Assembly (NCBI GenBank): GCA_002733415.1
Contig: NVVR01000002.1
Coordinates: 1 to 64,000 of the forward strand
Reading direction: 5' to 3'
Source of the DNA: Kordia sp.
Lineage (GTDB): Bacteria > Bacteroidota > Bacteroidia > Flavobacteriales > Flavobacteriaceae
Length of the DNA stretch: 64,000 bases
The notes beneath the pieces were generated by a model. That model saw only the letters and a program-made list of their open reading frames with translations, was not told the DNA's origin and searched no databases. Shown here piece by piece: positions 1 through 64,000 of this stretch (positions are counted from its first letter, which is position 1; the number at the start of each line of letters is the position of its first letter). The position numbers and the translations under genes are program-made.

Positions 1-615
1 GCAACAGCTCAAGAATATACAGTTACTGAACCTGGAGATTATACGGTAACAGTTTCAGGACCAATGGACTTTGATTGTATCAATTATTCAGCGATACAAA
101 CAATAACAGTTTCAGGATCACCAGAAGCATATAATGCAAGTGTAACAACACTAGCGTTTGCAGATTCACATCAAGTAGTAGCGACAGCAACATCAAGTAT
201 TCCAGGGATTGTATTCTGGTATAGTTTAGATGGTGGAGAGGCAACTACTAACGGGACCTTTAATGATGTGTCTCCGGGAATCCATATCGTAACTATTACA
301 GACGGACAAGGATGTTGGAGTGATCCTCAAGAAGTAATGATTGTTGATTATCCACATTTCTTCACACCAAACGGAGATGGAGTCAATGATACTTGGGCAA
401 TTATCCAGCAAGAAGGAATCCCAATATCACAGATTTACATTTTTGACCGATTTGGTAAGTTGTTAACGCAACTAGATCCTGATGGAGCAGGATGGGACGG
501 AACGTATAACGGAAGTCAAATGCCAGCAACTGATTATTGGTTTAAAATCATCTATATAGAAGGAGATAGCAGTGCTCAAAAAGAGTTTAAGGCACACTTC
601 TCAATAAAGAGATAA
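1..615 (+). CDS. C-terminal part of a large T9SS cargo protein carrying a type B sorting domain (gliding motility-associated C-terminal domain). It is 5'-truncated by the window edge.
   Basis: The ORF is open from position 1. The C-terminal motif HFFTPNGDGVNDTW...YIFDRFGKLL...WDGTYNG...YWFKI is characteristic of the T9SS type B C-terminal domain. Confidence 0.7.
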   Translation, partial: ATAQEYTVTEPGDYTVTVSGPMDFDCINYSAIQTITVSGSPEAYNASVTTLAFADSHQVVATATSSIPGIVFWYSLDGGEATTNGTFNDVSPGIHIVTITDGQGCWSDPQEVMIVDYPHFFTPNGDGVNDTWAIIQQEGIPISQIYIFDRFGKLLTQLDPDGAGWDGTYNGSQMPATDYWFKIIYIEGDSSAQKEFKAHFSIKR

Positions 616-632
616 ACAGACCATCTTTTAAC

Positions 633-666
633 AAAAAAAACCTTCACATTGTGAAGGTTTTTTTTG
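633..666 (+). terminator. Rho-independent terminator
   Basis: The hairpin ccttcacattgtgaagg is followed by a run of 8 T. Confidence 0.7.
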
Positions 667-699
667 TTAAAAGATCAATTAAAGATTACTTTTTAAATC

Positions 700-1660
700 T
701 AAAACAAGGTAAAGGAGACCGTTGCACGAGGTGTTAAAAAAGATTGAAGTACTTAATATTTAAAATATGTAATTAATACTATTTTAGATAGGACTCCCAT
801 AGAGCTCATTTCACTAAGGGCAAAAGTACCACAGGTAAACCTAGTTATAAAGGGGTGTTACTTTTTAAAATGTGTTTATTACAAACATGATATAGAAGAC
901 CGAGTGAACGACAGTATTTCATTTTGTAGACAACTATAGGTGTCGTAGCTCCAGACCACAGTACATTAAGTGTTTAAACCTTAATGACTAAAGTAAAAGG
1001 CCATGGACCTCTTTTTAAAGAAATCAATAGATAATTAGAAGCGCATCAAATTATCGTTAAAACAGGAGCTATAGTTGAGACCAGTGTTATTGACACCCCG
1101 TTAAAACCAAAAGGTAAAACAAATTATAAAGTTACAGTAGATACTCAATAAGTTGAACTTACTAAGGATTATGTCGATAGCGTAGATAAAGATGCTTCTT
1201 GGTTAAAAAAAGCATTATGTAACCGATAATGAGGGTTTGGTTTTTTGGAGTTGTTACCACTAAAGCCAGTACCAATGAATAACCAATTTAGAAGAAGTAT
1301 TAGCTGCTGCTGACTTACCTAAAGACACTCCTTAGGGGCAGTCAAAGGACATCACTCAAAGAAAAAGTTACTTGCCTATAAAAACTAAAAAAATCACATT
1401 CTAAAAACTAAAAAAAAGAACAAACCTCTAACAAAATGGGAACTACGGTTTAATAAAGTTATTGTTTAAAACTAGAATTTAAACTAGCGCGTACTTTTGG
1501 AGGTATTAAACGATGGTGTAATGGCGGAACTGCTAGGTATAGAGATGTACATAAAATGAACAAAGAAAACATCATTAAAATTCTTGTAAAAAAGTTAAAA
1601 CATAAAAAGGTTCCTTTTTAGGCTAGGTATTGCAATGGTCTTAAAATGTGGGCTAAAAAT
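700..1660 (+). pseudogene. Degraded IS5-family (DDE) transposase relic
   Basis: There is no intact ORF. Frame translations give GAIVETSVIDTPLKPKG...DKDASWLKKA and FGGIKRWCNGGTARYRD. These resemble the IS5-family motifs (D.DA.W.KK and the C-terminal FGWLK..RRLATRYEK-like segment) but are interrupted by stop codons. Confidence 0.45.
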
Positions 1661-1840
1661 TCTGGTAGGTGTCATCCTAAATTTATTTCAGAATTTCAAT
1701 TTGTGCGAAACTGAAACAAGTTCATCTTATAAAAAATACATTATTTTTTATACCAATTAAAATTCAAGGTGCTCATAAGTAAATAGATTTAAAAGAAACT
1801 ATCTAATTTTGAATTTTAATTGGTATTATATACAGCTAGC

Positions 1841-2554
1841 TTATTTTTTAATTTGAACGGGCTTCTCATTCTTTTTAGCTGATAAGCCTTTTTTGTTCTC
1901 TAAGGCTAACACAAATTGTGGATCTATTTTTAAGGATTCGTCAAAAATAGCGATAGCTTTATCAATATTACTTTTATCTAGGTTGTATTCTATGAGTCCA
2001 AGAATGTTTAAAAAAGCTGCTTTAATAGGTGTTTCTAAATAACTATTTCCTTTTATAAAGATTCTAACTTTTTCATCTTTTGAGTTTTGTAAGCCATAAT
2101 TAATGGTTGCTCTAGCTTCTCCAAAACGTTGAATGCTAAATTGTAATTGTGCTAATTCATAAGCATCTAAAACACTATTGCTTTTCTGAATTAATGTTTC
2201 ATAATTTTCAATAGCCTTTTTAGGATTGTTTAAATTTTTAAATCCAATAGCTTTCGTTTTCAAGGCTAAATTAGAAGTTGAATTACCTACAACTTTGATT
2301 GCTTGTATTGGCTTGTTAGCTTGCAAATACATATACCCTAGAGTATCCTTTTTAGTTTGGGAAGGAGCTAAAACGATTAAATGACTTAAACCTTCAATAG
2401 CGCCATCTAAATCATTATTTTCAAGCATCATTTTATAATACTTTTGATAATGATTAGTTAGTGCAGTATCTGTATTGTTCTTTTTTTTATTTTTTTGAGC
2501 TTGTGTAGTTGTAAATGTAACTAAAGCAAGGAAGCAAAATATTATTTTTTTCAT
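1841..2554 (-). CDS. Secreted TPR-like repeat protein, hypothetical
   Basis: N-terminal signal peptide (MKKIIFCFLALVTFTTTQAQ) and a helical-repeat composition. Confidence 0.45.
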   Translation of the reverse strand: MKKIIFCFLALVTFTTTQAQKNKKKNNTDTALTNHYQKYYKMMLENNDLDGAIEGLSHLIVLAPSQTKKDTLGYMYLQANKPIQAIKVVGNSTSNLALKTKAIGFKNLNNPKKAIENYETLIQKSNSVLDAYELAQLQFSIQRFGEARATINYGLQNSKDEKVRIFIKGNSYLETPIKAAFLNILGLIEYNLDKSNIDKAIAIFDESLKIDPQFVLALENKKGLSAKKNEKPVQIKK

Positions 2555-2579
2555 GATAGTATTGTTATAAGTATGAGCG

Positions 2580-3362
2580 CTACGAAAGTATCAAATTATT
2601 TTTAAATTCATAATTTAAAAGTGAGATGATTTTCTCAGAAGATATTTCTTTTAGGTTAGGATCTGTATTGTCATTAAGGATTGGTAATGGTAATTTTAAA
2701 TATTCACAGCAGCTAGTATAATACGCTCCTTTATTAGGATGATATGGATTTACAAGATTAAAAATGTCATTTATAGTATTGGTTTTTAATAGTTGCTCGA
2801 TAACAGCAATGCAATCTTCTAGATGAACTAGGTTTATAAGCTCACTAGGGAGTTTTACTATTTTTCCAGACAAATGATACGCGGGATGTCTGTTAGGTCC
2901 AATCAATCCCCCTAAACGAATAATATTAGTATTGAATTTTGTATTATTTAATAAAAATTGCTCTGTTTCTGTAATTTGTATTACGGAGTCTCTAATTGGA
3001 TTCGTTTCTGTTTCTTCTGTTATAACGCCCGTAGTGTTTCCATATACAGAAATAGAACTGGTGTAAATGACTCTTTTTATTGAAGAAGACTCAATTTTGG
3101 CAATTAAATTTTTGATAGTTTCATGATGGTTTTTTAATCGAGGAGGAATCGTAATTATTAATTCATCAACATTTAAAAAGTCGTTTAAATCATTATTCAA
3201 ATTATCTAAGTCTAGCACAAACGAATTAATTCCTGTGTCAATTAAGTTCTTTTCTTTTTTCAAAGAAGTTGTGCTTCCATTAATATGACACCCCGATTTT
3301 AATAATTGTTTGGCTAATGGTAATCCCAACCATCCGCACCCTAATATAGCAACTTTAGTCAT
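2580..3362 (-). CDS. NAD(P)-binding Rossmann-fold protein (SDR / epimerase-like)
   Basis: The N-terminal glycine-rich dinucleotide-binding motif VAILGCGWLG and a length of about 260 aa. Confidence 0.55.
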   Translation of the reverse strand: MTKVAILGCGWLGLPLAKQLLKSGCHINGSTTSLKKEKNLIDTGINSFVLDLDNLNNDLNDFLNVDELIITIPPRLKNHHETIKNLIAKIESSSIKRVIYTSSISVYGNTTGVITEETETNPIRDSVIQITETEQFLLNNTKFNTNIIRLGGLIGPNRHPAYHLSGKIVKLPSELINLVHLEDCIAVIEQLLKTNTINDIFNLVNPYHPNKGAYYTSCCEYLKLPLPILNDNTDPNLKEISSEKIISLLNYEFKNNLILS

Positions 3363-5640
3363 TAAATCTCAGGGTGTTTTTTACGATTACGGCATCGTTT
3401 ATTACAAAAGGTTTTGGAATCATGTTGTCACCTCTATTTGGAATGTTTAAGGTTTTATTACTCAGTAAGTCATGTGAGGTTTCCAGTAATACTATATGTG
3501 GGATACTATCCTTGTGAATACTAAAACTCAACTCTAATGGTTCATTATTTACAAGATGATATGTCGCTATTTTTGGGCTGTTAGTATTGAAAAATTTAGA
3601 ATCTATTTTAGTACTGATTTCAGTCCCGTTAATACTAAAACTAGTGAAGCTATTTTTCGTTTTTGAATTAATTTCAATACTGTTTAGTTTCCGATTAGGC
3701 ATAATACATAACTGTATTTTTCGTTCCTGATTAATAAGGGTATCAATGGATATATTTAAGTTCGACTTTGGGATTGCGATAGTTTCTGCTTTAGCTACTT
3801 TGGAAAATTTAGTATTGTATTTGCTTCCCAAAGTAATGTTCGATTTGTCACTAATAGTATCTTTGAAATAGGATTCATTCCAGTTATCAAGAATTTTGTC
3901 ATAGGTAATCCAATAACTTTTCTGAGTATCATTGTCTTGAAAGTACACTAAACTATTCGGTTTTGGTTGCTCAGGAGTAAACTCACTATTCAGATGTGCA
4001 ATAAGGAAAACGATACCTGAAACAAATAATAGTAAATGACCCAATGATTTTTTCCTTCTTATAAAACCTAAAACGGGAAGTAGTAAACCGAATAATAACA
4101 CGATTAATACACTAGAAGCAACAATAATCTTCAGTCCTAAAGCAATAGGAAATTGCTGAATAAATGGCACTAAAATAAAAATAGCGGGCAAAGATAAAAG
4201 TGTTGTGGCAAGTATATTTGGGTTGTCTTTGCGTAGTAAAATAAAGAATAAGCCTAATGCAAAAAATAGTGGAACGATAAAGAAACTTGCTCCTTGTAGC
4301 TCTTGTGAAATCCCGAAATTAAGCAGTAACCAAATAAAAATTGGAGCAACTAATAACTCTTTGGTATTTGTAGTAGTGTATACCTTTTTATAAATGTAAA
4401 AAGTAATGCTTAGTGAAAGGAGTACAAAAAAGAAGATGTATAAATGTCCGTTATAAGTGAAACCATGTAATATTTCATTGTAATGAGGGTATACTTGTAA
4501 GATGGCTTTCCATCCAAAGAAACCAATGATTCCATTCACTAGTAAAGCAGAAAATAAGGCTAAAAATCCTTTTCTTATTTCGATTCCTTTTAACTTTTTA
4601 TGCCTTCTTCCATAAATTAAAATCAGAAGAAACAGTACCGCTGCTATGATTACTAATGGTAGAATCCATGTAAAAGGGTAGGAGTGCATTCCTAAAGGCG
4701 AATTGAAATAAACATTGTTTTCAGTGCTTTTTAAATTAGTTAAATCAGTATTTCCGAAATGATTTAATAAAGGCATTAAATAACTAGCTTGATGTGATAG
4801 GGTGTTATTATCTAATCGTTCTGGGGTGTCTAAAGCAGCATGATAGTCATAATGGTCATCAATGAAAGCAAAGTTAAACCCTTGGATATTCGCTTCTTTT
4901 CTGAATACGGTTAAATCAGTATCATTAGGTAATTTTTTATAAATGCTATACGCTAATGAATTTGCTACCGGGTATTTTGGGTTTGCTTTTATAAACTCAT
5001 TCATTAATACTGCATTCCCATCTGTCGTTTCTACTAATGTAAATGATGGTCCGCCACTCCCTCGAGATTCAAAGTTTAAGATTAAACCAATATCTTTTGT
5101 CCATGGATGTTCTTTTACGAATAATCTAGCGCCGTTTAAACCTAGCTCCTCACCGTCAGTAAATAAAATAATAATGTCGTTTTTATGCGCAGTCCTTTTT
5201 GTAATAAAAGCTCTTATTCCTTCTAATACGGTGGCTACTCCGCTGGCGGCATCACTTGCACCTTTGGAAGAATGTCCTGCACTATCATAATGACTCATCA
5301 GTACTAATGCTTTTGAATTGTCAGTACCTTTTATTCTTGTAGCTATATTTTTGACTTTAGCAAAAGTTCCCCAATCACTAAAACTATTTCCTTCTTGAGT
5401 TTGTACATCTAAGCCAAGTTTTTCAAGCTCCTTTATAATATACACTGCAGCATCTTCGTGAGCATTTGTTCCTATTGCATGTGCATCACTTCCTAAATTT
5501 TGAACATGCTTGAATGCCTTAGTATTTGAAAATTCTGAATTAGTAGGATTGTCAATGAAATTATCTTGAGGCATTAAAGTTTTAATACTGAAGTAAGCAG
5601 CAAGAGAAAATATAAGAAGGGCAATAATTTTTTTAAACAT
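3355..5640 (-). CDS. M28-family peptidase fused to a polytopic membrane domain
   Basis: Signal peptide. Zn-aminopeptidase motifs HYDSAGHSSKGASDAASG and FTDGEELGLNGARLF. The C-terminal half is strongly hydrophobic and multi-spanning. Confidence 0.7.
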   Translation of the reverse strand: MFKKIIALLIFSLAAYFSIKTLMPQDNFIDNPTNSEFSNTKAFKHVQNLGSDAHAIGTNAHEDAAVYIIKELEKLGLDVQTQEGNSFSDWGTFAKVKNIATRIKGTDNSKALVLMSHYDSAGHSSKGASDAASGVATVLEGIRAFITKRTAHKNDIIILFTDGEELGLNGARLFVKEHPWTKDIGLILNFESRGSGGPSFTLVETTDGNAVLMNEFIKANPKYPVANSLAYSIYKKLPNDTDLTVFRKEANIQGFNFAFIDDHYDYHAALDTPERLDNNTLSHQASYLMPLLNHFGNTDLTNLKSTENNVYFNSPLGMHSYPFTWILPLVIIAAVLFLLILIYGRRHKKLKGIEIRKGFLALFSALLVNGIIGFFGWKAILQVYPHYNEILHGFTYNGHLYIFFFVLLSLSITFYIYKKVYTTTNTKELLVAPIFIWLLLNFGISQELQGASFFIVPLFFALGLFFILLRKDNPNILATTLLSLPAIFILVPFIQQFPIALGLKIIVASSVLIVLLFGLLLPVLGFIRRKKSLGHLLLFVSGIVFLIAHLNSEFTPEQPKPNSLVYFQDNDTQKSYWITYDKILDNWNESYFKDTISDKSNITLGSKYNTKFSKVAKAETIAIPKSNLNISIDTLINQERKIQLCIMPNRKLNSIEINSKTKNSFTSFSINGTEISTKIDSKFFNTNSPKIATYHLVNNEPLELSFSIHKDSIPHIVLLETSHDLLSNKTLNIPNRGDNMIPKPFVINDAVIVKNTLRFND

Positions 5641-5700
5641 AGTGTTTTAATTAAATGATTGAAAAAGTTAACAATTAAAATAATAGTGATTGTAAGGTCA

Positions 5701-6081
5701 TTATTCTTTCCTTTTAACCAATGCGTAATATTCATTTTCTAAAGGTAAATACCCTTGGTCATACACAAAATAATATATGGTGCCTATTTTGGTAGTATAG
5801 GTTGATGTGAAATATGAGAAGTCAAATCCTTTTTCAATCATTTTACTTCTGGATATTTTGGTTTTATCATTAGGGTTTAACTCTTCTAAAATCCGCCAAT
5901 TTTTACGCAATCTATTGTTTACATTACGGATTAAATTTTTGGAATCTTTATTTATCCTATTATTGTACTCATTCCTACAACTGTCATCACAGAATTTTTT
6001 ATCAGCTCGTCCTTTTATAGTTTGCTTGCACTCTAAACAGGTTTTTTCCATGCTATTGTTTTTTATATCTATAATGACCAA
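5701..6081 (-). CDS. Small Cys-rich (zinc-ribbon-like) protein, hypothetical
   Basis: Contains CLECKQ...CDDSCRNEY. It overlaps a + strand ORF at 5807..6100, and the minus-strand ORF is preferred. Confidence 0.4.
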   Translation of the reverse strand: MVIIDIKNNSMEKTCLECKQTIKGRADKKFCDDSCRNEYNNRINKDSKNLIRNVNNRLRKNWRILEELNPNDKTKISRSKMIEKGFDFSYFTSTYTTKIGTIYYFVYDQGYLPLENEYYALVKRKE

Positions 6082-6634
6082 TTATGGTATAGGTAAATAA
6101 TATATCTTCAGCTAATTGACCTCCTCCAATATTGTGGACGATTAAATGTCGTTGTTTATCGTCAGATTTTTGGTTTATGACTATACCAATGTGTGTAATT
6201 GCTCCTCCAAGGTTCCAACATACAATATCTCCAGGTTGATAATCGGAACCATTCCTAGTAATAGGTTTTTCTGCATGATGGCGTTTAAAAAATGTCATTA
6301 GATTAGGAACCCGTCTATGATCAATGTTAGTATCGGTTCTTTTAAGTCCCCATATTTTTGGATAGACATTTAAGTTTTGTTTCATATCCTCGTGAACTTC
6401 TTTTTGCAAATCAATTCCCATTTTTCGATAGGTTCTAATAACAACATCAGTACAAACACCTTTTTTTTCAGGAATATCCCCATTCGGATATTGTATTGAA
6501 AAATAGGCAGGATCATAAACGATTGTATCATCAATTAGTTCCACAGCACAAGCGCTTATTTGTTGAAAAAAATCCTGAGCATGGTTTATTTGTGATACTA
6601 GAATAAAGAAGAGGAGTAGTAGTGTCTTTTTCAT
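6053..6634 (-). CDS. Secreted DUF1287-like protein
   Basis: Signal peptide MKKTLLLLFFILVSQINHAQ. The conserved CTDVVIRTYRKMGIDLQKEVHEDM...IDHRRVPNLMTFF segment resembles the DUF1287 family. Confidence 0.45.
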   Translation of the reverse strand: MKKTLLLLFFILVSQINHAQDFFQQISACAVELIDDTIVYDPAYFSIQYPNGDIPEKKGVCTDVVIRTYRKMGIDLQKEVHEDMKQNLNVYPKIWGLKRTDTNIDHRRVPNLMTFFKRHHAEKPITRNGSDYQPGDIVCWNLGGAITHIGIVINQKSDDKQRHLIVHNIGGGQLAEDILFTYTIIGHYRYKKQ

Positions 6635-6637
6635 AAC

Positions 6638-7246
6638 TCATGTTCTAGTTGTTAGTTTTAGGATTAACTTCTCTTTTTCAGTTGAAAACCACTCTCCTTT
6701 TAAAATGCTTAATAAAATGGCATCTGTTCTTCCTTCTCCTGAAACTGAAGGAAACATGTTTCTAAAAACTCCTTCTTTCTTACATCCTACACTTAACATA
6801 GCATAGATGCTTCTTTCATTTTCTATATAAGAGCTTAAACCAACTCTTTCAAAGCCTATGATTTCGAAAGCATATTGAAATAATAAGTACTTGCAATGTT
6901 TGTTTAAACCTGTTCCTTGAAATTGTTTGCCATACCATGTGTATCCTAAACGAATGGTGTTTAAAAAGGTGTTTATTTCGGAAAATCGCGTGCAACCAGC
7001 ATATTGTTGTTTTCGCTTATCATAAACAATAAAGGTATATGCCGTTTTGTTTTTTCTAGCTTGGATAGCTTCAGATATATAATTTGTCAGATTTGTTTCA
7101 CCATCACCTTTCACAAAGGAATAATCCCAAATATTGGGTTCCAATGAAATTGTGGTTAAATATTTAACATCAGATAATTTTATAGGTCTTAGTTTGACTA
7201 CATCGCTTTCTAATGTTATTTCCGAGTCAAAATTAAAAGTGTTCAT
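6638..7246 (-). CDS. GNAT-family N-acetyltransferase (RimJ/RimL-like)
   Basis: Acetyl-CoA-binding-like core (RLGYTWYGKQFQGTGLNKHCKYLLFQYAFE). Confidence 0.65.
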   Translation of the reverse strand: MNTFNFDSEITLESDVVKLRPIKLSDVKYLTTISLEPNIWDYSFVKGDGETNLTNYISEAIQARKNKTAYTFIVYDKRKQQYAGCTRFSEINTFLNTIRLGYTWYGKQFQGTGLNKHCKYLLFQYAFEIIGFERVGLSSYIENERSIYAMLSVGCKKEGVFRNMFPSVSGEGRTDAILLSILKGEWFSTEKEKLILKLTTRT

Positions 7247-7793
7247 TAAGTTTTTTTTTGATAGTTATTAAGTCTTTAACTTCTATTTTTCCTTTAGTAG
7301 CAATCATATTTTGCCAAACCCAATTATAATGTTCAATTACTTTTTCAGCATTTAAATGTGGCCTATCTCCAGTAGTATGTCCGTTTTCAACAACAACTAT
7401 ATTATAATCTTTAGTTAAAGCAGATTGTATTGTGGATTCAATACAAAAATCAGTAGCACAACCAGTAATATATAATTCCTCTACATTTAATTCAATTAAT
7501 TTCGATTGAAGTTCAGAATTGTAAAATACATCATTAACATATTTGTTAATGAAAATATCATTCGATTCAATAACCAAGTCATCTAATAATTCCCATTCAT
7601 TTGTATTAGGAATAAACTCATTTTCTTCTGTGCCGTCATGTTGAATAAAAAGTATTGGAAAATGATGTGCTCTAAATAGTTGTGCAAGTTCATTGATCCT
7701 ATCTACAGTTCCTTTAGTGTCAAACCGTGGAGTCTTTGGTATAAAAGAGCCTTTTTGCATGTCAATAACTAATAAAGCTTTTTTATTTTTCAT
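7233..7793 (-). CDS. Isochorismatase-family cysteine hydrolase
   Basis: KALLVIDMQ and the catalytic-Cys motif ITGCATDFCIEST. Confidence 0.75.
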   Translation of the reverse strand: MKNKKALLVIDMQKGSFIPKTPRFDTKGTVDRINELAQLFRAHHFPILFIQHDGTEENEFIPNTNEWELLDDLVIESNDIFINKYVNDVFYNSELQSKLIELNVEELYITGCATDFCIESTIQSALTKDYNIVVVENGHTTGDRPHLNAEKVIEHYNWVWQNMIATKGKIEVKDLITIKKKLNEHF

Positions 7794-7861
7794 ATAATAG
7801 TGATGATATCACCAAGATACAAAATATCCGTTTACAAACGGTTACTTAAAATAGTGCTGTA

Positions 7862-8896
7862 TTATTTTTTTATAAAACGCAAGGTGTCAGCCCCTTCAAT
7901 AATAATGAGATAATATCCTGGTTTTAATCTCGAAATGGGAATTTGAGTAGCGCTATTTACAGTTTGTTCTTTAATAATATTTCCTTGCATATCAGATATT
8001 CTAATAAACGTATCAGTTGTTAAATTGTTAATGCTGATATAATCAATTGATGGATTGGGATATACAGAAATTTTATTTTTGTCCTCAATTATGATTTCTT
8101 CTTTGGGAGTTAAATCTATTTTTGATATAAGGTTTTCATCGGTTGATGAAACATATAGTTCGTTCTGAAAAAACAGTAAATCAAAAGGAGATTCAGTTTC
8201 GGAAAACACTTCTTTTATTGATGAGCTGTCATTATCTAGATTTATTTTAGATATTTTATTCCCCAATAATTCTGCTATATATAATTCGTTTTTGTGTATA
8301 CAAATGTTAGCAGGAAAGTTTAAGCCTTCAATAATTGTTTCTGGTTTTGTTCTATTTGAGCTTAAATCAAGTTTAGAGATTTTATTGGCGAAAAATTCAA
8401 CAATATACAATTCATCATTATAAATTATGATGTCTGAAGGAGAATTGATGTTATTGGTGACGATTTGTTTTTTAGGGTTTTCTACATGAGGGTTTATTTT
8501 TACAATGGTATTAGCATTATATTCAGCAACATATAGTTCATTATTATAAAAGTACATACTTGACGGAGCTTCTAAGCCTGTAATTATATCTTCAATATTT
8601 AGGGGTTTATTAGATAAGTCAAATCTCACAACTTTATTTGTAGTAGCGATATACAAATAATCATTAATAATTTCAATTGCTGTTGGTTTTTTTAATAGGG
8701 AACAGACATTAATTAACTCAGGATTTTTATTAGCTAAATTTAATTTTGAGATGTTATTTCCATTAGTGAAGTACAATTCATTTTTGTAGACCTTAATCCC
8801 CATTGGGTTGTTTGCTTCGGTAAGTTGAATGCTATTTTGTGCTGAAGTGTTTACTAAAATGAATAATAAACAAAGTAGGACGTGTTGTTTTTTCAT
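7862..8896 (-). CDS. Secreted beta-propeller repeat protein with a T9SS type A C-terminal sorting domain
   Basis: Signal peptide. There are about 7 repeats built around an NELY/NDELY core. The C-terminus YPNPSIDYISI...LKPGYYLIIIEG is typical of the Por secretion tail. Confidence 0.6.
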   Translation of the reverse strand: MKKQHVLLCLLFILVNTSAQNSIQLTEANNPMGIKVYKNELYFTNGNNISKLNLANKNPELINVCSLLKKPTAIEIINDYLYIATTNKVVRFDLSNKPLNIEDIITGLEAPSSMYFYNNELYVAEYNANTIVKINPHVENPKKQIVTNNINSPSDIIIYNDELYIVEFFANKISKLDLSSNRTKPETIIEGLNFPANICIHKNELYIAELLGNKISKINLDNDSSSIKEVFSETESPFDLLFFQNELYVSSTDENLISKIDLTPKEEIIIEDKNKISVYPNPSIDYISINNLTTDTFIRISDMQGNIIKEQTVNSATQIPISRLKPGYYLIIIEGADTLRFIKK

Positions 8897-9157
8897 AAGT
8901 AGTTAGGTTTGGGGAAATAGATAATGGAAATGATTCTATTTGTATGATTTTAAACGTGTTAATTTGTTTTTTAGTATGTGAGGTATTTAACTATATATTC
9001 GTTTACAAACGACTACAATTACTTACAACTGACAGTAAGTAGGTAACTACCGGATAAAACTAGCATCGCAATTTAACTTTGCAGAGTCGAAATATAATAA
9101 CTCGATAGTATTAACTGTTTAACGATTGCCAGTGATGGCATGTATAAAATTTAAATT

Positions 9158-9493
9158 ATGAGCACATTAAGAAACAAAGTACAGTTGATTGGAAATTTAG
9201 GAAACCAACCAGAAATAATCACTTTAGAGAGTGGAAAGAAATTAGCGAAATTTACTATGGCTACCAATGAAAGCTATAAAAATGCACAAGGTGAAAAAAT
9301 AACCGACACCCAATGGCATAATATTATTGCTTGGGGAAACACAGCGCAAATAATTGAGCAATATGTAAATAAAGGAGAAGAGGTAGCTATTGAAGGGAAA
9401 TTGACTTCAAGAAGTTATGATGATAAGGATGGTAATAAAAGGTACATCACAGAAATTGTGGTAAATGAATTATTGATGTTAGGAGGTAAGTAA
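9158..9493 (+). CDS. ssb: Single-stranded DNA-binding protein (short form without an acidic tail)
   Basis: OB-fold SSB signature LIGNLGNQPEI...TQWHNIIAWG...VAIEGKL. Confidence 0.8.
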   Translation: MSTLRNKVQLIGNLGNQPEIITLESGKKLAKFTMATNESYKNAQGEKITDTQWHNIIAWGNTAQIIEQYVNKGEEVAIEGKLTSRSYDDKDGNKRYITEIVVNELLMLGGK

Positions 9494-9548
9494 GCCCACC
9501 AGTGGGATTAAAATAGGCCTATCTGAAAAGTCAAATAAATTCAATTTT

Positions 9549-9614
9549 GTCATACTGAGCTTGTCGAAGTTTTATTGGGGATCACAATACCTTAAAATAT
9601 TTCGGCAGGCTCAA
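9549..9614. repeat. REP-like hairpin element (family GTCAnnCTGAGYTTGTCGAAG), copy 1
   Basis: gtcatactgagcttgtcgaagt pairs with ttcggcaggctcaa downstream. Related copies are at 22837-22900, 54529-54550 and 55705-55797. Confidence 0.5.
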
Positions 9615-9635
9615 TATGATTAGTAAATTTACCTT

Positions 9636-10661
9636 TCAGTCAGGCTCATTTGTGTTATAAAGCGCTAAAGCAGTTCGTAACTTATAGTTTACTCTTTTTT
9701 TCAAACGTTCTGGCTGAATCACTTTCATGCTTTCCCCAAACCCTAAAATCAGACGTTCCAATTCGTAATTAATTTTTACCTTGATGTTAATGTCAACACT
9801 TCCATTAAGATACTGATGTTCTATAGTTTGTGAGTGGTGTAAAGGTTTGGTAACAACATAAGGAGCATTACTTTTATCAATCCATATTTTAATATTGCAT
9901 GCACGTTCTCCTTGATTAACAGTTACTCCAATAGCATCTTTATAAAATGTATCAGGATCAAAACCTTGATCTAGATACGCTGTTTTTAAATCATAATCAA
10001 TACTGATAATTCTATCTAAAGCTAAATTAGAAACACCATTTGATCCAGCTCTTTTACCAACTAAGAACCAACGGTTGTTATATTCTTTTAAGATATACGG
10101 ATGAAATGTAATTTCAGAAGAATCTTTAGCTTTAAAAGATTTATAGGTTAATTTAATAACAACTTTTTTAAGAATGGCTTGGTATAACTCATCTAAGTAC
10201 TGTAGGCCTTTTAAATTGTCATTCTTATCTAAATGAATAATAGACTGATGGTCTTTTTGTGAAGAATAAACAGAATCTTCTAATCGTTGAAGTACACCGT
10301 CCATTTCTTTAAATAAGGAGAAGTCTTTAAATTGTCTCAATACCGCAATGGCTTCACTCATTACTTTTATATCATTATCAGTTACTGGAATATTCATAAT
10401 ACTATAGGCTGTATCAGTATAGCGATAATATTTTTTGTCGTACACTTCAATGGGTGCGTTATAGCCTAATTTGTCACTACGCATCAACTGTATGTCTAAT
10501 TGTACAGTACGCTTACTAACATTAATGTCTTTTCCTTCATATTCATAAAGGGCATCTGAACAGGCTTCAATTAAATCATTCAAAGTCCATTGCTTATAGT
10601 TGTTGCGTAAACAGTTATCAATGGTTTTGTATCGTATCAGAGCATTCTTATTAGCAGCCAT
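9636..10661 (-). CDS. WYL-domain transcriptional regulator (wHTH-WYL-WCX architecture)
   Basis: N-terminal HTH-like region. Classic WYL motif FHPYILKEYNNRWFLVG. C-terminal WCX-like segment PLHHSQ...LERLILGFGESMKVIQPERL. Confidence 0.75.
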   Translation of the reverse strand: MAANKNALIRYKTIDNCLRNNYKQWTLNDLIEACSDALYEYEGKDINVSKRTVQLDIQLMRSDKLGYNAPIEVYDKKYYRYTDTAYSIMNIPVTDNDIKVMSEAIAVLRQFKDFSLFKEMDGVLQRLEDSVYSSQKDHQSIIHLDKNDNLKGLQYLDELYQAILKKVVIKLTYKSFKAKDSSEITFHPYILKEYNNRWFLVGKRAGSNGVSNLALDRIISIDYDLKTAYLDQGFDPDTFYKDAIGVTVNQGERACNIKIWIDKSNAPYVVTKPLHHSQTIEHQYLNGSVDINIKVKINYELERLILGFGESMKVIQPERLKKRVNYKLRTALALYNTNEPD

Positions 10662-10662
10662 T

Positions 10663-11301
10663 TTATCGTTTATTAATTAGTTCTATTTCAGATTTTAAGT
10701 TAGTTCTTGCTATATCTTCATATTTGTTTTTAAAGATAGCTGTAGTAAAAATTGATTTTTTGTTAAGAAAATGTTCTAATACTTTTTTACGCCCTTTATA
10801 ATAAATGATATTTGGGACTGTTTTGTATTCAGTACGTATCTTTTTAGTGTAGTCAAGATATACTTCCCATGATTGGCCAAGTATTGCTAAATCAAAATCA
10901 ATTAAAAAAGAAGTGTCATTGGAATTTGATGTATGTGTTTTGGTAGCTAATATGTGTGCTGTAATGTTAGCCGTATTTACATTTTGTAATTTCAATTTAT
11001 TTAATACTTTAACTGCAAAATCAGCACTTTTTTCTTCATTATCTTTTTTCCAAACATTGTAGATAATGTCATGATAAAATATAGCTAAGATAAATTCTGT
11101 TAGGTCTTCAATTTCCGAACTGTACATGTCTAGGTAACTAAACAGTTCATTTAAATGCGTTAAATTATGATAGGCTCTAAACGATTCAGAGTAATGTTTG
11201 TGTAAGCCTTCCCATAATTCTTCAATAACAGTTTTGTCTGTTGTATACTTTAGGAACACTTTTTCAAAGCGATTTTTTAACTCCATTTGAATAAATTTCA
11301 T
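10663..11301 (-). CDS. HD-domain metal-dependent phosphohydrolase. It is in an operon with the WYL regulator.
   Basis: The H...HD motif (YHNLTHLNELF ... IFYHDIIY). Its stop is 1 nt from the WYL start. Confidence 0.6.
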   Translation of the reverse strand: MKFIQMELKNRFEKVFLKYTTDKTVIEELWEGLHKHYSESFRAYHNLTHLNELFSYLDMYSSEIEDLTEFILAIFYHDIIYNVWKKDNEEKSADFAVKVLNKLKLQNVNTANITAHILATKTHTSNSNDTSFLIDFDLAILGQSWEVYLDYTKKIRTEYKTVPNIIYYKGRKKVLEHFLNKKSIFTTAIFKNKYEDIARTNLKSEIELINKR

Positions 11302-11310
11302 TAAAAGTAA

Positions 11311-12774
<1,464 letters not shown>

Positions 12775-12783
12775 ATAAAGATA

Positions 12784-12806
12784 ACTACGCAAAATGACTG
12801 CGTAGG
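12784..12806. promoter_or_regulatory. Palindromic motif ACTACGCA-aaatgac-TGCGTAG, perfect copy, between the rtcB paralog and the NTase gene
   Basis: An 8-bp inverted repeat with a 7-nt spacer. It could be a DNA operator or an RNA stem-loop. Confidence 0.45.
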
Positions 12807-12843
12807 TTGTTTTCATCTTTGACAGGTAATTAAAAAAGAGAAA

Positions 12844-13590
12844 ATGAAAACAGCAATATTAAATAAGTTAGCAAGCATAGAAAAGAAGAAAAATATAGAG
12901 ATACTTTTTGCTTGTGAGTCAGGAAGCAGAGCATGGGGCTTTGCTTCCCCGGATTCAGATTATGATATCCGTTTTATATACAAACATAAAACTGAGTGGT
13001 ATTTGAATTTATGGGAGAAAAAAGATACTATAGAATTTATGACCGCTGAAGATTTGGATGGATCTGGTTGGGATTTACGAAAAGCAACACTCTTATTAGC
13101 AAAGTCTAATGCCTCATTATTGGGTTGGTTGTTTTCGCCAGTAATATATAGAGCTGATGAATCTTTTTTAAAAGAAATACAAACGCTAGCAAACGAAAAC
13201 TTTAATCCAGTAGCTGGTTTTTATCACTTTCATTCTATGAGCAAGAGTTTCTTAGATAAAGTAATTGAAGAGGAAGTGAGTTTAAAGAGTTTTTTTTATG
13301 CTTTAAGAACTACGTTATGTAGTAATTGGATATTGAAAAACGGAACTATTCCTCCAGTTGTATTTGCAGAGTTGCTAGTTTTAGTAGATGCAGATATAAA
13401 GGTAGCAATAGAAGAGCTAGTGGCAATAAAAGCAACTAAAAATGAAAGCTTTCAAGCCTTAAAAAACGATACTTTATTTAACTATTTGAAAGACATGATA
13501 ACAAAAAATAACTTGAATAGAAATTCAGTTTTATTAAATAAAGCTGATGGAGAATCGTTCAATGAATTCTTTTTAAAAACAGTAGTGTGA
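12844..13590 (+). CDS. Pol-beta-superfamily nucleotidyltransferase (RlaP-like candidate), copy 1
   Basis: NTase signature GSRAWGFASPDSDYDIRFIY (GS...D.D). It lies immediately downstream of the RtcB paralog. Confidence 0.6.
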   Translation: MKTAILNKLASIEKKKNIEILFACESGSRAWGFASPDSDYDIRFIYKHKTEWYLNLWEKKDTIEFMTAEDLDGSGWDLRKATLLLAKSNASLLGWLFSPVIYRADESFLKEIQTLANENFNPVAGFYHFHSMSKSFLDKVIEEEVSLKSFFYALRTTLCSNWILKNGTIPPVVFAELLVLVDADIKVAIEELVAIKATKNESFQALKNDTLFNYLKDMITKNNLNRNSVLLNKADGESFNEFFLKTVV

Positions 13591-14657
13591 TGACTATAGC
13601 AGAATTAAAGAAATCGGGAAGCATCATATTTGAATGTATAAGCGGTAGTCGAGCATACGGACTTGACACCGCTACATCCGATACGGATATACGAGGTGTC
13701 TTTATTGCACCAAAAGAGCAGTTTTACGGATTACATTATACCGATCAAGTAAATGATGAAACCAATGATGTTGTGTATTATGAGCTTAAAAAGTTTATAG
13801 GATTGTTATTAAAAAACAACCCAAACATCATGGAGTTATTAAACATGCCAGAGGAATGTATTTTATATAAACATCCTTTGTTTGATTTAATAAAAAAGGA
13901 ATTATTTTTATCAAAACTGTGTAGAAATACGTTTGCTAATTATGCTTTTACACAAATTAAAAAGGCAAGAGGATTGAATAAAAAAATAGTGAATCCTGTT
14001 GATCAGAAAAGAAAGTCTGTAGAAGATTTTTGTTATGTAAGAACAGGGAAACAATCAGTTTTGTTAAGGGGTTTTTTAAATATGAATCAATTAAAAAGTT
14101 CCGATTGTGGTTTGGCAAAAATTACTCATATGAAAGACTGTTATAACCTCTTTCACAATGTATACTTGGACTATAACGGAATAGCTAGAAATGACGCCAA
14201 CGAAGTTTGTTTGAGTTCTATTCCTAAGGAAGAAACTCCTATAGGGTTATTGTATTTTAATGTAGATGGATACTCATCATATTGCAAGAGATACAAAGAA
14301 TATTGGTCATGGGTAGCTAAACGAAATGAAGAACGGTATAAAAGTAATATTTCACATAGTAAAAATTACGATGCTAAAAACATGATGCATACTTTTCGGT
14401 TATTGCATATGGCAAGGGAAATTGGATTAAAAGGCGTCATAAATGTGAGGCGTTCTGATCGAGATTTTCTACTAGCAATAAAAAATGCTGAGTTTGAATA
14501 TGCTGAGTTGGTTGAAAAAGCAGAAGTATTACGACAAGATTTGGATAAAATTTATGAAAGTACAGATTTAATGGAGAAACCAGATGTAGCACTAGTGGAT
14601 AAGCTATTACTGAAATTAAGAGCTATCTATTATGAACAAAGAGTAGAGAAAGACTAA
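13587..14657 (+). CDS. Pol-beta-superfamily nucleotidyltransferase, copy 2 (paralog of the upstream gene)
   Basis: GSRAYGLDTATSDTDIRGVF. Its start overlaps the upstream stop by 4 nt, consistent with translational coupling. Confidence 0.6.
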   Translation: MMTIAELKKSGSIIFECISGSRAYGLDTATSDTDIRGVFIAPKEQFYGLHYTDQVNDETNDVVYYELKKFIGLLLKNNPNIMELLNMPEECILYKHPLFDLIKKELFLSKLCRNTFANYAFTQIKKARGLNKKIVNPVDQKRKSVEDFCYVRTGKQSVLLRGFLNMNQLKSSDCGLAKITHMKDCYNLFHNVYLDYNGIARNDANEVCLSSIPKEETPIGLLYFNVDGYSSYCKRYKEYWSWVAKRNEERYKSNISHSKNYDAKNMMHTFRLLHMAREIGLKGVINVRRSDRDFLLAIKNAEFEYAELVEKAEVLRQDLDKIYESTDLMEKPDVALVDKLLLKLRAIYYEQRVEKD

Positions 14658-14732
14658 TTAGTAATTCTAACGAGCCTTTTTTCTTACTTTTGAGAATAAA
14701 GTAAAAGCATATTTCAATAAACCAAATCTGAA

Positions 14733-15446
14733 ATGACAACGAGAAACAGAGGAAAAGAAGGAAGCGACGATAAGCTTTTTGGAACTTCAAAAATGCAACA
14801 ACTGATAAAGGAGGCGTTACAGGACATGTCCTATTTATTATCTAGAGATTATGCTGATAAATCAGCTGTACAATTGGTAGGGAATCGATATCGTTTAAAT
14901 GTGAGGCAACAAAAAGCGATACGGGGTATGAGTGCCTCAGTTACTCAAGTGGAACAAAGAAAATTAAGTGAGCTATCTGTTAACCAATTAGTAGGACGGG
15001 AAATAATGATTGATGGATTTAATCTATTAATAGTATTGGAAAGTGCATTGTCAGGAGCATATTTATTTAAAGGAATGGATAATTGCTACAGAGACCTTTC
15101 CGGAGTACATGGGAGTTATAAACGAGTACAACAAACAGAAAAGGCATTGTTGTTAATAGGTGATTTTTTAAAAGAGTGTGCGGTAGGAAAAGTTACTTGG
15201 GTGTTTGACAAACCGGTTTCCAACAGTGGTCGATTAAAAACGAGAGTCAGAGAATTAGCCGAAGCACATGGATTTAATTGGGAAGTGATATTAGATAATA
15301 ATCCTGATAAACTATTAGCGGAAAGTAACAAGATTGCAATTAGTTCCGATGCTTGGATATTAGATCGCGCTAAAAGGTGGTTCAACTTAGCAGGGGATTT
15401 AATTGAAAACAAAATAGAGATTACAACTATTATAGAGAGTTATTAA
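14733..15446 (+). CDS. Hypothetical protein, possibly an NYN/PIN-like nuclease fold
   Basis: An IMIDGFNLLIVLES segment resembles the N-terminal IDG.N catalytic motif of NYN domains. This is a weak assignment. Confidence 0.3.
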   Translation: MTTRNRGKEGSDDKLFGTSKMQQLIKEALQDMSYLLSRDYADKSAVQLVGNRYRLNVRQQKAIRGMSASVTQVEQRKLSELSVNQLVGREIMIDGFNLLIVLESALSGAYLFKGMDNCYRDLSGVHGSYKRVQQTEKALLLIGDFLKECAVGKVTWVFDKPVSNSGRLKTRVRELAEAHGFNWEVILDNNPDKLLAESNKIAISSDAWILDRAKRWFNLAGDLIENKIEITTIIESY

Positions 15447-15460
15447 TAACTTTCATGTCA

Positions 15461-15602
15461 AAGTAAGAAATAGAGAACGAAAAATCGGAATTGCGATGCA
15501 TAGCATCAGGCATGTAGATTCGAAAGTGATCGTTACGAAGTAATTTCCTATTCTTTGACTTGATTTTTTTGGTTCGTTTTTTTATCAAGAAAAAAATGAA
15601 CA
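15461..15602. repeat. Non-coding ~140-bp conserved block, copy A (homologous to 20570-20712)
   Basis: About 80% identity to copy B, including cttgatttttttggttcgtttttttatcaagaaaaaaatgaa. It starts 15 nt after the stop of the upstream gene. Confidence 0.6.
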
Positions 15603-15864
15603 GATAGTTCTTGAAAGACTTAATATGATGGTTTTAATAAAATTTATTAAATAAACTAACTTTCAAGTTTTATTTAGAAAAACAACAAATAAGCACTCGA
15701 ATTTGGTGAATAGGAACAATTTGCACCATATTTGTAGTAGAATTATTAACAAAAAATAAAACGAAAACCACCTATGACGATATTTTTAAACATAAAAAGG
15801 ACGCTGAAAAGCTATTTTGATTGTAAGAAATAGGTTAATTTTCGAAAAGATATCTCTTTAAAAA

Positions 15865-15895
15865 GCGTCCAAACTAAAATTTGGACGCTTTTTTT
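15865..15895 (+). terminator. Rho-independent terminator closing non-coding module A
   Basis: gcgtccaaactaaaatttggacgc followed by 7 T. The homologous hairpin is at 21094-21121. Confidence 0.6.
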
Positions 15896-16433
15896 ATGAC
15901 TTTTTTCGAACACTATTTTACTGTTATAAAATTGGAGCTTTAAATGCTAAATACAAGCACAACAATTGGTTGTGAATTTGTTTACTATCTGTAGGAATAC
16001 GGGCAGGGATTCTAGCACCTAAAAACAGCATAACTTACTGGTAACGAGAAATATAAAGGCAGATATTTTCTTGTGTAATCCAAAAAATGAATTGACCTTT
16101 GCATCGCAGTATTACCGAATAAAACGGAACAACTAGCAAAAACTAAATTATTAATCAAACCAATTAAATATTGGAATGACGTATAAATAATTTGAATTAT
16201 TTTTTTACTTAGATGAGGCATAAAATTTAAACATAGCCTCAGTTACGGTTATATTTTATAACAATATATAAGTGAAAAAGGAGCATATTATATATGACAT
16301 TTTAATTTTTAAATGGTTTATCAACACCGAAGTACTATGACTTTATTCAATAGCTACCAATACATTCCACAAGGCCTAGGTGCTTTGTTATGTATGCTTC
16401 GGGATTTCATTCGTAAATAATATTTCCATTATA

Positions 16434-16476
16434 TATGAAAAAAAGTCCGAAGCTATAACGTTTCGGACTTTTTTCA
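16434..16476. terminator. Bidirectional terminator-like hairpin about 120 bp upstream of rtcB
   Basis: An A-run, then agtccgaagctataacgtttcggact, then a T-run. Confidence 0.55.
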
Positions 16477-16598
16477 TTCTAGGTCTATCTTGAAGAATCT
16501 CCGAGACCAAATTTAAAAGTGATTTTATACAACCATGTTCCGTAATAGGAAGAACTATCAATGCATTAACATTTGATGGAAGGATCACTTATATCATA

Positions 16599-18008
16599 AT
16601 GTATAAGAAAAATATAATGGGAAAGAAATTAAGCGGAAGAGACTTAATCAAGTTAGGTTTTCCGCAAAACAATAGTATTAATGTGACTTTAGGTCAGATT
16701 AATAGATATCAGAAAAGAAAAAAGAAAGAACAAATATTACTCGAAGCTAAGCAAGTATTACTACATCCTGAAAATTATAAGGGAGATGGTGTTTGGGGAA
16801 AAATAGCAGAAAGTCTGCTAGATCCAGTACTAGTGACGAAGCAAGTGTTAAACTCAGTACGTGCACCATTTCAAATATTTGGAGAAAATGAAATTGATGA
16901 TAAAGCCAAGTATCAATTATTTGATGCTTTAAAATTACCAGTGGCAGTTGCAGGAGCCTTAATGCCAGATGCACATGCTGGATATGGTTTGCCAATAGGT
17001 GGAGTATTAGCAACAAAAAATGCTGTAATTCCTTATGGAGTAGGAGTAGATATTGGTTGCAGAATGAGTTTAAGTATTTATCCAATACCAACATCTTATT
17101 TAAAAGGAAAGCAGCATCAACTTGCAAATATTTTATCAGAACATACCAAATTTGGAATGTATGAAACACATAAGGTAAAACATGACCATGAAATTTTTGA
17201 GCGTGAGGAATTTAAAACTATTCCTTTAGTAAAGCGATTAAAAGACAAAGCGTACAAGCAATTAGGAACTTCAGGTGGTGGAAATCATTTTGTAGAGTTT
17301 GGAGTAGTAACTATTAAGGATGAAAAGAATGAATGGGACTTACCATTAGGCGATTATGTTGGCGTATTAAGCCATAGTGGTTCTAGAGGATTAGGAGCAA
17401 ATATTGCAAAACATTATACCTATTTAGCTACTAAACAATGTCCCTTACCCAAGCACGTACAGCAGTTGGCTTGGTTGGACTTGAACACACATGACGGGCA
17501 AGAATATTGGTTGGCAATGACATTAGCGGGTGATTATGCGAAGGCATGCCATGATAATATTCATAAACGCATAGGGAAATTGTTAGGAGCAAGACCTGTA
17601 GCTACAATCGAAAACCATCACAATTTTGCTTGGAAACAAGAGGTAAACGGTGAAGAATGTATTGTGCATAGAAAGGGAGCAACTCCTGCTGAAAAGGGTG
17701 AATTGGGAATTATTCCAGGTTCTATGACAGCACCAGGATTTATTGTTCGTGGTCTGGGGAATCAAGATAGTTTAGCATCTGCATCACATGGAGCAGGACG
17801 TCTTTTTTCTAGAAGAAAATGTAAAGAGAAATTCACTAAAAGTGAAATCAAAAAGCAATTGCAAGCAAACGATGTTACGCTTATAGGAGGTGGAGTAGAT
17901 GAAGCACCTATGGCTTATAAGGATATCGAGAAGGTAATGGCGAATCAAAAAGAATTGGTTGAGGTTATTGGAACATTTACACCGAAAATAGTACGAATGG
18001 ACAAATAA
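16599..18008 (+). CDS. rtcB: RtcB-family RNA ligase, release-factor-H-coupled type
   Basis: Canonical motifs PDAHAGYGLPIGGV, VDIGCRMSL, GGGNHFVEFG, HSGSRGLG, HHNFAW and SHGAGR. It lies immediately upstream of prfH. The true start is probably MGKKLSG at about 16617. Confidence 0.85.
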   Translation: MYKKNIMGKKLSGRDLIKLGFPQNNSINVTLGQINRYQKRKKKEQILLEAKQVLLHPENYKGDGVWGKIAESLLDPVLVTKQVLNSVRAPFQIFGENEIDDKAKYQLFDALKLPVAVAGALMPDAHAGYGLPIGGVLATKNAVIPYGVGVDIGCRMSLSIYPIPTSYLKGKQHQLANILSEHTKFGMYETHKVKHDHEIFEREEFKTIPLVKRLKDKAYKQLGTSGGGNHFVEFGVVTIKDEKNEWDLPLGDYVGVLSHSGSRGLGANIAKHYTYLATKQCPLPKHVQQLAWLDLNTHDGQEYWLAMTLAGDYAKACHDNIHKRIGKLLGARPVATIENHHNFAWKQEVNGEECIVHRKGATPAEKGELGIIPGSMTAPGFIVRGLGNQDSLASASHGAGRLFSRRKCKEKFTKSEIKKQLQANDVTLIGGGVDEAPMAYKDIEKVMANQKELVEVIGTFTPKIVRMDK

Positions 18009-18030
18009 AATCAACAGTAAGAAATAAAAA

Positions 18031-18723
18031 ATGGACAAAATAATTCAAATAACGGCAGCAAGAGGACCAGCAGAATGTTGTTGGGTAGTAGCTCAAGTAC
18101 TCAAGGTTTTTATAGCAGAAGTTAAGGCTAAAGGAATTGAGTATATAATTCTGCAACGAGAAAAAGGTATTGAAAACGGTACTGTACAATCAGTGAGTAT
18201 TCAGTTATCAGGAACCGATGTGAATAGTTTTTTAACTACCTGGACTGGAACAGTACAATGGGTTGGAACATCTGCATTTCGAAAATATCACAAACGTAAA
18301 AATTGGTTTATAGGGGTGTATGAATTGGAACAATTATCCCTTTCGGAATTAAATGAAAAGGATATTAGTTTTCAAACGATGCGAAGTACTGGTCCTGGTG
18401 GACAAAATGTAAACAAAGTGAATTCAGCAGTAAGGGCTATTCATACTCCAACTGGAGTACAAGTAGTAGCAATGGATAGCCGATCACAACATCAGAATAA
18501 AAAATTAGCAATAACACGTTTAAAGGAAAAGGTAATGGAAGCCAACAGACAACAACTTAAAACCATGGAATTGAACCTATGGAAAAATCATTTGAGTTTG
18601 GAGCGTGGGAATCCGATTAGAGTTTTTAATGGGACTGATTTTAAAAAGAAAAAAGTAATTGCTTCCTATAAAAATAATCGCAATCAGTTAAAAAACGACT
18701 TGCGAAAAGAACTAAAGAATTAA
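18031..18723 (+). CDS. prfH: Peptide chain release factor H (release-factor homolog with a GGQ motif)
   Basis: STGPGGQNVNKVNSAVR GGQ motif. A short RF-like protein of 230 aa, 22 nt downstream of rtcB. Confidence 0.8.
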   Translation: MDKIIQITAARGPAECCWVVAQVLKVFIAEVKAKGIEYIILQREKGIENGTVQSVSIQLSGTDVNSFLTTWTGTVQWVGTSAFRKYHKRKNWFIGVYELEQLSLSELNEKDISFQTMRSTGPGGQNVNKVNSAVRAIHTPTGVQVVAMDSRSQHQNKKLAITRLKEKVMEANRQQLKTMELNLWKNHLSLERGNPIRVFNGTDFKKKKVIASYKNNRNQLKNDLRKELKN

Positions 18724-18727
18724 GAAA

Positions 18728-19279
18728 ATGGGAAATTTAATAGATAAATATTTATTTCAAGCGTTGGATTCCTATCCATACGAATTGGAAACAACTGTAG
18801 AGTCATTAAACTATGCGCTTTCATACGATGCTAAAAATACAACAGCTTTGTGTTTAATGGGACGTCTTCATGCGGAAATACTAAGTGATTATGAAACAGC
18901 TAAGGATTATTTCCAACAAGCGTTAGCAGAAAATATACAGGCAGTAGAGGTGTACATACATTATGCTTCGGTATTACTATGTAATGAAGATTATAAAGAG
19001 GCTGAAAAATTACTGGATTATGCATTAACAATTAAAGGCTCAGATAAAGCTGTATTGTATGCCATGCAAGCAATTATGTACGAGCATTTAACAGCGTATA
19101 AAAAAGCATTAAAGTGTTTGAAAAAAGCTAAAGTGCATGCATATAACAATTGTTATACTGAAGGGATAAAAAGAGAAGAGACACGTATTAAAGACAAGAT
19201 GCCAAAGAAAAAAAAGGCCTCTAAGAAAAAATCAAAATCCTCATCTGATAAGAAAAAGAAGAAAAATAAAAAGAAGTAA
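18728..19279 (+). CDS. TPR-like helical protein with a lysine-rich C-terminal tail
   Basis: Helical repeats. The C-terminus is KKKKASKKKSKSSSDKKKKKNKKK. It starts 4 nt after the prfH stop. Confidence 0.45.
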   Translation: MGNLIDKYLFQALDSYPYELETTVESLNYALSYDAKNTTALCLMGRLHAEILSDYETAKDYFQQALAENIQAVEVYIHYASVLLCNEDYKEAEKLLDYALTIKGSDKAVLYAMQAIMYEHLTAYKKALKCLKKAKVHAYNNCYTEGIKREETRIKDKMPKKKKASKKKSKSSSDKKKKKNKKK

Positions 19280-19280
19280 A

Positions 19281-19826
19281 ATGGGAGCACCACATAATAA
19301 GAACAGATATGGTGAAGTGTGGCCTAAAGACAGAATAACTTATACCTTAAAGGAATTAATACTTTTAAAAGATTTAGTTGTTTTATCGGGTGGTTGGGCT
19401 TGGCATTTTCTATCGCCAAAAAATCATATTGAATATAAGCATGCACATGATCATAAGGATATGGATTTATTTATTCATCCTAAAAATGTAGCAGAGGTGA
19501 TGCATATTATTCAACAGAATGGTTTTAAAAAGGTATGGACACGTTATGATAGATTACCTAGTGAAGAGAATTTTAGGCGTTATGAAAAAACTGTAGAAAC
19601 GGAGACTGGCAAAGAAATTCGTATAACAATAGATTTTTTTGTTAGTGCCTCCATACCAGTTCAGAAAGCTAAAGGTTGGACTGTCGTAGCCCCATCTTTT
19701 TTATTAGGCTTGTATACTAACATTCATTCGAGTGATAAATGTTGGGCTGTACAGGCTGCATTTAAATTATTAATGAAAAATATCAACCCATTAGACAGGA
19801 ATGAATTAATTACTATTCCTGACTAA
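19281..19826 (+). CDS. Hypothetical protein, possibly a minimal nucleotidyltransferase fold
   Basis: LSGGWAWHF...HDHKDMDLFI resembles the G[GS]...D.D NTase motif. It starts 1 nt after the upstream stop. Confidence 0.3.
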   Translation: MGAPHNKNRYGEVWPKDRITYTLKELILLKDLVVLSGGWAWHFLSPKNHIEYKHAHDHKDMDLFIHPKNVAEVMHIIQQNGFKKVWTRYDRLPSEENFRRYEKTVETETGKEIRITIDFFVSASIPVQKAKGWTVVAPSFLLGLYTNIHSSDKCWAVQAAFKLLMKNINPLDRNELITIPD

Positions 19827-19849
19827 TGCAATGAAAAACACAAAACAAC

Positions 19850-20443
19850 ATGAAAACAACAGATAAAATTATAATAATAGACCTTGAGGCAACTTGCTGG
19901 AAAGGTCCTGTTCCGCAAGGACAAGTAAACGAAATAATAGAAATAGAAATTTGTGTTCTAGACACAAAAACGGGAATCATTTCAAAAAATGAAGGGATTT
20001 TAATAAAACCTGAGCGTTCAACAGTGAGCCCTTTTTGTACCGAGTTAACCACAATTACTCAAGAATTGTTAGATCAAGAAGGAATTTCTTTCGAGCAGGC
20101 TTGTAATGAGCTACGTATACAATACAATAGTTATCAATACACATGGGCAAGTTACGGTGCTTATGATTTAAACATGTTAAAGCAACAATGTAAATTCAGA
20201 GGATTGGATTATCCAATGGCTCAAAATCATATTAATGTAAAAACATTATTTACTAAAGTAAAAGGCTTGAAACGAAAAGTAGGAATGAAAGGTGCTTTAG
20301 AGATGTTAGAAATTCCATTAGAAGGCACGCATCATAGAGGAGTAGATGATGCTAATAACATAGCGAAAATTTTAGACTGGTGTTTAAATACATCAGCTAA
20401 AGCTGAAAGTTGTTGTTTAACTAAGGAAGTGCAATTTTCATAG
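19850..20443 (+). CDS. DEDDh-family 3'-5' exonuclease (ERI-1 / KapD-like)
   Basis: Exo motif I IIIIDLEATCW, motif II YGAYDLNML, motif III THHRGVDDANNIAKIL. Confidence 0.75.
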   Translation: MKTTDKIIIIDLEATCWKGPVPQGQVNEIIEIEICVLDTKTGIISKNEGILIKPERSTVSPFCTELTTITQELLDQEGISFEQACNELRIQYNSYQYTWASYGAYDLNMLKQQCKFRGLDYPMAQNHINVKTLFTKVKGLKRKVGMKGALEMLEIPLEGTHHRGVDDANNIAKILDWCLNTSAKAESCCLTKEVQFS

Positions 20444-20471
20444 TTATGACGAATGATTTTAGAATAAAATG

Positions 20472-20506
20472 AAAGGCAACCATTATGGTTGCCTTTTTTG
20501 TTTTTA
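20472..20506 (+). terminator. Rho-independent terminator of the rtcB-prfH operon
   Basis: aggcaaccattatggttgcct followed by a T-run. Confidence 0.7.
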
Positions 20507-20569
20507 GTGAGACCTGTTCTATATGTTTTTCTGAATATTATTACTTACTTTAATTAGAGGTTGACAGAT

Positions 20570-20712
20570 TAAGAAATAATGAACGAAAAATCGAAATTGC
20601 AATGCGATAGCATTAAGTATGTAGAATTGAGAGTGAATGGTGCTTTAGCAATTTCCTATTGTCTGTCTTGATTTTTTTGTTTCGTTTTTTTATCAAGAAA
20701 AAAATGAAAAGC
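20570..20712. repeat. Non-coding ~140-bp conserved block, copy B
   Basis: Homologous to 15461-15602. It is followed by a poly-C tract. Confidence 0.6.
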
Positions 20713-21093
20713 CCCCCCCTTGATTTATAAACTATTTGTTAGATGTAAAAATAGGGATTGAAACTAATTTTATCAAAAGGTTACGACGCTATTGGTTTTT
20801 AGGGTAAAAGTAAATTACAGGTACTAATTCTCTGTGTTGTTAAAGGTATATGAACGCTATATTGTCTTATAAAGACTCTAAATAGTGCTCCATATTTGTA
20901 CTTTAGTATTAAATTATCCCATATTTGCAGTATATAAATGAATCAAAATAGAATACATATAGCACCTAAATCGCTGTTTAACCAGTGTGATTATCGTCAG
21001 GTAAGTGAATTACCTACACGAGAAGGGGCGTTTTGTGTCTATTGTTATAAGAATTGATAGTGTAAAAACTATAAAAACATATAAGAATTACAA

Positions 21094-21121
21094 GCGTCCA
21101 AGAAATTGGACGCTTTTTTTA
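21094..21121 (+). terminator. Rho-independent terminator closing non-coding module B
   Basis: gcgtccaagaaattggacgc followed by 8 T. Confidence 0.6.
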
Positions 21122-21550
21122 TGGATTTTTTTGAGTATGATTATAAAATAATAAAAGAAATAGAAAAGTAGTATTTGGACCCTAAGCAGAAGAGAGACAG
21201 TCAGTTGCATATTATCCAGTTATCGGTTGAAAAACGGACAGGAATCGCTATGTCTAAAAATAAGCGTAACTAATTGATTATCAGTAAATTAAATGTAATT
21301 TTTTCTTGTGAAATCTAAAAATAGGTTTCATCTTTGCACCGTAGTTAAGCAACAAATATGTTTATGTTTACTATCTATATAAAAAGACAAATTTTTAAAA
21401 ATATAAATATGATACGTTTTAATTCACATCCATTTTCAAGCCCCCTTTCGCAAAGCCGTCAGGATTATTGTCCGGAAGTAAATAGAAGCGTCTGTAGTAC
21501 TATACAACGAAGGAATATGTAGTTATATATATCTTCGTAAATTACTTAAA

Positions 21551-21574
21551 GGCGCCTATATAGGCGCCTTTTTT
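21551..21574 (+). terminator. Terminator-like hairpin
   Basis: ggcgcctatataggcgcc followed by a T-run. Confidence 0.5.
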
Positions 21575-21771
21575 ATGCGCTGTAATCAGAGCTTTAAAAT
21601 GAAATAAAGTTAATGCAAAAATTGGAGAGTAGGCAAATGTTGGTTTGTTGCGCTCGTTTGCTAAACGAGTTTGTGTAATAGCAATGATTGGTTCAAATGC
21701 TTGCATTCACGAAAACCCAAAAAAAATAAAAATTGCTTGAGTAATTCCGTTGCTCTCCGCAAGAATAAATA

Positions 21772-21845
21772 AGACAAGGTGGCTGAAAGGTTAAGGCAAC
21801 GGTCTGCAAAACCGTTTTTTATGAGTTCGATTCTCATCCTTGTCT
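21772..21845 (+). tRNA. tRNA-Cys (anticodon GCA)
   Basis: Acceptor gacaagg/ccttgtc. Anticodon arm acggt-cTGCAaa-accgt. T-arm atgag-ttcgatt-ctcat. Folded by hand. Confidence 0.7.
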
Positions 21846-21904
21846 CAATGATTGAAGCAGTATCAAACTTGTTTGAAAACTGTGAAAATCCAATTTGTGA
21901 TTTG

Positions 21905-21936
21905 ATGAGAACGCGCAGCAATCTCATCCTTGTCTC
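21905..21936 (+). other. tRNA-Cys 3'-end relic (T-stem plus acceptor 3' strand with an expanded 13-nt loop)
   Basis: atgag-aacgcgcagcaat-ctcatccttgtctc duplicates the 3' end of the adjacent tRNA-Cys. Confidence 0.5.
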
Positions 21937-21941
21937 GTAAT

Positions 21942-22025
21942 GGGAGTTCGCCAGAGTTGGAGAGCTGGGGCGGTCTGTAACACCGTTGTCGAAAGACTGA
22001 GTAGGTTCGATTCCTATAACTCCCA
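21942..22025 (+). tRNA. tRNA-Tyr (anticodon GTA), type II with a long variable arm
   Basis: Acceptor gggagtt/aactccc. Anticodon loop ctGTAac. Variable arm tgtcgaaagaca. T-arm tagg-ttcgatt-ccta. Confidence 0.7.
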
Positions 22026-22122
22026 CAATAAAATAAGGTTCTAGAAAGGGACCGTCAGGTTGAATATATATATAGTTACGGCTGACTATATGAATTTAGA
22101 GATGTATTTAACCTGACAAAAT

Positions 22123-22195
22123 AGTATCGTAGTTCAATGGCTAGAGCACCCGACTGTCTCTCGGGAAGCTGCGGGTTCGAATCCCGTCGGTACTG
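22123..22195 (+). tRNA. tRNA-Asp-like (anticodon GTC), with an atypical U at position 37
   Basis: Acceptor agtatcg/cggtact. D-arm gttc...gagc. Anticodon stem cccga/tcggg with loop ctGTCtc. T-arm gcggg-ttcgaat-cccgt. Confidence 0.55.
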
Positions 22196-22206
22196 CTAAC
22201 TAATTA

Positions 22207-22279
22207 CTGGGAAGATAACGATTGGCTGTTTACCCGCTTTGGATGCGGGAGGTTGCAGGTTCGAATCCTGCTTCTCAGA
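22207..22279 (+). tRNA. tRNA-Pro-like (anticodon TGG), with a non-canonical G8 and a weak D-stem
   Basis: Acceptor ctgggaa/ttctcag. Anticodon arm cccgc-ttTGGat-gcggg. T-arm gcagg-ttcgaat-cctgc. Confidence 0.5.
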
Positions 22280-22533
22280 CGATGTAACCAAAATCAAGCT
22301 TGCTTGAATTTTGGTTTGAGCTGAGACATCGCAGGATGACGTAGTCAATCCTGCTTCTCAGACGATGTGACCAAATCAAGTTATTTGAATTTGGTTTGAG
22401 CTGAGGCATTGCAGGATGACGTAGTCAATCCTGCTTCTCAGACGATGTAACCAAAATCAAGCAAGCTTGAACTTTGGTTTGAGCTGAGGCATTGCAGGAA
22501 AGACGAAGTCAGTCCTTCTTCTCAGACGAATAT
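22254..22533 (+). repeat. Tandem repeat of ~80-83 bp, about 3.3 units. Each unit is a tRNA-like minihelix (acceptor strands plus a T-stem with a 14-nt loop) followed by a perfect 13-bp hairpin.
   Basis: Units begin at about 22254, 22331, 22411 and 22494. Each contains gcagg-atgacgtagtcaat-cctgc-ttctcag-a followed by the hairpin aaccaaaatcaag...cttgaattttggtt and then ctgag(g/a)c. Confidence 0.7.
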
Positions 22534-22609
22534 GCAGGGATGGCGAAATGGTAAACGCACCTGATTTAGAATCAGGATTTTGAGAGTTCGAGTCTCTCTC
22601 TCTGTACCA
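22534..22609 (+). tRNA. Type-I (short variable loop) tRNA with anticodon TAG, identity uncertain. CCA is encoded.
   Basis: Acceptor gcaggga/tctctgt (two G-U pairs), U8, G18G19. Anticodon arm cctga-ttTAGaa-tcagg. 5-nt variable loop. T-arm gagag-ttcgagt-ctctc. Discriminator A, then CCA. Confidence 0.5.
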
Positions 22610-22611
22610 AT

Positions 22612-22683
22612 AGATTTATGGTGTAATGGATAGCACACTAGGTTACGACCCTAGGAGTATGAGTTCGAATCTTATTAAATCTA
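22612..22683 (+). tRNA. tRNA-Arg (anticodon ACG)
   Basis: Acceptor agattta/taaatct. D-arm gtgt-aatggata-gcac. Anticodon arm ctagg-ttACGac-cctag. T-arm atgag-ttcgaat-cttat. Confidence 0.7.
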
Positions 22684-22688
22684 CAAAT

Positions 22689-22759
22689 TGACTTGTGATG
22701 TAATGGTAGCATATAAGATTTTGATTCTTATTGTATAGGTTCAACTCCTGTCAGGTCAA
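22689..22759 (+). tRNA. tRNA-Gln (anticodon TTG)
   Basis: Acceptor tgacttg/caggtca. Anticodon arm taaga-ttTTGat-tctta. T-arm atagg-ttcaact-cctgt. Confidence 0.65.
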
Positions 22760-22766
22760 CTATTAA

Positions 22767-22792
22767 CTGGGAATATAACGATGTTTACCCGC
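22767..22792 (+). other. 5'-half relic of the tRNA-Pro-like gene
   Basis: ctgggaatataacgatgtttacccgctt matches 22207-22245, then diverges. Confidence 0.5.
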
Positions 22793-22836
22793 TTGCTTGA
22801 GATGTTATTAAGTAAAGCCCTATATGAAATCTAAAT

Positions 22837-22900
22837 GTCACACTGAGCTTATCGAAGTGCAATTGATAGTCAAGGTTTTATTGGTTTTCGCGAAGCTCAG
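22837..22900. repeat. REP-like hairpin element, copy 2
   Basis: gtcacactgagcttatcgaagt pairs with ttcgcgaagctcag. Confidence 0.5.
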
Positions 22901-22907
22901 ACAAAAT

Positions 22908-22980
22908 GGTGTTTTCAGCTTATTTGGTAAAGTGCTAGACTGTGAATCTAGAGAACAGGGTTCGAATCCCGAAAACACCC
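22908..22980 (+). tRNA. tRNA-His (anticodon GTG) with an encoded G-1
   Basis: Extra 5' G. Acceptor gtgtttt/aaaacac. Discriminator C. D-arm gctt-atttggta-aagt. Anticodon arm ctaga-ctGTGaa-tctag. The T-stem is imperfect. Confidence 0.6.
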
Positions 22981-22996
22981 AAAATTAAAATAACCT

Positions 22997-23023
22997 ATAC
23001 TACGTAAAATGATTGCGTAGTAG
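22997..23023. promoter_or_regulatory. Palindromic motif, copy c (actacgta-aaatgat-tgcgtagt)
   Basis: The same ACTACGCA-N7-TGCGTAGT family as at 11323 and 12784. Confidence 0.4.
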
Positions 23024-23220
23024 GGTGGGAAGTTTGTAATGTAATTAAAAGCTAATAATAAGTTTAAAGGTTTTGTGTTCTTTTAAACGTTTAAATATCA
23101 AGCTAGTCTTGTTGGGTGTTTCTGTATAGCACTATTGTATAAAGTATTGCAATGATTTTGTATGATGACTTTATATTCAACTAGATTTGGAGGTTTTAGA
23201 TTGTTTACCAAAAAATAATC

Positions 23221-23258
23221 ACACACTGTGGTCATGGGTTCGAATCCCATCCTCATTA
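23221..23258 (+). other. tRNA 3'-half relic (T-arm atggg-ttcgaat-cccat plus acceptor 3' cctcatt-a)
   Basis: There is no matching 5' acceptor strand upstream. Confidence 0.45.
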
Positions 23259-23259
23259 A

Positions 23260-23316
23260 GTTGAGGTAGTTCAGTTTGGTTAGAACAACAGCGTAGATGT
23301 CGTCGGTTCGAATCCG
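23260..23316 (+). other. Chimeric tRNA relic: acceptor 5' plus D-arm (gttc-agtttggtta-gaac) joined to a T-arm (gtcgg-ttcgaat-ccgat), with no anticodon arm
   Basis: Only 12 nt separate the D-arm from the T-arm, and the acceptor strands do not pair. Confidence 0.4.
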
Positions 23317-23342
23317 ATCTTAAACTTTGGAGAAATCCATTG

Positions 23343-23385
23343 GTTTATGTAGCTCAACGGTAGAGCACTACACTCTTTTAGGTAG
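23343..23385 (+). other. tRNA 5'-part relic (acceptor, D-arm gctc-aacggta-gagc, and an anticodon-like arm). No T-arm follows.
   Basis: A D-arm with GG and an anticodon-like stem ctac/gtag. No ttcgaat follows. Confidence 0.4.
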
Positions 23386-23729
23386 AGAGAACAATAGACT
23401 CAAAATCTATTTTCAAAAAGCTGATTATCTTTTTAAACTAATCACCAGCCAGTCACGCTGTAAAATTGATAAAATAATGGATTGAAAATCAGCTATGCTT
23501 TGTAAGCACAAGTGTTTTAAGTGAAGCAATCTTAAATGTACTTTGAATAACTGATTTTTAGTATTGTAAAGGAATTACTTTTTGAGTTTTCTAATGATAG
23601 TTAGCTATTATATATAATTTTCAAAAATGGATTCTTGACAGTTATAATATGAGTGTATTCCGTATGTAAAAGATGATTTTCTTTCTGTTGTTTTTAATAA
23701 ATTAAAGAAACTAAGTAATAAATAGAATA

Positions 23730-24830
23730 ATGAAACGAGTACGAATTAATGAGGGGAAAATTGGATTGGTTTTCAAAAACGGAAACTATTTAAAAGTAAT
23801 TACCGAAGGGGTATATTGGTTAGGAATTAATCAAAGAGTGCTAATGTACAATCAGGCAACTTCTTTTGCTACACCTATAGCCTTAGAACTTTTAGTAAGA
23901 GATGAAAAATTAACGGCACTTATTGATGTTGTTGAGGTAAAAGATAATGAATTAGTACTAGTGCATGAAAATGGAATTTTTAAAACAATCTTAAAATCTG
24001 GAAGATATACCTACTGGAAAGGTTTGATAAATAGAACCTATACTCGAGTAGATTTAAGTAAAATTTATATTACGGAACAAATTGAAAAATCATTGTTTAC
24101 AAAACCTGAAATGGTGCAGTACATCAGATTATTTGAAGTGGCTGCTTTTGAAAAAGCGGTATTGATTATTGATGATGTATACACAAAAACATTAGATGGA
24201 GGAACATATCGATTTTGGAAAAATGATACCACTATAAAAATTGCGAAAGTTGATTTACGTCAGTTGCAATTAGAAATTTCAGGCCAAGAGTTATTAACCA
24301 AGGACAAGGCTGCAATCCGAATTAACTTTTATACTCAGTATAAAGTTACTACTATTGAAAAAGCCTTGTTGGAAAACAAGGATTATGAAAAGCAATTGTA
24401 CGTTTTAATGCAATTGGCATTAAGAGCTTATGTTGGGACCTATACTTTAGATGAATTGTTAGAGCGTAAAGAAAATATTGCTGCTGCAGTGTTTGAAAAT
24501 GTGAAGAATGCTGTTTCAAAATTGGGTGTATCTGTTTTAAATTGCGGTATTAGAGATGTTATCTTAACGGGTGAAATGAAAGAAATCATGAATCAGGTAT
24601 TGGTAGCTCAAAAAAAAGCACAAGCAAATGTAATTACAAGGCGAGAGGAAACAGCTGCTACTAGAAGCTTATTGAATACTGCTAAGTTAATGGAAGAGAA
24701 TAGCATGCTATTTAAGTTGAAAGAAATGGAGTATGTGGAGAAAATTTCTGATAAAATTGGAGAGATTTCAGTTTCCGGAAATGGAGGTGTGATTAAACAA
24801 TTGAGGGATATTTTTTCCGTTAATAATTAA
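23730..24830 (+). CDS. SPFH / band-7 (slipin-like) domain protein
   Basis: The C-terminal half has an SPFH-like pattern (ILTGEMKEIMNQVLVAQKKAQANVITRREETAATRSLLNTAKLMEEN). Confidence 0.55.
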   Translation: MKRVRINEGKIGLVFKNGNYLKVITEGVYWLGINQRVLMYNQATSFATPIALELLVRDEKLTALIDVVEVKDNELVLVHENGIFKTILKSGRYTYWKGLINRTYTRVDLSKIYITEQIEKSLFTKPEMVQYIRLFEVAAFEKAVLIIDDVYTKTLDGGTYRFWKNDTTIKIAKVDLRQLQLEISGQELLTKDKAAIRINFYTQYKVTTIEKALLENKDYEKQLYVLMQLALRAYVGTYTLDELLERKENIAAAVFENVKNAVSKLGVSVLNCGIRDVILTGEMKEIMNQVLVAQKKAQANVITRREETAATRSLLNTAKLMEENSMLFKLKEMEYVEKISDKIGEISVSGNGGVIKQLRDIFSVNN

Positions 24831-24942
24831 TTGGAAAGATGAGTATATAGGATGTTTGTATCCTATATTTAGTTGTAGTTTGGCTAGCTTATAGTGAAAA
24901 TATAAAAGTGTGCATATATAAATACGATTAAGGATAACAGCC

Positions 24943-26577
24943 CTAATCGTATTTTTCTTTTATAGATTCCAAAAAATAGGAAGGTGTAATTCCAGTAAAT
25001 TTTTTGAAAGCAATATTAAATGAAGATTTAGACTTAAAGCCTACCATATCAGCAATGGACTCAATTGTCAAATTCCAGTTTTCTCTTTGAGTTAATAATT
25101 TTCGAGCTTCATTAATTCTATATTCGTTAATAAAAGTATTGAAGTTCTTTCCAGAAAATTCATTAATCACTCTCGATACATAAGATTTATTACTTTCTAA
25201 ACGCTCTGATACTTTCCCTAAGGAGAGGTCATGTTCTAGAAATATTTTTTCACCCTCAAACAATTTCGTAATGTTATGAATTAAAGCATCTTTATATTCC
25301 TTACTCAATTCAGAAGATATTTGTTTAACATTTTTATCATCACTAATAAGTTCTATACCAGCAGTAATTTCATGCATTTTATTCCTTCTTTCTTCCGAAT
25401 CGACTTGTTCAAGGTTTATTTGAAATAGGTCTTTATTGGCTCTTTTTAACCTATTATAATAATAATATAATGTCACAGAAAAAGTTGAAACAAACAATAA
25501 TGCTATAAAGAACCATCTGATTTTAATGGAGTTAATTTCATTCTCCTTTTTAAGAGATTCAATTTCTTTTTCTTTTTTATCAAAATTATAAATAGCCATT
25601 AACTCTGTAGCCCTGTTTTGAACTTCATTTGCTTGGGTAGTACTTCGAACCTCTAAATATAATTCATGATACTCTAAAGATTTTTCGAATTTGTTTTGTC
25701 CTTTATAGATAGCCGAAAGCGCTCCATATGAACTTTCTAGCAGATAATTATTTTTTTTAGTTTTAGCAATTTCCAAGCACTTTTTAATAGCTATTTCTGC
25801 TTTTTGATACTCTTTTTGATCGAAATATATAATGGCTAAATTCCTATTAATGTAAGCAATTGGAAGTGATGTTGTGTCTTTTTGATAGAGGTTTAGGCCT
25901 TCATTGAAATAATTCAAGGCCTTTTTTAAATTACCTTTACTTTGATAAGCAAGACCAATATTACTAATGACCCCTAATATATCATTCTTATCTCCTATTT
26001 TTTTTTTAATTATTAATGATTTATTGAAATACTCTAAAGATTCATCCAATTGATTTAAACTCCCATAAGTTATCCCTATGTTACTCAAGATGTCAGCTTT
26101 AATTAAATCGTTATTTTGATTCTCTATTAAAGCCAATGCTTTAGAATAATGATCAAGAGCCTCTTGATATTCTTCTAGGTTATAATAAATAAGAGCCAAA
26201 GCATTTAATGAAGTAGAAATGTTTATTTTGTCTTCTATCTCTTGGCTCATTTTTAAAGCCTTTAGGGTATAACTTAGCGCTTCATCAAATATATTTAAGC
26301 CTAAATAACATTCCCCAATTTTCTTATAAGCATATATTTCATCGACTCTCTTATTACCTCTGTAGCTATAATCATTAAGAGCCCTTTTGTAGTATTCAAT
26401 TGCTTTTGTAAAACTCTGCTTTTTAAAATGTATGTCAGCTGTTTCTATGAAGATATTAGGTTCAGTTTCCTTTACTTGAATAGTAGTTACTGATAGCTCA
26501 TGCTTAATTGCTGCATTTACTTTAAATAATAAAGCAAAGCAAACTATACAGATAGGTAAAAGTAACTTTTTTATCAT
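24943..26577 (-). CDS. TPR-repeat sensor-like regulator with a C-terminal AraC-type HTH domain and one transmembrane segment
   Basis: Signal/TM at the N-terminus. Multiple TPRs. TM segment WFFIALLFVSTFSVTLYYYY. AraC HTH motif ESIADMVGFKSKSSFNIAFKKFTGITPSYF. Confidence 0.7.
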   Translation of the reverse strand: MIKKLLLPICIVCFALLFKVNAAIKHELSVTTIQVKETEPNIFIETADIHFKKQSFTKAIEYYKRALNDYSYRGNKRVDEIYAYKKIGECYLGLNIFDEALSYTLKALKMSQEIEDKINISTSLNALALIYYNLEEYQEALDHYSKALALIENQNNDLIKADILSNIGITYGSLNQLDESLEYFNKSLIIKKKIGDKNDILGVISNIGLAYQSKGNLKKALNYFNEGLNLYQKDTTSLPIAYINRNLAIIYFDQKEYQKAEIAIKKCLEIAKTKKNNYLLESSYGALSAIYKGQNKFEKSLEYHELYLEVRSTTQANEVQNRATELMAIYNFDKKEKEIESLKKENEINSIKIRWFFIALLFVSTFSVTLYYYYNRLKRANKDLFQINLEQVDSEERRNKMHEITAGIELISDDKNVKQISSELSKEYKDALIHNITKLFEGEKIFLEHDLSLGKVSERLESNKSYVSRVINEFSGKNFNTFINEYRINEARKLLTQRENWNLTIESIADMVGFKSKSSFNIAFKKFTGITPSYFLESIKEKYD

Positions 26578-27873
26578 TGGAATTTGTTATGGTCTCTATT
26601 AATAAAACATTTAAGATTGTAAATACCCCATCTTATTGTTTTAGATTAGACTACTAAAATCACCAATTTTAATTCATTATGACCTATCAAACCTGTTTTT
26701 TAACTAAGTATACTTGATAAGTAACCATGACATAGCTTGTATTATAGGAATGATAAGTTTATAAGTATGATATGTACCTTCATACAGTTGAGGTAGTTTG
26801 GACAAAAAACAGGAAGGTTGATAGAGGGGGATTGTTTAATTCAAGTTACAATATAATAGTCCGAAAATATTGTATCAAAGTCTTGATTTTATTTTTGTTA
26901 GGTTCTAATTTATATAGTGACTTTATGATATTGAAAAGAGTTTAGATAATAATTGTCCCTAAACTCATTTAATAACCGTTTATTTAATCATGGAGTTTTA
27001 CATTAGACCTGTTTCTTCTATTTAAATAGAAAAGGGTTCTATGATTCCAAATAAAACAACAGTTCATTTTGACTTTAGAATAACGACAATCCTTTTTATA
27101 AGCAACTGAATTCAATTTCGGAATTTTATTTACATTTCTAGGGATAATTTGAATAGAAATACAGCATGTTTTCATCTTTACATTGGGGTCTTATTTATGT
27201 AAAGAAGAGATTAGTAATACCGTTAATATCGCTGTAATAGGGAATCCTACCAATGCATAAGGAATTTTTGATTTCAAGATTCTGATACTTGATAAATTAT
27301 TTATGGATCAATTTAATTTATTTATACTAGACCTTTTAAAGACTTCATATTCCTCTTTTAGGTTTTTTAAATCTCGGTTAATTTTGTAATTCATGCTAAT
27401 GATAAACACGAAAACAAATAGATATAATGGGATTAGAACTATATAAAATAGATACATAATAGCTTTTTTGAGGTTAAAAAATTCCCTTTGTTTTATTTCA
27501 AAGTTTCTTTTAATCTTGGTAGATCATTACAAAAGCAGGTAAGGACTAAACTGAAAACATTAGAAAATAGAGAAAAAAATCAGCTCATTTTAAAAACTGA
27601 TTTTCTTTAAATACAAGAATTGATAATTATAATTAAACCAAAAAAAATGAAAACAAATCCTGTAAATTGGTAATCATTAATGTTTATTATGGAATGGGAT
27701 TGAAGCCCAAATTCCATAATAAACGATTATACTCCCTTAAATGATATAATCAGTGTTGGCTTAATTCCTGTAAATAATAAATTACATTGTTATTTACAGG
27801 AATAGACTCTGAACTTAAGTAACTAAGCGTACTTTATATAAGTTCTTTATTCATTGATCAATTACAATGTCAT

Positions 27874-30348
27874 TTAGTTGATCATAACTTTTTTAGTTGT
27901 TACTCCTTTTGAAGAATTTATTTTAACAAAATAGACTCCTGTAGATAAAGATGATACATCTATTTGAGTGCTACTTAAATTAGCTTCTTTGTTATAATAA
28001 ATTAATTTACCGTTTATAGAAAACAATCGGATTTCGCCAAATCCATCTGATCCGCTAATATTGATTACAGAGGATGTCGGGTTTGGATATATTTTTAAAG
28101 TACTATTAAACAACTCTTCTTCTACTGATAGTGATGAATTATACACAGGTGTTCTCCATACACCTCTACCATAAGTTGCAGCATACAATTTACTATCGGC
28201 CGTATTTATTTCTAATTCGTTAATAATAACATTTGGTAGCTGATTATTGAATGTCTCCCAATTAGATAAACTAGTGTCGATATAATAAACGCCATAATTC
28301 ATTCCTAAATAAAGTCCTTTATTAGCATTATTCTGCCATACTAAAGCAAAGGCATCAAAATTTGGTAAGTTCTTTTTATATGAGGTCCATGTAGTCCCAC
28401 CATTTAAAGATACATATACTTTTTCTACTCCATTGGTGGCTATAGCTATTCTGTTAGGGTCTGTAGGGTGAATAGCGATACTATTAATATCTCCGTTAAA
28501 TCCTGTTAACTCTATCCATGTTCCTGATCCGGTAGTTGTTTTATATAATTTATTAGTAGAGGAAGCATACATTACTTTATTATTAGATGCAGCTATTTTT
28601 AAATGATCAAGATTGGCTAGTCCAAATACTTGTGATATTGCTGTCCAACTATATCCTTCATCAGTTGATTTATATACCTGGTCGTATCCTGTATATATGG
28701 TATTAACCAAAGTAGGGTCTTGCTCTATAGGGGTAACCCATTGTCCTTGCTTGTCGTCAGGAGATGCTATTTCCAAGAGACCTTGATCATCGATTTGGTA
28801 GAATTGGCCATAATATATACTACAATAGACTTTATTTGGATTATTTTTATCAATGAAAGTTTCCATTCCATCACCTCCAAATATACCACTCCATTGTCCA
28901 GCTGCATTACGAAGTGCGCTACCATTATCTTGAGATCCTCCACTTACCACAACTGGATTAGTTTGAGAAACTCCTATTCTATACAAATGACGAATTCCTA
29001 AGCCTGAACCAATTTGCGTATAGTAATATTTGTTAATAGTAGCCGTATTTTCAGCAATGTAAATACCACCATCGGTCCCTGTAAACAGTGTGTTATTTAT
29101 AAATTCAAAAATTTCTACATCTGCATGACAGTATCCTATGTTTTTTTCTATTGCTTCAGATTGCATCCAATCTGATGTTGGTATAAAAGTAACTCCTGCA
29201 TCGCTCGATTTCCATGTATTTATACCAGCTATATGAACCTCATTGGCATTAGTTGGTGATGCAGCTATAGCCATATGTCCCGGTGCTTGCCCTTTATCAT
29301 CGTCACCTAAGGTAGACCCTCCTAAATAATTTTTAGAATGCGATAATTTTGTAAATGTAGCTCCTGAATTTGTAGATTTATAAAAAGCTCCAAATTTATA
29401 TGCATTTGCTTCTAGAACATATACAATAGCTGGGTTCTGAGCAGATACGGCTATCATTTTAGCATCATCTGTAAACCCTGAAATTGCAGTAAAATTGGCG
29501 CCTCCATCCGTTGATTTATAAAATCCTCCTCCAGTTGCATACACCGTATTAGGGTCTCCTGGTTTAAACTCAATATCATGTCCGGTACTTTCACCTGTAA
29601 CTCCTGTCCATGTGCTTCCCCCATCTGTACTTCTATATACCATACCATCTTCAACGGCAGCAAATACTAGATTAGCATTAGTAGGGTGTATTATAATTTT
29701 TATTACATTTCCATTAACACTAGGGTTAGGAAGTGAATTCCATGTTGCTCCAGTGTCTGTTGACTTATACATTTTTCCATCACCAGAGCCCCAATAAAAC
29801 ACTTGTGGATTTGTAGGATCCATAGCCAATGAGGTTACTACTAAGTTACTATGATTGTCAGCCAATGGAGTCCAGGTTGTTCCTTTATTGGTTGTTCTCC
29901 ATACACCACCATGTTCAGCTCCAACGATAATGTGATTTATATTGGTTTTTTGAACAGCAATGGACGTAATTCTTCCCAAGCCTGGATTATGTTCGCTGTC
30001 ATACCAAATTTTTGGTCATAATTTCTCCCAATTGTCGTTAGCTGCAACACTTTTATTTTGGTTTTTAGTATTCAAATAAGCGTTGTAACGCGCTAGTTCT
30101 TCAATATAAAAAGAGGGTGTTTTCAAATATCCATTTTCATTTTGCATACGTAGGGCATTATATTCCCAACGTTTATACTGTTTATGACCAGTTCCTTTTC
30201 CTTTTCCTCTCTCGGAAAAATAGGCATCAGCAATTTCTTTAATCTGTTGGACTGTAAATGTTTCTTTGGCGATCATTTTTTTGTATTCCTGAGCGCTTGC
30301 TAAAAAGCAACTGAACACCAAAAATGTAAGTAGTCTTATTTTTTGCAT
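27874..30348 (-). pseudogene. Secreted BNR/sortilin-like repeat protein with a T9SS type A sorting domain, interrupted by an in-frame TGA at 30016-30018
   Basis: ORF 30016..30348 carries the signal peptide. ORF 27874..29979 carries the BNR-like repeats and the C-terminal tail YPNPTSSVINISG...GVYFVKI. The two ORFs are in the same frame and separated only by a TGA plus 12 codons. Confidence 0.6.
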
Positions 30349-30477
30349 AGTATTTGTTTTTGGGGGTTATTAATAATTTAGGTGTAAAGCCTAGAATTGG
30401 GCTCAATGGCCCAATTCCATGCTAAATGATTGTTATGCATGTGATTACATGGTCAGTTTTGGCTTAATCAAACTTCA

Positions 30478-32385
30478 TCATTTCTTTACAATAATAAACT
30501 CTGAACGTCTATTGGCTTGGTGCGCTTCTTCGCTACATTTAACACCATTAGCACATTCATTAATCAATTGTGTTTCTCCTTTACCTTTTCCTGTTATTCT
30601 TGAGGCATCTATTCCTTTTGAAATTACATGTTGAGCAGTAGATTTAGCTCTTCGGTCTGATAAGGCTAGGTTGTAACTATCTTTTCCTCTTGAATCAGTG
30701 TGCGATTCTGCACTGATGATCATCTCCGGGTATTTATTCATAATTGCTACTAACTTATCTAATTCAGTAGCCCCCTGAGCGGTAATATTGTGTTTGTCTA
30801 GTTCAAAGAAAATAGGGTTTAACATTACCTTATTATCTACTATGATTATATCTAATGGTAATTGTTCTGATACTTCTTTATTGTCTGTTTTAGCAATAGC
30901 AATACTATTGTTTAAGTATAATTCTCTATTAGCTTCTACTTTAAAAGCTTGATTACACTCATACTTAAATTGTACATTACCGTTTTCATCGGTAGTTTTA
31001 TTAGTTATTTTATTATTGTTTTCATCGTAAATAACTACAGCAGTCATTGGCAAAATAGCTTTAGTTTTACTATCAACAACCTGTACTGTTAAAGTAACAT
31101 CACATACCGGTATGATTTGTTCAAAGGCGTAAATATCATCACTACCAGCTCCTCCTGATCTATTAGAGGCAAAGAATCCTTTTTGTGATTCTTCATCGAT
31201 AGTGAAACTAAAATCATCGTTTCCTGAGTTTATTGGTGCTCCAGCATTTCGAACTGATCCGAAGTCATCACCTTTCATTTTCGCTGCAAAAATATCCATC
31301 ATCCCTAATCCTGGGTGACCGTTAGAGGTAAAGTATAAAATACCTTTGCTACTAATAAATGGAAACATCTCTGATCCTTCGGTATTGATTTTATTGCCTA
31401 AATTTACAGGATCACCATAAGTACCATCTCCATTTATGGTTACATACCAAAGATCTGAACCTCCTATAGTTCCTTTCATATCTGAGTTGAAATACAAACG
31501 TTTTCCATCTGTGCTTACAGCAGGTCCTCCAGTATTGTGGTTCTCACTATTAAAAGGCAAACCTTTTACATCAGACCACTGACCATTTACCATAGTAGCT
31601 GAGTACAGGTTGATGGTACTTTTCCCTTCGGTATCTTTTTTAAACTTTTTTGAAAACAAACTTCCAGTACGCTCATAGCTCTCTCCTGAAAAATACATTG
31701 TTTTTCCATCTGGACTAAAGTTTACTGTTCCTTCGTTGTATTTAGTATTTACTTTTCCGCCTAATTTTGACTCATTAGTTAAAGCTCCTGTTTCAGCATC
31801 GTAATCTGACACATAAATATCTAAATACGGTTCTTCATTCCATCCATAGCTTCTTGACTTACCACTTCTGGCTGAAGAATAGTACACTTGGTTTTTAAAT
31901 AATACTGGTCCAAATTCTGAATACTTACTATTGAACTCTGTAATAGGTGTTACTTTAAATTTGGGACTATCTCCCAATAATTTAGCTACAATATTTGGAT
32001 TGTTTTTATGTGCTACCGCTCTAACATCATTTGGTGCTAAAGACGAAAATTTATCCATCCAAGTATTGGCCTTGTCGTATTTACCATTGGCCTTTAAAAT
32101 TTGAGCGTATTTAAAAAATTGCTCAGGATTGTTTCCTGTTACAACTACTTTCTTATACCATTTTTCTGCATCAGTGGTGTTAAATACATTATAATAAGTA
32201 TCGGCCAGACGACCATATACATAATCATTTCCTTTACCGTCTTCTATAACTTCAAGGTATTCTGATATGGCATTTACATATTCTAAATTATCAAAATAAG
32301 TATCTGCCTTGGCTGTCTCTTTTGTCTGAGCATTTAAACCAAGTGTTCCTAATAGGAGTAAGCTTGTATAAATATATTTTTTCAT
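30478..32385 (-). CDS. OmpA-family protein with N-terminal TPR and a TolB-like beta-propeller region
   Basis: Signal peptide. C-terminal OmpA domain NITAQGATELDKL...SHTDSRGKDSYNLALSDRRAKS. Confidence 0.7.
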   Translation of the reverse strand: MKKYIYTSLLLLGTLGLNAQTKETAKADTYFDNLEYVNAISEYLEVIEDGKGNDYVYGRLADTYYNVFNTTDAEKWYKKVVVTGNNPEQFFKYAQILKANGKYDKANTWMDKFSSLAPNDVRAVAHKNNPNIVAKLLGDSPKFKVTPITEFNSKYSEFGPVLFKNQVYYSSARSGKSRSYGWNEEPYLDIYVSDYDAETGALTNESKLGGKVNTKYNEGTVNFSPDGKTMYFSGESYERTGSLFSKKFKKDTEGKSTINLYSATMVNGQWSDVKGLPFNSENHNTGGPAVSTDGKRLYFNSDMKGTIGGSDLWYVTINGDGTYGDPVNLGNKINTEGSEMFPFISSKGILYFTSNGHPGLGMMDIFAAKMKGDDFGSVRNAGAPINSGNDDFSFTIDEESQKGFFASNRSGGAGSDDIYAFEQIIPVCDVTLTVQVVDSKTKAILPMTAVVIYDENNNKITNKTTDENGNVQFKYECNQAFKVEANRELYLNNSIAIAKTDNKEVSEQLPLDIIIVDNKVMLNPIFFELDKHNITAQGATELDKLVAIMNKYPEMIISAESHTDSRGKDSYNLALSDRRAKSTAQHVISKGIDASRITGKGKGETQLINECANGVKCSEEAHQANRRSEFIIVKK

Positions 32386-32505
32386 GTGTTGATTCTTATT
32401 GTTTATTAAATGTCACATGTAACTTTTGATAATTAAACACAAACAGCTACTATAACAATGCTATCTATTTTAATTATGTCAGTTTCATTTTTTTGTTTGA
32501 TTTTA

Positions 32506-33423
32506 TTAGAAAAATCTCGGTGAACGTGATACTTTTTTAGGAAAATTCAAATCAAATTGTAAAAACACCTCATGAGATGCACTTGTAGCTTCACTGATAT
32601 CTGATAGAGTATAATCATAGGCATAACCTAATCGGAGGCTTCGATTAAAGGCTAAACCAATTAAACCACTTATTGAATCATCATTTCTGTATGAAGCTCC
32701 TATTTCAAACTTATCATAGAACAAAAAATTGGCATTTACATCAAAAGATGTAACGGCATCAAAAGACGATTTAATAAGTATAGATGGTTTGAATTTTGTA
32801 GCTTCTGAAATTTGAAATACATATCCTGCAGTTACAAAATAATGCTGTACTTCAGTACCAAACTTTCTGCCATCTTTATCAAGATGAACACTATTCAGTA
32901 AATTTGGCATCGATAAGCCTACATAATATTTATCAGTATAAAAGAAGGTCCCTATTCCTGCATTTGGAGTTGCGTTGGATACATCTTCTTTAAAAATAGG
33001 ATCATTTGGTAATGAGGTTACTACTCCGCTGTTTAGTGAAATATTATGAAGAGTAATTCCTCCCTTGAACCCAAAGGCTAATTTATGCTTTTCACTTAAA
33101 TCTACAGTGTAAGATAAGTCAGCATAAATATTATTTTCCTTTACAGGTCCGTGCTGATCTGAAATTACAGAAAGTCCTAAACCTATATGTTCCGCCACAG
33201 GACTGTGGCCGGAAAAAGTAATGGTTTTTGGGGCTCCATCTAATCCGGTCCACTGGTTCCTGTATAATGCTACTATGGATAAACCTTCTTTTGATCCAGC
33301 ATAGGCAGGGTTAATAACCGCTTGATTATACATGTATTGTGTATATTGTGGGTCTTGTTGGGCGTTAACTGTATTACTTATTCCTAAAAGTAATACAGCT
33401 AAGGCTAATATTGATTTTTTCAT
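32506..33423 (-). CDS. T9SS outer-membrane protein of the PorP/SprF family
   Basis: Signal peptide and the N-terminal signature QQDPQYTQYMYNQAVINPAYAG. Confidence 0.8.
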   Translation of the reverse strand: MKKSILALAVLLLGISNTVNAQQDPQYTQYMYNQAVINPAYAGSKEGLSIVALYRNQWTGLDGAPKTITFSGHSPVAEHIGLGLSVISDQHGPVKENNIYADLSYTVDLSEKHKLAFGFKGGITLHNISLNSGVVTSLPNDPIFKEDVSNATPNAGIGTFFYTDKYYVGLSMPNLLNSVHLDKDGRKFGTEVQHYFVTAGYVFQISEATKFKPSILIKSSFDAVTSFDVNANFLFYDKFEIGASYRNDDSISGLIGLAFNRSLRLGYAYDYTLSDISEATSASHEVFLQFDLNFPKKVSRSPRFF

Positions 33424-33452
33424 ATTTTAAATCTTTAAAAGTCTTAATTCTT

Positions 33453-35114
33453 TTAGTACTCTCTATTTACATACACCCATCCGATAATCGGTAGCTGACC
33501 AGAAATAGTTACAACATAATAATAGGTTCCTGTTGGTAAATCGTTTCCATTATTGGACTTTCCATACCATTCGTTACGATAGTTCGCTTTTTCATAAACC
33601 TTGGTTCCATATCTGTTAAAAATTTGAATGTTCTCAGCCATTAGCCAAGAGATATCGAAGCTATCATTCAAGCCGTCATTATTTGGAGAAATTCCTGTTG
33701 GGATAGAGCATCCTTGCTTTTCAGTAACAGTAATAGTCTTTTTTGCACTACACCCGTTCCCAGAAGAAGGAGAGGCGGTAACTGTATATTCACCAGTCTG
33801 GTCAGTGTTTATACTAGCACTTGTTTGTTCAGGAATATCCGAACCGTTTAATTGCCATTGATACGTTAAACCAGAATCACTACTGGTTACCATTAGATTA
33901 GTAAAATCATCTTGGCAAATTTCTGTATTGCCACTAATATCACTAATATTAGGAGAGGGTAAATTTAGCACTTCAATAGTATCACTAAGGGAACAAAGTC
34001 CTTCTGTGGCAGTTATAACATAAGTACCTGGTTGTACAGTCGTAATAGAAGTACTGGTTTCACCAGAAAGAACAGTGCCATTATATTGCCATTCGTAAGT
34101 TGCATTGCTAAAAGAAGAATTTACAGTTAAAACAGTTGATTCTCCTTCACAAATAGAAATGTCATCTCCTAAACTAATAGCGCCTCCGGCATTAAAACTA
34201 CCAGCTAATAAAAATACTGCTGAATCCTCGGCAGCGTCTGTTCTATCTGCAATAACTAATTTCATACGATACGTTTGACCAGCCTGAATATCTTGTGACG
34301 CTGTAAAAACGATGGTTCTTCCGTTGTATGCAATTGGAGATGTCGGCCCATTAGCATCGAAATTACTTACGTACAGCGAAGGATTCTGGGCAGGAGAACA
34401 ATCGACTATATTATTATGTACTGTACCTGCACTAACAGGGGTTACGCCATCGGGTAATAGTGCTATATTTCTCCACTGGGTTGCAGGAGGATTTCCTGCA
34501 AATTCAGCATCTGGGGTAATTCCCGGACCTGAAACTAAAAATGCAAAACCATCCTGATAAGATTCACATTCGTAATTTGAGATTTCATATTCTTCTGAAG
34601 CAAACAAGTATTGGAAACTAAAGTTATTCGTAAAAGGGGTAAAATCAAATTCAACAGTTGTAGCGTCGGTTGTTGGTTCATTATCCCCAAATCTTGTGTC
34701 GAGAATAGTTTTAATATCTGCGTCACCAGCCCAGGAGGGAGTTGAACCGTCAACCTCAAAGCCAGATAAAGAAAAGACATCTGCGCTTGGACCTTGCGAT
34801 TGAGTGGCAGCACCTGTTGATAGAATAATTCCTTTATTCATAGGGAAATTTGACCCTGAATGGGTAAAATAGGAGAAGCTTTTAGCTCCAGTTTGGGTGT
34901 TATTATCGCTATCAACATATTCAACATCCTCTCGAAAATTGGTGCTTATATTTTCTATAGTTGCACAAGTGGGACCTATAAAAACGTCTTTGATAAGGTT
35001 TTCTAAACTCTTCGTAGAATTAGAATCTCCATTAGGGTTTACTACAATACTTTGGGAATACACGTTGACCGATGCCCAAAATAAAATAAAACCAAATAAT
35101 ATTTTTTTCTTCAT
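33453..35114 (-). CDS. Adhesin-like cell-surface protein with a T9SS type B C-terminal sorting domain. Its cognate PorP/SprF and OmpA genes lie downstream.
   Basis: Signal peptide. Ig-like repeats. C-terminal ISPNNDGLNDSFDI...IFNRYGTKVYE...WYGKSNNGNDLPTGTYYYVV. Confidence 0.75.
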   Translation of the reverse strand: MKKKILFGFILFWASVNVYSQSIVVNPNGDSNSTKSLENLIKDVFIGPTCATIENISTNFREDVEYVDSDNNTQTGAKSFSYFTHSGSNFPMNKGIILSTGAATQSQGPSADVFSLSGFEVDGSTPSWAGDADIKTILDTRFGDNEPTTDATTVEFDFTPFTNNFSFQYLFASEEYEISNYECESYQDGFAFLVSGPGITPDAEFAGNPPATQWRNIALLPDGVTPVSAGTVHNNIVDCSPAQNPSLYVSNFDANGPTSPIAYNGRTIVFTASQDIQAGQTYRMKLVIADRTDAAEDSAVFLLAGSFNAGGAISLGDDISICEGESTVLTVNSSFSNATYEWQYNGTVLSGETSTSITTVQPGTYVITATEGLCSLSDTIEVLNLPSPNISDISGNTEICQDDFTNLMVTSSDSGLTYQWQLNGSDIPEQTSASINTDQTGEYTVTASPSSGNGCSAKKTITVTEKQGCSIPTGISPNNDGLNDSFDISWLMAENIQIFNRYGTKVYEKANYRNEWYGKSNNGNDLPTGTYYYVVTISGQLPIIGWVYVNREY

Positions 35115-35774
35115 TGTAACTTATAATTTAAGGGGTTATTAGTTTGGAGTGTTTATCAAAACACTTCCATAATTTAAGAGTGGTTTATATTAAGAGCTAT
35201 TTTATCCATAGGAGTACATCACACTTCGTTCAAAAAATGAAATTCAAAAAATACTTGGCATCAGATGATCTTTTATTATGTTAACCAAACTTTACGTTTA
35301 GTTTTATATTTCCCAAAATGTCATTGTTGACTTTGCTGTGTAAAATTACGCGGCGTAGTAGTAAGGGGCATATAAAGACAAATTCAAATCAGAATTGCTT
35401 TTCTTTTAGTAGAGTTTAAAATTCTTTGATAAAATGTTTTTTACTCAAAATAAAATACTTTTAAAACACTGAAGCAAAGGTAGTTGAGGTCATGTGTAGC
35501 AAGCAAATTATAGTTGTTTTGAATCATAAAATGAAATATGTTTTTCACGTATTACTCCTTGATTCCCCTTGGTTTTACTGGTGGTTTAAGAATGTTTAGA
35601 GGAGAACAAATAGATGTGTGAATACATGAATTAAAACAATTAGAGGTGTGTTATTACCTTGTTTGTTTTGATAGATGGAAAGAACAGGGGAATAACACTT
35701 AATCATTATAGAAAATAATATAGATGAATATGGGGTTTGAACTTAATCAAATAAGCAATAGATACAATTGTGTT

Positions 35775-35852
35775 GCTACTAGAAGTTTACTTAAACTTGG
35801 GAAGTTAATGGAAGAAAATGGGTATGTGAAAAAGCTGCCGATAAGGTTGTAG
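35775..35852 (+). pseudogene. Relic of an SPFH-protein C-terminus (paralog fragment of the gene at 23730)
   Basis: It translates to ATRSLLKLGKLMEENGYVKKL, matching ATRSLLNTAKLMEENSMLFKL of the intact gene. There is no ORF context. Confidence 0.4.
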
Positions 35853-35888
35853 AGGATTCGGTTTCTATAAATTTTATTGAAGTTGATG

Positions 35889-35919
35889 TAAAAAAGAGAT
35901 GGGCCATTTGGCCCATCTC
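35889..35919 (-). terminator. Orphan rho-independent terminator (minus-strand orientation)
   Basis: gagatgggccatttggcccatctc preceded by an A-run on the plus strand. Confidence 0.5.
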
Positions 35920-36961
35920 AACAGTAAGTGATTATTTATTAACCCGAAACAATAATCAATCTTAAGTTGGTATAAATGTTGTTAATTCATAGAATTATAA
36001 CCCATTTAACTTGATAACTTACTGTTTTCTTTCGCGTATTTCACACATATTTGAATATTTAGCTGCGGATTAACTACTTACTAAATTTCATAAATACTAA
36101 TTCTAGTGAGAATCGCGTATTGAATTGTATATCAATATTTATAGCATAGTCTGTACATTAACTATCCTATACTTGATTTCATAAATGTTTATTTCTCATA
36201 TGATAAATTGCTTTTACTCAAAATTATTATTTTTTAATTATGGTGTAAAGGTACTTCAGAACCCGTATGATTAACAAACTAAGTATGTAGCGATTCATGT
36301 AATTCAATACCCTATTTATAAATTACTTCATGTTTTTATCTATTTTATTGGTGGTGTGACAATACATGTAAATTATTAAGAAAGATGTGTGAATACATAT
36401 ATACAAACGAGATGAAGGATGTTTTAATCATATTTATGCTGTACTGATGCAAAAAAAGGATGATAGACCTCTCTTGGTTTATGTAGTTAAGCAGGTAAAG
36501 AACTCTAGTAAATGTAAATAAGTACTCTGATAAATACAATAGAGTTGACAATGCTTGACAGTTAGTCCAATAAATACTTAGTATAATTCATAACGTATAT
36601 TCGTAAGATATTTAATGATTTTCTATACTAATGAGGCACTAAATATGTTTCGCTAACTTCTAAATTGGAATCTAAAATTATAGAAGAGCAATTTAAATTT
36701 TGTTCCTATTCGTGAAATTTCCACGTCATTGATTATTAGCTGGTTTCGGTTTTTTTACGTGTAAAAAAATAATTTCAAAAAATAATTTCAAAAAATAAGG
36801 GTAAGAAATAAGAAATAAATGAACAGTAGGGAGTACAAACAAAAAAATCAATATCGTTTATGGTTTTGATTAAAACAATATCCTTTCGCGAGAGAAAAGA
36901 CAATAAACACTTAAGTCTAAAAAAGTAGTGTGTATAATTAACAATTTAAATATTTATTAAA

Positions 36962-37888
36962 ATGAAAAAAATCTTATTTTTAGTACTATTCTCAATAATG
37001 TCAATTTCTAGTTATGCTCAAAGTGGTTGTAGTATTGGAACTATAACTCAATTAACACATAATAACGATGGTGTATATAGTGTTCCTGCTGAAACTGGAT
37101 ACAATTATTTTTGGTCAGTAACAGGCAACATGAATATTGTTTCAGGGCAAGGAACTAACTCAATTACTGTTGGCACTTCGGTAAGTAGTACAGTAACTGT
37201 CTCAGGGAGTATTTATATTACAAAATATAAGGAAGGAGTAGCGCCTTGTTGTAATGAAACGTCAATTAATATTCCTGGGTCATCTGGAGGGACAAGCTGT
37301 GGAGTAGAGGTTAGCTCAGTGGAAGAATTAAATGTGTTCGGTAATGAAAATGTAATGTTTCATTCACCAATAACATTACAGTTAGGCTGGGCTTATGTTA
37401 GTAGTGTTTTTACAGTTACTTATGATAATGGGCAAGTGATAACTTATACAGGCGCATTGAACTTCTTAAACAATCCTCAAATAACAATCCCTGTAAATGA
37501 TTGTACAAATGGGGGGGCTGTAATTAATGTATGCGTAACTGTAACTGCTAATAACCCATCTGGGAGAGCTTATTCAAATCAGAAAGTACCTGCTCCAGTA
37601 GGAAATACATGTTCGGATACAAAATGTAGAGATTTCTTTATAGTATGTGGAACTTCAGGGCTTAATAAGTTAAAAAACCCAGTTAAGAACCAACTTCGAT
37701 TAGAACTGAATGGATTGAAACAAGCAGAGGTTTTAATTTATGATTATAGTGGGAATTTAAAAAAGAGAGCAAAAATAACTGATGCCCAAAGTGTTGATGT
37801 TAGTGATTTGAAAAATGGTTTATATATAGTAAAATTAAGCTCTAAGGATGGTTTAGTTGAGACTAAGAAAATTCAAATTCAAAGATAA
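36962..37888 (+). CDS. Secreted hypothetical protein with a T9SS type A C-terminal sorting domain
   Basis: Signal peptide MKKILFLVLFSIMSISSYAQ. C-terminal tail ...DLKNGLYIVKLSSKDGLVETKKIQI. Confidence 0.6.
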   Translation: MKKILFLVLFSIMSISSYAQSGCSIGTITQLTHNNDGVYSVPAETGYNYFWSVTGNMNIVSGQGTNSITVGTSVSSTVTVSGSIYITKYKEGVAPCCNETSINIPGSSGGTSCGVEVSSVEELNVFGNENVMFHSPITLQLGWAYVSSVFTVTYDNGQVITYTGALNFLNNPQITIPVNDCTNGGAVINVCVTVTANNPSGRAYSNQKVPAPVGNTCSDTKCRDFFIVCGTSGLNKLKNPVKNQLRLELNGLKQAEVLIYDYSGNLKKRAKITDAQSVDVSDLKNGLYIVKLSSKDGLVETKKIQIQR

Positions 37889-37965
37889 GTCACCGATACG
37901 TTATTAATACTAATCGTTTATTCTTGTAATATAGAAGGGGTAATTATTAATAATTGTTTTGGGGA

Positions 37966-37999
37966 ATGAAAAAGCCAGCTATAAGCTGGCTTTTTTTTA
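37966..37999. terminator. Bidirectional rho-independent terminator
   Basis: agccagctataagctggct flanked by an A-run and a T-run. Confidence 0.7.
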
Positions 38000-38013
38000 A
38001 TAAATATAGTAGA

Positions 38014-39423
38014 TTATAACATATCAGGATTATATCCTAAAAACGGGACTTCTGTTTCGTTAAAGATAATTCCGTAATCTTCTAATTCCTTTAGGATTGG
38101 GGTATATATTTCTTTAGAGATAGGCAATTGAACTCCAGGGGTTTTAATTTTACCATTTAATATTTGTAAAGTAGCAATAGCAACTGGTAAACCAACTGTT
38201 TTTGACATTGCGGTAAACGTTTGATCATCACCTAAAATAACCATTTTAGAGTCTATTTGATGTTTATTGCCGTTTAGTTCGTACCCGAATTTATGGTACA
38301 TTACAATCATATCTTTGTCTTCCTGTTGTAATGTCCAAGTGTCTAATAATATCTTTTGTAATATTTGAGCTGGAGTAGCATTTTTCAATCCTACTTTTTT
38401 GGTATTACTAAATAAATCTAACTCTAAATACTTGTCCCAAATAACATCATCCTGATCTATTTTTAAACTATGGCGGAACTTTAATTCCACAGAATCACTT
38501 GGGCTATATGGTAAAAACAAGTTTACAAAGTCTCTGTACGTCATTTCTTCAGAGTTCTCAATAGTGTAAGAATCATCGGTCATTCCTAATATAATAAAAC
38601 TATTCCAAGCACGAGAATATCCTACTCTTCGTATGGTTCCTCTGTATAAAGTTTCAACATCTTCTAATCCGTATACGCTTCTGTAACTTAAAGAATCTCT
38701 ATTGGCGTATCCTTCAAATTTACCATATCCTTCTACGTCTAAAAATTCAGTTCTTTTGAACAAACGATTATAAGGTATGTATTTGTATTTTCCTTCTTGT
38801 ATAAACATAGCGGTTCCGCCTTGACCAGCTAAAACAACATTTCTTGGGTTCCAAGTAAACTTGTAGTTCCATAAGTTGTTGTCGCTTTCTGGAGCAACTA
38901 AGCCACCACAAAACGATTCGAATAATAATATTTTACCACCTTGTTCATGAATACGATCAATCACTTGCATTGCACTCATATGATCAATTCCAGGATCTAG
39001 TCCAATTTCGTTCATAAATACCAAGCCTTTTTCTTTGGCTTCAGTATCTAGTGCTTGCATTTCATCACTAATGTATGATGCGGTAACCATATGTTTTCCA
39101 TAAGTAATGCAATCCTTAGCAACTTCTATGTGATAACGAGCTGGAAGCATTGAAATAACAATGTCTGCATTTTGTACAGCTGCTTTTCTTTCATCCTCTT
39201 TAAAGATGTCTAGTATGATTGCAGTTGCATTTTTATGGTTTTTTACATGTGCCTTAGCGTTATCTAAAGATAAATCTCCAATGGTTACATGTAAATTTTC
39301 TTGTTCAGACTTTCCAATTAAGTAGGTAATTAAATTAGAGGCTGATTTTCCTGCGCCTATTACTAAAATTTTTCTCATTTTTGTTTGGAGTTTTTTATTA
39401 GCGTGTTGTTTTTTATAACACAA
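38014..39423 (-). CDS. Saccharopine dehydrogenase family NAD(P)-binding protein
   Basis: KILVIGAGKSASNL Rossmann motif. The probable true start is MRKIL at about 39378. Confidence 0.7.
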   Translation of the reverse strand: MCYKKQHANKKLQTKMRKILVIGAGKSASNLITYLIGKSEQENLHVTIGDLSLDNAKAHVKNHKNATAIILDIFKEDERKAAVQNADIVISMLPARYHIEVAKDCITYGKHMVTASYISDEMQALDTEAKEKGLVFMNEIGLDPGIDHMSAMQVIDRIHEQGGKILLFESFCGGLVAPESDNNLWNYKFTWNPRNVVLAGQGGTAMFIQEGKYKYIPYNRLFKRTEFLDVEGYGKFEGYANRDSLSYRSVYGLEDVETLYRGTIRRVGYSRAWNSFIILGMTDDSYTIENSEEMTYRDFVNLFLPYSPSDSVELKFRHSLKIDQDDVIWDKYLELDLFSNTKKVGLKNATPAQILQKILLDTWTLQQEDKDMIVMYHKFGYELNGNKHQIDSKMVILGDDQTFTAMSKTVGLPVAIATLQILNGKIKTPGVQLPISKEIYTPILKELEDYGIIFNETEVPFLGYNPDML

Positions 39424-39455
39424 ATATATAGATAAGTGATATTTAAAACAATATT

Positions 39456-39845
39456 ATGAATAAAAGAATATTAATTTCAGCTGCGATATTAGCTATTGTA
39501 GCAATAATACTAGGGGCTTTTGGAGCTCATAAATTAAAAGAGTTGTTGCCGGAACATAGTTTAAATGCATTTGAAACAGGTGTTCGTTATCAGATGTATC
39601 ATGTTTTTTTGTTACTTTTTTTGGGTGTTTTTTCTGGGGTAACAGAAAGTATTAAGAAGAAAGTATATCGATTTACTATGGTTGGTATATTATTTTTTTC
39701 TGGGTCGATATATTTATTATCAACAAGCAGTATCACTTCAATTGATTTTTCGGCTATAGGAATTATCACTCCAATTGGTGGAATGTTGCTTATTGTTGCT
39801 TGGGGGATATTATTGAGAAGTTTTATAAACTTAAAAGACGATTAA
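39456..39845 (+). CDS. DUF423 (YgdD/TMEM256-like) small membrane protein
   Basis: Four TM segments and a GAFGAHKL motif. Confidence 0.6.
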   Translation: MNKRILISAAILAIVAIILGAFGAHKLKELLPEHSLNAFETGVRYQMYHVFLLLFLGVFSGVTESIKKKVYRFTMVGILFFSGSIYLLSTSSITSIDFSAIGIITPIGGMLLIVAWGILLRSFINLKDD

Positions 39846-39889
39846 GGCTCGTTTAACAAAAAATGTATACTTTTGCCCTTTATAACTAA

Positions 39890-41512
39890 ATGCAACACAA
39901 CAACAATACTATTATTATGGCTGATAATGATACAAAGAAAATGATTACGTTAAAACAATACGGAATCAAGAATGCAACAGTAAACTATAATTTATCGTCG
40001 GATGAATTACATGATCTAACTATAGCAAAAGGACAAGGTGTTGAAGCTGCTTCTGGAGCTTTGGCAATTAATACAGGTGAGTTTACTGGTAGATCTCCAA
40101 TGGACAGGTTTATTGTTAAAGATGCAATCACTGAAGATAAAGTTTGGTGGGGGAATATCAACCTTGCTTTTGATAGTGATAAGTTTCAAAAATTATATGA
40201 TAAAGTAGTTACTTACTTGTCAGAAAAAGAAGTTTTTGTAAGAGATTGTTATGCTTGTGCTGACGAAGATTACAAATTAAACATTAGAGTAATTAATGAG
40301 CGTCCATGGTCAAACATGTTTGCCCATAATATGTTCTTAAGACCAACAGAATCGGAATTAGAAAATTTTAGCCCAGAATGGACTGTAATAAATGCTCCAG
40401 GTTTTATGGCTGACCCTGTTATTGATGGTACACGCCAACATAACTTTGCTATTTTAGATTTTACACGTAAAATTGCTTTAATAGGAGGTACAGGATATAC
40501 AGGAGAAATCAAAAAAGGAATTTTCTCTGCATTAAACTTTATTTTACCAGTTGATAAAAATACTTTACCAATGCATTGTTCTGCAAATGTTGGTGAGGAT
40601 GGTGACACTGCAATTTTCTTCGGATTATCAGGAACTGGAAAAACAACTTTATCATGTGATCCAGCACGTAAGTTAATTGGTGATGATGAGCACGGTTGGA
40701 CAAATGAAAATACAGTATTCAACTTTGAAGGAGGTTGTTATGCTAAAGTAATAGATCTTTCTGCTGAAAAAGAGCCGGAAATTTATAACGCTATAAAAAG
40801 AGGAGCAATCCTTGAAAACGTTATTTTAGACGATAAAGGAGCGGTAGATTATGAAGACACTTCAATTACACAAAATACACGTGTAAGTTATCCAATTTAT
40901 CATATTGATAATATTCAAAAACCATCAATAGGAAAGAATCCTAAAAACATATTCTTTCTTACTGCTGATGCATTTGGTGTATTGCCTCCTATTTCTAAGT
41001 TAACTCCTGGTCAAGCAGCGTACCACTTTATTTCAGGATATACAGCAAAAGTAGCGGGTACTGAAGCTGGAATTAACGAGCCATTACCAAGTTTTTCTGC
41101 TTGTTTCGGAGCGCCATTTATGCCATTACATCCTACAAAATATGCTGAAATGCTAAGTGTTAAAATGCAAGAAGCAGGTGTAAACGTATGGTTGATAAAC
41201 ACTGGTTGGACTGGTGGAGGTTACGGAGTTGGTAACAGAATGAAATTAAGTTCTACAAGAGCTATGATTACAGCAGCTTTAAACGGTGGGTTAAAAGATG
41301 TTGAGTTTGTGCAGCACCCAATTTTCGGATTGGATATGCCTACAACTTGTCCTAATGTTCCAACAGAGGTGTTAAATCCTAGAGGAACCTGGTCTGATGC
41401 TACAGAGTATGACGCTAAAGCTAACGAATTAGCAGCATCGTTTAAAAAGAACTTCGCAAAGTTTGAAGACTATGCAAACGAAGAAATAATGAAAGGTGGT
41501 CCGATTGTATAA
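39890..41512 (+). CDS. pckA: Phosphoenolpyruvate carboxykinase (ATP)
   Basis: Kinase-1a motif GLSGTGKTTLS and a PckA-like length. Confidence 0.9.
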   Translation: MQHNNNTIIMADNDTKKMITLKQYGIKNATVNYNLSSDELHDLTIAKGQGVEAASGALAINTGEFTGRSPMDRFIVKDAITEDKVWWGNINLAFDSDKFQKLYDKVVTYLSEKEVFVRDCYACADEDYKLNIRVINERPWSNMFAHNMFLRPTESELENFSPEWTVINAPGFMADPVIDGTRQHNFAILDFTRKIALIGGTGYTGEIKKGIFSALNFILPVDKNTLPMHCSANVGEDGDTAIFFGLSGTGKTTLSCDPARKLIGDDEHGWTNENTVFNFEGGCYAKVIDLSAEKEPEIYNAIKRGAILENVILDDKGAVDYEDTSITQNTRVSYPIYHIDNIQKPSIGKNPKNIFFLTADAFGVLPPISKLTPGQAAYHFISGYTAKVAGTEAGINEPLPSFSACFGAPFMPLHPTKYAEMLSVKMQEAGVNVWLINTGWTGGGYGVGNRMKLSSTRAMITAALNGGLKDVEFVQHPIFGLDMPTTCPNVPTEVLNPRGTWSDATEYDAKANELAASFKKNFAKFEDYANEEIMKGGPIV

Positions 41513-41537
41513 GTACAATTAGATTTTATAATATATT

Positions 41538-41572
41538 AAAAAACCTGAAGCATATGCTTCAGGTTTTTTTTC
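41538..41572 (+). terminator. Rho-independent terminator
   Basis: cctgaagcatatgcttcagg followed by a T-run. Confidence 0.75.
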
Positions 41573-41631
41573 GCTTTATAAAGAAACAATTAATTTACTT
41601 ATATTCGTAAAAACTATAATTCTTTCAAATA

Positions 41632-43689
41632 ATGAATTTTAAAAAAACGGTTTATATAGGTGCGTTAGCTTCAATTGCTATTGTAGGATGTAAAGATAAT
41701 ACCAAAGAACAAGAAGTTGTTAGTATTACTAATGGGATTAATGTCGATTTAATGGATAAAACCATAAGTCCTAACGAAGATTTTTTCCAGTTTATTAACG
41801 GAACTTGGTTAAAAAATAATACAATCCCTGATGATAGAACTCGTTGGGGGAGTTTTGATGAACTTCGTAAAATGACTGATGACGATGTGCTTTCTATTGT
41901 AAATAAAGCAATGAACGATGTTAGTATTAAAGAGAATTCTGATCAGGCTAAAGCACTTTATCTATACAAGTCAATACTTAATACAAAACAACGAGATATA
42001 CTTGGGATAACGCCTATAAAAGAGGTGTTAACTCAGATAGATGCTATAGATAATATTTCGGATTTACAAGCGTATTTAACAGCAATGGAGCCAAAAGGGA
42101 GTACTGCTTTTTTTGGCACTTATATTGGTGCAGATTCTAAAGATAGTAATAAAAATGTAGTATATCTTGGAGCGGGAAGTGTGGGGTTACCAGACAGAGA
42201 TTATTATATAAAAGAAGATTCGGACTCAAAAGAGAAGAGAGAGAAGTATGTTTCTCATATTACTAAAATGCTTCAATATCTAGGAGATTCAAAAGAGCTT
42301 GCTGCAAAATCAGCAAAGCAAATTTTAAGTTTTGAGACTAAACTTGCTATTCCAAAAATGGACAAGGTTGAACGAAGAGATGCACGTAATAGGTATAACC
42401 CAATGGCAATTACTGATCTTCAAAAAATGGTACCAAGCATTAATTGGAAGGGTTATTTTACTAGTTTAGGTATAGCAAAATTAGACACAGTAATTGTTAG
42501 TCAGTTAAAATACACTAAAGCATTACAAGAAGTTTTTACGGAAAACAATATATCTGATTGGAAAGCATACTTAAAATGGGGGGTATTTAATAATTCAGCA
42601 GGAAAATTGAGTGAAGAGTTAGAAAAAGCGAATTGGGATTTCTACTCTAAAACTTTGAAAGGAGCTAAAGAACAACGTCCAAGAACTGAAAGAGCTCTTG
42701 CTACAGTAAACGGAACTGTAGGTGAGGCTTTAGGGAAATTATATGTATCTGAGAAATTTCCTCCAGAAGCAAAGGCTAAAGCAAAAAGGATGATTACAAA
42801 TGTATTAAAGGCATTTGAGAATAGAATAAATAATTTGGCTTGGATGAGTGAAAACACTAAGCTAAAAGCAATCGAAAAATTAAATGCAACTACAGTTAAA
42901 ATCGGTTATCCAGATAAATGGAAAGATTATAGTAAATTAAACATTGAAAAAGGAAACTCATATTTTGAAAACATGCAAAATGTTTCTGAATGGCGTTTTA
43001 AAGAAAATATAAACAAGTTGAATGAGCCAGTAGATAAAACAGAATGGCATATGTCTCCACAAACTGTAAACGCATATTTCAATCCATCGTATAATGAAAT
43101 TGTATTTCCAGCCGCTATATTACAACCTCCTTTTTATGATTATAAAGCTGATGATGCTGTAAATTATGGAGGAATTGGTGCTGTAATTGGTCATGAAATT
43201 TCACATAGTTTTGATGATTCAGGCGCTCGTTTTGATAAAAACGGTAATTTAAACAATTGGTGGACAGAAGAAGATGCTGAAAAATTTAAGGTTTTAGGGA
43301 AAGCATTAGCGGATCAATATTCCGCAATTGAAGTGTTGCCTGAAACGAATATTAATGGAGAGTTTACTCTAGGTGAAAATATAGGAGATCTTGGTGGAGT
43401 TAATGTTGCATATGATGCATTACAATTATATTATGAAAAGAATGGAAAACCAGAAAAGATAGATGGATTCACAGGAGAACAACGTTATTTTATGTCTTGG
43501 GCAACTGTTTGGAGGTCTAAATATAGAGATGAGGCATTAAAGAATCAAATTAAAACTGACCCACATTCTCCAGGTATGGTAAGGGCTTCTCAACCACTTA
43601 AAAATGTAGATGCATTTTATGATGCGTTTAATATTAAAGAGGGTGATAGTATGTATATTACTGAAGATGAAAGAGTAAGAATTTGGTAA
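41632..43689 (+). CDS. M13-family zinc metallopeptidase (neprilysin/PepO-like), lipoprotein
   Basis: Lipobox (IVGC). HEISH zinc motif VIGHEISHSFDD. NAYY-like motif VNAYFNP. Confidence 0.85.
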   Translation: MNFKKTVYIGALASIAIVGCKDNTKEQEVVSITNGINVDLMDKTISPNEDFFQFINGTWLKNNTIPDDRTRWGSFDELRKMTDDDVLSIVNKAMNDVSIKENSDQAKALYLYKSILNTKQRDILGITPIKEVLTQIDAIDNISDLQAYLTAMEPKGSTAFFGTYIGADSKDSNKNVVYLGAGSVGLPDRDYYIKEDSDSKEKREKYVSHITKMLQYLGDSKELAAKSAKQILSFETKLAIPKMDKVERRDARNRYNPMAITDLQKMVPSINWKGYFTSLGIAKLDTVIVSQLKYTKALQEVFTENNISDWKAYLKWGVFNNSAGKLSEELEKANWDFYSKTLKGAKEQRPRTERALATVNGTVGEALGKLYVSEKFPPEAKAKAKRMITNVLKAFENRINNLAWMSENTKLKAIEKLNATTVKIGYPDKWKDYSKLNIEKGNSYFENMQNVSEWRFKENINKLNEPVDKTEWHMSPQTVNAYFNPSYNEIVFPAAILQPPFYDYKADDAVNYGGIGAVIGHEISHSFDDSGARFDKNGNLNNWWTEEDAEKFKVLGKALADQYSAIEVLPETNINGEFTLGENIGDLGGVNVAYDALQLYYEKNGKPEKIDGFTGEQRYFMSWATVWRSKYRDEALKNQIKTDPHSPGMVRASQPLKNVDAFYDAFNIKEGDSMYITEDERVRIW

Positions 43690-43707
43690 TTAAATGATGT
43701 TATAAAA

Positions 43708-43748
43708 CAAAAAAATCCCGAAGCAGCTGCTTCGGGATTTTTTGTTTT
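43708..43748. terminator. Bidirectional terminator
   Basis: atcccgaagcagctgcttcgggat flanked by an A-run and a T-run. Confidence 0.75.
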
Positions 43749-43766
43749 ATAATATGTAAGAAATAA

Positions 43767-44423
43767 TTATTTCCTTAATTCCTCCATGTCTGAAAGTAAA
43801 TCTTCTAGTTTGTTTAATATTCCTCCGTAGATTAAGTTGATGTCCCATTTTCCAATCTTACCACCAAAAAAAGCTAATATCCCAATGACTAAGAAGAAAG
43901 GGATAAGTAAGAGTATTGGAAAACCATTGACTAAAGAAGTTGTAGGAAATTCAGAAACAAATCCGTTTATAAAACGATCACCTAATATAGTTCCATCAAT
44001 GTCAATAAACCAAAAACCAAGTACCATTGCCAAAAAAACATAGGGGTACAAAAAGGTAGATAGTTTAGAGTTTACTGCAATCATGTCTTTTACCCACTTA
44101 TCAAAAGAGCTTAAGTACTCATAACTACTCGTGTTTTTATCAATAGTATCTAGTTGATTACTGAATTTCTGCGCAACAAAAGTTACAGCAATAAAAAGCA
44201 AGGCCATCGGTATACCCATATATATCATTCCTGTTACATATGAAAGAGGGATAATTATTATTGCAAAAGCAACTATTCCGATTCGATTTAATTTATACAT
44301 GCGTTTGAATTTCTCAACGATGTCTATCGATTTTTGGTTGTATAAGTCATTTAATTTTGGTGCAACTAAGGCATCATTTTTTATAAAACCTTCTTTCCAA
44401 ATTGTTTCTATTGATTTTTCCAT
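43767..44423 (-). CDS. Membrane protein encoded downstream of the ECF sigma factor gene (possible anti-sigma or associated factor)
   Basis: Several TM helices. Its start lies 22 nt after the sigma factor stop. Confidence 0.4.
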   Translation of the reverse strand: MEKSIETIWKEGFIKNDALVAPKLNDLYNQKSIDIVEKFKRMYKLNRIGIVAFAIIIIPLSYVTGMIYMGIPMALLFIAVTFVAQKFSNQLDTIDKNTSSYEYLSSFDKWVKDMIAVNSKLSTFLYPYVFLAMVLGFWFIDIDGTILGDRFINGFVSEFPTTSLVNGFPILLLIPFFLVIGILAFFGGKIGKWDINLIYGGILNKLEDLLSDMEELRK

Positions 44424-44445
44424 AATAGTGTTTTTTTAAAGTAAT

Positions 44446-44928
44446 TTAATTACTTAATATTTTTTTTAAACGTTCTTTAATACGTGTAATACGCACACCA
44501 ATATTGTTAGTATTGGTTCCAATAATGTCAGCGATTTCTTTATACGACTTCTCTTCTAGGTAAAGTAAAATAACCCCTCTATCAATCTCAGATAATTGCC
44601 TGATGGCACCATATAGTTGATTAAGAGATTCATCAGCAAATGCACGACTATCTACTAAAACCTCGTCAGGTAGTAAATCAGAAGGAGCATTTTGTTTGTT
44701 GTTTTTCTTTTTCTTTAAGAAAGTTAAACAAACATTTAATGACAACCTGTATATCCAAGTAGACCATGCTGATTGCTCCTTGAAGCTGTCTTTGCTGCGC
44801 CAAATTTGCAAACATACTTCTTGGTAATAATCCTCAAAATCTTCTTGAGTATCGGTATATGCTCTGCAAATTTTGATGATAATTGCGGCATAGGGTAAAA
44901 TTTGTGTGGTGTAAAAATCGCTACTCAC
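44446..44928 (-). CDS. ECF-type RNA polymerase sigma-70 family factor
   Basis: Region 2 (YYQEVCLQIWRS...WIYRLSLNVCL) and a region 4 HTH (SYKEIADIIGTNTNNIGVRITRIKERL). Confidence 0.8.
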   Translation of the reverse strand: MSSDFYTTQILPYAAIIIKICRAYTDTQEDFEDYYQEVCLQIWRSKDSFKEQSAWSTWIYRLSLNVCLTFLKKKKNNKQNAPSDLLPDEVLVDSRAFADESLNQLYGAIRQLSEIDRGVILLYLEEKSYKEIADIIGTNTNNIGVRITRIKERLKKILSN

Positions 44929-44933
44929 TTTTG

Positions 44934-44974
44934 GTCTTTTCTTGTTTAGTGTCTCAAATCAATATTTATTACAG
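44934..44974 (-). promoter_or_regulatory. Conserved ~40-nt upstream element, copy 1. The second copy is at 45493-45532.
   Basis: agtcttttctt(g/a)tttagtg(t/g)ctcaaat(c/g)aatatttattacag lies 6-10 nt upstream of two minus-strand start codons. Confidence 0.5.
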
Positions 44975-45042
44975 GGAAATGGAAAATATTTTAAATAATA
45001 ATAAAGATAGTGTATTCTCCAATATGGGTTTTGAAGTGTTTC

Positions 45043-45483
45043 CTACAAAACCTTGCCTTCTTTTTCTGCTTTAGTATCCATAATTCTACCAATCACTAAC
45101 CCGATCAACATTCCTATTGCTAATCCAGAAGATGTTCCTATTGTTTTTTCAATTGCTGCTCCAAAAGCAACTCCAAAACACATTCCTAGGCTCATTCCAA
45201 TTTCAGTATAATATCCTTTAGAAACTAAAGAAAATTCTGTTTTTAAATATTCTTTAAAAGAATTAAGGACCTTTCTAAAGTATTTTTTCCTGTTCTCATC
45301 ATTTAAGTTTAATTCAAGGGTATCAAGTTTTGTTTCAATAGAAATGATGTCTTCTATTGAAAAATCTCTTTTACTTAACCTGGTTAACGTTTGAATGAAA
45401 TCATCGTATACTTTTAATTCAGATTTTTTAGTTGTTTGACTTCTTAACTTATTGAAATATTTGATTGTTTCATCTGCTGTCAT
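45043..45483 (-). CDS. Hypothetical membrane protein (glycine-zipper TM segments) sharing the ECF-associated upstream element
   Basis: GMSLGMCFGVAFGAAI...GLAIGMLIGLVIG. Confidence 0.4.
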   Translation of the reverse strand: MTADETIKYFNKLRSQTTKKSELKVYDDFIQTLTRLSKRDFSIEDIISIETKLDTLELNLNDENRKKYFRKVLNSFKEYLKTEFSLVSKGYYTEIGMSLGMCFGVAFGAAIEKTIGTSSGLAIGMLIGLVIGRIMDTKAEKEGKVL

Positions 45484-45492
45484 AATATCTAG

Positions 45493-45532
45493 TCTTTTCT
45501 TATTTAGTGGCTCAAATGAATATTTATTACAG
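45493..45532 (-). promoter_or_regulatory. Conserved upstream element, copy 2
   Basis: See 44934-44974. Confidence 0.5.
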
Positions 45533-45658
45533 CCAGATGTTTTTTTTTAGTTTATTCTTATTTCCGTTAAGGTCAATACCTTTGATGTACGCATATAAGA
45601 TATGGATTAACAATATTGTTTTTGGTCGAAACAAGCTTTAGGGGAATTAAGCCCACTG

Positions 45659-47242
45659 GTGGGTTTAAAATGCAATAAATTATGTAATTTTGCGGTCATT
45701 ATGGCAAAACAAGAAGATCAGTTTAAAAAAGTTGTCGCTCATGCAAAAGAGTATGGGTATGTATTTCAGTCAAGTGAAATATATGACGGTTTAAGCGCAG
45801 TATATGACTATGCTCAAAATGGAGCAGAGTTAAAGAAAAATATCAGAGAATACTGGTGGAAATCAATGGTGCAATTGCATGATAATATTGTAGGTATTGA
45901 TGCTGCAATATTTATGCATCCTACTACATGGAAAGCTTCTGGGCATGTTGATGCCTTTAGTGATCCGTTAATAGATAATAAAGATTCTAAAAAAAGATAT
46001 AGAGCTGATGTTTTAGTAGAAGATTTTGCTGAGAAATTAGAAACTAAAGCACAAAAGGAAATCAAAAAGGCTGAGAAGCGTTTTGGCGAAGCTTTTGATA
46101 AGGCAGAATTTGAAGCAACTAATCCTAAAGTTTTAAAGTACAGAGCTGAAAAGCAAGCACTGTTGGATAAATTAGGAAAGCTTTTAGAAGAAGAAAAACT
46201 TGATGAAGTAAAGGCTTTTATTGAAGAGCTAGGGATTGCTTGTCCGGTGTCAGGGTCAAAAAACTGGACGGATGTGCGTCAGTTTAACTTAATGTTTGGC
46301 ACGAAGTTAGGTGCTTCTGCAGAAACGGCAATGGATTTATATTTGCGTCCGGAAACAGCGCAGGGTATTTTTGTAAACTTTGCTAATGTGCAAAAAACAG
46401 GGCGAATGAAAATTCCTTTTGGTATTGCACAAACAGGTAAAGCGTTCAGAAACGAGATTGTTGCAAGACAGTTTATTTTCAGAATGCGTGAGTTTGAACA
46501 AATGGAAATGCAATTTTTTGTACGTCCTGGAACGCAAAAAGAATGGTATGATCAATGGAAAGAAACTCGTTTGAAATGGCATTTGTCATTAGGTTTAGGT
46601 GAAGAAAATTACCGTTTCCATGACCATGAAAAATTAGCGCATTACGCTGATGCTGCTTCTGATATTGAATTTAACTTCCCGTTCGGATTTAAAGAATTAG
46701 AAGGAATTCATTCAAGAACAGATTTCGATTTAAAAGCACATGAAAAATTTTCTGGAAAGAAATTACAATATTTCGATCCCGAATTAAATGAAAGCTACAC
46801 TCCTTATGTTGTAGAAACTTCTATAGGATTGGATAGAATGTTTTTAGCAGTATTCTCTAACTCATTACAAGAAGAGGACTTAGGAGATGGTAAAACACGT
46901 ACGGTATTGAAATTACCAGCGGTATTGGCGCCTACAAAAGCAGCAATATTTCCGTTAGTAAAGAAAGACGGGTTGCCTGAAGTTGCTAAACAAATAGTAG
47001 CTGATTTAAAATGGGACTTCAATGTAATTTATGACGAAAAGGATGCAGTTGGGAAGCGTTACAGACGTCAAGATGCTGCGGGAACACCTTTCTGTATTAC
47101 TGTTGATCATCAATCGTTAGAAGATAACACAGTTACCATTCGTCATAGAGATACGATGGAGCAAAAAAGAGTAAAAATAGAAGAATTAAGTGCTATTATT
47201 GACCAAGAGGTGAATATGAAACACTGGTTATCAAAAATGTAG
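45659..47242 (+). CDS. glyQS: Glycine--tRNA ligase (class II, alpha2 type)
   Basis: Strong class-II GlyRS-like sequence throughout. The probable start is MAKQEDQF at about 45683. Confidence 0.85.
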   Translation: MGLKCNKLCNFAVIMAKQEDQFKKVVAHAKEYGYVFQSSEIYDGLSAVYDYAQNGAELKKNIREYWWKSMVQLHDNIVGIDAAIFMHPTTWKASGHVDAFSDPLIDNKDSKKRYRADVLVEDFAEKLETKAQKEIKKAEKRFGEAFDKAEFEATNPKVLKYRAEKQALLDKLGKLLEEEKLDEVKAFIEELGIACPVSGSKNWTDVRQFNLMFGTKLGASAETAMDLYLRPETAQGIFVNFANVQKTGRMKIPFGIAQTGKAFRNEIVARQFIFRMREFEQMEMQFFVRPGTQKEWYDQWKETRLKWHLSLGLGEENYRFHDHEKLAHYADAASDIEFNFPFGFKELEGIHSRTDFDLKAHEKFSGKKLQYFDPELNESYTPYVVETSIGLDRMFLAVFSNSLQEEDLGDGKTRTVLKLPAVLAPTKAAIFPLVKKDGLPEVAKQIVADLKWDFNVIYDEKDAVGKRYRRQDAAGTPFCITVDHQSLEDNTVTIRHRDTMEQKRVKIEELSAIIDQEVNMKHWLSKM

Positions 47243-47267
47243 GAATTAACTGCATTAGAATATTTAA

Positions 47268-47299
47268 AGAGCGACTTTCGAGTCGCTCTTTTTTTTGTT
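47268..47299 (+). terminator. Rho-independent terminator
   Basis: agagcgactttcgagtcgctct followed by a T-run. Confidence 0.75.
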
Positions 47300-47742
47300 T
47301 TTAGAGTTTCCTTCTCCCTGAGGGATAGAGCCTGCACTCAACTTGATTGGGTGACTAAGGAGATGGTGATTTTAGAAGAAATTAAAAACAGGTTAAACTA
47401 ACGGGTAACACAATTGAATAAACAGGAACTAGTAGCTGTATAGTTGAATCGTCACTACTAATAGTGAGTTAAAAATACCCAAATATCATGAGTTATAATT
47501 TGTAATAATTGTTTTAGTTTCGCATTGTAATATGGTGTTTGCTAATTACAGTACTTAGTTTACTCAGTCAAAAGTATAGTACACTCATTATGAGTAGTAT
47601 TATCATAAAAGAGTAGCTAGGTTTGTATTGAAGTAAACATTATTTAACTAACAACATTGAAAACTTAACCTAAATTATGAAATAAAAACTTAAAAATTAT
47701 TTTAAACTAGGAATTCTACTCTTAGGAATTTCTTTAACACTG

Positions 47743-49299
47743 GTGAATTGTCAGAAGGATGATGAAGTAATTGTGCTAGAAGAACAAAATGCGAAAGCAC
47801 CTCTTTTTAAAACTTCAATATTACAATCAAGTAAGATTCAAGAAAATAAAAGACTACGTAGTAGGCTACAAGGTTTTAATAAGAAGAAAACTACTGCTAA
47901 TAAAACCGTTTATTCAGATATACATGGCTTTACAATAAATACAGATTTCGCCAAATATTTAGAAAATCAAGATGGAACTTATCATTCCTATACGTTTACT
48001 GTTTATAGAGACCATGATAACGGGCTTCTTGAAAACTTATTAGTTTCATTGCAACCTGATGGTAGCTATAAAACGTTTTTAGTTACATACGACTTAACAG
48101 AAAAAGAAAAAAATGATGTTATTAACGGAATTTTCATAGCTAATATTAACACTAAAACAACTTTTCAGTTTATCCCAGATAGTGACTTAGACTTTAATAT
48201 TTTTAAATCAGATGGTTGTGGAATTGTTTATGTTACTTTTTGTGGATGTAATGTGCCTTCACACAGAAATGGTTATTTCCCAGAAGGTGGTGCATGTGGT
48301 TGTTTTTCAGCTTCCTTTTATGATAATTGTTATGGTGAAGGAGGAACAAGTGATGGTATAGACGATAATTCTGACACTAACTATGAAGATGTACATGGAG
48401 ATGTGGGTGAAGCAGGAGATACTTTAGGAGGCGGGTCTGGCATTCCTCCAACAACGAATGATAATGTAACTACTCCTACATATTTTAAACCATATAAAAA
48501 TATAATAGAAAATTGTATTGATATATTATCAAACCAAAACATTAACACTTGGTATAATAGTATGGATCCTAATGACCCAAACATAAAAGCTTTGGCTACT
48601 TACCTAGATGGTAATTGCTCTCCTGAAACAGGACAATTTGCCCTAGAAGCTATGGAGGCGTTGATTGATGGAACTATAACAAATGATGAATTTACTCAAG
48701 CTTTAGCTGAACCATATATTGTTATATCCCCCGAGACTCCAATAGCCAATATAGCAGATTATTTAGTGTGTTTTAATTTAAATCAAAATGCTGAGTTAAC
48801 AATATATATAGATCAACCAGTATCTGGGAGTTCAGCTGTATTTGCTTTACCTGCTAATGTAGGACATGCTTTTATTGGTATTACCCAAGGTAACAATACT
48901 AGTGTTTTTGGAGTATATCCTGCTGGAGATGCGCATCCATGGAGCCCAATGGACACCTTACAGTATGGAGATAATTCAGGTGATAGTTATGATATAAGTA
49001 TTACGACTACAATAAATTCAACTGAGTTAACTAATATTATTAATGGAGCAAAAAACAATCCAAATGATTATAATTTAAACTCTTACAATTGTACAGATTA
49101 TGCTACTGAAGTTTCAGGATTATCAGGTATAAACTTACCTTCTTCATATAGTAATTGGGCTGTAGGAGGCGGTAATAATCCTGGTAAAATAGGTGAAATT
49201 ATTAGAGGGGGCGTATGGGTGAATCAAGCAACACCTGGGACAACATCAACTAATTTAGAGGGAGGAACCTCTCCTTCAAATAACAAAGATTGTGATTAA
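47743..49299 (+). CDS. Hypothetical lipoprotein with a Cys-rich segment. The N-terminus is probably mis-called.
   Basis: An in-frame upstream stretch encodes KLKNYFKLGILLLGISLTLVNC (lipobox), preceded by ATG-AAA-TAA at 47677-47685. Confidence 0.5.
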   Translation: MNCQKDDEVIVLEEQNAKAPLFKTSILQSSKIQENKRLRSRLQGFNKKKTTANKTVYSDIHGFTINTDFAKYLENQDGTYHSYTFTVYRDHDNGLLENLLVSLQPDGSYKTFLVTYDLTEKEKNDVINGIFIANINTKTTFQFIPDSDLDFNIFKSDGCGIVYVTFCGCNVPSHRNGYFPEGGACGCFSASFYDNCYGEGGTSDGIDDNSDTNYEDVHGDVGEAGDTLGGGSGIPPTTNDNVTTPTYFKPYKNIIENCIDILSNQNINTWYNSMDPNDPNIKALATYLDGNCSPETGQFALEAMEALIDGTITNDEFTQALAEPYIVISPETPIANIADYLVCFNLNQNAELTIYIDQPVSGSSAVFALPANVGHAFIGITQGNNTSVFGVYPAGDAHPWSPMDTLQYGDNSGDSYDISITTTINSTELTNIINGAKNNPNDYNLNSYNCTDYATEVSGLSGINLPSSYSNWAVGGGNNPGKIGEIIRGGVWVNQATPGTTSTNLEGGTSPSNNKDCD

Positions 49300-49310
49300 A
49301 TATTTAAAAT

Positions 49311-49811
49311 ATGAGAAAAATAATATTACTAGCGAGTGTTTTCTTTATTCTGGCAAGTTGCAAAAAAGATAAGCCTAAAGACATTATAAAAGATTTTATA
49401 GAAGAAGTTTTTTTGCAAAAAAAATATGAAAAAACAAAAATCAGTCAATTTTTATCACCAAAAGAAGCAAATTCTTTTGATGAAATTTCGGATAAGAAAG
49501 AAGAATATGTGAAATTTTTAATTGATGAATATCAAAAAATGTTTGCTACTCAAAAATCATTTGAAATAGTGCATCATAATGATATAGATGAGCACTTAAT
49601 TAAGAATTTTAGATTGAAATACGATGATTTCACATTTGTATATTACATAGTTTCATCAAATAAAATTGCAGGTGTTTTTATTTTAGAAGAAAATAAGAAT
49701 GGTTCTTTTTGGGTAAAATCATTTTGCCCGATGCCATGGGCTTCCCAAGGAGGGAATATAAAGCCTTTAATTTTAAATGAATTAAAAAACATGGAGCAAA
49801 CTGTATGGTGA
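49311..49811 (+). CDS. Hypothetical lipoprotein
   Basis: MRKIILLASVFFILASCKKDK. Confidence 0.5.
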   Translation: MRKIILLASVFFILASCKKDKPKDIIKDFIEEVFLQKKYEKTKISQFLSPKEANSFDEISDKKEEYVKFLIDEYQKMFATQKSFEIVHHNDIDEHLIKNFRLKYDDFTFVYYIVSSNKIAGVFILEENKNGSFWVKSFCPMPWASQGGNIKPLILNELKNMEQTVW

Positions 49812-49937
49812 TTTAACTACTGTATTGAAGACAGTCAGCAATGGCTGTCTTTTCTTGTTTAAAGATACTATATAGTGCCTCTAGTTAGGTTCGGTAAAAA
49901 GTTTATGTCTGTAAATATTCGCCTTTAGTACTCAAAC

Positions 49938-52900
49938 CTAGAAAAATGCCTTTAACTGAATATTACCGGTATGGATGGTCTTAGAAGCTTCACTTTTTCT
50001 TCCAAAGTAGGTTAGGTTTAAATCTAAAAATTTGGTAATTCTTTTTTGAGCAAATACATTCCAAGTCAGGTTTTCCCCTTTCTCTAATCCTTCTAACATT
50101 TGGTAAGCAACAGGAGAGAATGAGCTTCCGGTAAAATCATTAATATAAAAATTGAACTCCCCATTTAAGGACACTTTATCCTTCTTGGCTACTGAAAATG
50201 AAAATCCCATACGCTGTTGTTTCAAGGTTTCAAACTCGCCTATTTCGTTTTCTTGAACGGAGTATTCGTAAAAGAGATCTAATTTTGTATTTGTAGCCGC
50301 TAAAAAAGAAATTTTAGGATTCGTCCCCCAGCTTTTTAACTCATAGTTGTTGGCACTGAAGTTTTCAGATTCATTTTTATTTGCTCCTAGATTATTACGG
50401 AATTCAAATAGCCAACTACTATAAAACTTGTGAATAAATAACAGTTGATTATTGGTAGCATTATTCTCTTGAAAACCAATGCTTAAAATATTCCTGTTTC
50501 TGTTTTGTAAGTATGTATACGAAGTAGAAAAATTTTGTTTTGCTCTATTGAAAAACAAGGTGTTTTTAAAACTAGAGTTTATGGTTAATAATTTTTCGTC
50601 TTCTCTTTTAAAAAGGGTGAAGTTAAAGGTGTCTTCTCGTTTGGTTTTCTTGTTAATTAAAAATGAGGTTTGATTGAAAAACTTTGAAACAATTTTTTTT
50701 AAACCATTATCAGAATCAATCCATACTTTTGGGTTGATGGTTAATGAGGCGCTCCATTTATTTTGTTCTGTCTTGATAAAAACCTGATTAGGAAGTAATA
50801 TTTTAACAAAGTTTGCTTGATCTTGAAACTGTGCTACTTCAAACTCATTTAGTTCCTGAATTGCATTTTCGTTATAATCTATCCAGGTGTAATATCCTTG
50901 TCCTTCATCAACTTCTACATAGGTAAAATCTTGCTGAGGTACTACACCTGAGTTTACTTCAAATACGGTGTTTAAGTTTAAAAACTGATTAAAGAACCCT
51001 TGATTATATAGGACTCTTCCATTCAATGATTTTTCATTTGGAATAGTTTCGTCTTCATAAGTTAACTCACGGTAATTTGCGTGTAAACTCAATTTTGTTC
51101 GTGGGGAGTTGATTAACTTAGATTTTAAATAATACGTATTGGAGTTATTTACCCTTGTTAATTCATTGTTTTTTAAACTGTCATTTACACGATATTTGTA
51201 GCCTATTTCAGCAAATACATTGGTACTATCGCCAATACCAGAAAACACTTCGTAAGCATTATATTTTTGACTGTTGCCTGTAAGTAATTTACTAAGCTTA
51301 TCTTCCAATTGATTGTTTTCTAAACTTGTTTTTGCGCCAACCCATCCTTTATTTAATTCATATAAAATACGAGCAGAAATACGTAAAAATTTAGAATCAT
51401 AGCTTTCCGATGAGCCTTTCAAAAAACTAGAATTAGAAGCTATTCGAAATTTATTTAGATGTAAATCATTATTCAGTACATGTCTATTTCCGTTATAATT
51501 TTCGGAGTATTCTAAATGTTCATAAGTGTAATTGATAATTCCTTTTTTATGATGATTTAGGCTTAGTCCAGAACTAATAATATTCTGATTCCCTAACGGG
51601 TTTTCTAAGTTCCAATCTCTATCAAATTCTACGCGATATAAACGTTCAACCGTTCTAAAGTTCTTGTTTACATAATCAGTATCAATAAATGCATTTAAAT
51701 TCCAAGAGCTATCTTGCTTTATGATGTTTCGTTCTACGGTTAATTTCCCTGCAAATCCATCATTGTCTTCATCATCAATGTCAGAAAATAAGTTTAAATC
51801 ATTTTTACTTCCTGCCAATTCAAAATCAATTTTGGTTCTCTCATTTGGAGTATAACTAGCATCAATAATTGCCATTTGTAATTTTGTGGGAGCTACTAAT
51901 TTAATTAGAGGTTCGTAATTACCCTGAGAAATGCCGCCGATAGGAGCTACGTATTCAAATATATTACTAATAGCATTGCTGTTTACTAATACATAATTCC
52001 CTTGATTGTTTCCAACTAAACTAAATTTAACTTGAAACAGTACGTCGGTTGGTTCATTAGAAAACACAAAAGCTTCTATTCCTCCAATGGTTTCTTTTTT
52101 GTACAAAATTCTGTTTTCCGAATAGGGTTCAGGAATAGCCGAAGGAGCATTCATTAAATCAGGGTCGTTCCCAGCAGCTTTTAAAATGGCAACTTGTTCG
52201 GAACTTAAACTTTGTTGTAAAGGCTGATTTTTAGCGTCATTTTCTGTGTACACATGCGCATCGATGCGAAACTTTTTATCCTTATGGCCGCCACCGCCAT
52301 AGGCAATAATTCTACTGTAATTTTGATCACTAAACTGATATTCAGCCGTAATTCTCATTTCAGAGGTAATCGGATTAGTGGCGTTAAAAATTATTTCACC
52401 AGCATTATAATCAATTACATAATCGTTGTTTTCTCCACGTTGTTGTGGTAAGCCGTTAATGTAAACTGTTTCACTTCCGGAGACTAATAAGATGAATAAC
52501 TCTCCGTTTTGTCCGGTAAGTTTATAGGGACCTTGGTTTCCTTCCTGTCCCTTAAATTCACTTTTTGCATATTGTCCTTTCACTAAAGCGCCAGCAGCAA
52601 ATAGCCTTGTTTCACTACTGTCTCGTTTTATAGTTCCGGTAGCATATATTCCTTGAACCTTTTTAGAGAATTTCCCAAAATAAGAGCTTTTGTTTTCCAA
52701 GTTTACATCACCCGCTCGTAAGAGCCAATTATCACTAAATAGTTCAATAAATACTTGATCAAATTCGTTTAGTTTTTGCGAGTATCCGCCTTCTTGTAAA
52801 GGGATGTTGGAATCCTGTAAAGAAGCTCTAATAGAAACCTTATCAGATATTTTTCCAGATATTTGTAAATCTAACTCGGAGTTTAATACTGAGTTTTGAT

Positions 52901-53351
52901 TGTTTCCAACGGATATCCCCCTTGAAATACTTCCTGAGGTTTCTAAGCCCTCGAAAGGAATATAGTTTCGTTTTATATTTGTGACTCCAAGGCTGTATAA
53001 TTTATCGGTATTTGTAGTATTTTTTACAATGATGCTTTTGTCTAATAAAAAATATTTCTTAGTTACAAAGTCTGGGTATTTGGTGTAGTGAATGTAAATA
53101 GAGTCTGTAGCAATGCTATCGGTATTTTTTATTTGAAGGATGCTTTTTCCATAATCTACGGTATAATAAGTAGTGTCGATTTGTTTTAAATTTTTATCAA
53201 AAAGCTTAAACTGAAAAGGAGTAATACTGACCGAGTCTATAAGAATAGAGTCTTTTACATGAACCTTTTTTTGTATGCGATTAGTATTGGTTTCTTGAGT
53301 GAAACACAAAAAGCTAATAGAAGTAAAAAGTAAAAATAAGAGTATTCTCAT
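49938..53351 (-). CDS. Large outer-membrane beta-barrel-type protein (1137 aa), hypothetical
   Basis: Signal peptide. C-terminal ...IQLKAFF with a terminal Phe. Beta-rich composition. Confidence 0.5.
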   Translation of the reverse strand: MRILLFLLFTSISFLCFTQETNTNRIQKKVHVKDSILIDSVSITPFQFKLFDKNLKQIDTTYYTVDYGKSILQIKNTDSIATDSIYIHYTKYPDFVTKKYFLLDKSIIVKNTTNTDKLYSLGVTNIKRNYIPFEGLETSGSISRGISVGNNQNSVLNSELDLQISGKISDKVSIRASLQDSNIPLQEGGYSQKLNEFDQVFIELFSDNWLLRAGDVNLENKSSYFGKFSKKVQGIYATGTIKRDSSETRLFAAGALVKGQYAKSEFKGQEGNQGPYKLTGQNGELFILLVSGSETVYINGLPQQRGENNDYVIDYNAGEIIFNATNPITSEMRITAEYQFSDQNYSRIIAYGGGGHKDKKFRIDAHVYTENDAKNQPLQQSLSSEQVAILKAAGNDPDLMNAPSAIPEPYSENRILYKKETIGGIEAFVFSNEPTDVLFQVKFSLVGNNQGNYVLVNSNAISNIFEYVAPIGGISQGNYEPLIKLVAPTKLQMAIIDASYTPNERTKIDFELAGSKNDLNLFSDIDDEDNDGFAGKLTVERNIIKQDSSWNLNAFIDTDYVNKNFRTVERLYRVEFDRDWNLENPLGNQNIISSGLSLNHHKKGIINYTYEHLEYSENYNGNRHVLNNDLHLNKFRIASNSSFLKGSSESYDSKFLRISARILYELNKGWVGAKTSLENNQLEDKLSKLLTGNSQKYNAYEVFSGIGDSTNVFAEIGYKYRVNDSLKNNELTRVNNSNTYYLKSKLINSPRTKLSLHANYRELTYEDETIPNEKSLNGRVLYNQGFFNQFLNLNTVFEVNSGVVPQQDFTYVEVDEGQGYYTWIDYNENAIQELNEFEVAQFQDQANFVKILLPNQVFIKTEQNKWSASLTINPKVWIDSDNGLKKIVSKFFNQTSFLINKKTKREDTFNFTLFKREDEKLLTINSSFKNTLFFNRAKQNFSTSYTYLQNRNRNILSIGFQENNATNNQLLFIHKFYSSWLFEFRNNLGANKNESENFSANNYELKSWGTNPKISFLAATNTKLDLFYEYSVQENEIGEFETLKQQRMGFSFSVAKKDKVSLNGEFNFYINDFTGSSFSPVAYQMLEGLEKGENLTWNVFAQKRITKFLDLNLTYFGRKSEASKTIHTGNIQLKAFF

Positions 53352-53533
53352 TAAGTGTTAAACGCTGATTGTGCAGTTTTATTCCAGTACAAAAGTACAT
53401 TTTTTTACACTTTAAATACAGGAGGTGTTTTTTAGTGAATAAGTTGTTGAAATTTAAGAGTTCATTAACGTAAAATTTAGGGGATGTTTCGTTATTTTAG
53501 CGGGGTAAACAAAACTAAATAAAGAAACACCAC

Positions 53534-54295
53534 GTGAAAATTATTTCTTACAATGTTAATGGTATTCGAGCGGCACTTAAAAAAGGCTTCATTGAATGGC
53601 TACAACAAGCAAATCCGGACGTTATTTGTATTCAAGAAACAAAAGCACATAAGGAACAGTTAGATTTGTCTGTTTTTGAAGAGGCAGGATATCCGTTTAA
53701 TTATTGGTATAGTGCAGAAAAAAAAGGCTACTCTAGTGTAGCAATTTTGTCTAAAACTGAGCCAAAGCATATTGAGTATGGAACGGGGATAGAGTATATG
53801 GATTTTGAAGGAAGAAACATTCGTGTCGATTTTGAGAATGTTTCTATCATGAGTTTGTATTTGCCATCAGGAACTAATGATGCTCGTTTAGAGTTTAAGT
53901 TTAAGTATATGGATGACTTTCAGAAATACATTAATGACTTGAAAGAAGAAATTCCGAATCTAATTATTTGTGGCGATTATAATATTTGTCATGAAGAGAT
54001 TGACATTCATAATCCAAAAGGCTTAAAAAATACTTCTGGGTTTTTACCAATAGAACGAGAGTGGATTGGTGGTTTTATTAATAACGGATTTATAGATTCT
54101 TTCCGTCATTTTAATAGTGAGCCACATCAATATAGTTGGTGGAGTTACAGAGCAAATGCAAGAAATAATAATAAAGGTTGGCGACTGGATTATGCAATGG
54201 TATCAGCTCCTTTAAAAGATAGATTAACAAGAGCGGTGATTTTACAGGAAGCGAAGCATTCGGATCATTGCCCCATTGTAGTGGAGATAGATTAA
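53534..54295 (+). CDS. xth: Exodeoxyribonuclease III
   Basis: MKIISYNVNGIRA...DVICIQETK...GDYNICHEEIDIHNP...WSYR. Confidence 0.85.
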   Translation: MKIISYNVNGIRAALKKGFIEWLQQANPDVICIQETKAHKEQLDLSVFEEAGYPFNYWYSAEKKGYSSVAILSKTEPKHIEYGTGIEYMDFEGRNIRVDFENVSIMSLYLPSGTNDARLEFKFKYMDDFQKYINDLKEEIPNLIICGDYNICHEEIDIHNPKGLKNTSGFLPIEREWIGGFINNGFIDSFRHFNSEPHQYSWWSYRANARNNNKGWRLDYAMVSAPLKDRLTRAVILQEAKHSDHCPIVVEID

Positions 54296-54528
54296 GTGAT
54301 TGTTGAATGATGATTTTCGATTGTTGATTTTAGAAGTAAAAACCAAAATAAAACTGCATTAGGGATAGAAGCGACATCCTTTTTAAGCGTCCGTTCGAGT
54401 GAATTTATGAAGTGATAACGAATGAATTTGTACCGAGAACAGCTTAAAAAGATATAGCGGATAGCCCGACCAAAATTCGTGAAATTTTGGAAATGCACAA
54501 AAACAATAAATTTAAATAGAGTAGTAAT

Positions 54529-54550
54529 GTCAGTCTGAGTTTGTCGAAGA
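54529..54550. repeat. REP-like element, copy 3
   Basis: gtcagtctgagtttgtcgaaga. Confidence 0.4.
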
Positions 54551-54573
54551 CTATCGTATTAAAACAATAAATT

Positions 54574-55536
54574 ATGATCAGAAAAGTTTCATTAGTAATA
54601 TTAGGAACAATATTAGTTACCTCATGTGTGTCAAAGAAGGTTTTTACCGATTTAGAAAGCAATTATGCTAAATTAAAGAAAACGCATAGAGCACTAGAAG
54701 GTAAAAAGAAAGATTGTGATGAGCTAACAGCTCAGTTAGAAACTGATTTAGCTACCACAAATTCAGAATTAGAAAAGTTAAAAGCTGACAAGGCAAATTT
54801 AGCAAATGAAATAGCAAATTCTCAAGCAAAAGTGGATGGATTAGGGAAGTCATATAAGCAATTGGAGGAGAGTAGCGCATCAGAATTAGCAAAGAACACT
54901 GCTAAGAATAGAGCATTGTTGCAGCAGTTAGAAGATAAAGAAAAAGCATTAGCAGCTGAAAACGCTCGTTTAATAGGATTGCAAAAAGAATTAGATTCAC
55001 GATCTAAAAGAGTTGACGAACTGGAAGGTGCATTAGCGGCAAAAGATGCAAATATGAAAGCGTTGAAAAATTCTATTTCTAAAGCCTTAACAAATTTTGA
55101 AGGAAAAGGACTGACTGTAGAACAACGTGATGGGAAAGTATATGTTTCTATGGAGAACAAATTATTGTTCCAATCAGGAAGTTGGAAAATTGGTACACAA
55201 GGAAAAAAAGCAGTAACACAATTAGGGGCAGTTTTAGCGGAAAACCCTGAGATTAACGTGTTGATTGAAGGGCATACCGATAATGATGCCTTTAATGGGA
55301 AAGGTGATATTTCAGGTAACTGGGATTTGTCAACTAAAAGAGCTACCGCAATTGTAACTATTTTACAAGAAAATAAAAACATCAATGCAGAGAGTTTAAC
55401 TGCTGCTGGTAGAAGTGCATATTCGCCAATTGCGAGTAATGATACTCCAGAAGGAAAAGCTAAAAACCGTAGAATAGAAGTGATTTTAACACCTAAGTTA
55501 GATGAGGTTTCTAAGTTATTGAGTGAAGTACAGTAA
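54574..55536 (+). CDS. OmpA-family lipoprotein with an extended coiled-coil region
   Basis: Lipobox VTSC. Long coiled coil. C-terminal OmpA domain NVLIEGHTDNDAF...STKRATAIVTIL...NRRIEVIL. Confidence 0.75.
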   Translation: MIRKVSLVILGTILVTSCVSKKVFTDLESNYAKLKKTHRALEGKKKDCDELTAQLETDLATTNSELEKLKADKANLANEIANSQAKVDGLGKSYKQLEESSASELAKNTAKNRALLQQLEDKEKALAAENARLIGLQKELDSRSKRVDELEGALAAKDANMKALKNSISKALTNFEGKGLTVEQRDGKVYVSMENKLLFQSGSWKIGTQGKKAVTQLGAVLAENPEINVLIEGHTDNDAFNGKGDISGNWDLSTKRATAIVTILQENKNINAESLTAAGRSAYSPIASNDTPEGKAKNRRIEVILTPKLDEVSKLLSEVQ

Positions 55537-55704
55537 AAAAAATGAAGTTGAAATCGAACTCGAAATTTAAATGAACGTTTCATTTCAAGTGTTTTTATGG
55601 GGTGTAACGAAGAGAAAAAATAGCTTGCCCTCAACTTGATTGGGGTATCGAGAAGTTTTGTTTATTTAAGATTAACGATTGCTGATTTTAGAATAATAAT
55701 AAGG

Positions 55705-55797
55705 ACGTCATTGCGAGTGATAGTGAAGTAATCTGTTTAAACTTAGTTACAATGTTTAAACAGATTGCTTTGTCGTAAAAACTCCTTGAAATGACGT
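55705..55797. repeat. REP-like element, copy 4, with an extended nested hairpin
   Basis: gtcattgcgagtgatagtgaagtaatctgtttaaac...gtttaaacagattgctt...aatgacgtg. Confidence 0.5.
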
Positions 55798-55832
55798 GTT
55801 TTGTATCAATCCCAATATCATAATTTTATAAA

Positions 55833-56867
55833 ATGAAGTATACAACGATACCAAAAACAGATATTAAAGTAAGTAAGATTTGTTTAGGAACCATGACATT
55901 TGGAAATCAGAATTCTGAGGAAGATGCACATGAGCAAATGGATTATGCTTTAAGAAATGGAGTTAATTTTTTTGATACAGCAGAAATGTATGCGGTACCA
56001 CCAAGTGCAGCAACTCAAGGGAAAACAGAAGAATATATAGGGTCTTGGTTTGTTAAAACAGGAAATAGAGAGGATGTTGTATTAGCTACCAAAATTGCAG
56101 GCCCTAACCGAGGTATGGATTGGATACGTGAAGATTTAAGTTATTCTAAAGCGAACTTGACTTTGGCATTAGAAAATAGTTTAAATCGTTTGCATACTGA
56201 TTATATTGACTTGTATCAGCTGCATTGGCCAGAACGAAATGTAAATATTTTTGGTCAAAGAGATTATAAGCATGATAATACTGAAGAGTGTCAGGATAAT
56301 TTTGAGGAAACCTTATCGGTTTTAGATGGATTTGTAACTGCAGGGAAAATAAGACAAATTGGAGTTTCTAATGAGACGCCTTATGGAGCAATGAAATTTT
56401 TAGAAGCTTCTAAAAAAGGATTGCCTAGAATAAAAACCATACAAAACGCATATTCGCTTATTAATAGAAGTTATGAAAATGGTTTAGCTGAAGTATCCAT
56501 GCGTGAAGAAGTAGGTTTGTTGGCGTATTCTCCACTAGCTTTTGGAACATTGTCTGGCAAATATATTAAAGATCCAAAAACAGTTGGTAGAGTATCACTA
56601 TTTCCAAGGTATTCTCGTTATTCAAGTGAGCAATCTACTAATGCAATACAAAAGTATATGGACTTGGCTGATAAATATAATATTAGTTTAACGCATTTAG
56701 CGCTAGCTTTTGTGAATCAACAGCCTTTTGTAACAAGTAATATTGTAGGTGCTACAACAATTGCTCAATTAAAAGAGAATATATCTAGTATTGATATTAC
56801 TTTGTCTGATGATATTTTAAATGAGATTGAAGCAATACATACTATAATTCCAAATCCAGCCCCTTAA
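55833..56867 (+). CDS. NADP-dependent aldo/keto reductase (Tas-like)
   Basis: AKR signature KICLGTMTFG...FFDTAEMY...DLYQLHWP. Confidence 0.8.
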   Translation: MKYTTIPKTDIKVSKICLGTMTFGNQNSEEDAHEQMDYALRNGVNFFDTAEMYAVPPSAATQGKTEEYIGSWFVKTGNREDVVLATKIAGPNRGMDWIREDLSYSKANLTLALENSLNRLHTDYIDLYQLHWPERNVNIFGQRDYKHDNTEECQDNFEETLSVLDGFVTAGKIRQIGVSNETPYGAMKFLEASKKGLPRIKTIQNAYSLINRSYENGLAEVSMREEVGLLAYSPLAFGTLSGKYIKDPKTVGRVSLFPRYSRYSSEQSTNAIQKYMDLADKYNISLTHLALAFVNQQPFVTSNIVGATTIAQLKENISSIDITLSDDILNEIEAIHTIIPNPAP

Positions 56868-56975
56868 TTTTCTTAGTTGTATCTTTATTACAATGGAAAA
56901 ATACATCGAAGTATTCATACAATCTTTTAGCGGAAGTCTTAATTGGACCTGGAAGTCTATATTGTTTGAAGTGCC

Positions 56976-57505
56976 TTGGCAGATCAATTTTTTCTGGGGA
57001 TTAACATTAATATCTCTTCTTGTTTGGGGGTAGAAATAGTGTTTCCTTGGCGAAAAACCAAATATATTTTAGAAAATATTTTTGGTTGGATGGGTTTTAT
57101 ATGTGTTTCAATTTTTTTGTATTCTCAATTGTTGTTAGTGGTCTTTATAGAATACTCGGGTTATTGTTCAGTGATATTTGAGTTACAAGAAAGAGTATAA
57201 TGCTGTTTGATATAACTCAGTTGGCAAATTGGGTGCAATTATTACTATTCTTTATTTTACTAGATTTTGTACAGTGGTTTACACATGTGTTATTGCATCA
57301 ATATGAATTTTTGTGGAAGTTTCATAAAGTGCATCATTCTGTTAAAGAAATGGGTTTTGCTGCACAGCTTTGTTACCATTGGGTGGAAAATATATTCTAC
57401 AAACCTTTAAAAACCATAGCGGTTATGTTATTAGGCGGTTTTGAGACTGAGCAAGCATTTTATAATGCACTTTGTTGCGATTGCAATAGGGCATGCGAAT
57501 ATTAA
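56976..57505 (+). pseudogene. Fragmented sterol desaturase / fatty-acid hydroxylase family gene
   Basis: Two adjacent short ORFs, at 56976..57200 and 57200..57505. The second carries a His-box HKVHH and then stops prematurely. The family normally has two or more His boxes. Confidence 0.4.
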
Positions 57506-57757
57506 GGTGTCTTAGAGAGTGTTTAAGTATGTTTTTAATGATCCGTAATAGCATTCGTATCATCATGCTAAATCACTTCCATAAGAACGGAAAAGTGGAG
57601 TGAATTTCAGAATAAACTTAAGTGTTTGGGGGCACATTTTTAAAACTAATTATATCCCTTAAAGTAGTGGAACTATTGCTTTGGGTTGGGAAGGTGATGA
57701 AAATTTCCCGAAAAACTTTTTTGAGCAACTACTCGTTGGTTTTAAGAAAACTAAAAA

Positions 57758-57793
57758 AGGCTAGAAAATAAAATAATTTTCTAGCCTTTTTTA
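57758..57793. terminator. Bidirectional terminator
   Basis: aggctagaaaataaaataattttctagcct followed by a T-run. Confidence 0.65.
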
Positions 57794-57810
57794 ATTCCTG
57801 AGATTAGTAT

Positions 57811-58125
57811 CTAGTTTGGAAGTACTGTTTTTCCAGTCCATTCTAAAATCCCTCCACTCAAATTGTTAGTTTCATTAATGCCTATTGAATTCATTACTTG
57901 GCAAGCTTGTCCGCTTCTAGCGCCACTTCTGCAATATACATAGTAGTTTTTACTTTTATCGAGATTTTCAATTTCTCCCATGAATGATTCAGGTTCTAAA
58001 ATGTTTATTAGAACAGCGTTTTCAATTATACCTTCAGCCCATTCATTAGGAGTTCTTACGTCTAAAATGACAGTATTATCTTTCTTAATAGAAGTGCTCC
58101 AGTCTGCTTGTGTTAAGTTTTTCAT
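57811..58125 (-). CDS. Rhodanese-like sulfurtransferase domain protein
   Basis: Active-site loop YVYCRSGARSG. Confidence 0.75.
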   Translation of the reverse strand: MKNLTQADWSTSIKKDNTVILDVRTPNEWAEGIIENAVLINILEPESFMGEIENLDKSKNYYVYCRSGARSGQACQVMNSIGINETNNLSGGILEWTGKTVLPN

Positions 58126-58148
58126 TTGCTAATTAATATTGTTATGTG

Positions 58149-59552
58149 TTATAAAGTAGATGGACAGACGTATTCAGATATAGAAACGTTTGTTTTTTTA
58201 ATGGCTCCAAAGCCACCTTTTACATCAGTAATATTATGTATTCCTCTGCTTTTTAAAATAGAAGCTGCAATTACGGAACGGTATCCACCAGCACAATGGA
58301 TGTAACTTGTTTCTTCAGCTTTGTAATTATCTAAAAAGTCGTTTATTTTACTTAATGGAGTATGTGTTGCATTAGTAATATGAGTGGATTGAAACTCTCC
58401 TACTTTACGTACGTCAAATACTTTGGTGTTTCCCATTTCAGAAGCAAACTCTTCAGCTGTAATTGATCGTAATGTATCAGTGTCTCTACCTTCTTTTACC
58501 CAAGCGTTATAACTTCCTTTTAAAAATCCTATGGTGTTATCAAAACCAACTCTTGATAGTCGGGTAATTACTTCTGCTTCTCGTCCTTCTGGGCATACCA
58601 ATAAAATAGGTTGTTTTACATCAGCAATTAATGCGCCAACCCAAGGAGCAAACCCGCCGTCAATACCAATAAAAATTGAACGTGGTATATGTCCAAGTAC
58701 AAAGTCATTTTGATGACGTACATCTAAAATAACAGCACCTGTTTTGTTTACTTTTTCTTCAAATTCAGTTGGAGTTAAACCTTGTGTACCTCTTTTTATA
58801 ACAGTATCTAAATCATCATAACCTTCCTTGTTCATTTTTACATTTTGAGGAAAGTATGCGGGAGGAGGTAGTAATCCGTCAGTAACTTCAGCTATGAATT
58901 CTTCTTTAGTCATGTCGGCACGTAAGGCGTAATTGTTTTTTTTCTGATCGCCAATTGTACCTGTTGTTTCTTTACTCATGTTTTTCCCACATGCTGATCC
59001 AGCTCCATGTGCTGGGTAAACAATTACATCGTCCGCCAAAGGCATTATTTTATTACGTAAACTATCATATAAATATCCAGCTAAATCATTTTCTGTAAGA
59101 TGCCCTGTTTTTTGTGCTAAATCTGGTCGTCCGACATCTCCTATGAATAATGTATCGCCACTAAATATTGCGTGGTTTTTTCCTTCTGCATCAATTAATA
59201 GATAAGTAGTGCTTTCCATGGTGTGCCCTGGGGTGTGCAATACTTTAATTGTTATATTTCCTAATTTGAATTCTTGATTATCTTTGGCTATTATAGCTTT
59301 GTAAGAAGTGTCAGCATTTGGTCCAAAAATGATTTCTGCGCCAGTATTTTTTGCTAGGGTAACATGTCCGCTAACAAAATCGGCATGAAAATGTGTTTCA
59401 AATATATACTTGATTTTTGCATTGTCTAGTTTCGCTCTGTTAATGTAAGGTTGAGTTTCGCGTAAAGGGTCAATTATGGCAACTTCTCCATTACACTCAA
59501 TATAATAAGCTCCTTGAGCTAAACACCCAGTATATATTTGTTCAATATTCAT
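58149..59552 (-). CDS. MBL-fold persulfide dioxygenase-like enzyme fused to rhodanese domains
   Basis: ETHFHADFVSGH metal motif, with rhodanese modules in the C-terminal half. Confidence 0.7.
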   Translation of the reverse strand: MNIEQIYTGCLAQGAYYIECNGEVAIIDPLRETQPYINRAKLDNAKIKYIFETHFHADFVSGHVTLAKNTGAEIIFGPNADTSYKAIIAKDNQEFKLGNITIKVLHTPGHTMESTTYLLIDAEGKNHAIFSGDTLFIGDVGRPDLAQKTGHLTENDLAGYLYDSLRNKIMPLADDVIVYPAHGAGSACGKNMSKETTGTIGDQKKNNYALRADMTKEEFIAEVTDGLLPPPAYFPQNVKMNKEGYDDLDTVIKRGTQGLTPTEFEEKVNKTGAVILDVRHQNDFVLGHIPRSIFIGIDGGFAPWVGALIADVKQPILLVCPEGREAEVITRLSRVGFDNTIGFLKGSYNAWVKEGRDTDTLRSITAEEFASEMGNTKVFDVRKVGEFQSTHITNATHTPLSKINDFLDNYKAEETSYIHCAGGYRSVIAASILKSRGIHNITDVKGGFGAIKKTNVSISEYVCPSTL

Positions 59553-59630
59553 GTTGTCTAAATTTTATTTTTCAAAGATAAAAATAGTTGCTTGTTTTTT
59601 ATAGTATTGTAGGTCACAATACTATGAAAT

Positions 59631-60443
59631 TTATTTTTTCACGAAAAACTCCATGTAAAAAATAAAAAAAGCCATAGCGAAAACAAAATAACCAAAGCCT
59701 TTTTTTAATTTTTTACCGTTGACGAAGTTGTTGAGGTAACTTCCAATAAAAATACCAACTAATGAAATCATTGTAAATACAGTTAAGAATTCCCAATCTA
59801 TTTCTAAAGTAAATGCATCGCCTAAGAAAAAGCCTAAGAGTGATTTTAAAGCAATAATTATAAGTGATGTTCCTATTGCTGTTTTCATGTCCAAGTTTGC
59901 TAAAATCACTAATGCTGGGATGATTATAAATCCTCCCCCGGCGCCAATTAAGCCGGTTATTGATCCAATAACAATTCCTTCAATAACTATAAGTTGGTAG
60001 TTGTAAGTAGTGTTTTTGTTTGTTTGATCTATTATTTCTTTACGATCCTTTAGCATAGAAATTGCAGCGGGAATCATAAGTATTGCAAATAGGCCAAACA
60101 TTCCCATTCTTCTTGTAAAATCAAACCCATCAAAAGTTATTAGAACATCAGGTAAAATAGGGATGATAAATTTCCGAACTATAGTAACTCCAATTATTGC
60201 TGGTATTCCAAAGACAAATGCGATTTTCCAATTTACAAAGCCTTTGTAATGTTGTTTTATTCCGCCAACTAGTGCGCTGGATCCTACAATAAATAAGGAA
60301 TAAGCAGTAGCTATTTTTTCATTTAGGAAAAATGAATATGCTAAAACGGGAACAGCTAGTATAGAGCCTCCTCCGCCAATTAGGCCTAAAGAAATTCCAA
60401 TTATTAATGCACAGAGATATCCAAAAATCTCAATTAATTCCAT
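59631..60443 (-). CDS. Sulfite exporter TauE/SafE family membrane protein
   Basis: Two-fold repeated 4-TM pattern with glycine-rich helices. Confidence 0.7.
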   Translation of the reverse strand: MELIEIFGYLCALIIGISLGLIGGGGSILAVPVLAYSFFLNEKIATAYSLFIVGSSALVGGIKQHYKGFVNWKIAFVFGIPAIIGVTIVRKFIIPILPDVLITFDGFDFTRRMGMFGLFAILMIPAAISMLKDRKEIIDQTNKNTTYNYQLIVIEGIVIGSITGLIGAGGGFIIIPALVILANLDMKTAIGTSLIIIALKSLLGFFLGDAFTLEIDWEFLTVFTMISLVGIFIGSYLNNFVNGKKLKKGFGYFVFAMAFFIFYMEFFVKK

Positions 60444-60543
60444 GAAAGTTATTGTTTGTAATAGGGGTTATTATTTGTAAATATACTGCGTGATAAGGAA
60501 ATATGCAACAATCTTTTTCGAGAAGAATTTTAGGAAGTAAATA

Positions 60544-61908
60544 CTAGCCTAATAGTTCACTTACAACATCCTCTATTTTTGATACCAAAACCAATTCTAT
60601 CTTGTTGTTTTTAACAGAAATTTTATTGTGTTTAGAAATCAATATTCGGGTAAAGCCTAGTTTTTCCGCTTCTAGGATACGCTGGTCAATTTTATTTACG
60701 GGCCTAATTTCTCCGGAAAGGCCAACTTCTCCAGCTAAACAAATATTTTTGTCTATAACAATATCTTCATTACTAGATAATATTGCAGCAACTACTGCTA
60801 AATCTATTGCTGGGTCATCAACTGAAATACCTCCAGTAATATTTAGGAAAACATCTTTTGCTCCTAATCTGAAACCTGCTCGTTTTTCTAAAACAGCTAG
60901 TAACATGTTTAGTCTTTTAGCGTTGTAGCCAGTGGTGCTTCGTTGAGGTGTTCCGTAAACTGCGGTGCTTACCAATGCTTGTATCTCTACTAAAAGTGTG
61001 CGCATGCCTTCTATGCTTACGGCAATTGCATTACCACTAAGTTGATCGGAGTTTTTTGATATTAGAATTTCTGAAGGATTGGATACTTCTCTTAATCCGT
61101 TCCCTAGCATTTCAAATATTCCAATTTCTTGAGTAGATCCAAATCTGTTTTTAATAGCGCGTAGTATTCTATAGACATGGTTTCTGTCTCCTTCAAACTG
61201 CAACACGGTATCTACCATGTGTTCTAATATTTTTGGTCCGGCTATATTTCCGTCTTTTGTAATATGGCCAATTAATAAAACAGGGGTTGAAGTTTCTTTT
61301 GCAAATTGTATTAATTCAGAGGTGCATTCTCTAATTTGAGAGACACTACCTGCAGATGATTCTACAAAATCAGTATGTAGTGTTTGAATTGAGTCAATTA
61401 CCACAAAATCAGGGTTGGTAGCTTCAATTTGTTTGAATATGTGCTGTGTTTTGGTTTCTGTTAAAATCAGGCAATTATCCGAATCCTTTGTCAAGCGATC
61501 TGCTCTCATTTTTATTTGCTGAGCACTTTCTTCTCCGGAAACATATAAGGTCTTAAAAGGTAGTTTTAATGCTAATTGTAGCAATAAAGTAGATTTCCCA
61601 ATTCCAGGTTCTCCTCCTAATAATGTTAAAGATCCAGGAACAATTCCTCCTCCAAGTACTCGATTAAATTCCTTACTCGTGGTTTTCATTCGAACTTCTT
61701 GTGAAGTTTGAATGTCAGCTATTTTAATAGGTTTGGCAACCCTTCTTTTGGTAGAAGAATTGCCGATATCCCAACTTTTTTTAGCTTCTTTTTGAGTGAT
61801 TTCTTCAGCAATGGTGTTCCAGTCGTTACAAGAAGTGCATTGTCCTTGCCATTTTGCAAAAGATGTTCCGCAGTTTTGACAATAAAAAGTAGTTGTATTT
61901 TTTGCCAT
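60544..61908 (-). CDS. radA: DNA repair protein RadA/Sms
   Basis: N-terminal C4 zinc finger (CQNCG...CTSCNDW), Walker A GEPGIGKSTLLLQ, and a Lon-like C-terminal domain. Confidence 0.85.
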   Translation of the reverse strand: MAKNTTTFYCQNCGTSFAKWQGQCTSCNDWNTIAEEITQKEAKKSWDIGNSSTKRRVAKPIKIADIQTSQEVRMKTTSKEFNRVLGGGIVPGSLTLLGGEPGIGKSTLLLQLALKLPFKTLYVSGEESAQQIKMRADRLTKDSDNCLILTETKTQHIFKQIEATNPDFVVIDSIQTLHTDFVESSAGSVSQIRECTSELIQFAKETSTPVLLIGHITKDGNIAGPKILEHMVDTVLQFEGDRNHVYRILRAIKNRFGSTQEIGIFEMLGNGLREVSNPSEILISKNSDQLSGNAIAVSIEGMRTLLVEIQALVSTAVYGTPQRSTTGYNAKRLNMLLAVLEKRAGFRLGAKDVFLNITGGISVDDPAIDLAVVAAILSSNEDIVIDKNICLAGEVGLSGEIRPVNKIDQRILEAEKLGFTRILISKHNKISVKNNKIELVLVSKIEDVVSELLG

Positions 61909-63059
61909 TATCTTATCCCGAAATCAGCTTTAATGAGTTCAGCGTAATGCAACATGTCGTCTTTTGTTAATCGACCGATTTCATTCATAATGAATCCTGA
62001 TTGATATGCTTTTATAGCCTTTTTAGGTTCTCCGATATTTTCATAATGAACACCCATGTAGTACATACCTAACATAGATTCCGGATATTCTTCTTTTGCA
62101 AGTTTTCCTAATAATTTAAAAGCTTCCCATTCTTCAGTTTTCTTTAATGCTGCTTCTGCTGCATTAAAATCATTAATTCTGATTTGCTTGTCTAATCCGT
62201 AAAGACTTTTTATGGTATCGTATTTTTTAACTAAATAATCGTATGCAGTACCCTCGTCAAAAGTCAGCATTTTTTCTTTGTACTCTTTTCTGTCAATAGG
62301 TTTGTATAGTTTGTAGACTTTTTCAAAGGCAGTAGGTAGCGCATGACTTACCAAATCATAATGTGATTTTCCCTTGTAGTAATTATAGTTATAATCAAAG
62401 TTATCATTTGATATTGCTTCCAGGGACTTGTTTAAAGCCCCGATACTTGTCTTGCTTCTTTTTCGGTCATTTTCAGCTGTGGTTAATGAGTAATAAATGG
62501 GGTTTTGAAGATCAGAAAATTGTTCTTTTAAACGCGCTTCCATTTTAGGGGTGAAACTAGGGCTTAAAGAAATATATGAGCTGAAAAATGGTTTTTCTTG
62601 AAATAAATAAAAGTTCAAGAAGTTTGCCGAATCTCCGTGTCCTACGATAGTTCTAAAAGGAACTGTTCTGTAATTGTTATCAATGAAGTTAAATAAATCA
62701 AATGTGATGAATTCGAAAAAATCTGCACCGGTATCGTAAGGTAACCCGTTAATTTCATCACAAGCAAAATCTTCTGATTTAGTTTTCATTTGGTTTATTC
62801 CCACAATAATTGCATCTGGCATTTCGTCCCAATAAGAATAATAATCTGCAATACCTGCCACTGGTTCAAATAGATAATCGCCATCAAAAACTACTATTAC
62901 AGGGTACATTGTATCGACATTTTTTTCGTAATTTCTAGGAATTTGAATTTTCAATTGTCTTTTCTCTCCGTCCGGACCATCAATTTCTCTATAAACAGTT
63001 TGAGCAAATATGTTAATGCTAGTAAACATGATTGCGATAAGTAAAATTAATTTTCTCAT
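61908..63059 (-). CDS. Secreted putative esterase (alpha/beta-hydrolase fold) with a C-terminal TPR-like region
   Basis: Signal peptide. Esterase-like core (VIVVFDGDYLF...IVGHGDSANF). Confidence 0.5.
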   Translation of the reverse strand: MRKLILLIAIMFTSINIFAQTVYREIDGPDGEKRQLKIQIPRNYEKNVDTMYPVIVVFDGDYLFEPVAGIADYYSYWDEMPDAIIVGINQMKTKSEDFACDEINGLPYDTGADFFEFITFDLFNFIDNNYRTVPFRTIVGHGDSANFLNFYLFQEKPFFSSYISLSPSFTPKMEARLKEQFSDLQNPIYYSLTTAENDRKRSKTSIGALNKSLEAISNDNFDYNYNYYKGKSHYDLVSHALPTAFEKVYKLYKPIDRKEYKEKMLTFDEGTAYDYLVKKYDTIKSLYGLDKQIRINDFNAAEAALKKTEEWEAFKLLGKLAKEEYPESMLGMYYMGVHYENIGEPKKAIKAYQSGFIMNEIGRLTKDDMLHYAELIKADFGIR

Positions 63060-63102
63060 TATATATGTTGAATTTCAGTAAAATGGATGTACAATATACA
63101 GT

Positions 63103-63912
63103 TTATTTTGTTCTATTGTATATTGGGAGGTAAAAGAATGAAATGACGCCAAAAACGATGTTTAGTAAGGTTTGAGAGCCCCACATAATCCAACCAATAG
63201 CTAAACCACTTTGATTGCTTATATTAAATAAGTTTAGAGTCTCTTGAATTACTAGCGGAAAACTACCTAATCCGCCATTTGTTACAGCCATTGTAAATGA
63301 TCCTGTCACAAACGCAACTATTGCAGTACTTATTGGGGTGTTTATGGTTTCTTTTACTGAGAAAAAGATTACATAAAACATTAAAAAGTACATAGTCCAA
63401 ATGAAGATGGTGTGGAATATAAAAGGCCACTTTTTTTTCATTGTAACTATACTCAAAACTCCGTCTTTTAAACCAATAAAAAAGTTTTTTATTTTACGTA
63501 AAATGGGGTTGTTGGTTTTTCTTAGGACAAACCAACCAGTACTTACGATTATTGAAATCAAGGCTAATGTGAGGAACAGTGAAGTTGGGTTTTCTGTAAT
63601 TTTTGTTCTAATGCTAATGAAAACAGGATTTATGGCATCTATAATCATGTCGTATTGAAAAGCTAATGCAATAAAAACAAAAACCATACTCATAATTAAG
63701 TCGGCTATGCGTTCTGCTATTATTGTTCCGAAAGCTTTTTCAAAAGGGATTCCTTCGTAGGTGGTAAGTGTTGTGGCTCTTAATATTTCTCCTGATCGTG
63801 GGATTCCTAAATTGGCAAAATAGGCAATCATTACTGCCATAAAACTATTGATGAATTTTGGTTTGTAACCGAGTGGTTCAAGGGTGAATTTCCATCGGTA
63901 AGCTCTTGACAA
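63103..63912 (-). CDS. Flippase-like (UPF0104 / lysylphosphatidylglycerol-synthase TM-region family) membrane protein. The N-terminus may extend toward the window edge.
   Basis: Polytopic membrane protein with a conserved GIPRSGEILRATTL segment. Confidence 0.5.
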   Translation of the reverse strand: MSRAYRWKFTLEPLGYKPKFINSFMAVMIAYFANLGIPRSGEILRATTLTTYEGIPFEKAFGTIIAERIADLIMSMVFVFIALAFQYDMIIDAINPVFISIRTKITENPTSLFLTLALISIIVSTGWFVLRKTNNPILRKIKNFFIGLKDGVLSIVTMKKKWPFIFHTIFIWTMYFLMFYVIFFSVKETINTPISTAIVAFVTGSFTMAVTNGGLGSFPLVIQETLNLFNISNQSGLAIGWIMWGSQTLLNIVFGVISFFYLPIYNRTK

Positions 63913-64000
63913 ATGACTCAGTAAGCCTAGTGTAACGGAAATAATTACCCAGGAATAATTTGCTTCTTTAATATATGAAATAACATCGGCTATTTCCTTT

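Follow-up and report, generated by a model that had tools for sequence, protein, structure and literature searches.

A PrfH-RtcB operon with accessory genes and a predicted leader attenuator in a modular flavobacterial RNA-damage island

Introduction

Accessory proteins of the systems that combine RFH (PrfH) with the RNA ligase RtcB were described computationally by Burroughs & Aravind (2019; IJMS 20:1981, PMC6514570, section 2.4, Fig 4G-I), who listed a TPR protein and a 'previously uncharacterized' Polβ nucleotidyltransferase (NTase), and proposed that the former is a scaffold while the latter restores nucleotides in the manner of RlaP. RlaP adds one or two NMPs onto damaged RNA 3'-OH ends (PMC12776372). 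In C. gingivalis, it has been demonstrated experimentally that PrfH (CgPrfH), of the subfamily described as PrfH-CT, has a dual activity, rescuing both non-stop ribosomes and those damaged in the decoding centre, before hand-off to RtcB for ligation; the two proteins are sufficient in vitro without accessory enzymes (PMC12829566).

We analysed a 64,000-nucleotide stretch of contig NVVR01000002.1 (Kordia sp., a marine flavobacterium), hereafter the window, in which a sequence-only reading had noted a PrfH-RtcB operon extended by three genes and had contrasted it with described prfH loci as two-gene units. That contrast is outdated, since the TPR and NTase genes of the operon are among the accessories already described (PMC6514570). 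The best explanation of the locus, to which we give a probability of roughly 60%, is a single transcription unit within a modular flavobacterial RNA-damage island, comprising a PrfH-RtcB core, accessory genes and leader attenuation.

Results

Five open reading frames on the + strand, at 16599-18008, 18031-18723, 18728-19279, 19281-19826 and 19850-20443, encode in order RtcB, PrfH, a lysine-rich TPR protein, a minimal Polβ NTase and an ERI-1-like DEDDh exonuclease (Exo), separated by 22, 4, 1 and 23 nt. An intrinsic terminator at 20471-20507 (+ strand; 12-bp stem with five G-C pairs and a 3-nt loop) closes the block, its stem spanning 20471-20497 with the T-run directly after. The co-directional genes, their exact coordinates and gaps, and the strong terminator of the sequence-only reading are thereby confirmed, and its TPR, NTase and ERI-1-like assignments were upheld in HMM, alignment and structure tests. 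Within the block the only other terminator-like site on the + strand is a weak 5-bp stem inside the last gene. A scan for the Bacteroidetes-type promoter motif (TTG-N19-21-nAnnTTTG) found none in 16599-20443 and only four on the + strand across 15400-21800, at 15703, 16071, 20896 and 21306. On sequence grounds, the five genes look like a single transcription unit. Nor is their arrangement a product of chance, since RtcB, PrfH, TPR and NTase are contiguous in approximately 70 of the 72 Bacteroidota loci, which show three differing gene orders, although part of this synteny reflects common descent and not independent selection, because many of the loci come from related Flavobacteriaceae.

The block sits in an island with the order WYL regulator, RtcB-RlaP-RlaP-DUF434, five-gene operon, tRNA array and Band-7 gene. 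Its upstream half (9636-15446, mixed strands; Pfam assignments) consists of a WYL/WCX regulator (9636-10661, - strand), a 212-aa gene of no assigned family (10663-11301, - strand), and, on the + strand, a second RtcB (11386-12774), two RlaP NTases (12844-13590 and 13587-14657) and a DUF434/DUF5616 gene (14733-15446); modules of this half also adjoin PrfH operons at five other loci. Downstream, an array of Cys, Tyr, Asp, Leu, Arg, Gln and His tRNA genes (21773-23326, + strand; ARAGORN, Rfam), with two weak tRNA-like elements besides, encodes no CCA at its 3' ends. Arrays of the same core order follow the operon in other genomes. The Band-7/SPFH gene (23730-24830, + strand; Pfam Band_7, 6.1e-26) is a recurrent neighbour of Exo elsewhere.

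Upstream of the operon lies a promoter-like element (block C; 16040-16115, + strand), a degenerate copy in which a palindrome-like sequence accompanies a -33 TTG, at 16071, and a -7 nAnnTTTG. A paralogous and well-conserved copy at 21275-21350 (+ strand) precedes the tRNA array. The consensus was built from 36 sites in related loci, and the element also stands ahead of tRNA arrays at eight other loci. An element common to PrfH operons and tRNA arrays is apparently new; transcription of the operon would start at this Bacteroidetes-type promoter with its upstream palindrome, as before the tRNA arrays.

Between this element and rtcB, a leader ORF of 27 codons (MTLFNSYQYIPQGLGALLCMLRDFIRK, followed by a stop codon) occupies 16337-16420 (+ strand). 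Each of the 16 aligned loci has an ORF of 26-28 codons; a strict pattern recovers it in 24 of 72 loci, and was not matched in the Chryseobacterium, true Kordia or Dokdonia operons. Four segments could form mutually exclusive helices, and the alternatives were also examined by constrained folds. R1 (CCGAAG; 16327-16332, + strand), which immediately precedes the leader start codon, is the proposed anti-antiterminator arm and is complementary to R2 (GCTTCGGGAT; 16396-16405), which lies inside the L-R-D codons of the ORF; 96.5% of R1:R2 cells are paired, with a C:G to U:A change in Maribacter/Allomuricauda. R3 (AAAGTCCGAAGC), a loop, R4 (GTTTCGGAC) and T6 form an intrinsic terminator at 16442-16474 (+ strand), 125 nt before the rtcB ATG (98.4% paired), and R3 is also able to pair with R2 as an antiterminator (97.2% paired, one compensatory change). 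Covariation support is modest, there being one compensatory event per alternative helix, each in two closely related sequences, and the conservation of R2 could partly be a coding constraint. The best Rfam match, Thr_leader, is below threshold.

Expression of the operon is apparently triggered through a ribosome-stalling leader peptide, previously unreported, and the conserved leader ORF with terminator and antiterminator pairings upstream of rtcB is apparently new. The 27-codon peptide would gate read-through: a ribosome stalled early on the leader would free R2 to form the R2:R3 antiterminator, and the operon would be read; translation through to the stop codon would mask R2 and allow the R3:R4 terminator; and where the leader is not translated, R1:R2 pairing would again permit termination.

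The first gene (16599-18008, + strand) encodes an RtcB-family 3'-phosphate RNA ligase (Pfam RtcB, 1.4e-83 over residues 106-465), a PrfH-linked paralogue extended at its N terminus by about 100 aa, scoring 148 bits against TIGR03073 (release_rtcB), under the cutoff of 271.8. The second (18031-18723, + strand) encodes a PrfH of the PrfH-CT subfamily (TIGR03072, 231.5 bits, cutoff 166.65), with the GGQ motif and a basic C-terminal tail. It matches chain 9mor_A at 1.5e-83 over residues 2-225, tail included; in the search it is labelled simply 'Peptide chain release factor H', and we take it to be CgPrfH. The roles of the core can be regarded as established, given its homology to characterised systems. 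When a ribosome has stalled, either because its 16S rRNA was cut at the decoding centre or because the mRNA lacks a stop codon, PrfH-CT would enter the A site and free the peptide; the subunits would dissociate, and the linked RtcB would then rejoin 2',3'-cyclic-phosphate and 5'-OH ends.

The third gene (18728-19279, + strand) encodes a small TPR protein (Pfam TPR_2, 30.7 against a threshold of 27; TPR_19, 26.3 against 25), the commonest partner across the sampled loci and present in nearly all sampled operons, including those of Maribacter and Allomuricauda, from which NTase and Exo are missing. Its lysine-rich tail, already remarked upon in the window, proves to be a conserved feature: across 78 orthologues the median length is 176 aa, and the last 40 residues contain 15 K/R at the median. 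Through this tail the protein probably anchors the system to the ribosome or to rRNA.

Beyond homology, we infer the functions of the accessory genes from sequence and context. They had been read as one accessory set, in which Exo strips damaged 3' nucleotides from rRNA, the NTase rebuilds the end and RtcB ligates it. Across 72 Bacteroidota loci carrying the NTase, in three gene orders, the three genes do not behave as one set: PrfH accompanies the NTase in 71, RtcB in 70 and the near-universal TPR gene in 70, whereas Exo is adjacent in 24. Outside Bacteroidota the NTase also occurs alone. A single pathway is nonetheless consistent with the tight operon structure in the window, with the near-constant company of NTase and PrfH in Bacteroidota, with the place of Exo at the operon end in two differing gene orders and, judged by eye, with a phosphoesterase-like gene between NTase and Exo in Dokdonia. 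We consider it unlikely: Exo is missing from 48 of the 72 operons, being encoded elsewhere in some of those genomes, its most frequent partners are tRNA arrays and Band-7 genes rather than PrfH, and the NTase, found in other phyla and in phages where there is no PrfH, is lacking from two genera with the operon. The E. coli PrfH and RtcB, reportedly (Tian et al. in PNAS, 2022), are enough in vitro without accessory enzymes, as are those of C. gingivalis. Moreover, RtcB requires a 3'-phosphate and could not ligate the 3'-OH that both accessory enzymes either need or produce, and the authors of the RlaP study raise the same problem for a 'trim/refill then ligate' model (PMC12776372). A logic of end trimming or CCA-like end repair is plausible, though not one specific to PrfH.

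Exo (19850-20443, + strand) consists of a nuclease domain only (RNase_T, 9.7e-16, 59.2 bits), with catalytic residues D11, E13, D106, H162 and D167. Its DEDDh motifs align with human ERI1 (4.9e-18), and it scores 76.9 bits against the KapD model, under the cutoff of 169. Adjacency to the PrfH operon is confined to Aquimarina, Dokdonia, Lacinutrix and window-like lineages. Orthologues 74-75% identical lie on other contigs of Flavobacterium sp. J27, F. jejuense and Flavobacterium sp. TP390, whose PrfH operons lack Exo, and Kordia also has one (73-76%). That Exo is an unrelated housekeeping gene, for RNA turnover or akin to DNA proofreading, which came to follow the NTase by accident, would fit the breadth of the family in Flavobacteriia (1405 proteins, often annotated 'DNA polymerase III' or 'KapD') and the related genera to which operon adjacency is restricted. 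It would also fit the 10 of 41 Exo-anchored loci without PrfH (about a quarter) in which no island marker lies within 10 kb. We nevertheless hold this to be quite unlikely, given the strong, strand-specific enrichment of its surroundings. At least two same-strand tRNAs precede Exo in 22 of the 41 loci (54%), against tRNA arrays in 2 of 47 control PrfH loci without Exo (4%; Fisher p = 1.2e-7, or 3.3e-6 after de-duplication), and at least two opposite-strand tRNAs in none of the 41. In 13 of the 41, Band-7 is encoded on the same strand 1-5 kb upstream, as the immediate neighbour in several, and some island marker is present in 31. The recurrent neighbours, namely tRNA arrays, Band-7, RlaP and other ligases, but not PrfH, are enriched also around relatives at 35-62% identity; at one locus, downstream of 15 tRNAs, Exo ends an Rnl2-ligase-based operon that also encodes a cyclic-phosphate REC domain and a phosphoesterase. 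Exo has also kept its place at the operon end in Lacinutrix, where the gene order is rearranged, and in the window it follows a 23-nt gap with neither promoter motif nor terminator before it.

From this context, Exo is part of a wider network of RNA-repair and spare-tRNA genes. It would be a separate mobile module, usually partnered by arrays of spare tRNA genes, by Band-7 and by other RNA-repair operons, that in this lineage has become attached to the 3' end of the PrfH operon, with which it is presumably co-transcribed. It probably cuts single-stranded 3' extensions back to the duplex, its substrates being perhaps the 3' trailers of tRNAs from CCA-less array genes, or the frayed ends of damaged RNA.

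The NTase (19281-19826, + strand; motifs S36-G37-G38, D60-x-D62 and D118) has no match to PF10127 in Pfam, and its fold neighbours include MenT/TglT NTases, LnuA and ANT(2''). MenT/TglT enzymes act on tRNA 3' ends. All eight loci outside Bacteroidota have the NTase alone. Its 17 relatives on phage contigs of jumbo-phage size have RtcB within 8 kb in five cases, directly adjoining in one, and tRNA clusters in seven; PrfH is absent from all 17 loci. Since it stands alone in other phyla and near RtcB or tRNA genes on phage contigs, the NTase follows RtcB and not PrfH. Identity across phyla is unusually high (54-76% in 80 genome loci), which we read as favouring a conserved macromolecular substrate. 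The probable role of the enzyme is to extend shortened RNA 3'-OH ends by one or a few nucleotides, as RlaP does; alternatively, it may rebuild tRNA 3' ends.

Were it instead an antibiotic nucleotidyltransferase of Lnu/ANT type, the operon would couple ribosome rescue to inactivating a compound that targets the ribosome. Its weak NCBIfam matches are indeed to Lnu(P), Lnu(C) and Lnu(D), one family member has a precomputed PF10706 match, and stand-alone copies lie amid housekeeping genes in other phyla. Scores, however, fall far under every curated cutoff (20 against 300 bits), identity to LnuA and ANT(2'') is just 14%, and MenT/TglT-type enzymes match equally well; together with the phage neighbourhoods and the cross-phylum conservation, this makes the proposal decidedly improbable. 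That the NTase is a growth-arrest toxin of MenT/AbiEii type, preventing the charging of tRNA, with a neighbouring gene as antidote, is barely credible, as there is no adjacent AbiEi/MenA-type antitoxin, stand-alone copies have no conserved partner, a PADLOC search gave no match, and the gene sits in repair operons and phage tRNA regions.

Discussion

In its RtcB and PrfH core, small TPR gene and non-RlaP Polβ NTase, the operon resembles the RFH-RtcB systems of Burroughs & Aravind, the main text of which (PMC6514570) has no 3'-5' exonuclease, leader attenuator, promoter shared with tRNA arrays or phage NTase homologues. The ZnR and charged-helix proteins of those systems are missing in the window; an Aquimarina locus has a 229-aa basic protein. 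The likeness to the C. gingivalis PrfH-CT/RtcB system (Sci Adv 2026, PMC12829566) extends to the PrfH tail, but the C. gingivalis and E. coli RtcB2-PrfH studies concern a two-protein pair, and the window has five genes in an island. The operon NTase is, like RlaP (PF10127), two genes for which share its island, an RtcB-linked template-independent enzyme, yet it is some 70 residues shorter, lacks the RlaP C-terminal region and is structurally closer to the minimal Lnu/ANT(2'')/MenT enzymes. Exo shares its nuclease domain, with all catalytic residues aligned, with eukaryotic ERI-1 and with B. subtilis KapD, a demonstrated 3'-exoribonuclease (PMC11736430); it has no SAP domain and falls under the KapD equivalog cutoff, and its context is one of RNA-repair islands and tRNA arrays rather than the spore crust, or 5.8S rRNA and histone mRNA.

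The leader resembles attenuators of the trp/thr type and stalling sensors such as ermC and PA5471.1-armZ in having a short ORF, three mutually exclusive helices and an intrinsic terminator. Unlike these, it places R1 5' of the start codon and not within the ORF; it shows no obvious run of regulatory codons and belongs to no Rfam family.

The cyanobacterial L-array (trn operon)/rtcB regulon, reportedly a response to translational stress (Santamaría-Gómez et al. in NAR, 2021; TrcR in Commun Biol, 2023), belongs to another phylum and has 9-nt direct repeats where the window has a palindrome and a Bacteroidetes promoter; the flavobacterial arrays are shorter. The PrfH link and the predicted leader-peptide attenuator, known here from sequence alone, are further differences. 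What the two have in common is spare tRNA arrays near RNA-processing genes including rtcB, and cis-elements common to the promoters of the array and of rtcB.

Operon organization and a probable transcription unit

The genes encoding RtcB (16599-18008), PrfH (18031-18723), the TPR/lysine-rich protein (18728-19279), the minimal Polβ nucleotidyltransferase (NTase; 19281-19826) and the ERI-1-like DEDDh exonuclease (Exo; 19850-20443) all lie on the forward strand, separated by 22, 4, 1 and 23 nt. The ORF listing reproduced exactly the coordinates and spacing given in the sequence-only reading, and the strong terminator that it had placed 3' of the block corresponds to a 12-bp hairpin (20471-20497, +; five G-C pairs) with a T-run on its 3' side. 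Its by-eye protein assignments all hold when examined with Pfam and NCBIfam profiles, motifs, structure and the alignment to ERI1.

No forward-strand terminator was found inside the five-gene block except a weak 5-bp stem in the last gene. A sigma-70 consensus scan returned fewer sites than shuffled sequences, this consensus being uninformative for Bacteroidota, and we therefore used the Bacteroidetes-type motif TTG-N19-21-nAnnTTTG, which occurs four times between 15400 and 21800 (at 15703, 16071, 20896 and 21306), in every case outside the five genes. So far as the sequence can tell, the interior of the block gives no sign that any of its genes is transcribed apart from the others. The window also contains a Flavo-1 RNA and Por_Secre_tail proteins, and has about 31% G+C, all in line with Flavobacteriia; PADLOC recognized none of the five operon proteins as a known defence component.

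RtcB and PrfH

RtcB matched its Pfam profile at 1.4e-83 (281.9 bits, residues 106-465) and has an N-terminal extension of ~100 aa. Against TIGR03073 (release_rtcB, a hypothetical-equivalog model) it scored 148.1 bits, below the cutoff of 271.8; Pfam leaves no doubt that it is an RtcB, and it adjoins prfH, but it represents a divergent flavobacterial lineage. PrfH scored 231.5 bits against TIGR03072, above the curated equivalog cutoff of 166.65. It is 230 aa long, carries the GGQ motif in the context ...STGPGGQNVNK... and is missing the release factor N-terminal domain, with only the C-terminal two thirds of the RF1 and RF2 models aligning to it. The protein aligned at 1.5e-83 over residues 2-225 with chain 9mor_A, a 231-aa PrfH that we take to be that of C. 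gingivalis (CgPrfH), and this alignment includes the basic C-terminal KK..YK..R..K tail, which places the window PrfH in the PrfH-CT subfamily. That subfamily is recognized by a basic tail reaching ~25 residues past the end of E. coli PrfH, a length of 225-250 aa and its occurrence in Flavobacteriia (PMC12829566), and the window protein has each of these features. PrfH-CT rescues ribosomes that are non-stop or damaged in the decoding centre, and repair of the 30S subunit by RtcB follows (Tian et al. Sci Adv 2026, PMC12829566); the experimental papers handle PrfH-RtcB as a two-protein pair (PMC12829566).

The TPR protein and the minimal nucleotidyltransferase

The TPR protein exceeds the Pfam cutoffs for TPR_2 and TPR_19, and its 78 orthologs have a median length of 176 aa and a median of 15 K/R among the last 40 residues. 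The sequence-only reading had regarded the three genes after prfH as additions to a two-gene unit, a view that gives way for two of them, since the main text of Burroughs & Aravind 2019 already describes accessory genes accreting around the RFH-RtcB core, among them a TPR gene, an uncharacterized non-RlaP Polβ NTase and ZnR or charged-helix proteins, and already holds the same functional idea, namely that this NTase may, like RlaP, restore nucleotides. An exonuclease is missing from the accessory list in that main text, to which this comparison is confined. The interval from the leader/terminator to RtcB in Aquimarina locus L001 holds a gene for a very basic 229-aa protein (6404-7093), absent from the window, that runs into the start of RtcB; the protein may be one of the ‘charged helical/RFR’ proteins of Burroughs & Aravind.

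The window NTase has the Polβ core motifs hG[GS] and [DE]x[DE] with a third acidic residue and adjoins RFH-RtcB, and is thus an RFH-associated, non-RlaP Polβ NTase. HMM libraries returned only sub-threshold matches, and it is motifs and structure that carry the assignment. The RlaP profile PF10127 did not match at 19281-19826 while giving 236 and 96.5 bits for two upstream genes, and the protein stays below the curated NCBIfam cutoffs for lincosamide and aminoglycoside NTases (best match Lnu(P), 20.2 bits where 300 are required), its likeness to Lnu/ANT(2'') being in fold only, at 14% identity. The family is sharply defined, comprising 545 proteins from 252 species genomes plus copies in jumbo phages.

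We surveyed 80 NTase-anchored genome loci, 72 of them from Bacteroidota, by scanning 10-kb flanks with the island proteins. In Bacteroidota, PrfH was a neighbour in 71/72 loci, RtcB in 70/72, TPR in 70/72 and Exo in 24/72. Aquimarina and Dokdonia have the gene order RtcB-PrfH-TPR-NTase(-Exo), Kordia has RtcB-TPR-PrfH-NTase, and Flavobacterium, Chryseobacterium and Tamlana have RtcB-NTase-PrfH-TPR; this linkage, outlasting rearrangement, argues for function. The NTase is not always found with PrfH, given that all eight loci from outside Bacteroidota (in Parabeggiatoa, Planctomycetota, Myxococcales and Trueperaceae) carry it alone amid unrelated genes. Maribacter and Allomuricauda have RtcB-PrfH-TPR operons in which the NTase is missing, and there a class-II PolyA_pol/CCA-adding-type NTase lies directly 3' of the island's first RtcB (L161, 4081-5469; L162, 4473-5852), which suggests a functional substitute for the absent enzyme. 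Seventeen viral relatives (35-56% identity) were found on IMG/VR contigs L164-L180, mostly 188-618 kb and so jumbo-phage-sized; RtcB occurs within 8 kb in five of these (adjacent in L179) and tRNA clusters nearby in seven, and PrfH in none. The solitary and phage copies, together with the Maribacter and Allomuricauda operons, indicate that the NTase tracks RtcB and tRNA repair, not PrfH itself.

The exonuclease and its neighbourhoods

Exo belongs to the DEDDh family, matching RNase_T (PF00929) at 9.7e-16 with 59.2 bits against a cutoff of 24. It aligned with human ERI1 at 4.9e-18, residues D11, E13, D106, H162 and D167 falling in the DEDDh motifs under the catalytic-residue assignment that we assume for the human enzyme. 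Its score against the KapD equivalog NF005838 was 76.9 bits, below the cutoff of 169, and it is without the N-terminal SAP domain of ERI-1, for which a 197-aa protein with a nuclease domain starting at residue 5 has no room.

Exo adjoins the operon in Aquimarina (16/16), Dokdonia (6/6), Lacinutrix (1/1) and one of three uncultured Flavobacteriaceae, and is not adjacent in Chryseobacterium (0/30), Kordia (0/8) or Flavobacterium (0/6). Orthologs of 74-75% identity are found on contigs other than that of the PrfH operon in Flavobacterium sp. J27, F. jejuense and Flavobacterium sp. TP390, and others of 70-79% identity in Kordia, Winogradskyella, Olleya, Nonlabens and Tenacibaculum. Among 80 Exo-anchored metagenome loci, adjacency of PrfH was confined to the closest relatives, with at least 77% identity, which rules out an exonuclease specific to PrfH.

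Of those loci, 41 were at least 12 kb long and without PrfH. At least two tRNAs on the same strand as Exo were present in 22/41 and at least four in 16/41, and two or more on the opposite strand in 0/41. Band-7 was found 1-5 kb upstream on the same strand in 13/41, directly adjacent in several; RlaP and an RtcB of ~51% identity each occurred in 7/41, and 31/41 had at least one marker of the RNA-repair island. By comparison, tRNA arrays accompany only 2/47 Exo-less PrfH operons (Fisher's exact p = 1.2e-7; after de-duplication to 27 clusters, 3.3e-6). Locus L140 is a different RNA-repair operon closed by the same Exo family, and reads, from 2310 to 10552, 15 tRNAs, RNaseH-like (PF04308), cyclic-phosphate REC (cREC_REC), DinB_2, Rnl2-type ligase, MBL, metallophosphoesterase, a second RNase_T exonuclease and Exo; in L156 a relative of 35% identity is set within 25 tRNA genes. 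Such partners outside PrfH operons (tRNA arrays, Band-7, RlaP and ligases) indicate that Exo is a mobile part of RNA-repair and spare-tRNA neighbourhoods, which has docked at the 3' end of the PrfH operon in the lineage of the window. Lacinutrix keeps Exo at the operon end although its gene order is rearranged, and the docking is therefore probably functional.

Some Aquimarina and Dokdonia operons have one or two extra same-strand genes between NTase and Exo (L007, 10603-11559; L021, 10700-12229), encoding a protein of ~320 aa (318-320) that by eye is Ntn-hydrolase-like and, in Dokdonia, also a 186-aa protein that by eye is metallophosphoesterase-like.

The RNA-repair island and tRNA array

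Upstream of the operon, the island comprises a divergent WYL/WCX regulator, a 212-aa unknown gene (10663-11301, -), another RtcB, a pair of RlaP genes (12866-14653) and DUF434/DUF5616. Neither that unknown gene nor the RlaP pair occurs in the relative L082, which is 86-96% identical elsewhere, indicating that island modules are gained and lost one by one.

The tRNA array downstream (21773-23326, +) contains Cys, Tyr, Asp, Leu, Arg, Gln and His tRNAs and two degenerate tRNA-like elements, and is followed by Band-7; CCA is not encoded. The core order Cys-Tyr-Asp ... Leu-Arg-Gln-His recurs in arrays of 4-18 tRNAs downstream of the PrfH operon in loci L010, L024, L054, L061, L063, L082, L083 and L092, and array content is very dynamic, even in comparison with a 92%-identical relative (L082). 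Between tRNA-Asp and tRNA-Leu, at 22227-22529, three to four tandem units of ~83 nt resemble decayed tRNA 3' halves (…GGTTCGAATCCTGCTTCTCA…), at about the position of a tRNA-Pro in L082, and are probably remnants of array turnover. A candidate Y RNA at 23205-23312 was rejected, its YrlA-like Rfam match reaching 33.8 bits against a gathering threshold of 69 (E 2e-4) and overlapping a weak tRNA-like element at 23260-23326; this element is probably a degenerate tRNA.

A putative promoter element common to operon and array

Two paralogous non-coding regions of ~650-780 bp, one ahead of rtcB (15456-16110) and the other ahead of the tRNA array (20562-21345), bracket the five-gene block and share blocks A, B and C at 76-91% identity. 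Block C (16040-16115 and 21275-21350) combines the palindrome cTGATnaTCAg, for which the divergent WYL/WCX protein is the first candidate binder, with a Bacteroidetes-type promoter motif composed of a -33 TTG and, ~20 nt on, CATnTTTGCA. We found 36 sites in related loci; in L061, L063, L082, L010, L054 and L094 the element lies upstream of both the PrfH operon and the tRNA array of the same genome. The copy at the window's own rtcB is degenerate. Together these sites point to a putative promoter element common to PrfH operons and tRNA arrays.

Block A, of ~150 nt and 82% identity, contains internal hairpins. Each paralogous region also has a second promoter-like motif (15703 and 20896), followed about 150-200 nt later by a common terminator hairpin, AAGCGTCCAA...TTGGACGCTTTTTTT; the spans 15703-15893 and 20896-21122 may be a pair of small RNA genes.

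A candidate leader-peptide attenuator

Between block C and rtcB, a segment of ~150 nt is conserved in Aquimarina, Flavobacterium, Lacinutrix, Tamlana, Maribacter and Allomuricauda. It holds a leader ORF (16337-16420, +; MTLFNSYQYIPQGLGALLCMLRDFIRK), 26-28 codons long in 16/16 aligned loci, and an intrinsic terminator at 16442-16474 (+). Four RNA segments, R1 to R4, could form alternative helices. R2 (GCTTCGGGAT, the L-R-D codons of the ORF) is complementary to R3, the 5' arm of the terminator, and also to R1 (CCGAAG), directly 5' of the leader ATG. Across the alignment, 98.4% of cells are paired in the R3:R4 terminator (with U:A to C:G in Flavobacterium), 97.2% in the R2:R3 antiterminator (A:U to G:C in Flavobacterium, involving the same R3 base) and 96.5% in the R1:R2 anti-antiterminator (C:G to U:A in Maribacter and Allomuricauda), these compensatory changes representing one independent event only per helix; sliding the register brings pairing down to 10-61%. 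In constrained folding, the free leader adopted R1:R2 with the terminator, masking R1 and codons 1-12 allowed R2:R3 to form, and masking R2, as by a ribosome on the stop codon, restored the terminator.

The segment thus has the short conserved ORF, intrinsic terminator and alternative helices with common segments that are expected of a candidate ribosome-stalling attenuator upstream of rtcB. A strict form of the pattern, searched within 1600 nt upstream, was present in 24 of 72 testable loci, none of them from Chryseobacterium, true Kordia or Dokdonia. The best Rfam match to the region was Thr_leader, below threshold, and our literature search found no report of such an element.

Leader peptides in the window and its orthologs keep Tyr7 and often Asn5 and Asp9. 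Codons for Tyr, Asn and Asp are read by tRNAs of the queuosine family (Tyr, Asn, Asp, His). These tRNAs are prominent in the neighbouring arrays and are attacked by colicin E5-type nucleases; this may be coincidence.

Discussion

PrfH-RtcB is, to our knowledge, the only system that both rescues and repairs ribosomes damaged by ribotoxins. In the sampled flavobacterial PrfH-CT operons it is nearly always joined by the TPR/poly-lysine protein and usually by a dedicated NTase, and we know of no experimental examination of either to date. By homology to the systems studied experimentally, PrfH-CT acts on damaged or non-stop ribosomes to release the peptide, and RtcB reseals 16S rRNA; the TPR/poly-lysine protein would be an adaptor binding the ribosome or rRNA. 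The NTase would extend RNA 3'-OH ends with nucleotides, and Exo would cut back single-stranded 3' ends; MenT-type relatives of the NTase act on tRNA 3' ends, and ERI-1 and RNase T halt at duplexes.

The observations of the sequence-only reading are confirmed, and its interpretation, in which trimming by Exo and tailing by the NTase precede ligation, is supported only in part. RlaP does add nucleotides to RNA 3'-OH ends (PMC12776372). The chemistry is the problem, in that NTase and Exo use or leave a 3'-OH and RtcB requires a 3'-phosphate, a mismatch which the RlaP authors themselves stress (PMC12776372). Because of it, a step on rRNA before ligation seems to us less likely than a parallel branch that matures or rebuilds the 3' ends of tRNAs, a preference that draws also on the CCA-less array tRNAs, the Maribacter CCA-type NTase and the phosphoesterases beside Exo (in L140 and, by eye, L021). 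Speculative though it is, this alternative, with both enzymes serving tRNA 3' ends and not the ligation junction, is one that the gene neighbourhoods themselves suggest.

Taken jointly, these features could describe a translation-damage regulon of Flavobacteriia, a reading to which we give a tentative probability of roughly 0.3. The rtcB-prfH operon and a spare array of CCA-less tRNAs would both be transcribed from the palindrome-bearing promoter; as an extra, the leader peptide would gate the rtcB-prfH arm only, sensing stalls early in elongation, whether caused by damaged decoding centres or by depletion of tRNAs through anticodon nucleases. NTase and Exo, with a phosphoesterase in some genomes, would make up a branch that trims and rebuilds tRNA 3' ends independently of ligase and complements the re-ligation of rRNA and anticodon loops by RtcB. 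The NTase of jumbo phages would be a captured copy of the same enzyme, serving to protect the phages' own tRNAs. We know of induction of PrfH-RtcB-type operons only in RtcR systems; if the leader-peptide attenuator is real, the operon would be a direct sensor of ribosome malfunction.

Three features appear to be unreported: the association of Exo with tRNA arrays and Band-7, the putative common promoter element and the candidate attenuator. The operon in the window is a lineage-specific form of the extended RFH-RtcB system already described: the TPR protein and NTase are known accessories, and the docking of Exo appears to be new. In cyanobacteria, long tRNA arrays adjoin rtcB and are co-regulated with it (PMC8421152), and the ‘L-array’ idea of a stress response is carried over from them to Bacteroidota by the statistical link that joins Exo, Band-7 and spare tRNA arrays.

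Follow-up and report, generated by a model that had tools for sequence, protein, structure and literature searches.

The window analyzed in our study is a 64,000-nucleotide stretch of a Kordia sp. genome (contig NVVR01000002.1). Seven tRNA genes were called by ARAGORN on the + strand within nucleotides 21773–22980, and all eight were detected there on the same strand by the Rfam tRNA model (gathering score 29), in agreement with the original prediction of eight tRNA-like genes within 1.2 kb. ARAGORN found no tRNA outside the array in the 64-kb window, and eight tRNAs in 1.2 kb are therefore far beyond chance. The tRNA genes, and the fragments and repeat units between them, are as follows:

21624..21683, + strand: tRNA-Ser-GCT pseudogene bordering the array on its 5′ side, a fragment limited to the 5′ 60 nt (blastn, 86.7% identity over 60 nt to array tRNAs elsewhere)
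21773..21846, + strand: tRNA-Cys-GCA, U73 (ARAGORN; Rfam tRNA 63.1 bits; 93% identity to array tRNA-Cys of other loci)
21847..21937, + strand: Cys-type 3′-end-repeat unit (read from the sequence)
21942..22026, + strand: tRNA-Tyr-GTA, long variable arm, A73 (ARAGORN; Rfam 38.9 bits; 94% identity to array tRNA-Tyr elsewhere)
22123..22196, + strand: tRNA-Asp-GTC, anticodon loop CUGUCUC (U37), G73 (ARAGORN structure; Rfam 59.8 bits)
22207..22280, + strand: array-type tRNA-Pro-TGG, C1-G72, A73, unusual D-arm (Rfam 32.0 bits, 22209–22277)
22281..22529, + strand: three tandem Pro-type 3′-end-repeat units of ~80 nt (TRF 22264–22529: period 80, 3.2 copies, 89% matches)
22534..22609, + strand: tRNA with the Leu anticodon TAG, class-I shape, A73, CCA encoded (ARAGORN; Rfam 67.3 bits)
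22612..22684, + strand: tRNA-Arg-ACG, acceptor-stem GC 0.14 (ARAGORN; Rfam 60.5 bits)
22689..22760, + strand: tRNA-Gln-TTG, U1-A72 (ARAGORN; Rfam 61.1 bits)
22768..22905, + strand: second, truncated Pro-type tRNA 5′ half (~22768–22800) and ~105 nt behind it (direct reading of the sequence)
22908..22980, + strand: tRNA-His-GTG, encoded G-1, C73 (ARAGORN; Rfam 50.9 bits)

The seven genes called by ARAGORN scored 38.9–67.3 bits with the Rfam model, and most tRNAs of the array were 88–95% identical to orthologues in other genera (blastn). The Pro-TGG element was missed by ARAGORN, though the Pro-TGG genes of related arrays get called; it was 94.6% identical over 74 nt (blastn) to these called genes, which together with its Rfam score bears out its earlier description as Pro-TGG-like. 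The gene previously listed with a TAG anticodon and no amino acid proved to be a 76-nt tRNA with a leucine anticodon and without the long variable arm. The tRNA-His-GTG was the most divergent member: its matches to other array tRNA-His genes were only 22 nt long (blastn), and its T-stem contained two non-canonical (mismatched) pairs in the Rfam alignment. The acceptor stems quoted in the original prediction (gacaagg, agtatcg, agattta, tgacttg, and gtgtttt) were correct. They had been described as AT-rich, and the acceptor-stem GC content indeed ranged from 0.14 to 0.57 in the window, versus a mean of 0.72 in eight canonical tRNAs taken from the flanks of related loci.

The Ser-GCT fragment, the Cys-type unit, the three Pro-type units, the 5′ Pro fragment, and the YrlA-like mimics listed below had been overlooked earlier. 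In related arrays, Ser-GCT was found upstream of Cys. Four repeat units in the window array copy the 3′ ends of tRNAs. The Cys-type unit contained a hairpin and, behind it, duplicates of the tRNA-Cys T-stem, with ACGCGCAGCAA in place of the T-loop, and then of the acceptor 3′ strand; the same unit was present behind the array tRNA-Cys of other loci (L023, L029, L030, L040, L041, L072, L074, and L078). The Pro-type unit contained a hairpin and an acceptor/T-stem minihelix with the T-loop swapped for UGACGUAGUCAA, with the copy of the tRNA-Pro 3′ end last. One such unit folded at −31.3 kcal/mol (RNAfold), and single homologues were found in L006 and L063. The ~105-nt stretch behind the truncated Pro half contained a long hairpin (~22842–22903) ending gaagctcagac. 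In permissive Rfam scans of the window and L030, the repeat units matched no RNA family beyond noise (C/D-box snoRNA, E = 2), and a literature search on the core sequence found no relevant paper. The core GAGAAGTTTAYCCTGAGC...GTCGAAGG was found in environmental DNA behind many tRNA genes, including housekeeping ones. Thirteen Asp-type units gave a weak RNAalifold consensus of −2.5 kcal/mol with one covarying pair; this block is conserved by sequence and not by covariation. A hammerhead was considered for the CUGA...GAA core and rejected by eye, as CUGANGA and two flanking hairpins, which we take to be the required consensus, were absent. Scars of integrative elements were also rejected: of 123 environmental loci, only 5 had a crude tyrosine-recombinase motif close to the core. 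The three core copies of L126 were uninformative, its 3.9-kb sequence being assembled as a concatemer.

The array is flanked by genes of RNA repair on its upstream side and by a slipin gene on its downstream side:

9636..15446: second repair cluster, with a WYL/WCX regulator (−) and a 212-aa protein (−) (Pfam)
16599..18008, + strand: RtcB RNA ligase (Pfam RtcB, E 1.4e-83)
18031..18723, + strand: release factor H, PrfH (NCBIfam TIGR03072 prfH, 231.5 bits versus a cut-off of 166.65)
18728..19279, + strand: TPR protein with a Lys-rich C-terminal tail (Pfam TPR)
19281..19826, + strand: 181-aa protein, weakly Pol-beta-type nucleotidyltransferase-like (NCBIfam Lnu nucleotidyltransferase, weak, E 5e-4)
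19850..20443, + strand: RNase T-family 3′-5′ exonuclease (Pfam RNase_T, E 1e-15)
~23224..23387, + strand: tandem pair of permuted tRNA mimics of Y-RNA-like (YrlA-like) type (Rfam YrlA 33.8 bits, E 1.9e-5)
23730..24830, + strand: slipin/SPFH (Band-7) protein, no transmembrane segment evident (Pfam Band_7, E 6e-26)

Besides these two proteins, the second repair cluster encodes another RtcB, a pair of RlaP nucleotidyltransferases, and a DUF434/DUF5616 protein (Pfam). In all, two RtcB and two RlaP genes lie within 12 kb upstream. The array is 2.5 kb from the TPR gene, and terminator-like hairpins are present between them at 20471–20497 and 21092–21115 (scanned) and at ~21549–21575 (by eye). With this gap and these hairpins, the window gives no clear sign that the array is regulated together with the repair operon.

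The YrlA-like modules are located 340–500 nt upstream of the slipin, and alignment to the Rfam model showed that each runs from a T-arm through a loop-closed acceptor stem to a D-arm. The 1 kb upstream of the slipin held 101 such modules, spread over 71 of the 81 loci (counting the window); the controls gave none on the reverse strand and two in 1.46 Mb of control DNA. The closed acceptor stem covaries (63 distinct hairpin strands, 97% paired). The mimic pair is probably the "Band-7-associated tRNA-like RNA" discussed below. Flavo-1 RNA was rejected as a general slipin leader, since it was upstream of the slipin in only two Aquimarina loci of the eight examined. The slipin itself has more than 7000 homologues, with 70–90% identity across genera of Flavobacteriaceae.

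A slipin-anchored scan, limited to a single genome for each species, yielded 80 loci of Flavobacteriaceae (81 with the window). Same-strand tRNAs were found in the 6.5 kb upstream of the slipin in 69 of the 80 loci (70 with the window), ranging from 1 to 19 genes, and arrays of five or more in 55 (56 with the window); the largest, in L027 and L081, contained 19 tRNAs. The order of the tRNAs was conserved across many genera, and 399 of 582 spacers in related arrays were 10 nt or less. The usual order of the locus was (RtcB–PrfH)–TPR protein–tRNA array–YrlA-like RNA–slipin. Clustering of open reading frames, with the window included, found the slipin in 81 of 81 loci, the TPR protein in 51, RtcB in 28, PrfH in 19, and a WYL regulator in 14, where RtcB and PrfH were counted within 10 kb; downstream of the slipin it gave no conserved gene, and the larger clusters there look like ordinary housekeeping genes. 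The TPR gene was directly upstream of the array in most relatives, with a median of 85 nt and a minimum of 14 nt from its stop codon to the first tRNA, and this short gap suggests that the two are co-transcribed there. Large arrays without a nearby RtcB were common. The constant partners of the array are the TPR gene and the slipin rather than RtcB. The original prediction had joined the array to RtcB; its link with RNA repair is supported by the conserved TPR/YrlA-like RNA/slipin module and the frequent RtcB and PrfH, and RtcB as a fixed partner is not supported.

The fuller arrays contained about 20 isoacceptors, nearly one per amino acid (Lys, Ser ×2, Ala, Asn, Cys, Tyr, Trp, Arg ×2, Asp, Pro, Glu, Val, Ile, Met, Leu ×2, Gln, His, and Phe). 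The window array is, by this comparison, a reduced, partly decayed copy of the family array, from which Glu, Lys, Phe, Leu-TAA, and others were lost. It had been proposed earlier that the Tyr, Asp, and His tRNAs with GUN anticodons and the Arg tRNA were present as targets of colicin E5- and D-type nucleases. This proposal was not sustained: because fuller copies carry about 20 isoacceptors, the window set is a remainder after loss and not the product of targeted selection.

The array tRNAs of the family were compared with the canonical set. The GC content of the acceptor stem was 0.51 in array tRNAs versus 0.72 in canonical ones, and the total GC content was 46% versus 61%. The U37 nucleotide was invariant in array tRNA-Asp (53 of 53) and tRNA-Glu (46 of 46), whereas canonical Bacteroidota tRNA-Asp carries A37. 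The array tRNA-Leu-TAG was 74–77 nt long in 46 of 50 genes, versus 83–85 nt for its canonical Bacteroidota counterpart. The discriminator bases followed the canonical identity rules in Asp, Cys, His (with G-1), Ser, Tyr, Trp, Pro, Lys, and Phe; the C1-G72 pair of tRNA-Pro, the long arms of tRNA-Ser and tRNA-Tyr, and the standard 7-nt anticodon loops were also conserved. Rfam scores in the arrays of relatives reached 77 bits, most being 40 or more. Compensatory changes were found in 11 of 20 pairs of tRNA-Leu-TAG and 15 of 21 pairs of tRNA-Asp across array genes, a pattern that shows a cloverleaf kept under long-term purifying selection.

An ordinary housekeeping operon, with the only genomic copies of these isoacceptors, would agree with the lack of any other tRNA in the 64-kb window. 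However, the number of tRNAs at the same locus varied from 0 to 19 among species of one genus (e.g., Winogradskyella and Aquimarina), a variation that sole copies of essential genes could not show. In L063, a canonical, GC-rich Pro-TGG gene shares a 21-kb stretch with that of the array, and canonical tRNA-Asp (A37) and tRNA-Leu-TAG (83–85 nt) exist in Bacteroidota besides the array types. Pseudogene fragments lie inside the array, and neither stable content nor canonical structure was found, the Asp, Glu, and Leu tRNAs being non-canonical and the stems low in GC. The housekeeping explanation is thus highly improbable, and the variation among relatives, the double Pro-TGG, and the structure of the Asp, Glu, and Leu tRNAs support an accessory, non-housekeeping set in the window, as the original prediction of a spare set had held.

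Extra tRNA genes have classically been explained by codon compensation (discussed in PMC10264068). In such a device, with no connection to RNA damage, the additional tRNAs would boost decoding for subsets of genes or for fast growth, and tRNAs that read A/U-rich codons abound in the array, the GC content of the genome being 33%. However, the array tRNAs are divergent and AT-rich, with altered anticodon loops, whereas tRNA duplicates that serve growth rate are normally near-identical to the housekeeping genes. The fixed linkage to the TPR gene, the YrlA-like RNA, and the slipin, and the frequent linkage to RtcB–PrfH, would also be unexpected. We regard codon supply as quite improbable.

The array may also be a decaying, near-neutral relic of a horizontal acquisition, possibly of a phage tRNA set. 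The Ser and Pro fragments, the repeat clutter, the weakened T-stem of tRNA-His, and the retention of only 8 of about 20 family members are in line with this explanation, as are the terminators between the array and the repair operon and the great variation in tRNA content by species, some loci having none. Cellulophaga phage phi4:1 has an array of 23 tRNAs, and one of these shared 79.5% identity with the class-I-like Leu-TAG. On the other hand, seven of the eight genes still scored 38.9–67 bits on the tRNA model, most are closely similar to their orthologues in other genera, compensatory substitutions occur throughout the family, and the position and order of the array are conserved in many genera. 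The AT-rich stems had been taken earlier as a hallmark of phages or mobile elements; that view is not supported, as the array is chromosomal, with no phage genes nearby and no GC anomaly. A phage origin was also rejected in a blastn search against 50,697 phage records, which gave only single-tRNA-sized matches. We consider a relic unlikely.

Another explanation places the array RNAs outside decoding, as decoys that soak up nucleases or as substrates, sensors, or cofactors of the slipin/YrlA-like/RtcB machinery. Decoding tRNAs very rarely carry a pyrimidine at position 37, and A37 contributes to recognition by GluRS in E. coli; with their invariant U37, the Asp and Glu tRNAs could thus be outside translation. 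The missing long arm of array tRNA-Leu, the physical coupling of the array to a non-chargeable tRNA mimic and a slipin, and the minihelix-like units interspersed in it also favor such a role. A sponge role has been raised for the Anabaena array (PMC8421152), and a tRNA-like cofactor for Band-7 proteins was proposed by Burroughs and Aravind, as quoted in bioRxiv 10.1101/312249. Against this, conservation extends to the discriminators, the G-1 of His, the C1-G72 of Pro, the long Ser and Tyr arms, and the 7-nt anticodon loops, which would hardly be expected if synthetases and ribosomes no longer saw these RNAs. The fuller sets, with nearly one isoacceptor per amino acid, look like a translation kit, and the Anabaena array tRNAs were reported as functional (PMC8421152). 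A non-decoding role is doubtful in our view.

The kind of system is already known, from tRNA L-arrays and from the Band-7-associated tRNA-like RNA, and the Flavobacteriaceae array is a new variant of it. The L-array of Anabaena is described as silent, induced by translational stress, helpful for survival, and co-regulated with rtcB (PMC8421152). The TrcR regulon of Anabaena includes a slipin-family gene (PMC10272220); the L-array, rtcB, and the slipin gene are members of one stress regulon (PMC8421152, PMC10272220), which supports the link of such arrays with RNA repair. According to PMC8421152 and PMC4758250, which list Bacteroidetes among the phyla with L-arrays ("tRNA array units" in the latter), such arrays share with ours the same-strand, tightly spaced, non-periodic genes, the extra copies rather than new anticodons, and the patchy presence among relatives; repair genes are near both, the cyanobacterial arrays adjoining a co-induced rtcB. 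The unit defined by Tran et al. (2016, PMC4758250) has at least 20 tRNA genes at two or more per kb; the window (8) and its relatives (up to 19) reach that density but not that count. The Flavobacteriaceae array differs in its fixed place inside the TPR/YrlA-like/slipin module and in the U37 of Asp and Glu and the class-I Leu, which were not found described for L-arrays in the parts of those papers that were consulted; in addition, no homing endonuclease gene was seen near the window array.

A Band-7 (SPFH)-associated tRNA-like RNA with RtcB was described by Burroughs and Aravind (2016, NAR 44:8525), as quoted in bioRxiv 10.1101/312249 and in PMC6514570. From these quotations, both systems bring together in one neighborhood a Band-7/slipin gene preceded directly by a tRNA-like RNA, along with RtcB and RlaP, whereas theirs has a single tRNA-like RNA and ours also a long array of near-canonical tRNAs, with a tandem of permuted YrlA-like modules as the RNA on the slipin side. 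The overlap with the 2016 findings may be larger than the quotations show.

The YrlA Y RNA (RF02553) belongs to the rsr-yrlBA-rtcBA operon of Salmonella. The slipin-side RNA resembles it in its permuted tRNA-like layout and its site next to RtcB-type repair genes, but the window mimics, at 33.8 bits, did not reach the YrlA gathering score of 69, and the modules occur two to three in tandem. Their partner is a slipin; no Ro/Rsr gene was present among the annotated neighbors, and no TROVE (Ro/Rsr) match was found among the 14 flanking proteins scanned. Phage tRNA sets were proposed or shown to counter tRNA-cleaving defenses (PMC10264068, PMC11555353, PMC11464382), and those with altered anticodon loops were proposed to evade anticodon nucleases (PMC10264068). 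They share with the array divergent, AT-rich tRNAs with anticodon loops unlike those of the host, and its class-I-like Leu-TAG resembles the Cellulophaga phage tRNA. However, the array is conserved across genera and adjoins cellular repair genes on the chromosome, and the Asp and Glu tRNAs of phi4:1 have A37, not U37. PrfH–RtcB repairs ribosomes cut by colicin E3 (PMC9304027, PMC9223846), with a TPR gene and a Pol-beta nucleotidyltransferase among its known accessories (PMC6514570). The window has the same RtcB directly followed by PrfH (16599–18723) with both accessories, whereas the tRNA array, the YrlA-like RNA, and the slipin are all missing from the characterized RtcB2–PrfH module.

With moderate confidence, we favor the explanation that the array is a reduced supernumerary set of the L-array kind within an RNA-damage response module, where it would supply reserve chargeable tRNAs. 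Ribotoxins or other stresses would cut tRNAs or rRNA, translation would stall, and the module would be switched on. RtcB would religate broken RNAs, PrfH would free damaged stalled ribosomes, and RlaP or other nucleotidyltransferases and the RNase T-like exonuclease would mend RNA ends, with the array as the reserve pool of chargeable tRNAs. The array sequences, some anticodon loops (U37 of Asp and Glu), and the class-I Leu differ from the housekeeping tRNAs and may thereby escape nucleases that recognize the housekeeping forms; the YrlA-like RNA together with the slipin would form a scaffold, much as Ro does with Y RNA. In this account it is inferred, rather than observed, that the array is transcribed and induced, that its tRNAs are processed, charged, employed in decoding, and resistant to nucleases, and that the slipin contacts RNA. 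Because it is partly decayed and separated from the repair operon by terminators, the window array may work at reduced capacity.

Three further readings are put forward only tentatively. The U37 of Asp and Glu and the class-I form of Leu would hide the spare tRNAs from tRNA-cutting toxins and leave them chargeable. The array may act as one unit with a new ribonucleoprotein of the slipin and the concatenated permuted tRNA mimic. The 3′-end units, with the core given above, may represent an undescribed, very widespread class of elements derived from tRNA minihelices.

Among the long arrays of additional tRNA genes kept by some bacteria, to our knowledge only that of Anabaena has experimental support for a role in translational stress. 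In the Flavobacteriaceae, the array, the repair kit, the tRNA mimic, and the slipin share one conserved neighborhood in many genera, so that the link is written in the genome. The hosts include culturable marine bacteria (Winogradskyella, Aquimarina, Tenacibaculum, and others), which are suited to asking whether the array replaces damaged tRNAs, whether U37 and the missing arm protect against nucleases, and what the slipin and the tRNA mimic do. If the spare tRNAs are indeed nuclease-resistant yet functional, bacterial self-defense would use the same trick that was proposed for the tRNAs of phages.

Seven tRNA genes were called by ARAGORN in the entire 64-kb window, all on the + strand and all within 21773–22980, namely Cys-GCA, Tyr-GTA, Asp-GTC, Leu-TAG, Arg-ACG, Gln-TTG, and His-GTG. 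With the Rfam tRNA model (threshold 29) these genes scored 38.9–67.3 bits. The same model gave 32.0 bits for a Pro-TGG-like element, which was 94.6% identical to the ARAGORN-called tRNA-Pro-TGG of related arrays, and the eight tRNA-like genes of the original prediction were thus recovered. The gene formerly listed only by its TAG anticodon carried a Leu anticodon and A73, encoded its CCA, and was devoid of a long variable arm. The acceptor stems were AT-rich, as had been claimed, with a GC fraction of 0.14–0.57 against a mean of 0.72 in eight canonical tRNAs found by chance in the flanks of related loci.

Features of the array region in the window
18728–19279, gene of the TPR protein, with a lysine-rich tail
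21624–21683, 60-nt fragment of tRNA-Ser-GCT
21847–21937, 91-nt repeat unit after tRNA-Cys
22155–22161, + strand, anticodon loop of tRNA-Asp, with U37
22207–22280, + strand, Pro-TGG-like element
22281–22529, three tandem repeat units of about 80 nt after tRNA-Pro
22534–22609, + strand, tRNA-Leu-TAG
22768–22905, opening (at about 22768) with the truncated 5' half of a second tRNA-Pro, which ends at the anticodon loop
23224–23387 (approximate), two tandem permuted tRNA mimics
23730–24830, + strand, slipin (Band-7/SPFH) gene

After the Pro 5' half, the stretch 22768–22905 contained about 105 nt with a long imperfect hairpin and a Pro-like 3' strand end (gaagctcagac).

The anatomy of the array and its conservation were observed across Flavobacteriaceae. 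Sixteen slipin homologues were aligned and one genome per species was scanned, which gave 80 loci from Jejuia, Winogradskyella, Aquimarina, Tenacibaculum, Maribacter, Dokdonia, Kordia, and other genera. In 69 of the 80 loci, or 70 of 81 once the window is counted, ARAGORN found same-strand tRNAs in the 6.5 kb preceding slipin, 652 array genes overall. An array-bearing locus contained 1–19 tRNAs, and 56 loci, the window included, contained at least five. The order was kept as Lys, Ser, Ser, Asn, Cys, Tyr, Trp, Asp, Pro, Glu in the first half and Val/Ile/Met, Lys, Leu-TAG, Leu-TAA, Arg-ACG, Gln, His, Phe in the second, with individual members gained or lost from locus to locus. The most frequent members were Asp (52 loci), Gln (50), Leu-TAG (49), Glu and Tyr (46 each), Phe (45), and Cys and Arg-ACG (41 each); Gly was found in 3 loci, Ala in 2, and Thr in none. 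Given this conserved order and variable membership, the window array is a reduced copy with its members in family order. That the array is a decaying relic is plausible for the window copy in particular, and we consider this reading quite unlikely. Nine arrays contained a recurrent 71–72-nt tRNA-like gene just 5' of Phe-GAA, called Tyr-ATA by ARAGORN, with the loop GUAUAUC and U37 (L004 7948–8018, L006 8953–9023, L008 8727–8798; also L015, L018, L020, and L022); it was absent from the window. A Kordia MAG locus also had, 8 kb upstream of slipin (L081 855–1520), a second cluster that differed from the array and held six tRNA-like genes (Val, Val, Met, Gly, Gly, Asp), with odd acceptor stems starting with A; its Asp contained A37.

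The array genes are real tRNAs. RNAalifold recovered the cloverleaf from 39 distinct Leu-TAG and 43 distinct Asp array sequences, with compensatory double changes in 11 of 20 and 15 of 21 pairs, respectively. The array tRNAs contained G73 in Asp, Ser, and Trp, U73 in Cys, A73 in Tyr, C73 with G-1 in His, and A73 with C1-G72 in Pro, in agreement with the canonical identity rules. They are probably not housekeeping genes. GC was far lower than in canonical tRNAs, in the stems as well as overall (46% against 61%), array content differed widely inside single genera, and one locus (L063) had a canonical Pro-TGG besides that of the array. Position 37 was U in 53 of 53 array Asp and 46 of 46 array Glu genes of the 80 loci and the window, and U37 was common to two divergent sub-families of array Asp. 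The array Leu-TAG and Leu-TAA genes of the 80 loci were mostly of class-I size (median 75 nt), with A73 and no long variable arm. For comparison we used environmental loci originally fetched for another purpose, in which canonical GC-rich Bacteroidota Asp contained A37 and canonical Leu-TAG was 83–85 nt long; among their 185 tRNAs, U37 was present only in low-GC Asp/Glu genes with array-type loops. Encoded CCA was rare among the array genes (23 of 652). Every indirect line points to the accessory status that had been proposed. An ordinary housekeeping tRNA operon fits these features poorly and is very improbable, and a codon-supply role of the extra tRNAs, also a poor fit, is improbable.

The GC content of the window was level throughout, at about 33%. 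Upstream of the array, the genes first encoded, in order, a WYL/WCX regulator, an RtcB ligase, a pair of RlaP nucleotidyltransferases, and a DUF434/DUF5616 protein. Next came a second RtcB with release factor H (PrfH; TIGR03072, 231.5 bits) immediately behind it, then the TPR protein, a weakly nucleotidyltransferase-like protein, and an RNase T-family exonuclease; slipin lay downstream of the array. This neighbourhood, together with the ORF clustering of the 81 loci (RtcB in 28, PrfH in 19), supports the predicted link to RNA repair. The clustering also found slipin in 81 loci, the TPR gene in 51, and a WYL regulator in 14, and no conserved gene downstream of slipin. Since large arrays without a nearby RtcB were common (34 loci) and nine loci with RtcB contained almost no tRNAs, the TPR gene and slipin are the closest partners of the array. 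The distance from the TPR stop codon to the first tRNA had a median of 85 nt and a minimum of 14 nt. The reading we favour, somewhat above even chance, is that the array serves as a reserve of tRNAs within an RNA-damage response module; its tRNAs would be induced, charged, competent in decoding, and resistant to nucleases.

Several further features were observed around these genes. Comparison of the TPR protein of the window with its homologues in 50 other loci showed a Lys/Arg-rich C-terminal tail in most genera (about 50–65% K/R over the last 30 residues) and a conserved ...WFQNRLNNLL end instead in Winogradskyella and relatives. The interval from the exonuclease gene to the array (20443–21772, 1.3 kb) contained no ORF of at least 100 aa, two terminator-like hairpins found by scan (20471–20497 and 21092–21115), and a third read by eye (about 21549–21575); this suggests that one or two small transcription units lie there unannotated. 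From the DUF434/DUF5616 gene to the second RtcB (15446–16599, 1.15 kb), no + strand ORF of at least 60 aa was found, and Rfam gave only weak, sub-threshold matches to leader-peptide models. A conserved ORF of 106–107 aa and unknown function, absent from the window, was present in the array-slipin interval of 11 loci (L081 6486–6809 and 10 others). The Flavo-1 RNA motif, whose function is unknown, was present elsewhere in the window (54354–54475) and directly 5' of the slipin start codon in two Aquimarina loci (L030 9784–9882 and L044 9702–9832); it was not seen upstream of slipin in six other loci examined.

In the array-slipin interval of the window, Rfam gave a weak tRNA match (23260–23326) and a sub-threshold YrlA match (23205–23312, 33.8 bits). 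Reading of the YrlA alignment resolved two tandem permuted tRNA mimics, each running from a T-arm through a loop-closed acceptor stem to a D-arm; the weak tRNA match proved to be a chimera of the first mimic's D-arm and the second mimic's T-arm. A pattern search located 101 such modules in the 1 kb before slipin, spread over 71 of the 81 loci; the opposite strand had none, and 1.46 Mb of control DNA had 2. The loop-closed stem occurred in 63 different sequences, 97% paired, and covaries strongly. The mimic was also present in loci without a tRNA array, and where found it stood as two to three modules in tandem, always 5' of slipin, the last often with an anticodon-like arm. Burroughs and Aravind, in the portions quoted in bioRxiv 10.1101/312249, predicted a Band-7-associated tRNA-like RNA beside RtcB and noted that YrlA sometimes adjoins Band-7; the mimic, which is like YrlA with a sub-threshold Rfam score, is probably their b7a-tRNA. 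The mimic next door and the U37 of array Asp and Glu favour the main rival explanation, in which the array RNAs act as decoy or cofactor and do not decode; conservation of the identity elements speaks against this rival, and we regard it as rather unlikely.

Repeat units were present directly 3' of array tRNAs. The units were often tandem. Each ended by repeating the 3' strands of the T-stem and acceptor of that tRNA, and a conserved core took the place of the T-loop; the full form of the core was GAGAAGTTTAYCCTGAGC, a variable hairpin, and GTCGAAGG. The Cys unit of the window ended with a second copy of the Cys T-stem and acceptor 3' strand, in which 11 other bases stood for the T-loop, and units of this type stood behind array tRNA-Cys in eight other genomes. 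The three Pro units (TRF 22264–22529; folded) were of the same design, and by eye the window Cys and Pro units look like carriers of a shortened core. Longer-core units, with the core inside the T-stem copy followed by the acceptor 3' strand copy, stood behind array tRNA-Asp in a dozen loci and, in L002, behind array Leu-TAG, with tandem copies in some cases; sites of repeat units included L030 7750–8019, L071 7803–7938, L084 828–915, L109 7837–8450, and many more. An exact-pattern scan of metagenome contigs for the core gave at least 120 stretches; 120 of these and three viral-contig matches made up the 123 loci analysed, with at least 146 core matches. Among the matches listed, 97 of 146 had a tRNA within 400 nt upstream (many types, canonical-looking ones included), 82 had a copy of its 3' end after the core, tandem copies numbered up to five, and the metagenome tRNAs followed by units were of at least 28 types. 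Rfam scans of the window and L030 matched no family to the units, a hammerhead reading of the core was rejected for lack of fit, no integrase link was found in the 123 environmental core loci, and a search of the accessible literature found no paper on the core sequence.

The array had been taken to carry a hallmark of phage or mobile-element tRNA sets. It does share the flavour of such sets, yet it is a chromosomal, vertically conserved module, and matches of its 1.75-kb region to phage records spanned single tRNAs only. The 23-tRNA array of Cellulophaga phage phi4:1 contained a class-I-like Leu-TAG of 76 nt (L205 4003–4078), 79.5% identical to that of the window and similar to the class-I-sized array Leu, whereas its Asp and Glu contained A37 in place of the U37 of Flavobacteriaceae arrays. 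Evasion of anticodon nucleases has been proposed for phage tRNAs with altered anticodon loops (PMC10264068). The suggested targeting by colicins E5 and D, drawn from the GUN anticodons and tRNA-Arg, is unsupported because the ancestral array set was general rather than GUN-specific.

PMC8421152 describes long supernumerary tRNA arrays (L-arrays) from seven phyla, Bacteroidetes among them, and an Anabaena array that is silent, induced by translational stress, an aid to survival, and co-regulated with rtcB. The repressor TrcR governs this array, rtcB, and a slipin-family gene (PMC10272220). PrfH-RtcB mends ribosomes cut by colicin E3 (PMC9304027, PMC9223846); Burroughs and Aravind, as related in PMC6514570, count a Pol-beta nucleotidyltransferase and a TPR gene among its accessories. 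Damaged tRNA ends are extended with nucleotides by RlaP (PMC12776372). The kind of array is already known. What is new is its fixed coupling to the slipin and TPR genes and to a concatenated tRNA mimic, along with anticodon loops that are odd and invariant; these features make it a novel version that merits experimental follow-up.

Follow-up and report, generated by a model that had tools for sequence, protein, structure and literature searches.

Long tRNA arrays next to RtcB genes are thought to back up translation upon tRNA or ribosome damage, and their internal parts that are not tRNA have hardly been described. The 64,000-nt stretch of DNA analysed here (the window) contains one of these arrays, and a tandem repeat resembling pieces of a tRNA lies inside it. 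The question is what this repeat is and what it may do for the transcript of the array. Tandem Repeats Finder reports one strong tandem array in the window, at 22264–22529, with a period of 80, 3.2 copies, 89% matches and a score of 407. Direct reading resolves it into three contiguous units of 80–84 nt, at 22280–22526, starting directly 3' of a tRNA-Pro(TGG)-like gene (Table 1). A covariance model of the unit finds the window copies with 90–101 bits (E ~1e-19 to 1e-21). The tandem repeat of about 80 bp, which a sequence-only reading had seen beginning inside the tRNA-Pro-like gene, is thus real. Each unit consists of an AT-rich hairpin of about 13 bp (hairpin 1), followed by a tRNA-like hairpin that copies the acceptor and T stems of tRNA-Pro. 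The order of segments is cgatgt, hairpin 1, tgag, ctgag(a/g)c, at(c/t), gcagg, a 'loop' of 14–15 nt, cctgc, ttctcag and a. Four details of the sequence-only reading need correction, two of which concern hairpin 1. The AT-rich hairpin had been placed after the tRNA-like part, while in fact hairpin 1 precedes the tRNA-like hairpin, and the third unit is followed by tRNA-Leu, which starts at 22534. It had also been called a perfect 13-bp hairpin; it is imperfect in each of the three units, and in unit 1 it sets 13 nt against 14 nt.

Table 1. Coordinates of the repeat units, the tRNA array and the neighbouring genes in the window
Feature	Position	Strand	Basis	Description
WYL-domain regulator	9636-10661	minus	Pfam	Divergently oriented
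RtcB-like	11386-12774		Pfam	
Two RlaP proteins; DUF434/DUF5616			Pfam	In RNA-repair island, listed between RtcB-like and RtcB
RtcB	16599-18008		Pfam	
PrfH	18031-18723		Pfam	
TPR protein and unknown protein				Listed between PrfH and RNase T-like exonuclease
RNase T-like exonuclease	19850-20443		Pfam	
tRNA array	21624-22980	+		Ser(GCT)-like with T-loop insert, Cys, Tyr, Asp, Pro-like, Leu, Arg, Gln, His
Relic behind tRNA-Cys	21847-21936	+		Spacer hairpin ~21857-21885; then T-stem-like hairpin atgag-aacgcgcagcaat-ctcat; then acceptor 3' strand ccttgtc
tRNA-Pro(TGG)-like gene	22207-22279	+		C1-G72, A73; T arm and 3' end the template of the repeat
Unit 1	22280-22362	+	Covariance model, 101 bits; sequence reading	
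Unit 1, hairpin 1	22286-22316			aaccaaaatcaag / cttgaattttggtt, one bulged A
Unit 1, tRNA-like hairpin	22321-22362			ctgagac-atc-gcagg-atgacgtagtcaat-cctgc-ttctcag-a
Unit 2	22363-22442	+	Covariance model, 96 bits; sequence reading, unit alignment	
Unit 2, hairpin 1	22369-22396			1 bp shorter via matched deletion in both strands; G.U pairs
Unit 2, tRNA-like hairpin	22401-22442			
Unit 3, degenerate	22443-22526	+	Covariance model, 90 bits; sequence reading, unit alignment	
Unit 3, hairpin 1	22449-22479			One mismatch
Unit 3, tRNA-like hairpin	22484-22526			Loop aaagacgaagtcagt; C.U mismatch in inner stem
Truncated second tRNA-Pro-like copy and diverged hairpin	22767-22900	+		5' part 22767-22794; hairpin 22843-22900

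The adjacent tRNA-Pro-like gene matches the Rfam tRNA family at 22209–22277 with 32 bits, against a gathering score of 29. ARAGORN misses it in the window and calls its orthologue in the related loci L002, L010 and L012. The 3' strand of the T stem, the 3' strand of the acceptor stem, the discriminator A and the trailer cgatgt are all identical between the units and this gene. This shows the units to be partial copies of the tRNA-Pro(TGG)-like gene. Derivation from the 3' part of that gene had already been proposed, together with a matching 5' strand, and this strand, ctgag(a/g)c, is present in the units. The acceptor and T stems are kept and the D and anticodon arms are gone. The tRNA T loop TTCGAAT has become A(T/A)GACG(T/A)AGTCAAT in the units, which is predicted to pair as gac-GNA-gtc. 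With this pairing and the predicted stem gcagga/tcctgc no 7-nt T loop is left, and the 'expanded T loop' seen from the letters is better described as a paired mini-hairpin, by which the stem becomes longer. Neither ARAGORN nor the Rfam tRNA model gives a match over the units, and they do not form a cloverleaf; the unit is, we infer, not a decoding tRNA.

The predicted folds are stable in most copies. The fold of unit 1 has an energy of –31.3 kcal/mol and a z-score of –4.6 against shuffles, and the z-score is –3.3 for unit 2 and –4.5 for an Aquimarina unit. Unit 3 folds no better than shuffles (z = –0.67). The acceptor/T-like stem of the units shows 6 bp and a C.U mismatch, a 3-nt bulge on the 5' side (atc/att) and then another 5–6 bp. 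In a canonical minihelix the 7-bp acceptor stem stacks directly on the 5-bp T stem to make a 12-bp helix, and a T loop with T54-Psi55-C56...A58 closes the T stem. The units had been suggested to fold as such acceptor/T-arm minihelices. The acceptor and T strands are indeed present, but the place of the T loop is taken by the paired mini-hairpin, the loop residues named above are lacking, and the 3-nt bulge and the C.U mismatch interrupt the stack. This weakens the claim that each unit is a minimal substrate of RNase P, RNase Z and the CCA-adding enzyme, and the modelled unit would be an imperfect, poor mimic of the canonical minihelix. A global fold of the whole array was left unused; in it the units pair with each other, which is an artefact expected of tandem inverted repeats.

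The reading that we favour, with a probability of about 0.45, is that the unit, derived from a tRNA and specific to one lineage, serves the array transcript as a structured spacer or processing module and was amplified in the window. Less probable, and rather unlikely in our judgement, is that the units are neutral debris, that is, decaying pseudo-tRNA fragments produced by duplication and internal deletion in an array prone to recombination, amplified by unequal crossing-over and functionless. Hairpin 1 argues against debris, as compensatory changes and a matched indel keep it paired. The unit alignment holds 11 units from about three lineages, and this relatedness inflates the covariation counts; in it, hairpin 1 has 12 pairs, 6 of which show changes on both sides, and about 98.5% of the cells are paired. 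The covariation score and the paired-cell count were reached by none of 500 shuffles, while the count of six two-sided pairs was reached by 46 of 500. Sliding the register by 1–3 columns lowers the pairing to 28–45%. Within the window clade both bases of a pair have been exchanged twice independently (C-G to U-A, U-A to C-G), and hairpin 1 has lost one matching base from each strand; some of the compensatory changes are evidently recent and fall inside this clade. Compensatory substitutions of this kind, found over about three lineages, indicate that hairpin 1 is a structured RNA under selection. The unit as a whole is probably a structured RNA.

The tRNA-like hairpin is nearly invariant. By manual count it is about 91–93% identical between genera, versus about 75–85% for array tRNAs such as Arg and Gln. 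Constraint could explain this conservation, and so could gene conversion by the tRNA gene. Since the acceptor-like and T-like stems are without covariation, their pairing is deduced from sequence and energy only. A compensatory change in the acceptor-like stem, taken from the diverged hairpin upstream of tRNA-His, was dropped, the alignment of that hairpin to true units being unreliable. The single-stranded linkers CGAWGT and CAT and the loop GAC-GNA-GTC-AAT are also conserved, which again speaks against debris, as does conservation of the unit between the window clade and Aquimarina while their other array spacers differ visibly. For debris, on the other hand, count the stem mismatches in the terminal copies, which are decaying in unit 3 and in two units of related loci (L008_U2 and L012_U2). 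On the + strand there are 13 G.U cells versus 3 A.C cells, and G47.U78, at an acceptor-like position, occurs in 7 of the 11 units. This excess favours an RNA made from the tRNA strand over a constraint on a DNA duplex or cruciform.

The distribution of the unit is narrow. An exact pattern for the core of the tRNA-like hairpin was scanned against one genome per species (185,579 species), metagenomes and viral contigs. The species genomes gave three matches, all of them from Aquimarina, namely A. rubra and two isolates that are uncultured; in A. rubra KCTC 52274 the unit lies at 6656–6737 of locus L005. The metagenomes gave four related contigs, representing three distinct arrays with 1–2 units each, and one GC-rich chance match, and the viral contigs gave no match to this core. 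In all real matches the motif lies directly 3' of a tRNA-Pro-like gene, inside a tRNA array, and the covariance model finds no copy beyond the 11 known units in 207 kb (window and loci). The possibility that the units are a widespread generic repeat unrelated to tRNA loci can be set aside, as they occur only as tRNA-Pro trailers across the genome, metagenome and viral scans. Position and sequence show that, in the long arrays of Aquimarina and the window clade, the tRNA-Pro-like gene has one such unit as its conserved trailer. A Kordia array with the same gene order is without the unit and has an 11-nt Pro-Glu spacer, and a Nonlabens array, also with the same gene order, has only an unrelated 9-bp hairpin after Pro. 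The unit is therefore dispensable for such arrays and a lineage-specific addition, and its absence there is also a point for debris. A. mytili has the RtcB-PrfH operon, but inspection of the gaps among called genes revealed no array-sized gap adjoining it (L140).

Copy number also differs between close relatives. The window has three units, locus L008 (the same as L002) has two, L010 has one, L011/L012 have one after each of two tRNA-Pro-like genes, and each Aquimarina genome has one. The array leader of L010 is 94% identical to that of the window, yet L010 has one unit versus three. The units themselves combine, in mosaic fashion, two variants of the hairpin with two of the loop. A copy number of 1–3 in close relatives, together with mosaic units, points to unequal recombination, and in this form the 'serial slippage' offered by the sequence-only reading finds support. 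The difference in copy number between near-identical relatives is likewise what debris would show.

Other fragments fill the array, and this too counts for debris; they include a truncated second tRNA-Pro-like copy, a relic of tRNA-Cys and tRNA-like pieces at 23190–23390. The diverged hairpin behind the truncated copy (ctgagctt...aagctcag) ends in ctcagac just before tRNA-His. At the position of the truncated copy, L011/L012 carry a full second tRNA-Pro-like gene and one unit. The tRNA-Cys relic, noted earlier at 21905–21936 for its similar expanded loop, is present as described. Its loop is A-rich, followed by GC-GNA-GC and then AAT, and it has no convincing 5' acceptor strand. The relic is conserved in L012 and in the Aquimarina locus L006, with a different triloop. 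A generic regular expression for a T stem, a mini-hairpin and AAT gives 18 matches in the window versus 22 in shuffles, and only the Pro and Cys relics are meaningful.

The array tRNAs show a further peculiarity. The T loop of various array tRNAs is interrupted by an element of ~47 nt, with the general sequence ATGC-N2-3-GCAT-TCACGA...TGAG(C)T, which lies after TTCRA and before AAT. The Ser(GCT)-like gene carries it in the window (21697–21743) and in L010, and the L012 gene is intact. It is also found in Leu (L010), in His (L008) and in a further tRNA-like sequence (Aquimarina), and one copy is reversed, in an anticodon loop reading TTAGAA on that strand. In silico deletion of the insert restores ARAGORN-detectable tRNA-Ser, tRNA-His and tRNA-Leu. 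No copy was found outside arrays in ~270 kb; a viral scan with a 14-base core gave >100 chance matches and was uninformative. The two orientations, the fixed pentanucleotide and the small starting hairpin suggest a miniature element acting at the DNA level, which may be of the IS200/IS605 type. These inserts occur beside two RtcB ligases.

The surroundings of the repeat are of a familiar kind. The array packs 9 tRNA or tRNA-like genes into 1.4 kb, an RNA-repair island lies directly upstream of it, and a gene for an SPFH protein comes after it. Genes for two RtcB proteins, PrfH, two RlaP proteins, the RNase T-like protein and the SPFH protein are all within 10 kb of the array. The gene cluster and these neighbouring genes in the window identify it as a long tRNA array (L-array) linked to RNA repair, a linkage also present in Kordia, Nonlabens and other contigs. 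The array and the RtcB-PrfH operon have paralogous upstream regions, in which a promoter-like motif was recognised by eye. This promoter-region module is conserved; in Aquimarina and Nonlabens it precedes the arrays, and in A. mytili it precedes RtcB. The window is identified as a low-GC (~32%) Flavobacteriaceae chromosome by type IX secretion domains, PorP/SprF and a Flavo-1 RNA, and the best named relatives of the RNase T-like protein are from Aquimarina, with 77–79% identity. The T9SS proteins, PEPCK, class II aminoacyl-tRNA synthetase domains (PF00587 and PF03129) and a RadA-like protein mark the DNA as chromosomal and not phage. A phage origin was rejected, as blastn against phages matches only individual tRNAs.

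Several known repeat and RNA classes were compared with the unit and rejected. Pfam scans covered 43 of the 45 window ORFs of at least 150 aa (41 in the main ORF list), leaving out 44446–44928 and 63103–63912; four ORFs were left out in all, and two others of the list (40270–40722 and 54822–55634) overlap longer ORFs on the opposite strand. No integrase, transposase, RAYT or Cas-related family was found among the 43 scanned ORFs. The units are not a CRISPR array, because the repetition, at 89% identity, extends over all 80 nt of the unit and leaves no variable spacers, and no Cas-related Pfam family accompanies them. A dispersed REP/BIME repeat was likewise rejected, since the covariance model recovers only the known units in 207 kb and the genome, metagenome and viral scans agree in placing them only behind tRNA-Pro-like genes in tRNA arrays. 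Both exclusions had been made from the letters and they hold. The 'integration scars' proposed at the same time fare worse, and the att scar of an integrative element is an unlikely origin: the scanned ORFs of the 64 kb include no integrase or transposase, the T loop has changed, and the units are contiguous without cargo. In Rfam, no family besides tRNA is above threshold in 21400–23300, and a Clostridiales-1 match over the units has 19.6 bits against a threshold of 48. A terminator search found no terminator-like site or T run within the repeat.

For the structured spacer or processing module, we propose the following course. The unit would be co-transcribed with the array on the + strand and fold into two hairpins, and these would act as a structured spacer. 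The tRNA-shaped stem may be cut by tRNA end-processing enzymes, as punctuation by RNase P and RNase Z. Alternatively, it may be that the hairpins, being stable, shield the neighbouring tRNAs within the polycistronic precursor. The three copies in the window would have arisen by unequal homologous recombination between units, and their number would have no special function. The version with processing carries moderate weight only, because the T loop is lost and the junction is bulged. Nothing in the evidence points to a role of the unit beyond punctuating or stabilising the tRNA transcript.

Much less probable is a role as decoy or signal in RNA damage. The hairpins, with C1-G72, A73 and possibly a CCA tail, would titrate toxins or enzymes that act on acceptor ends, or their fragments would serve as ligand of the WYL regulator. 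The unit does lie inside an island with RtcB, PrfH, RlaP and the RNase T-like protein, near the divergent gene of a WYL-domain regulator, it retains the acceptor identity bases of tRNA-Pro, and several copies would increase the dose. These points are purely contextual, however. Such a relic exists only for tRNA-Pro and weakly for tRNA-Cys, it has no T loop, related islands are without it, and one copy suffices in close relatives.

We give similarly little credence to an element acting at the level of DNA, a recombination or hairpin site such as a BIME/REP-like repeat, the end of a single-stranded DNA transposon or the att scar of an element targeting the tRNA-Pro 3' end. Its layout of A, hairpin, A' (inverted), loop and A formally resembles alternating REP arrays, and C(GNA)G mini-hairpins have a very high stability as single-stranded DNA. 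The Leu-Arg-Gln block is flanked by direct copies of Pro and unit, and a separate small element inserts into the array tRNA loops in either orientation. Against this stand the lack of an integrase, transposase or RAYT in the 43 of 45 ORFs scanned, and the lack of any copy outside the tRNA-Pro trailer in the 207 kb of loci or in the genome, metagenome and viral scans. The G.U excess is on one strand, and the opposite strand would have a C.A mismatch in 7 of the 11 units. An att scar would also retain the original T loop.

The duplicated 3' strand has one more consequence for the predicted fold. In the minimum-energy fold of tRNA-Pro with one unit, in the window and in Aquimarina alike, the 5' acceptor strand of the tRNA pairs with the downstream copy, and the tRNA's own 3' strand closes hairpin 1. 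The thermodynamic prediction is thus of two competing folds of tRNA-Pro and unit. It seems improbable to us that these are two exclusive folds of a tRNA-Pro precursor in which the 83-nt unit would be a removable insert between T arm and acceptor strand, serving as a stress-responsive switch or in an RtcB-dependent cut-and-religate maturation of an array tRNA, or else that RNase P and RNase Z release the units as CCA-tailed decoy minihelices. If a fold switch, cut-and-religate maturation or decoy minihelices proved true, the unit would add a new class to the tRNA-linked RNA elements of bacteria.

The structured spacer or processing module can now be set beside known systems. Long tRNA arrays near rtcB and co-regulated with rtcB have been described, Bacteroidetes included (PMC8421152, 2021). 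The present array resembles them in its dense extra tRNA genes, its occurrence in Bacteroidetes and its neighbours RtcB and RNA-processing genes, and the upstream region common to array and RtcB, with its motif read by eye, parallels the published co-regulation. In a term search of PMC8421152, tandem tRNA-derived hairpin units and loop insertions were not found. The closest functional analogue would be the t-elements of plant mitochondria, partial tRNA-like stem-loops in longer transcripts that act as RNase P and RNase Z cleavage signals and fix where adjacent RNAs end (Forner et al. 2007, PMC1920247). The mechanism is the same as that proposed for the unit; however, t-elements retain a structure resembling a T loop and have been demonstrated to be cleaved, whereas the unit has a paired mini-hairpin and its cleavage is proposed only, and the organisms and origins differ. 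Other partial tRNA-like stem-loops that likewise serve as RNase P and RNase Z signals are mascRNA and the tRNA-miRNA units of MHV68.

Three further systems share single features with the unit. The direct repeats of att sites also copy the 3' strands of the T and acceptor stems downstream of an intact tRNA gene. The unit differs from them in having no integrase among the scanned ORFs, no cargo, an inverted 5' strand, a replaced T loop, a length of only 80 nt and conservation across genera. In the BIME-2/REP arrays of enterobacteria, palindromic units follow one another in tandem and in alternating, inverted orientation; two kinds of linker join them, and the period is ~80–100 bp. The unit shares the alternating inverted layout, the two kinds of linker and a similar period; REPs, however, are dispersed in hundreds of copies and unrelated to tRNA, whereas the unit occurs at one type of locus only. 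YrlA, a bacterial Y RNA and tRNA mimic of rsr-rtcBA operons, is similar in being a tRNA-like non-coding RNA encoded beside RtcB. It keeps the D and T arms and a Ro-binding stem, and the unit has neither. The 43 window ORFs scanned (at least 150 aa long) gave no TROVE/Ro match, and the only YrlA match in Rfam lies elsewhere, at 23229–23287, below threshold with 32 bits against 69.

The context is thus of a known kind, an RNA-repair-linked long tRNA array, and the unit is a new, lineage-restricted variant of a tRNA-derived structured element. The locus shows that tRNA-derived structured modules can be retained and multiplied in such arrays, and the unit and the loop-insertion element together present the array tRNA genes as a playground for rearrangement. 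If the units are not processed, they provide a well-documented example of tRNA relics evolving in concert. If they undergo processing as tRNAs do, they would be the counterpart in bacteria of the organellar t-elements and a natural system of 'tRNA punctuation'.

In the window, a conserved module stands upstream of both the RtcB-PrfH operon and the tRNA array (see table). The motif gagagacagNcagttg...ggacagg comes first and is followed by a Bacteroidetes-type promoter-like sequence (...TTTG); in Aquimarina and Nonlabens the module is likewise located ahead of arrays or RtcB operons. Its position ahead of both suggests that array and operon are co-regulated, with the neighboring WYL protein as a possible regulator. 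Downstream of the putative promoter, and still ahead of the array's first tRNA, come a short ORF of 54 aa and a hairpin that forms a strong terminator (aaggcgcctatataggcgcctttttt). This region is conserved at 90–95% in related contigs, and a comparable leader plus terminator is observed in Kordia and Nonlabens. It may serve as a leader-peptide attenuator sensing translational stress.

The RNA-repair island upstream of the array varies among related Flavobacteriaceae. Five loci (L004, L013, L016, L017 and L140, the last from A. mytili) contain versions drawn from WYL, RtcB, DUF434/DUF5616, RNase T-like, PrfH, TPR, SPFH and RNaseH-like proteins and a 455-aa short-chain dehydrogenase. Of the four loci scanned for tRNAs, L004, L013 and L017 have arrays of tRNA genes flanking the island on one or both sides, and ARAGORN detected no tRNA in L016. 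A non-coding element of ~150 nt is found behind the DUF5616 gene and again behind the RNase T-like gene, the paralogous copies being 82% identical. Its two ends pair in the predicted fold, and it matched no Rfam family. Elsewhere in the window, a Flavo-1 RNA is consistent with a Flavobacteriia origin.

Within the array, two copies of the tRNA-Pro-like gene with its two-hairpin repeat unit flank the Leu-Arg-Gln block. Both copies are complete in the metagenome contigs L011/L012; in the window and in contig L010 the second is truncated and diverged, and the whole block is missing from contig L008. This is a cassette-like rearrangement through recombination between the flanking repeats. Beyond tRNA-His, the window contains further fragments resembling tRNAs. 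The first of these retains an intact T arm and has no anticodon arm, a second scores 37 bits with the Rfam tRNA model and is missing the normal anticodon arm, and a D-arm-bearing 5' half of a tRNA is also present. A YrlA (Y RNA-like) match in this region is sub-threshold (32 bits vs 69). In L008, tRNA-His is separated from the tRNA-like region that trails it by an ORF of ~200 aa. This ORF carries a KxDG-type motif, TRKFDGTS (read by eye only), and may encode an ATP-dependent RNA ligase; the window has no such ORF at the corresponding place.

Additional tRNA genes with loop hairpin inserts occur in the Aquimarina arrays. The T-loop inserts include the GC-rich hairpins ccctgcccg...cggcaggcggg and cctgtctgcctcaggtaga, and D loops hold GC-rich hairpins such as cctgcctgcgccgagcttcggcaggcaag. 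The anticodon loop of one tRNA-Tyr accommodates an insert of ~55 nt, and ccccgc-ctag-gcgggg takes the place of the T arm in one tRNA-Asp.

An insertion element of ~47 nt, of the form ATGC-N2-3-GCAT-TCACGA...TGAG(C)T, occupies the T loop of differing array tRNAs, with TTCRA before it and AAT after it. One copy is inverted and sits in an anticodon loop. Close relatives differ in having the element, and tRNA-Ser is intact in L012. When the element was deleted in silico, tRNA-Ser, tRNA-His and tRNA-Leu became detectable again. No copy was seen outside the arrays in about 270 kb. Two readings are possible: a miniature element of the IS200/IS605 kind, or an intervening sequence adjoining RtcB ligases.

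Coordinates of features in the window and in related loci (L005, A. rubra; L006 and L007, other Aquimarina)
Feature	Window	Related loci	Remark
Upstream module	15986-16110; 21220-21345	L005 5147-5323; L006 6165-6336; L007 2101-2273; L017 6633-6823; L140 6883-7002	
54-aa ORF and terminator	21358-21577		
~150-nt non-coding element	15456-15603; 20562-20711	L003 4173-4321; L008 677-812	
Flavo-1 RNA	54354-54475		Rfam RF01705, 52 bits
Repeats flanking Leu-Arg-Gln (in the window, the second copy)	22767-22900	L012 3990-4165	
tRNA-like pieces	23190-23400		second piece 23260-23326
YrlA match	23229-23287		
~200-aa ORF		L008 9697-10297	
tRNA genes with hairpin inserts		L005 5900-7000; L006 3700-5800; L007 2780-4160	L006 on minus strand
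~47-nt insertion element	21697-21743	L010; L008 9584-9633; L005 about 6983; L006 about 4206 and 4549	window, in Ser(GCT)-like gene 21624-21759; L010, in Ser and in Leu; L008, in His
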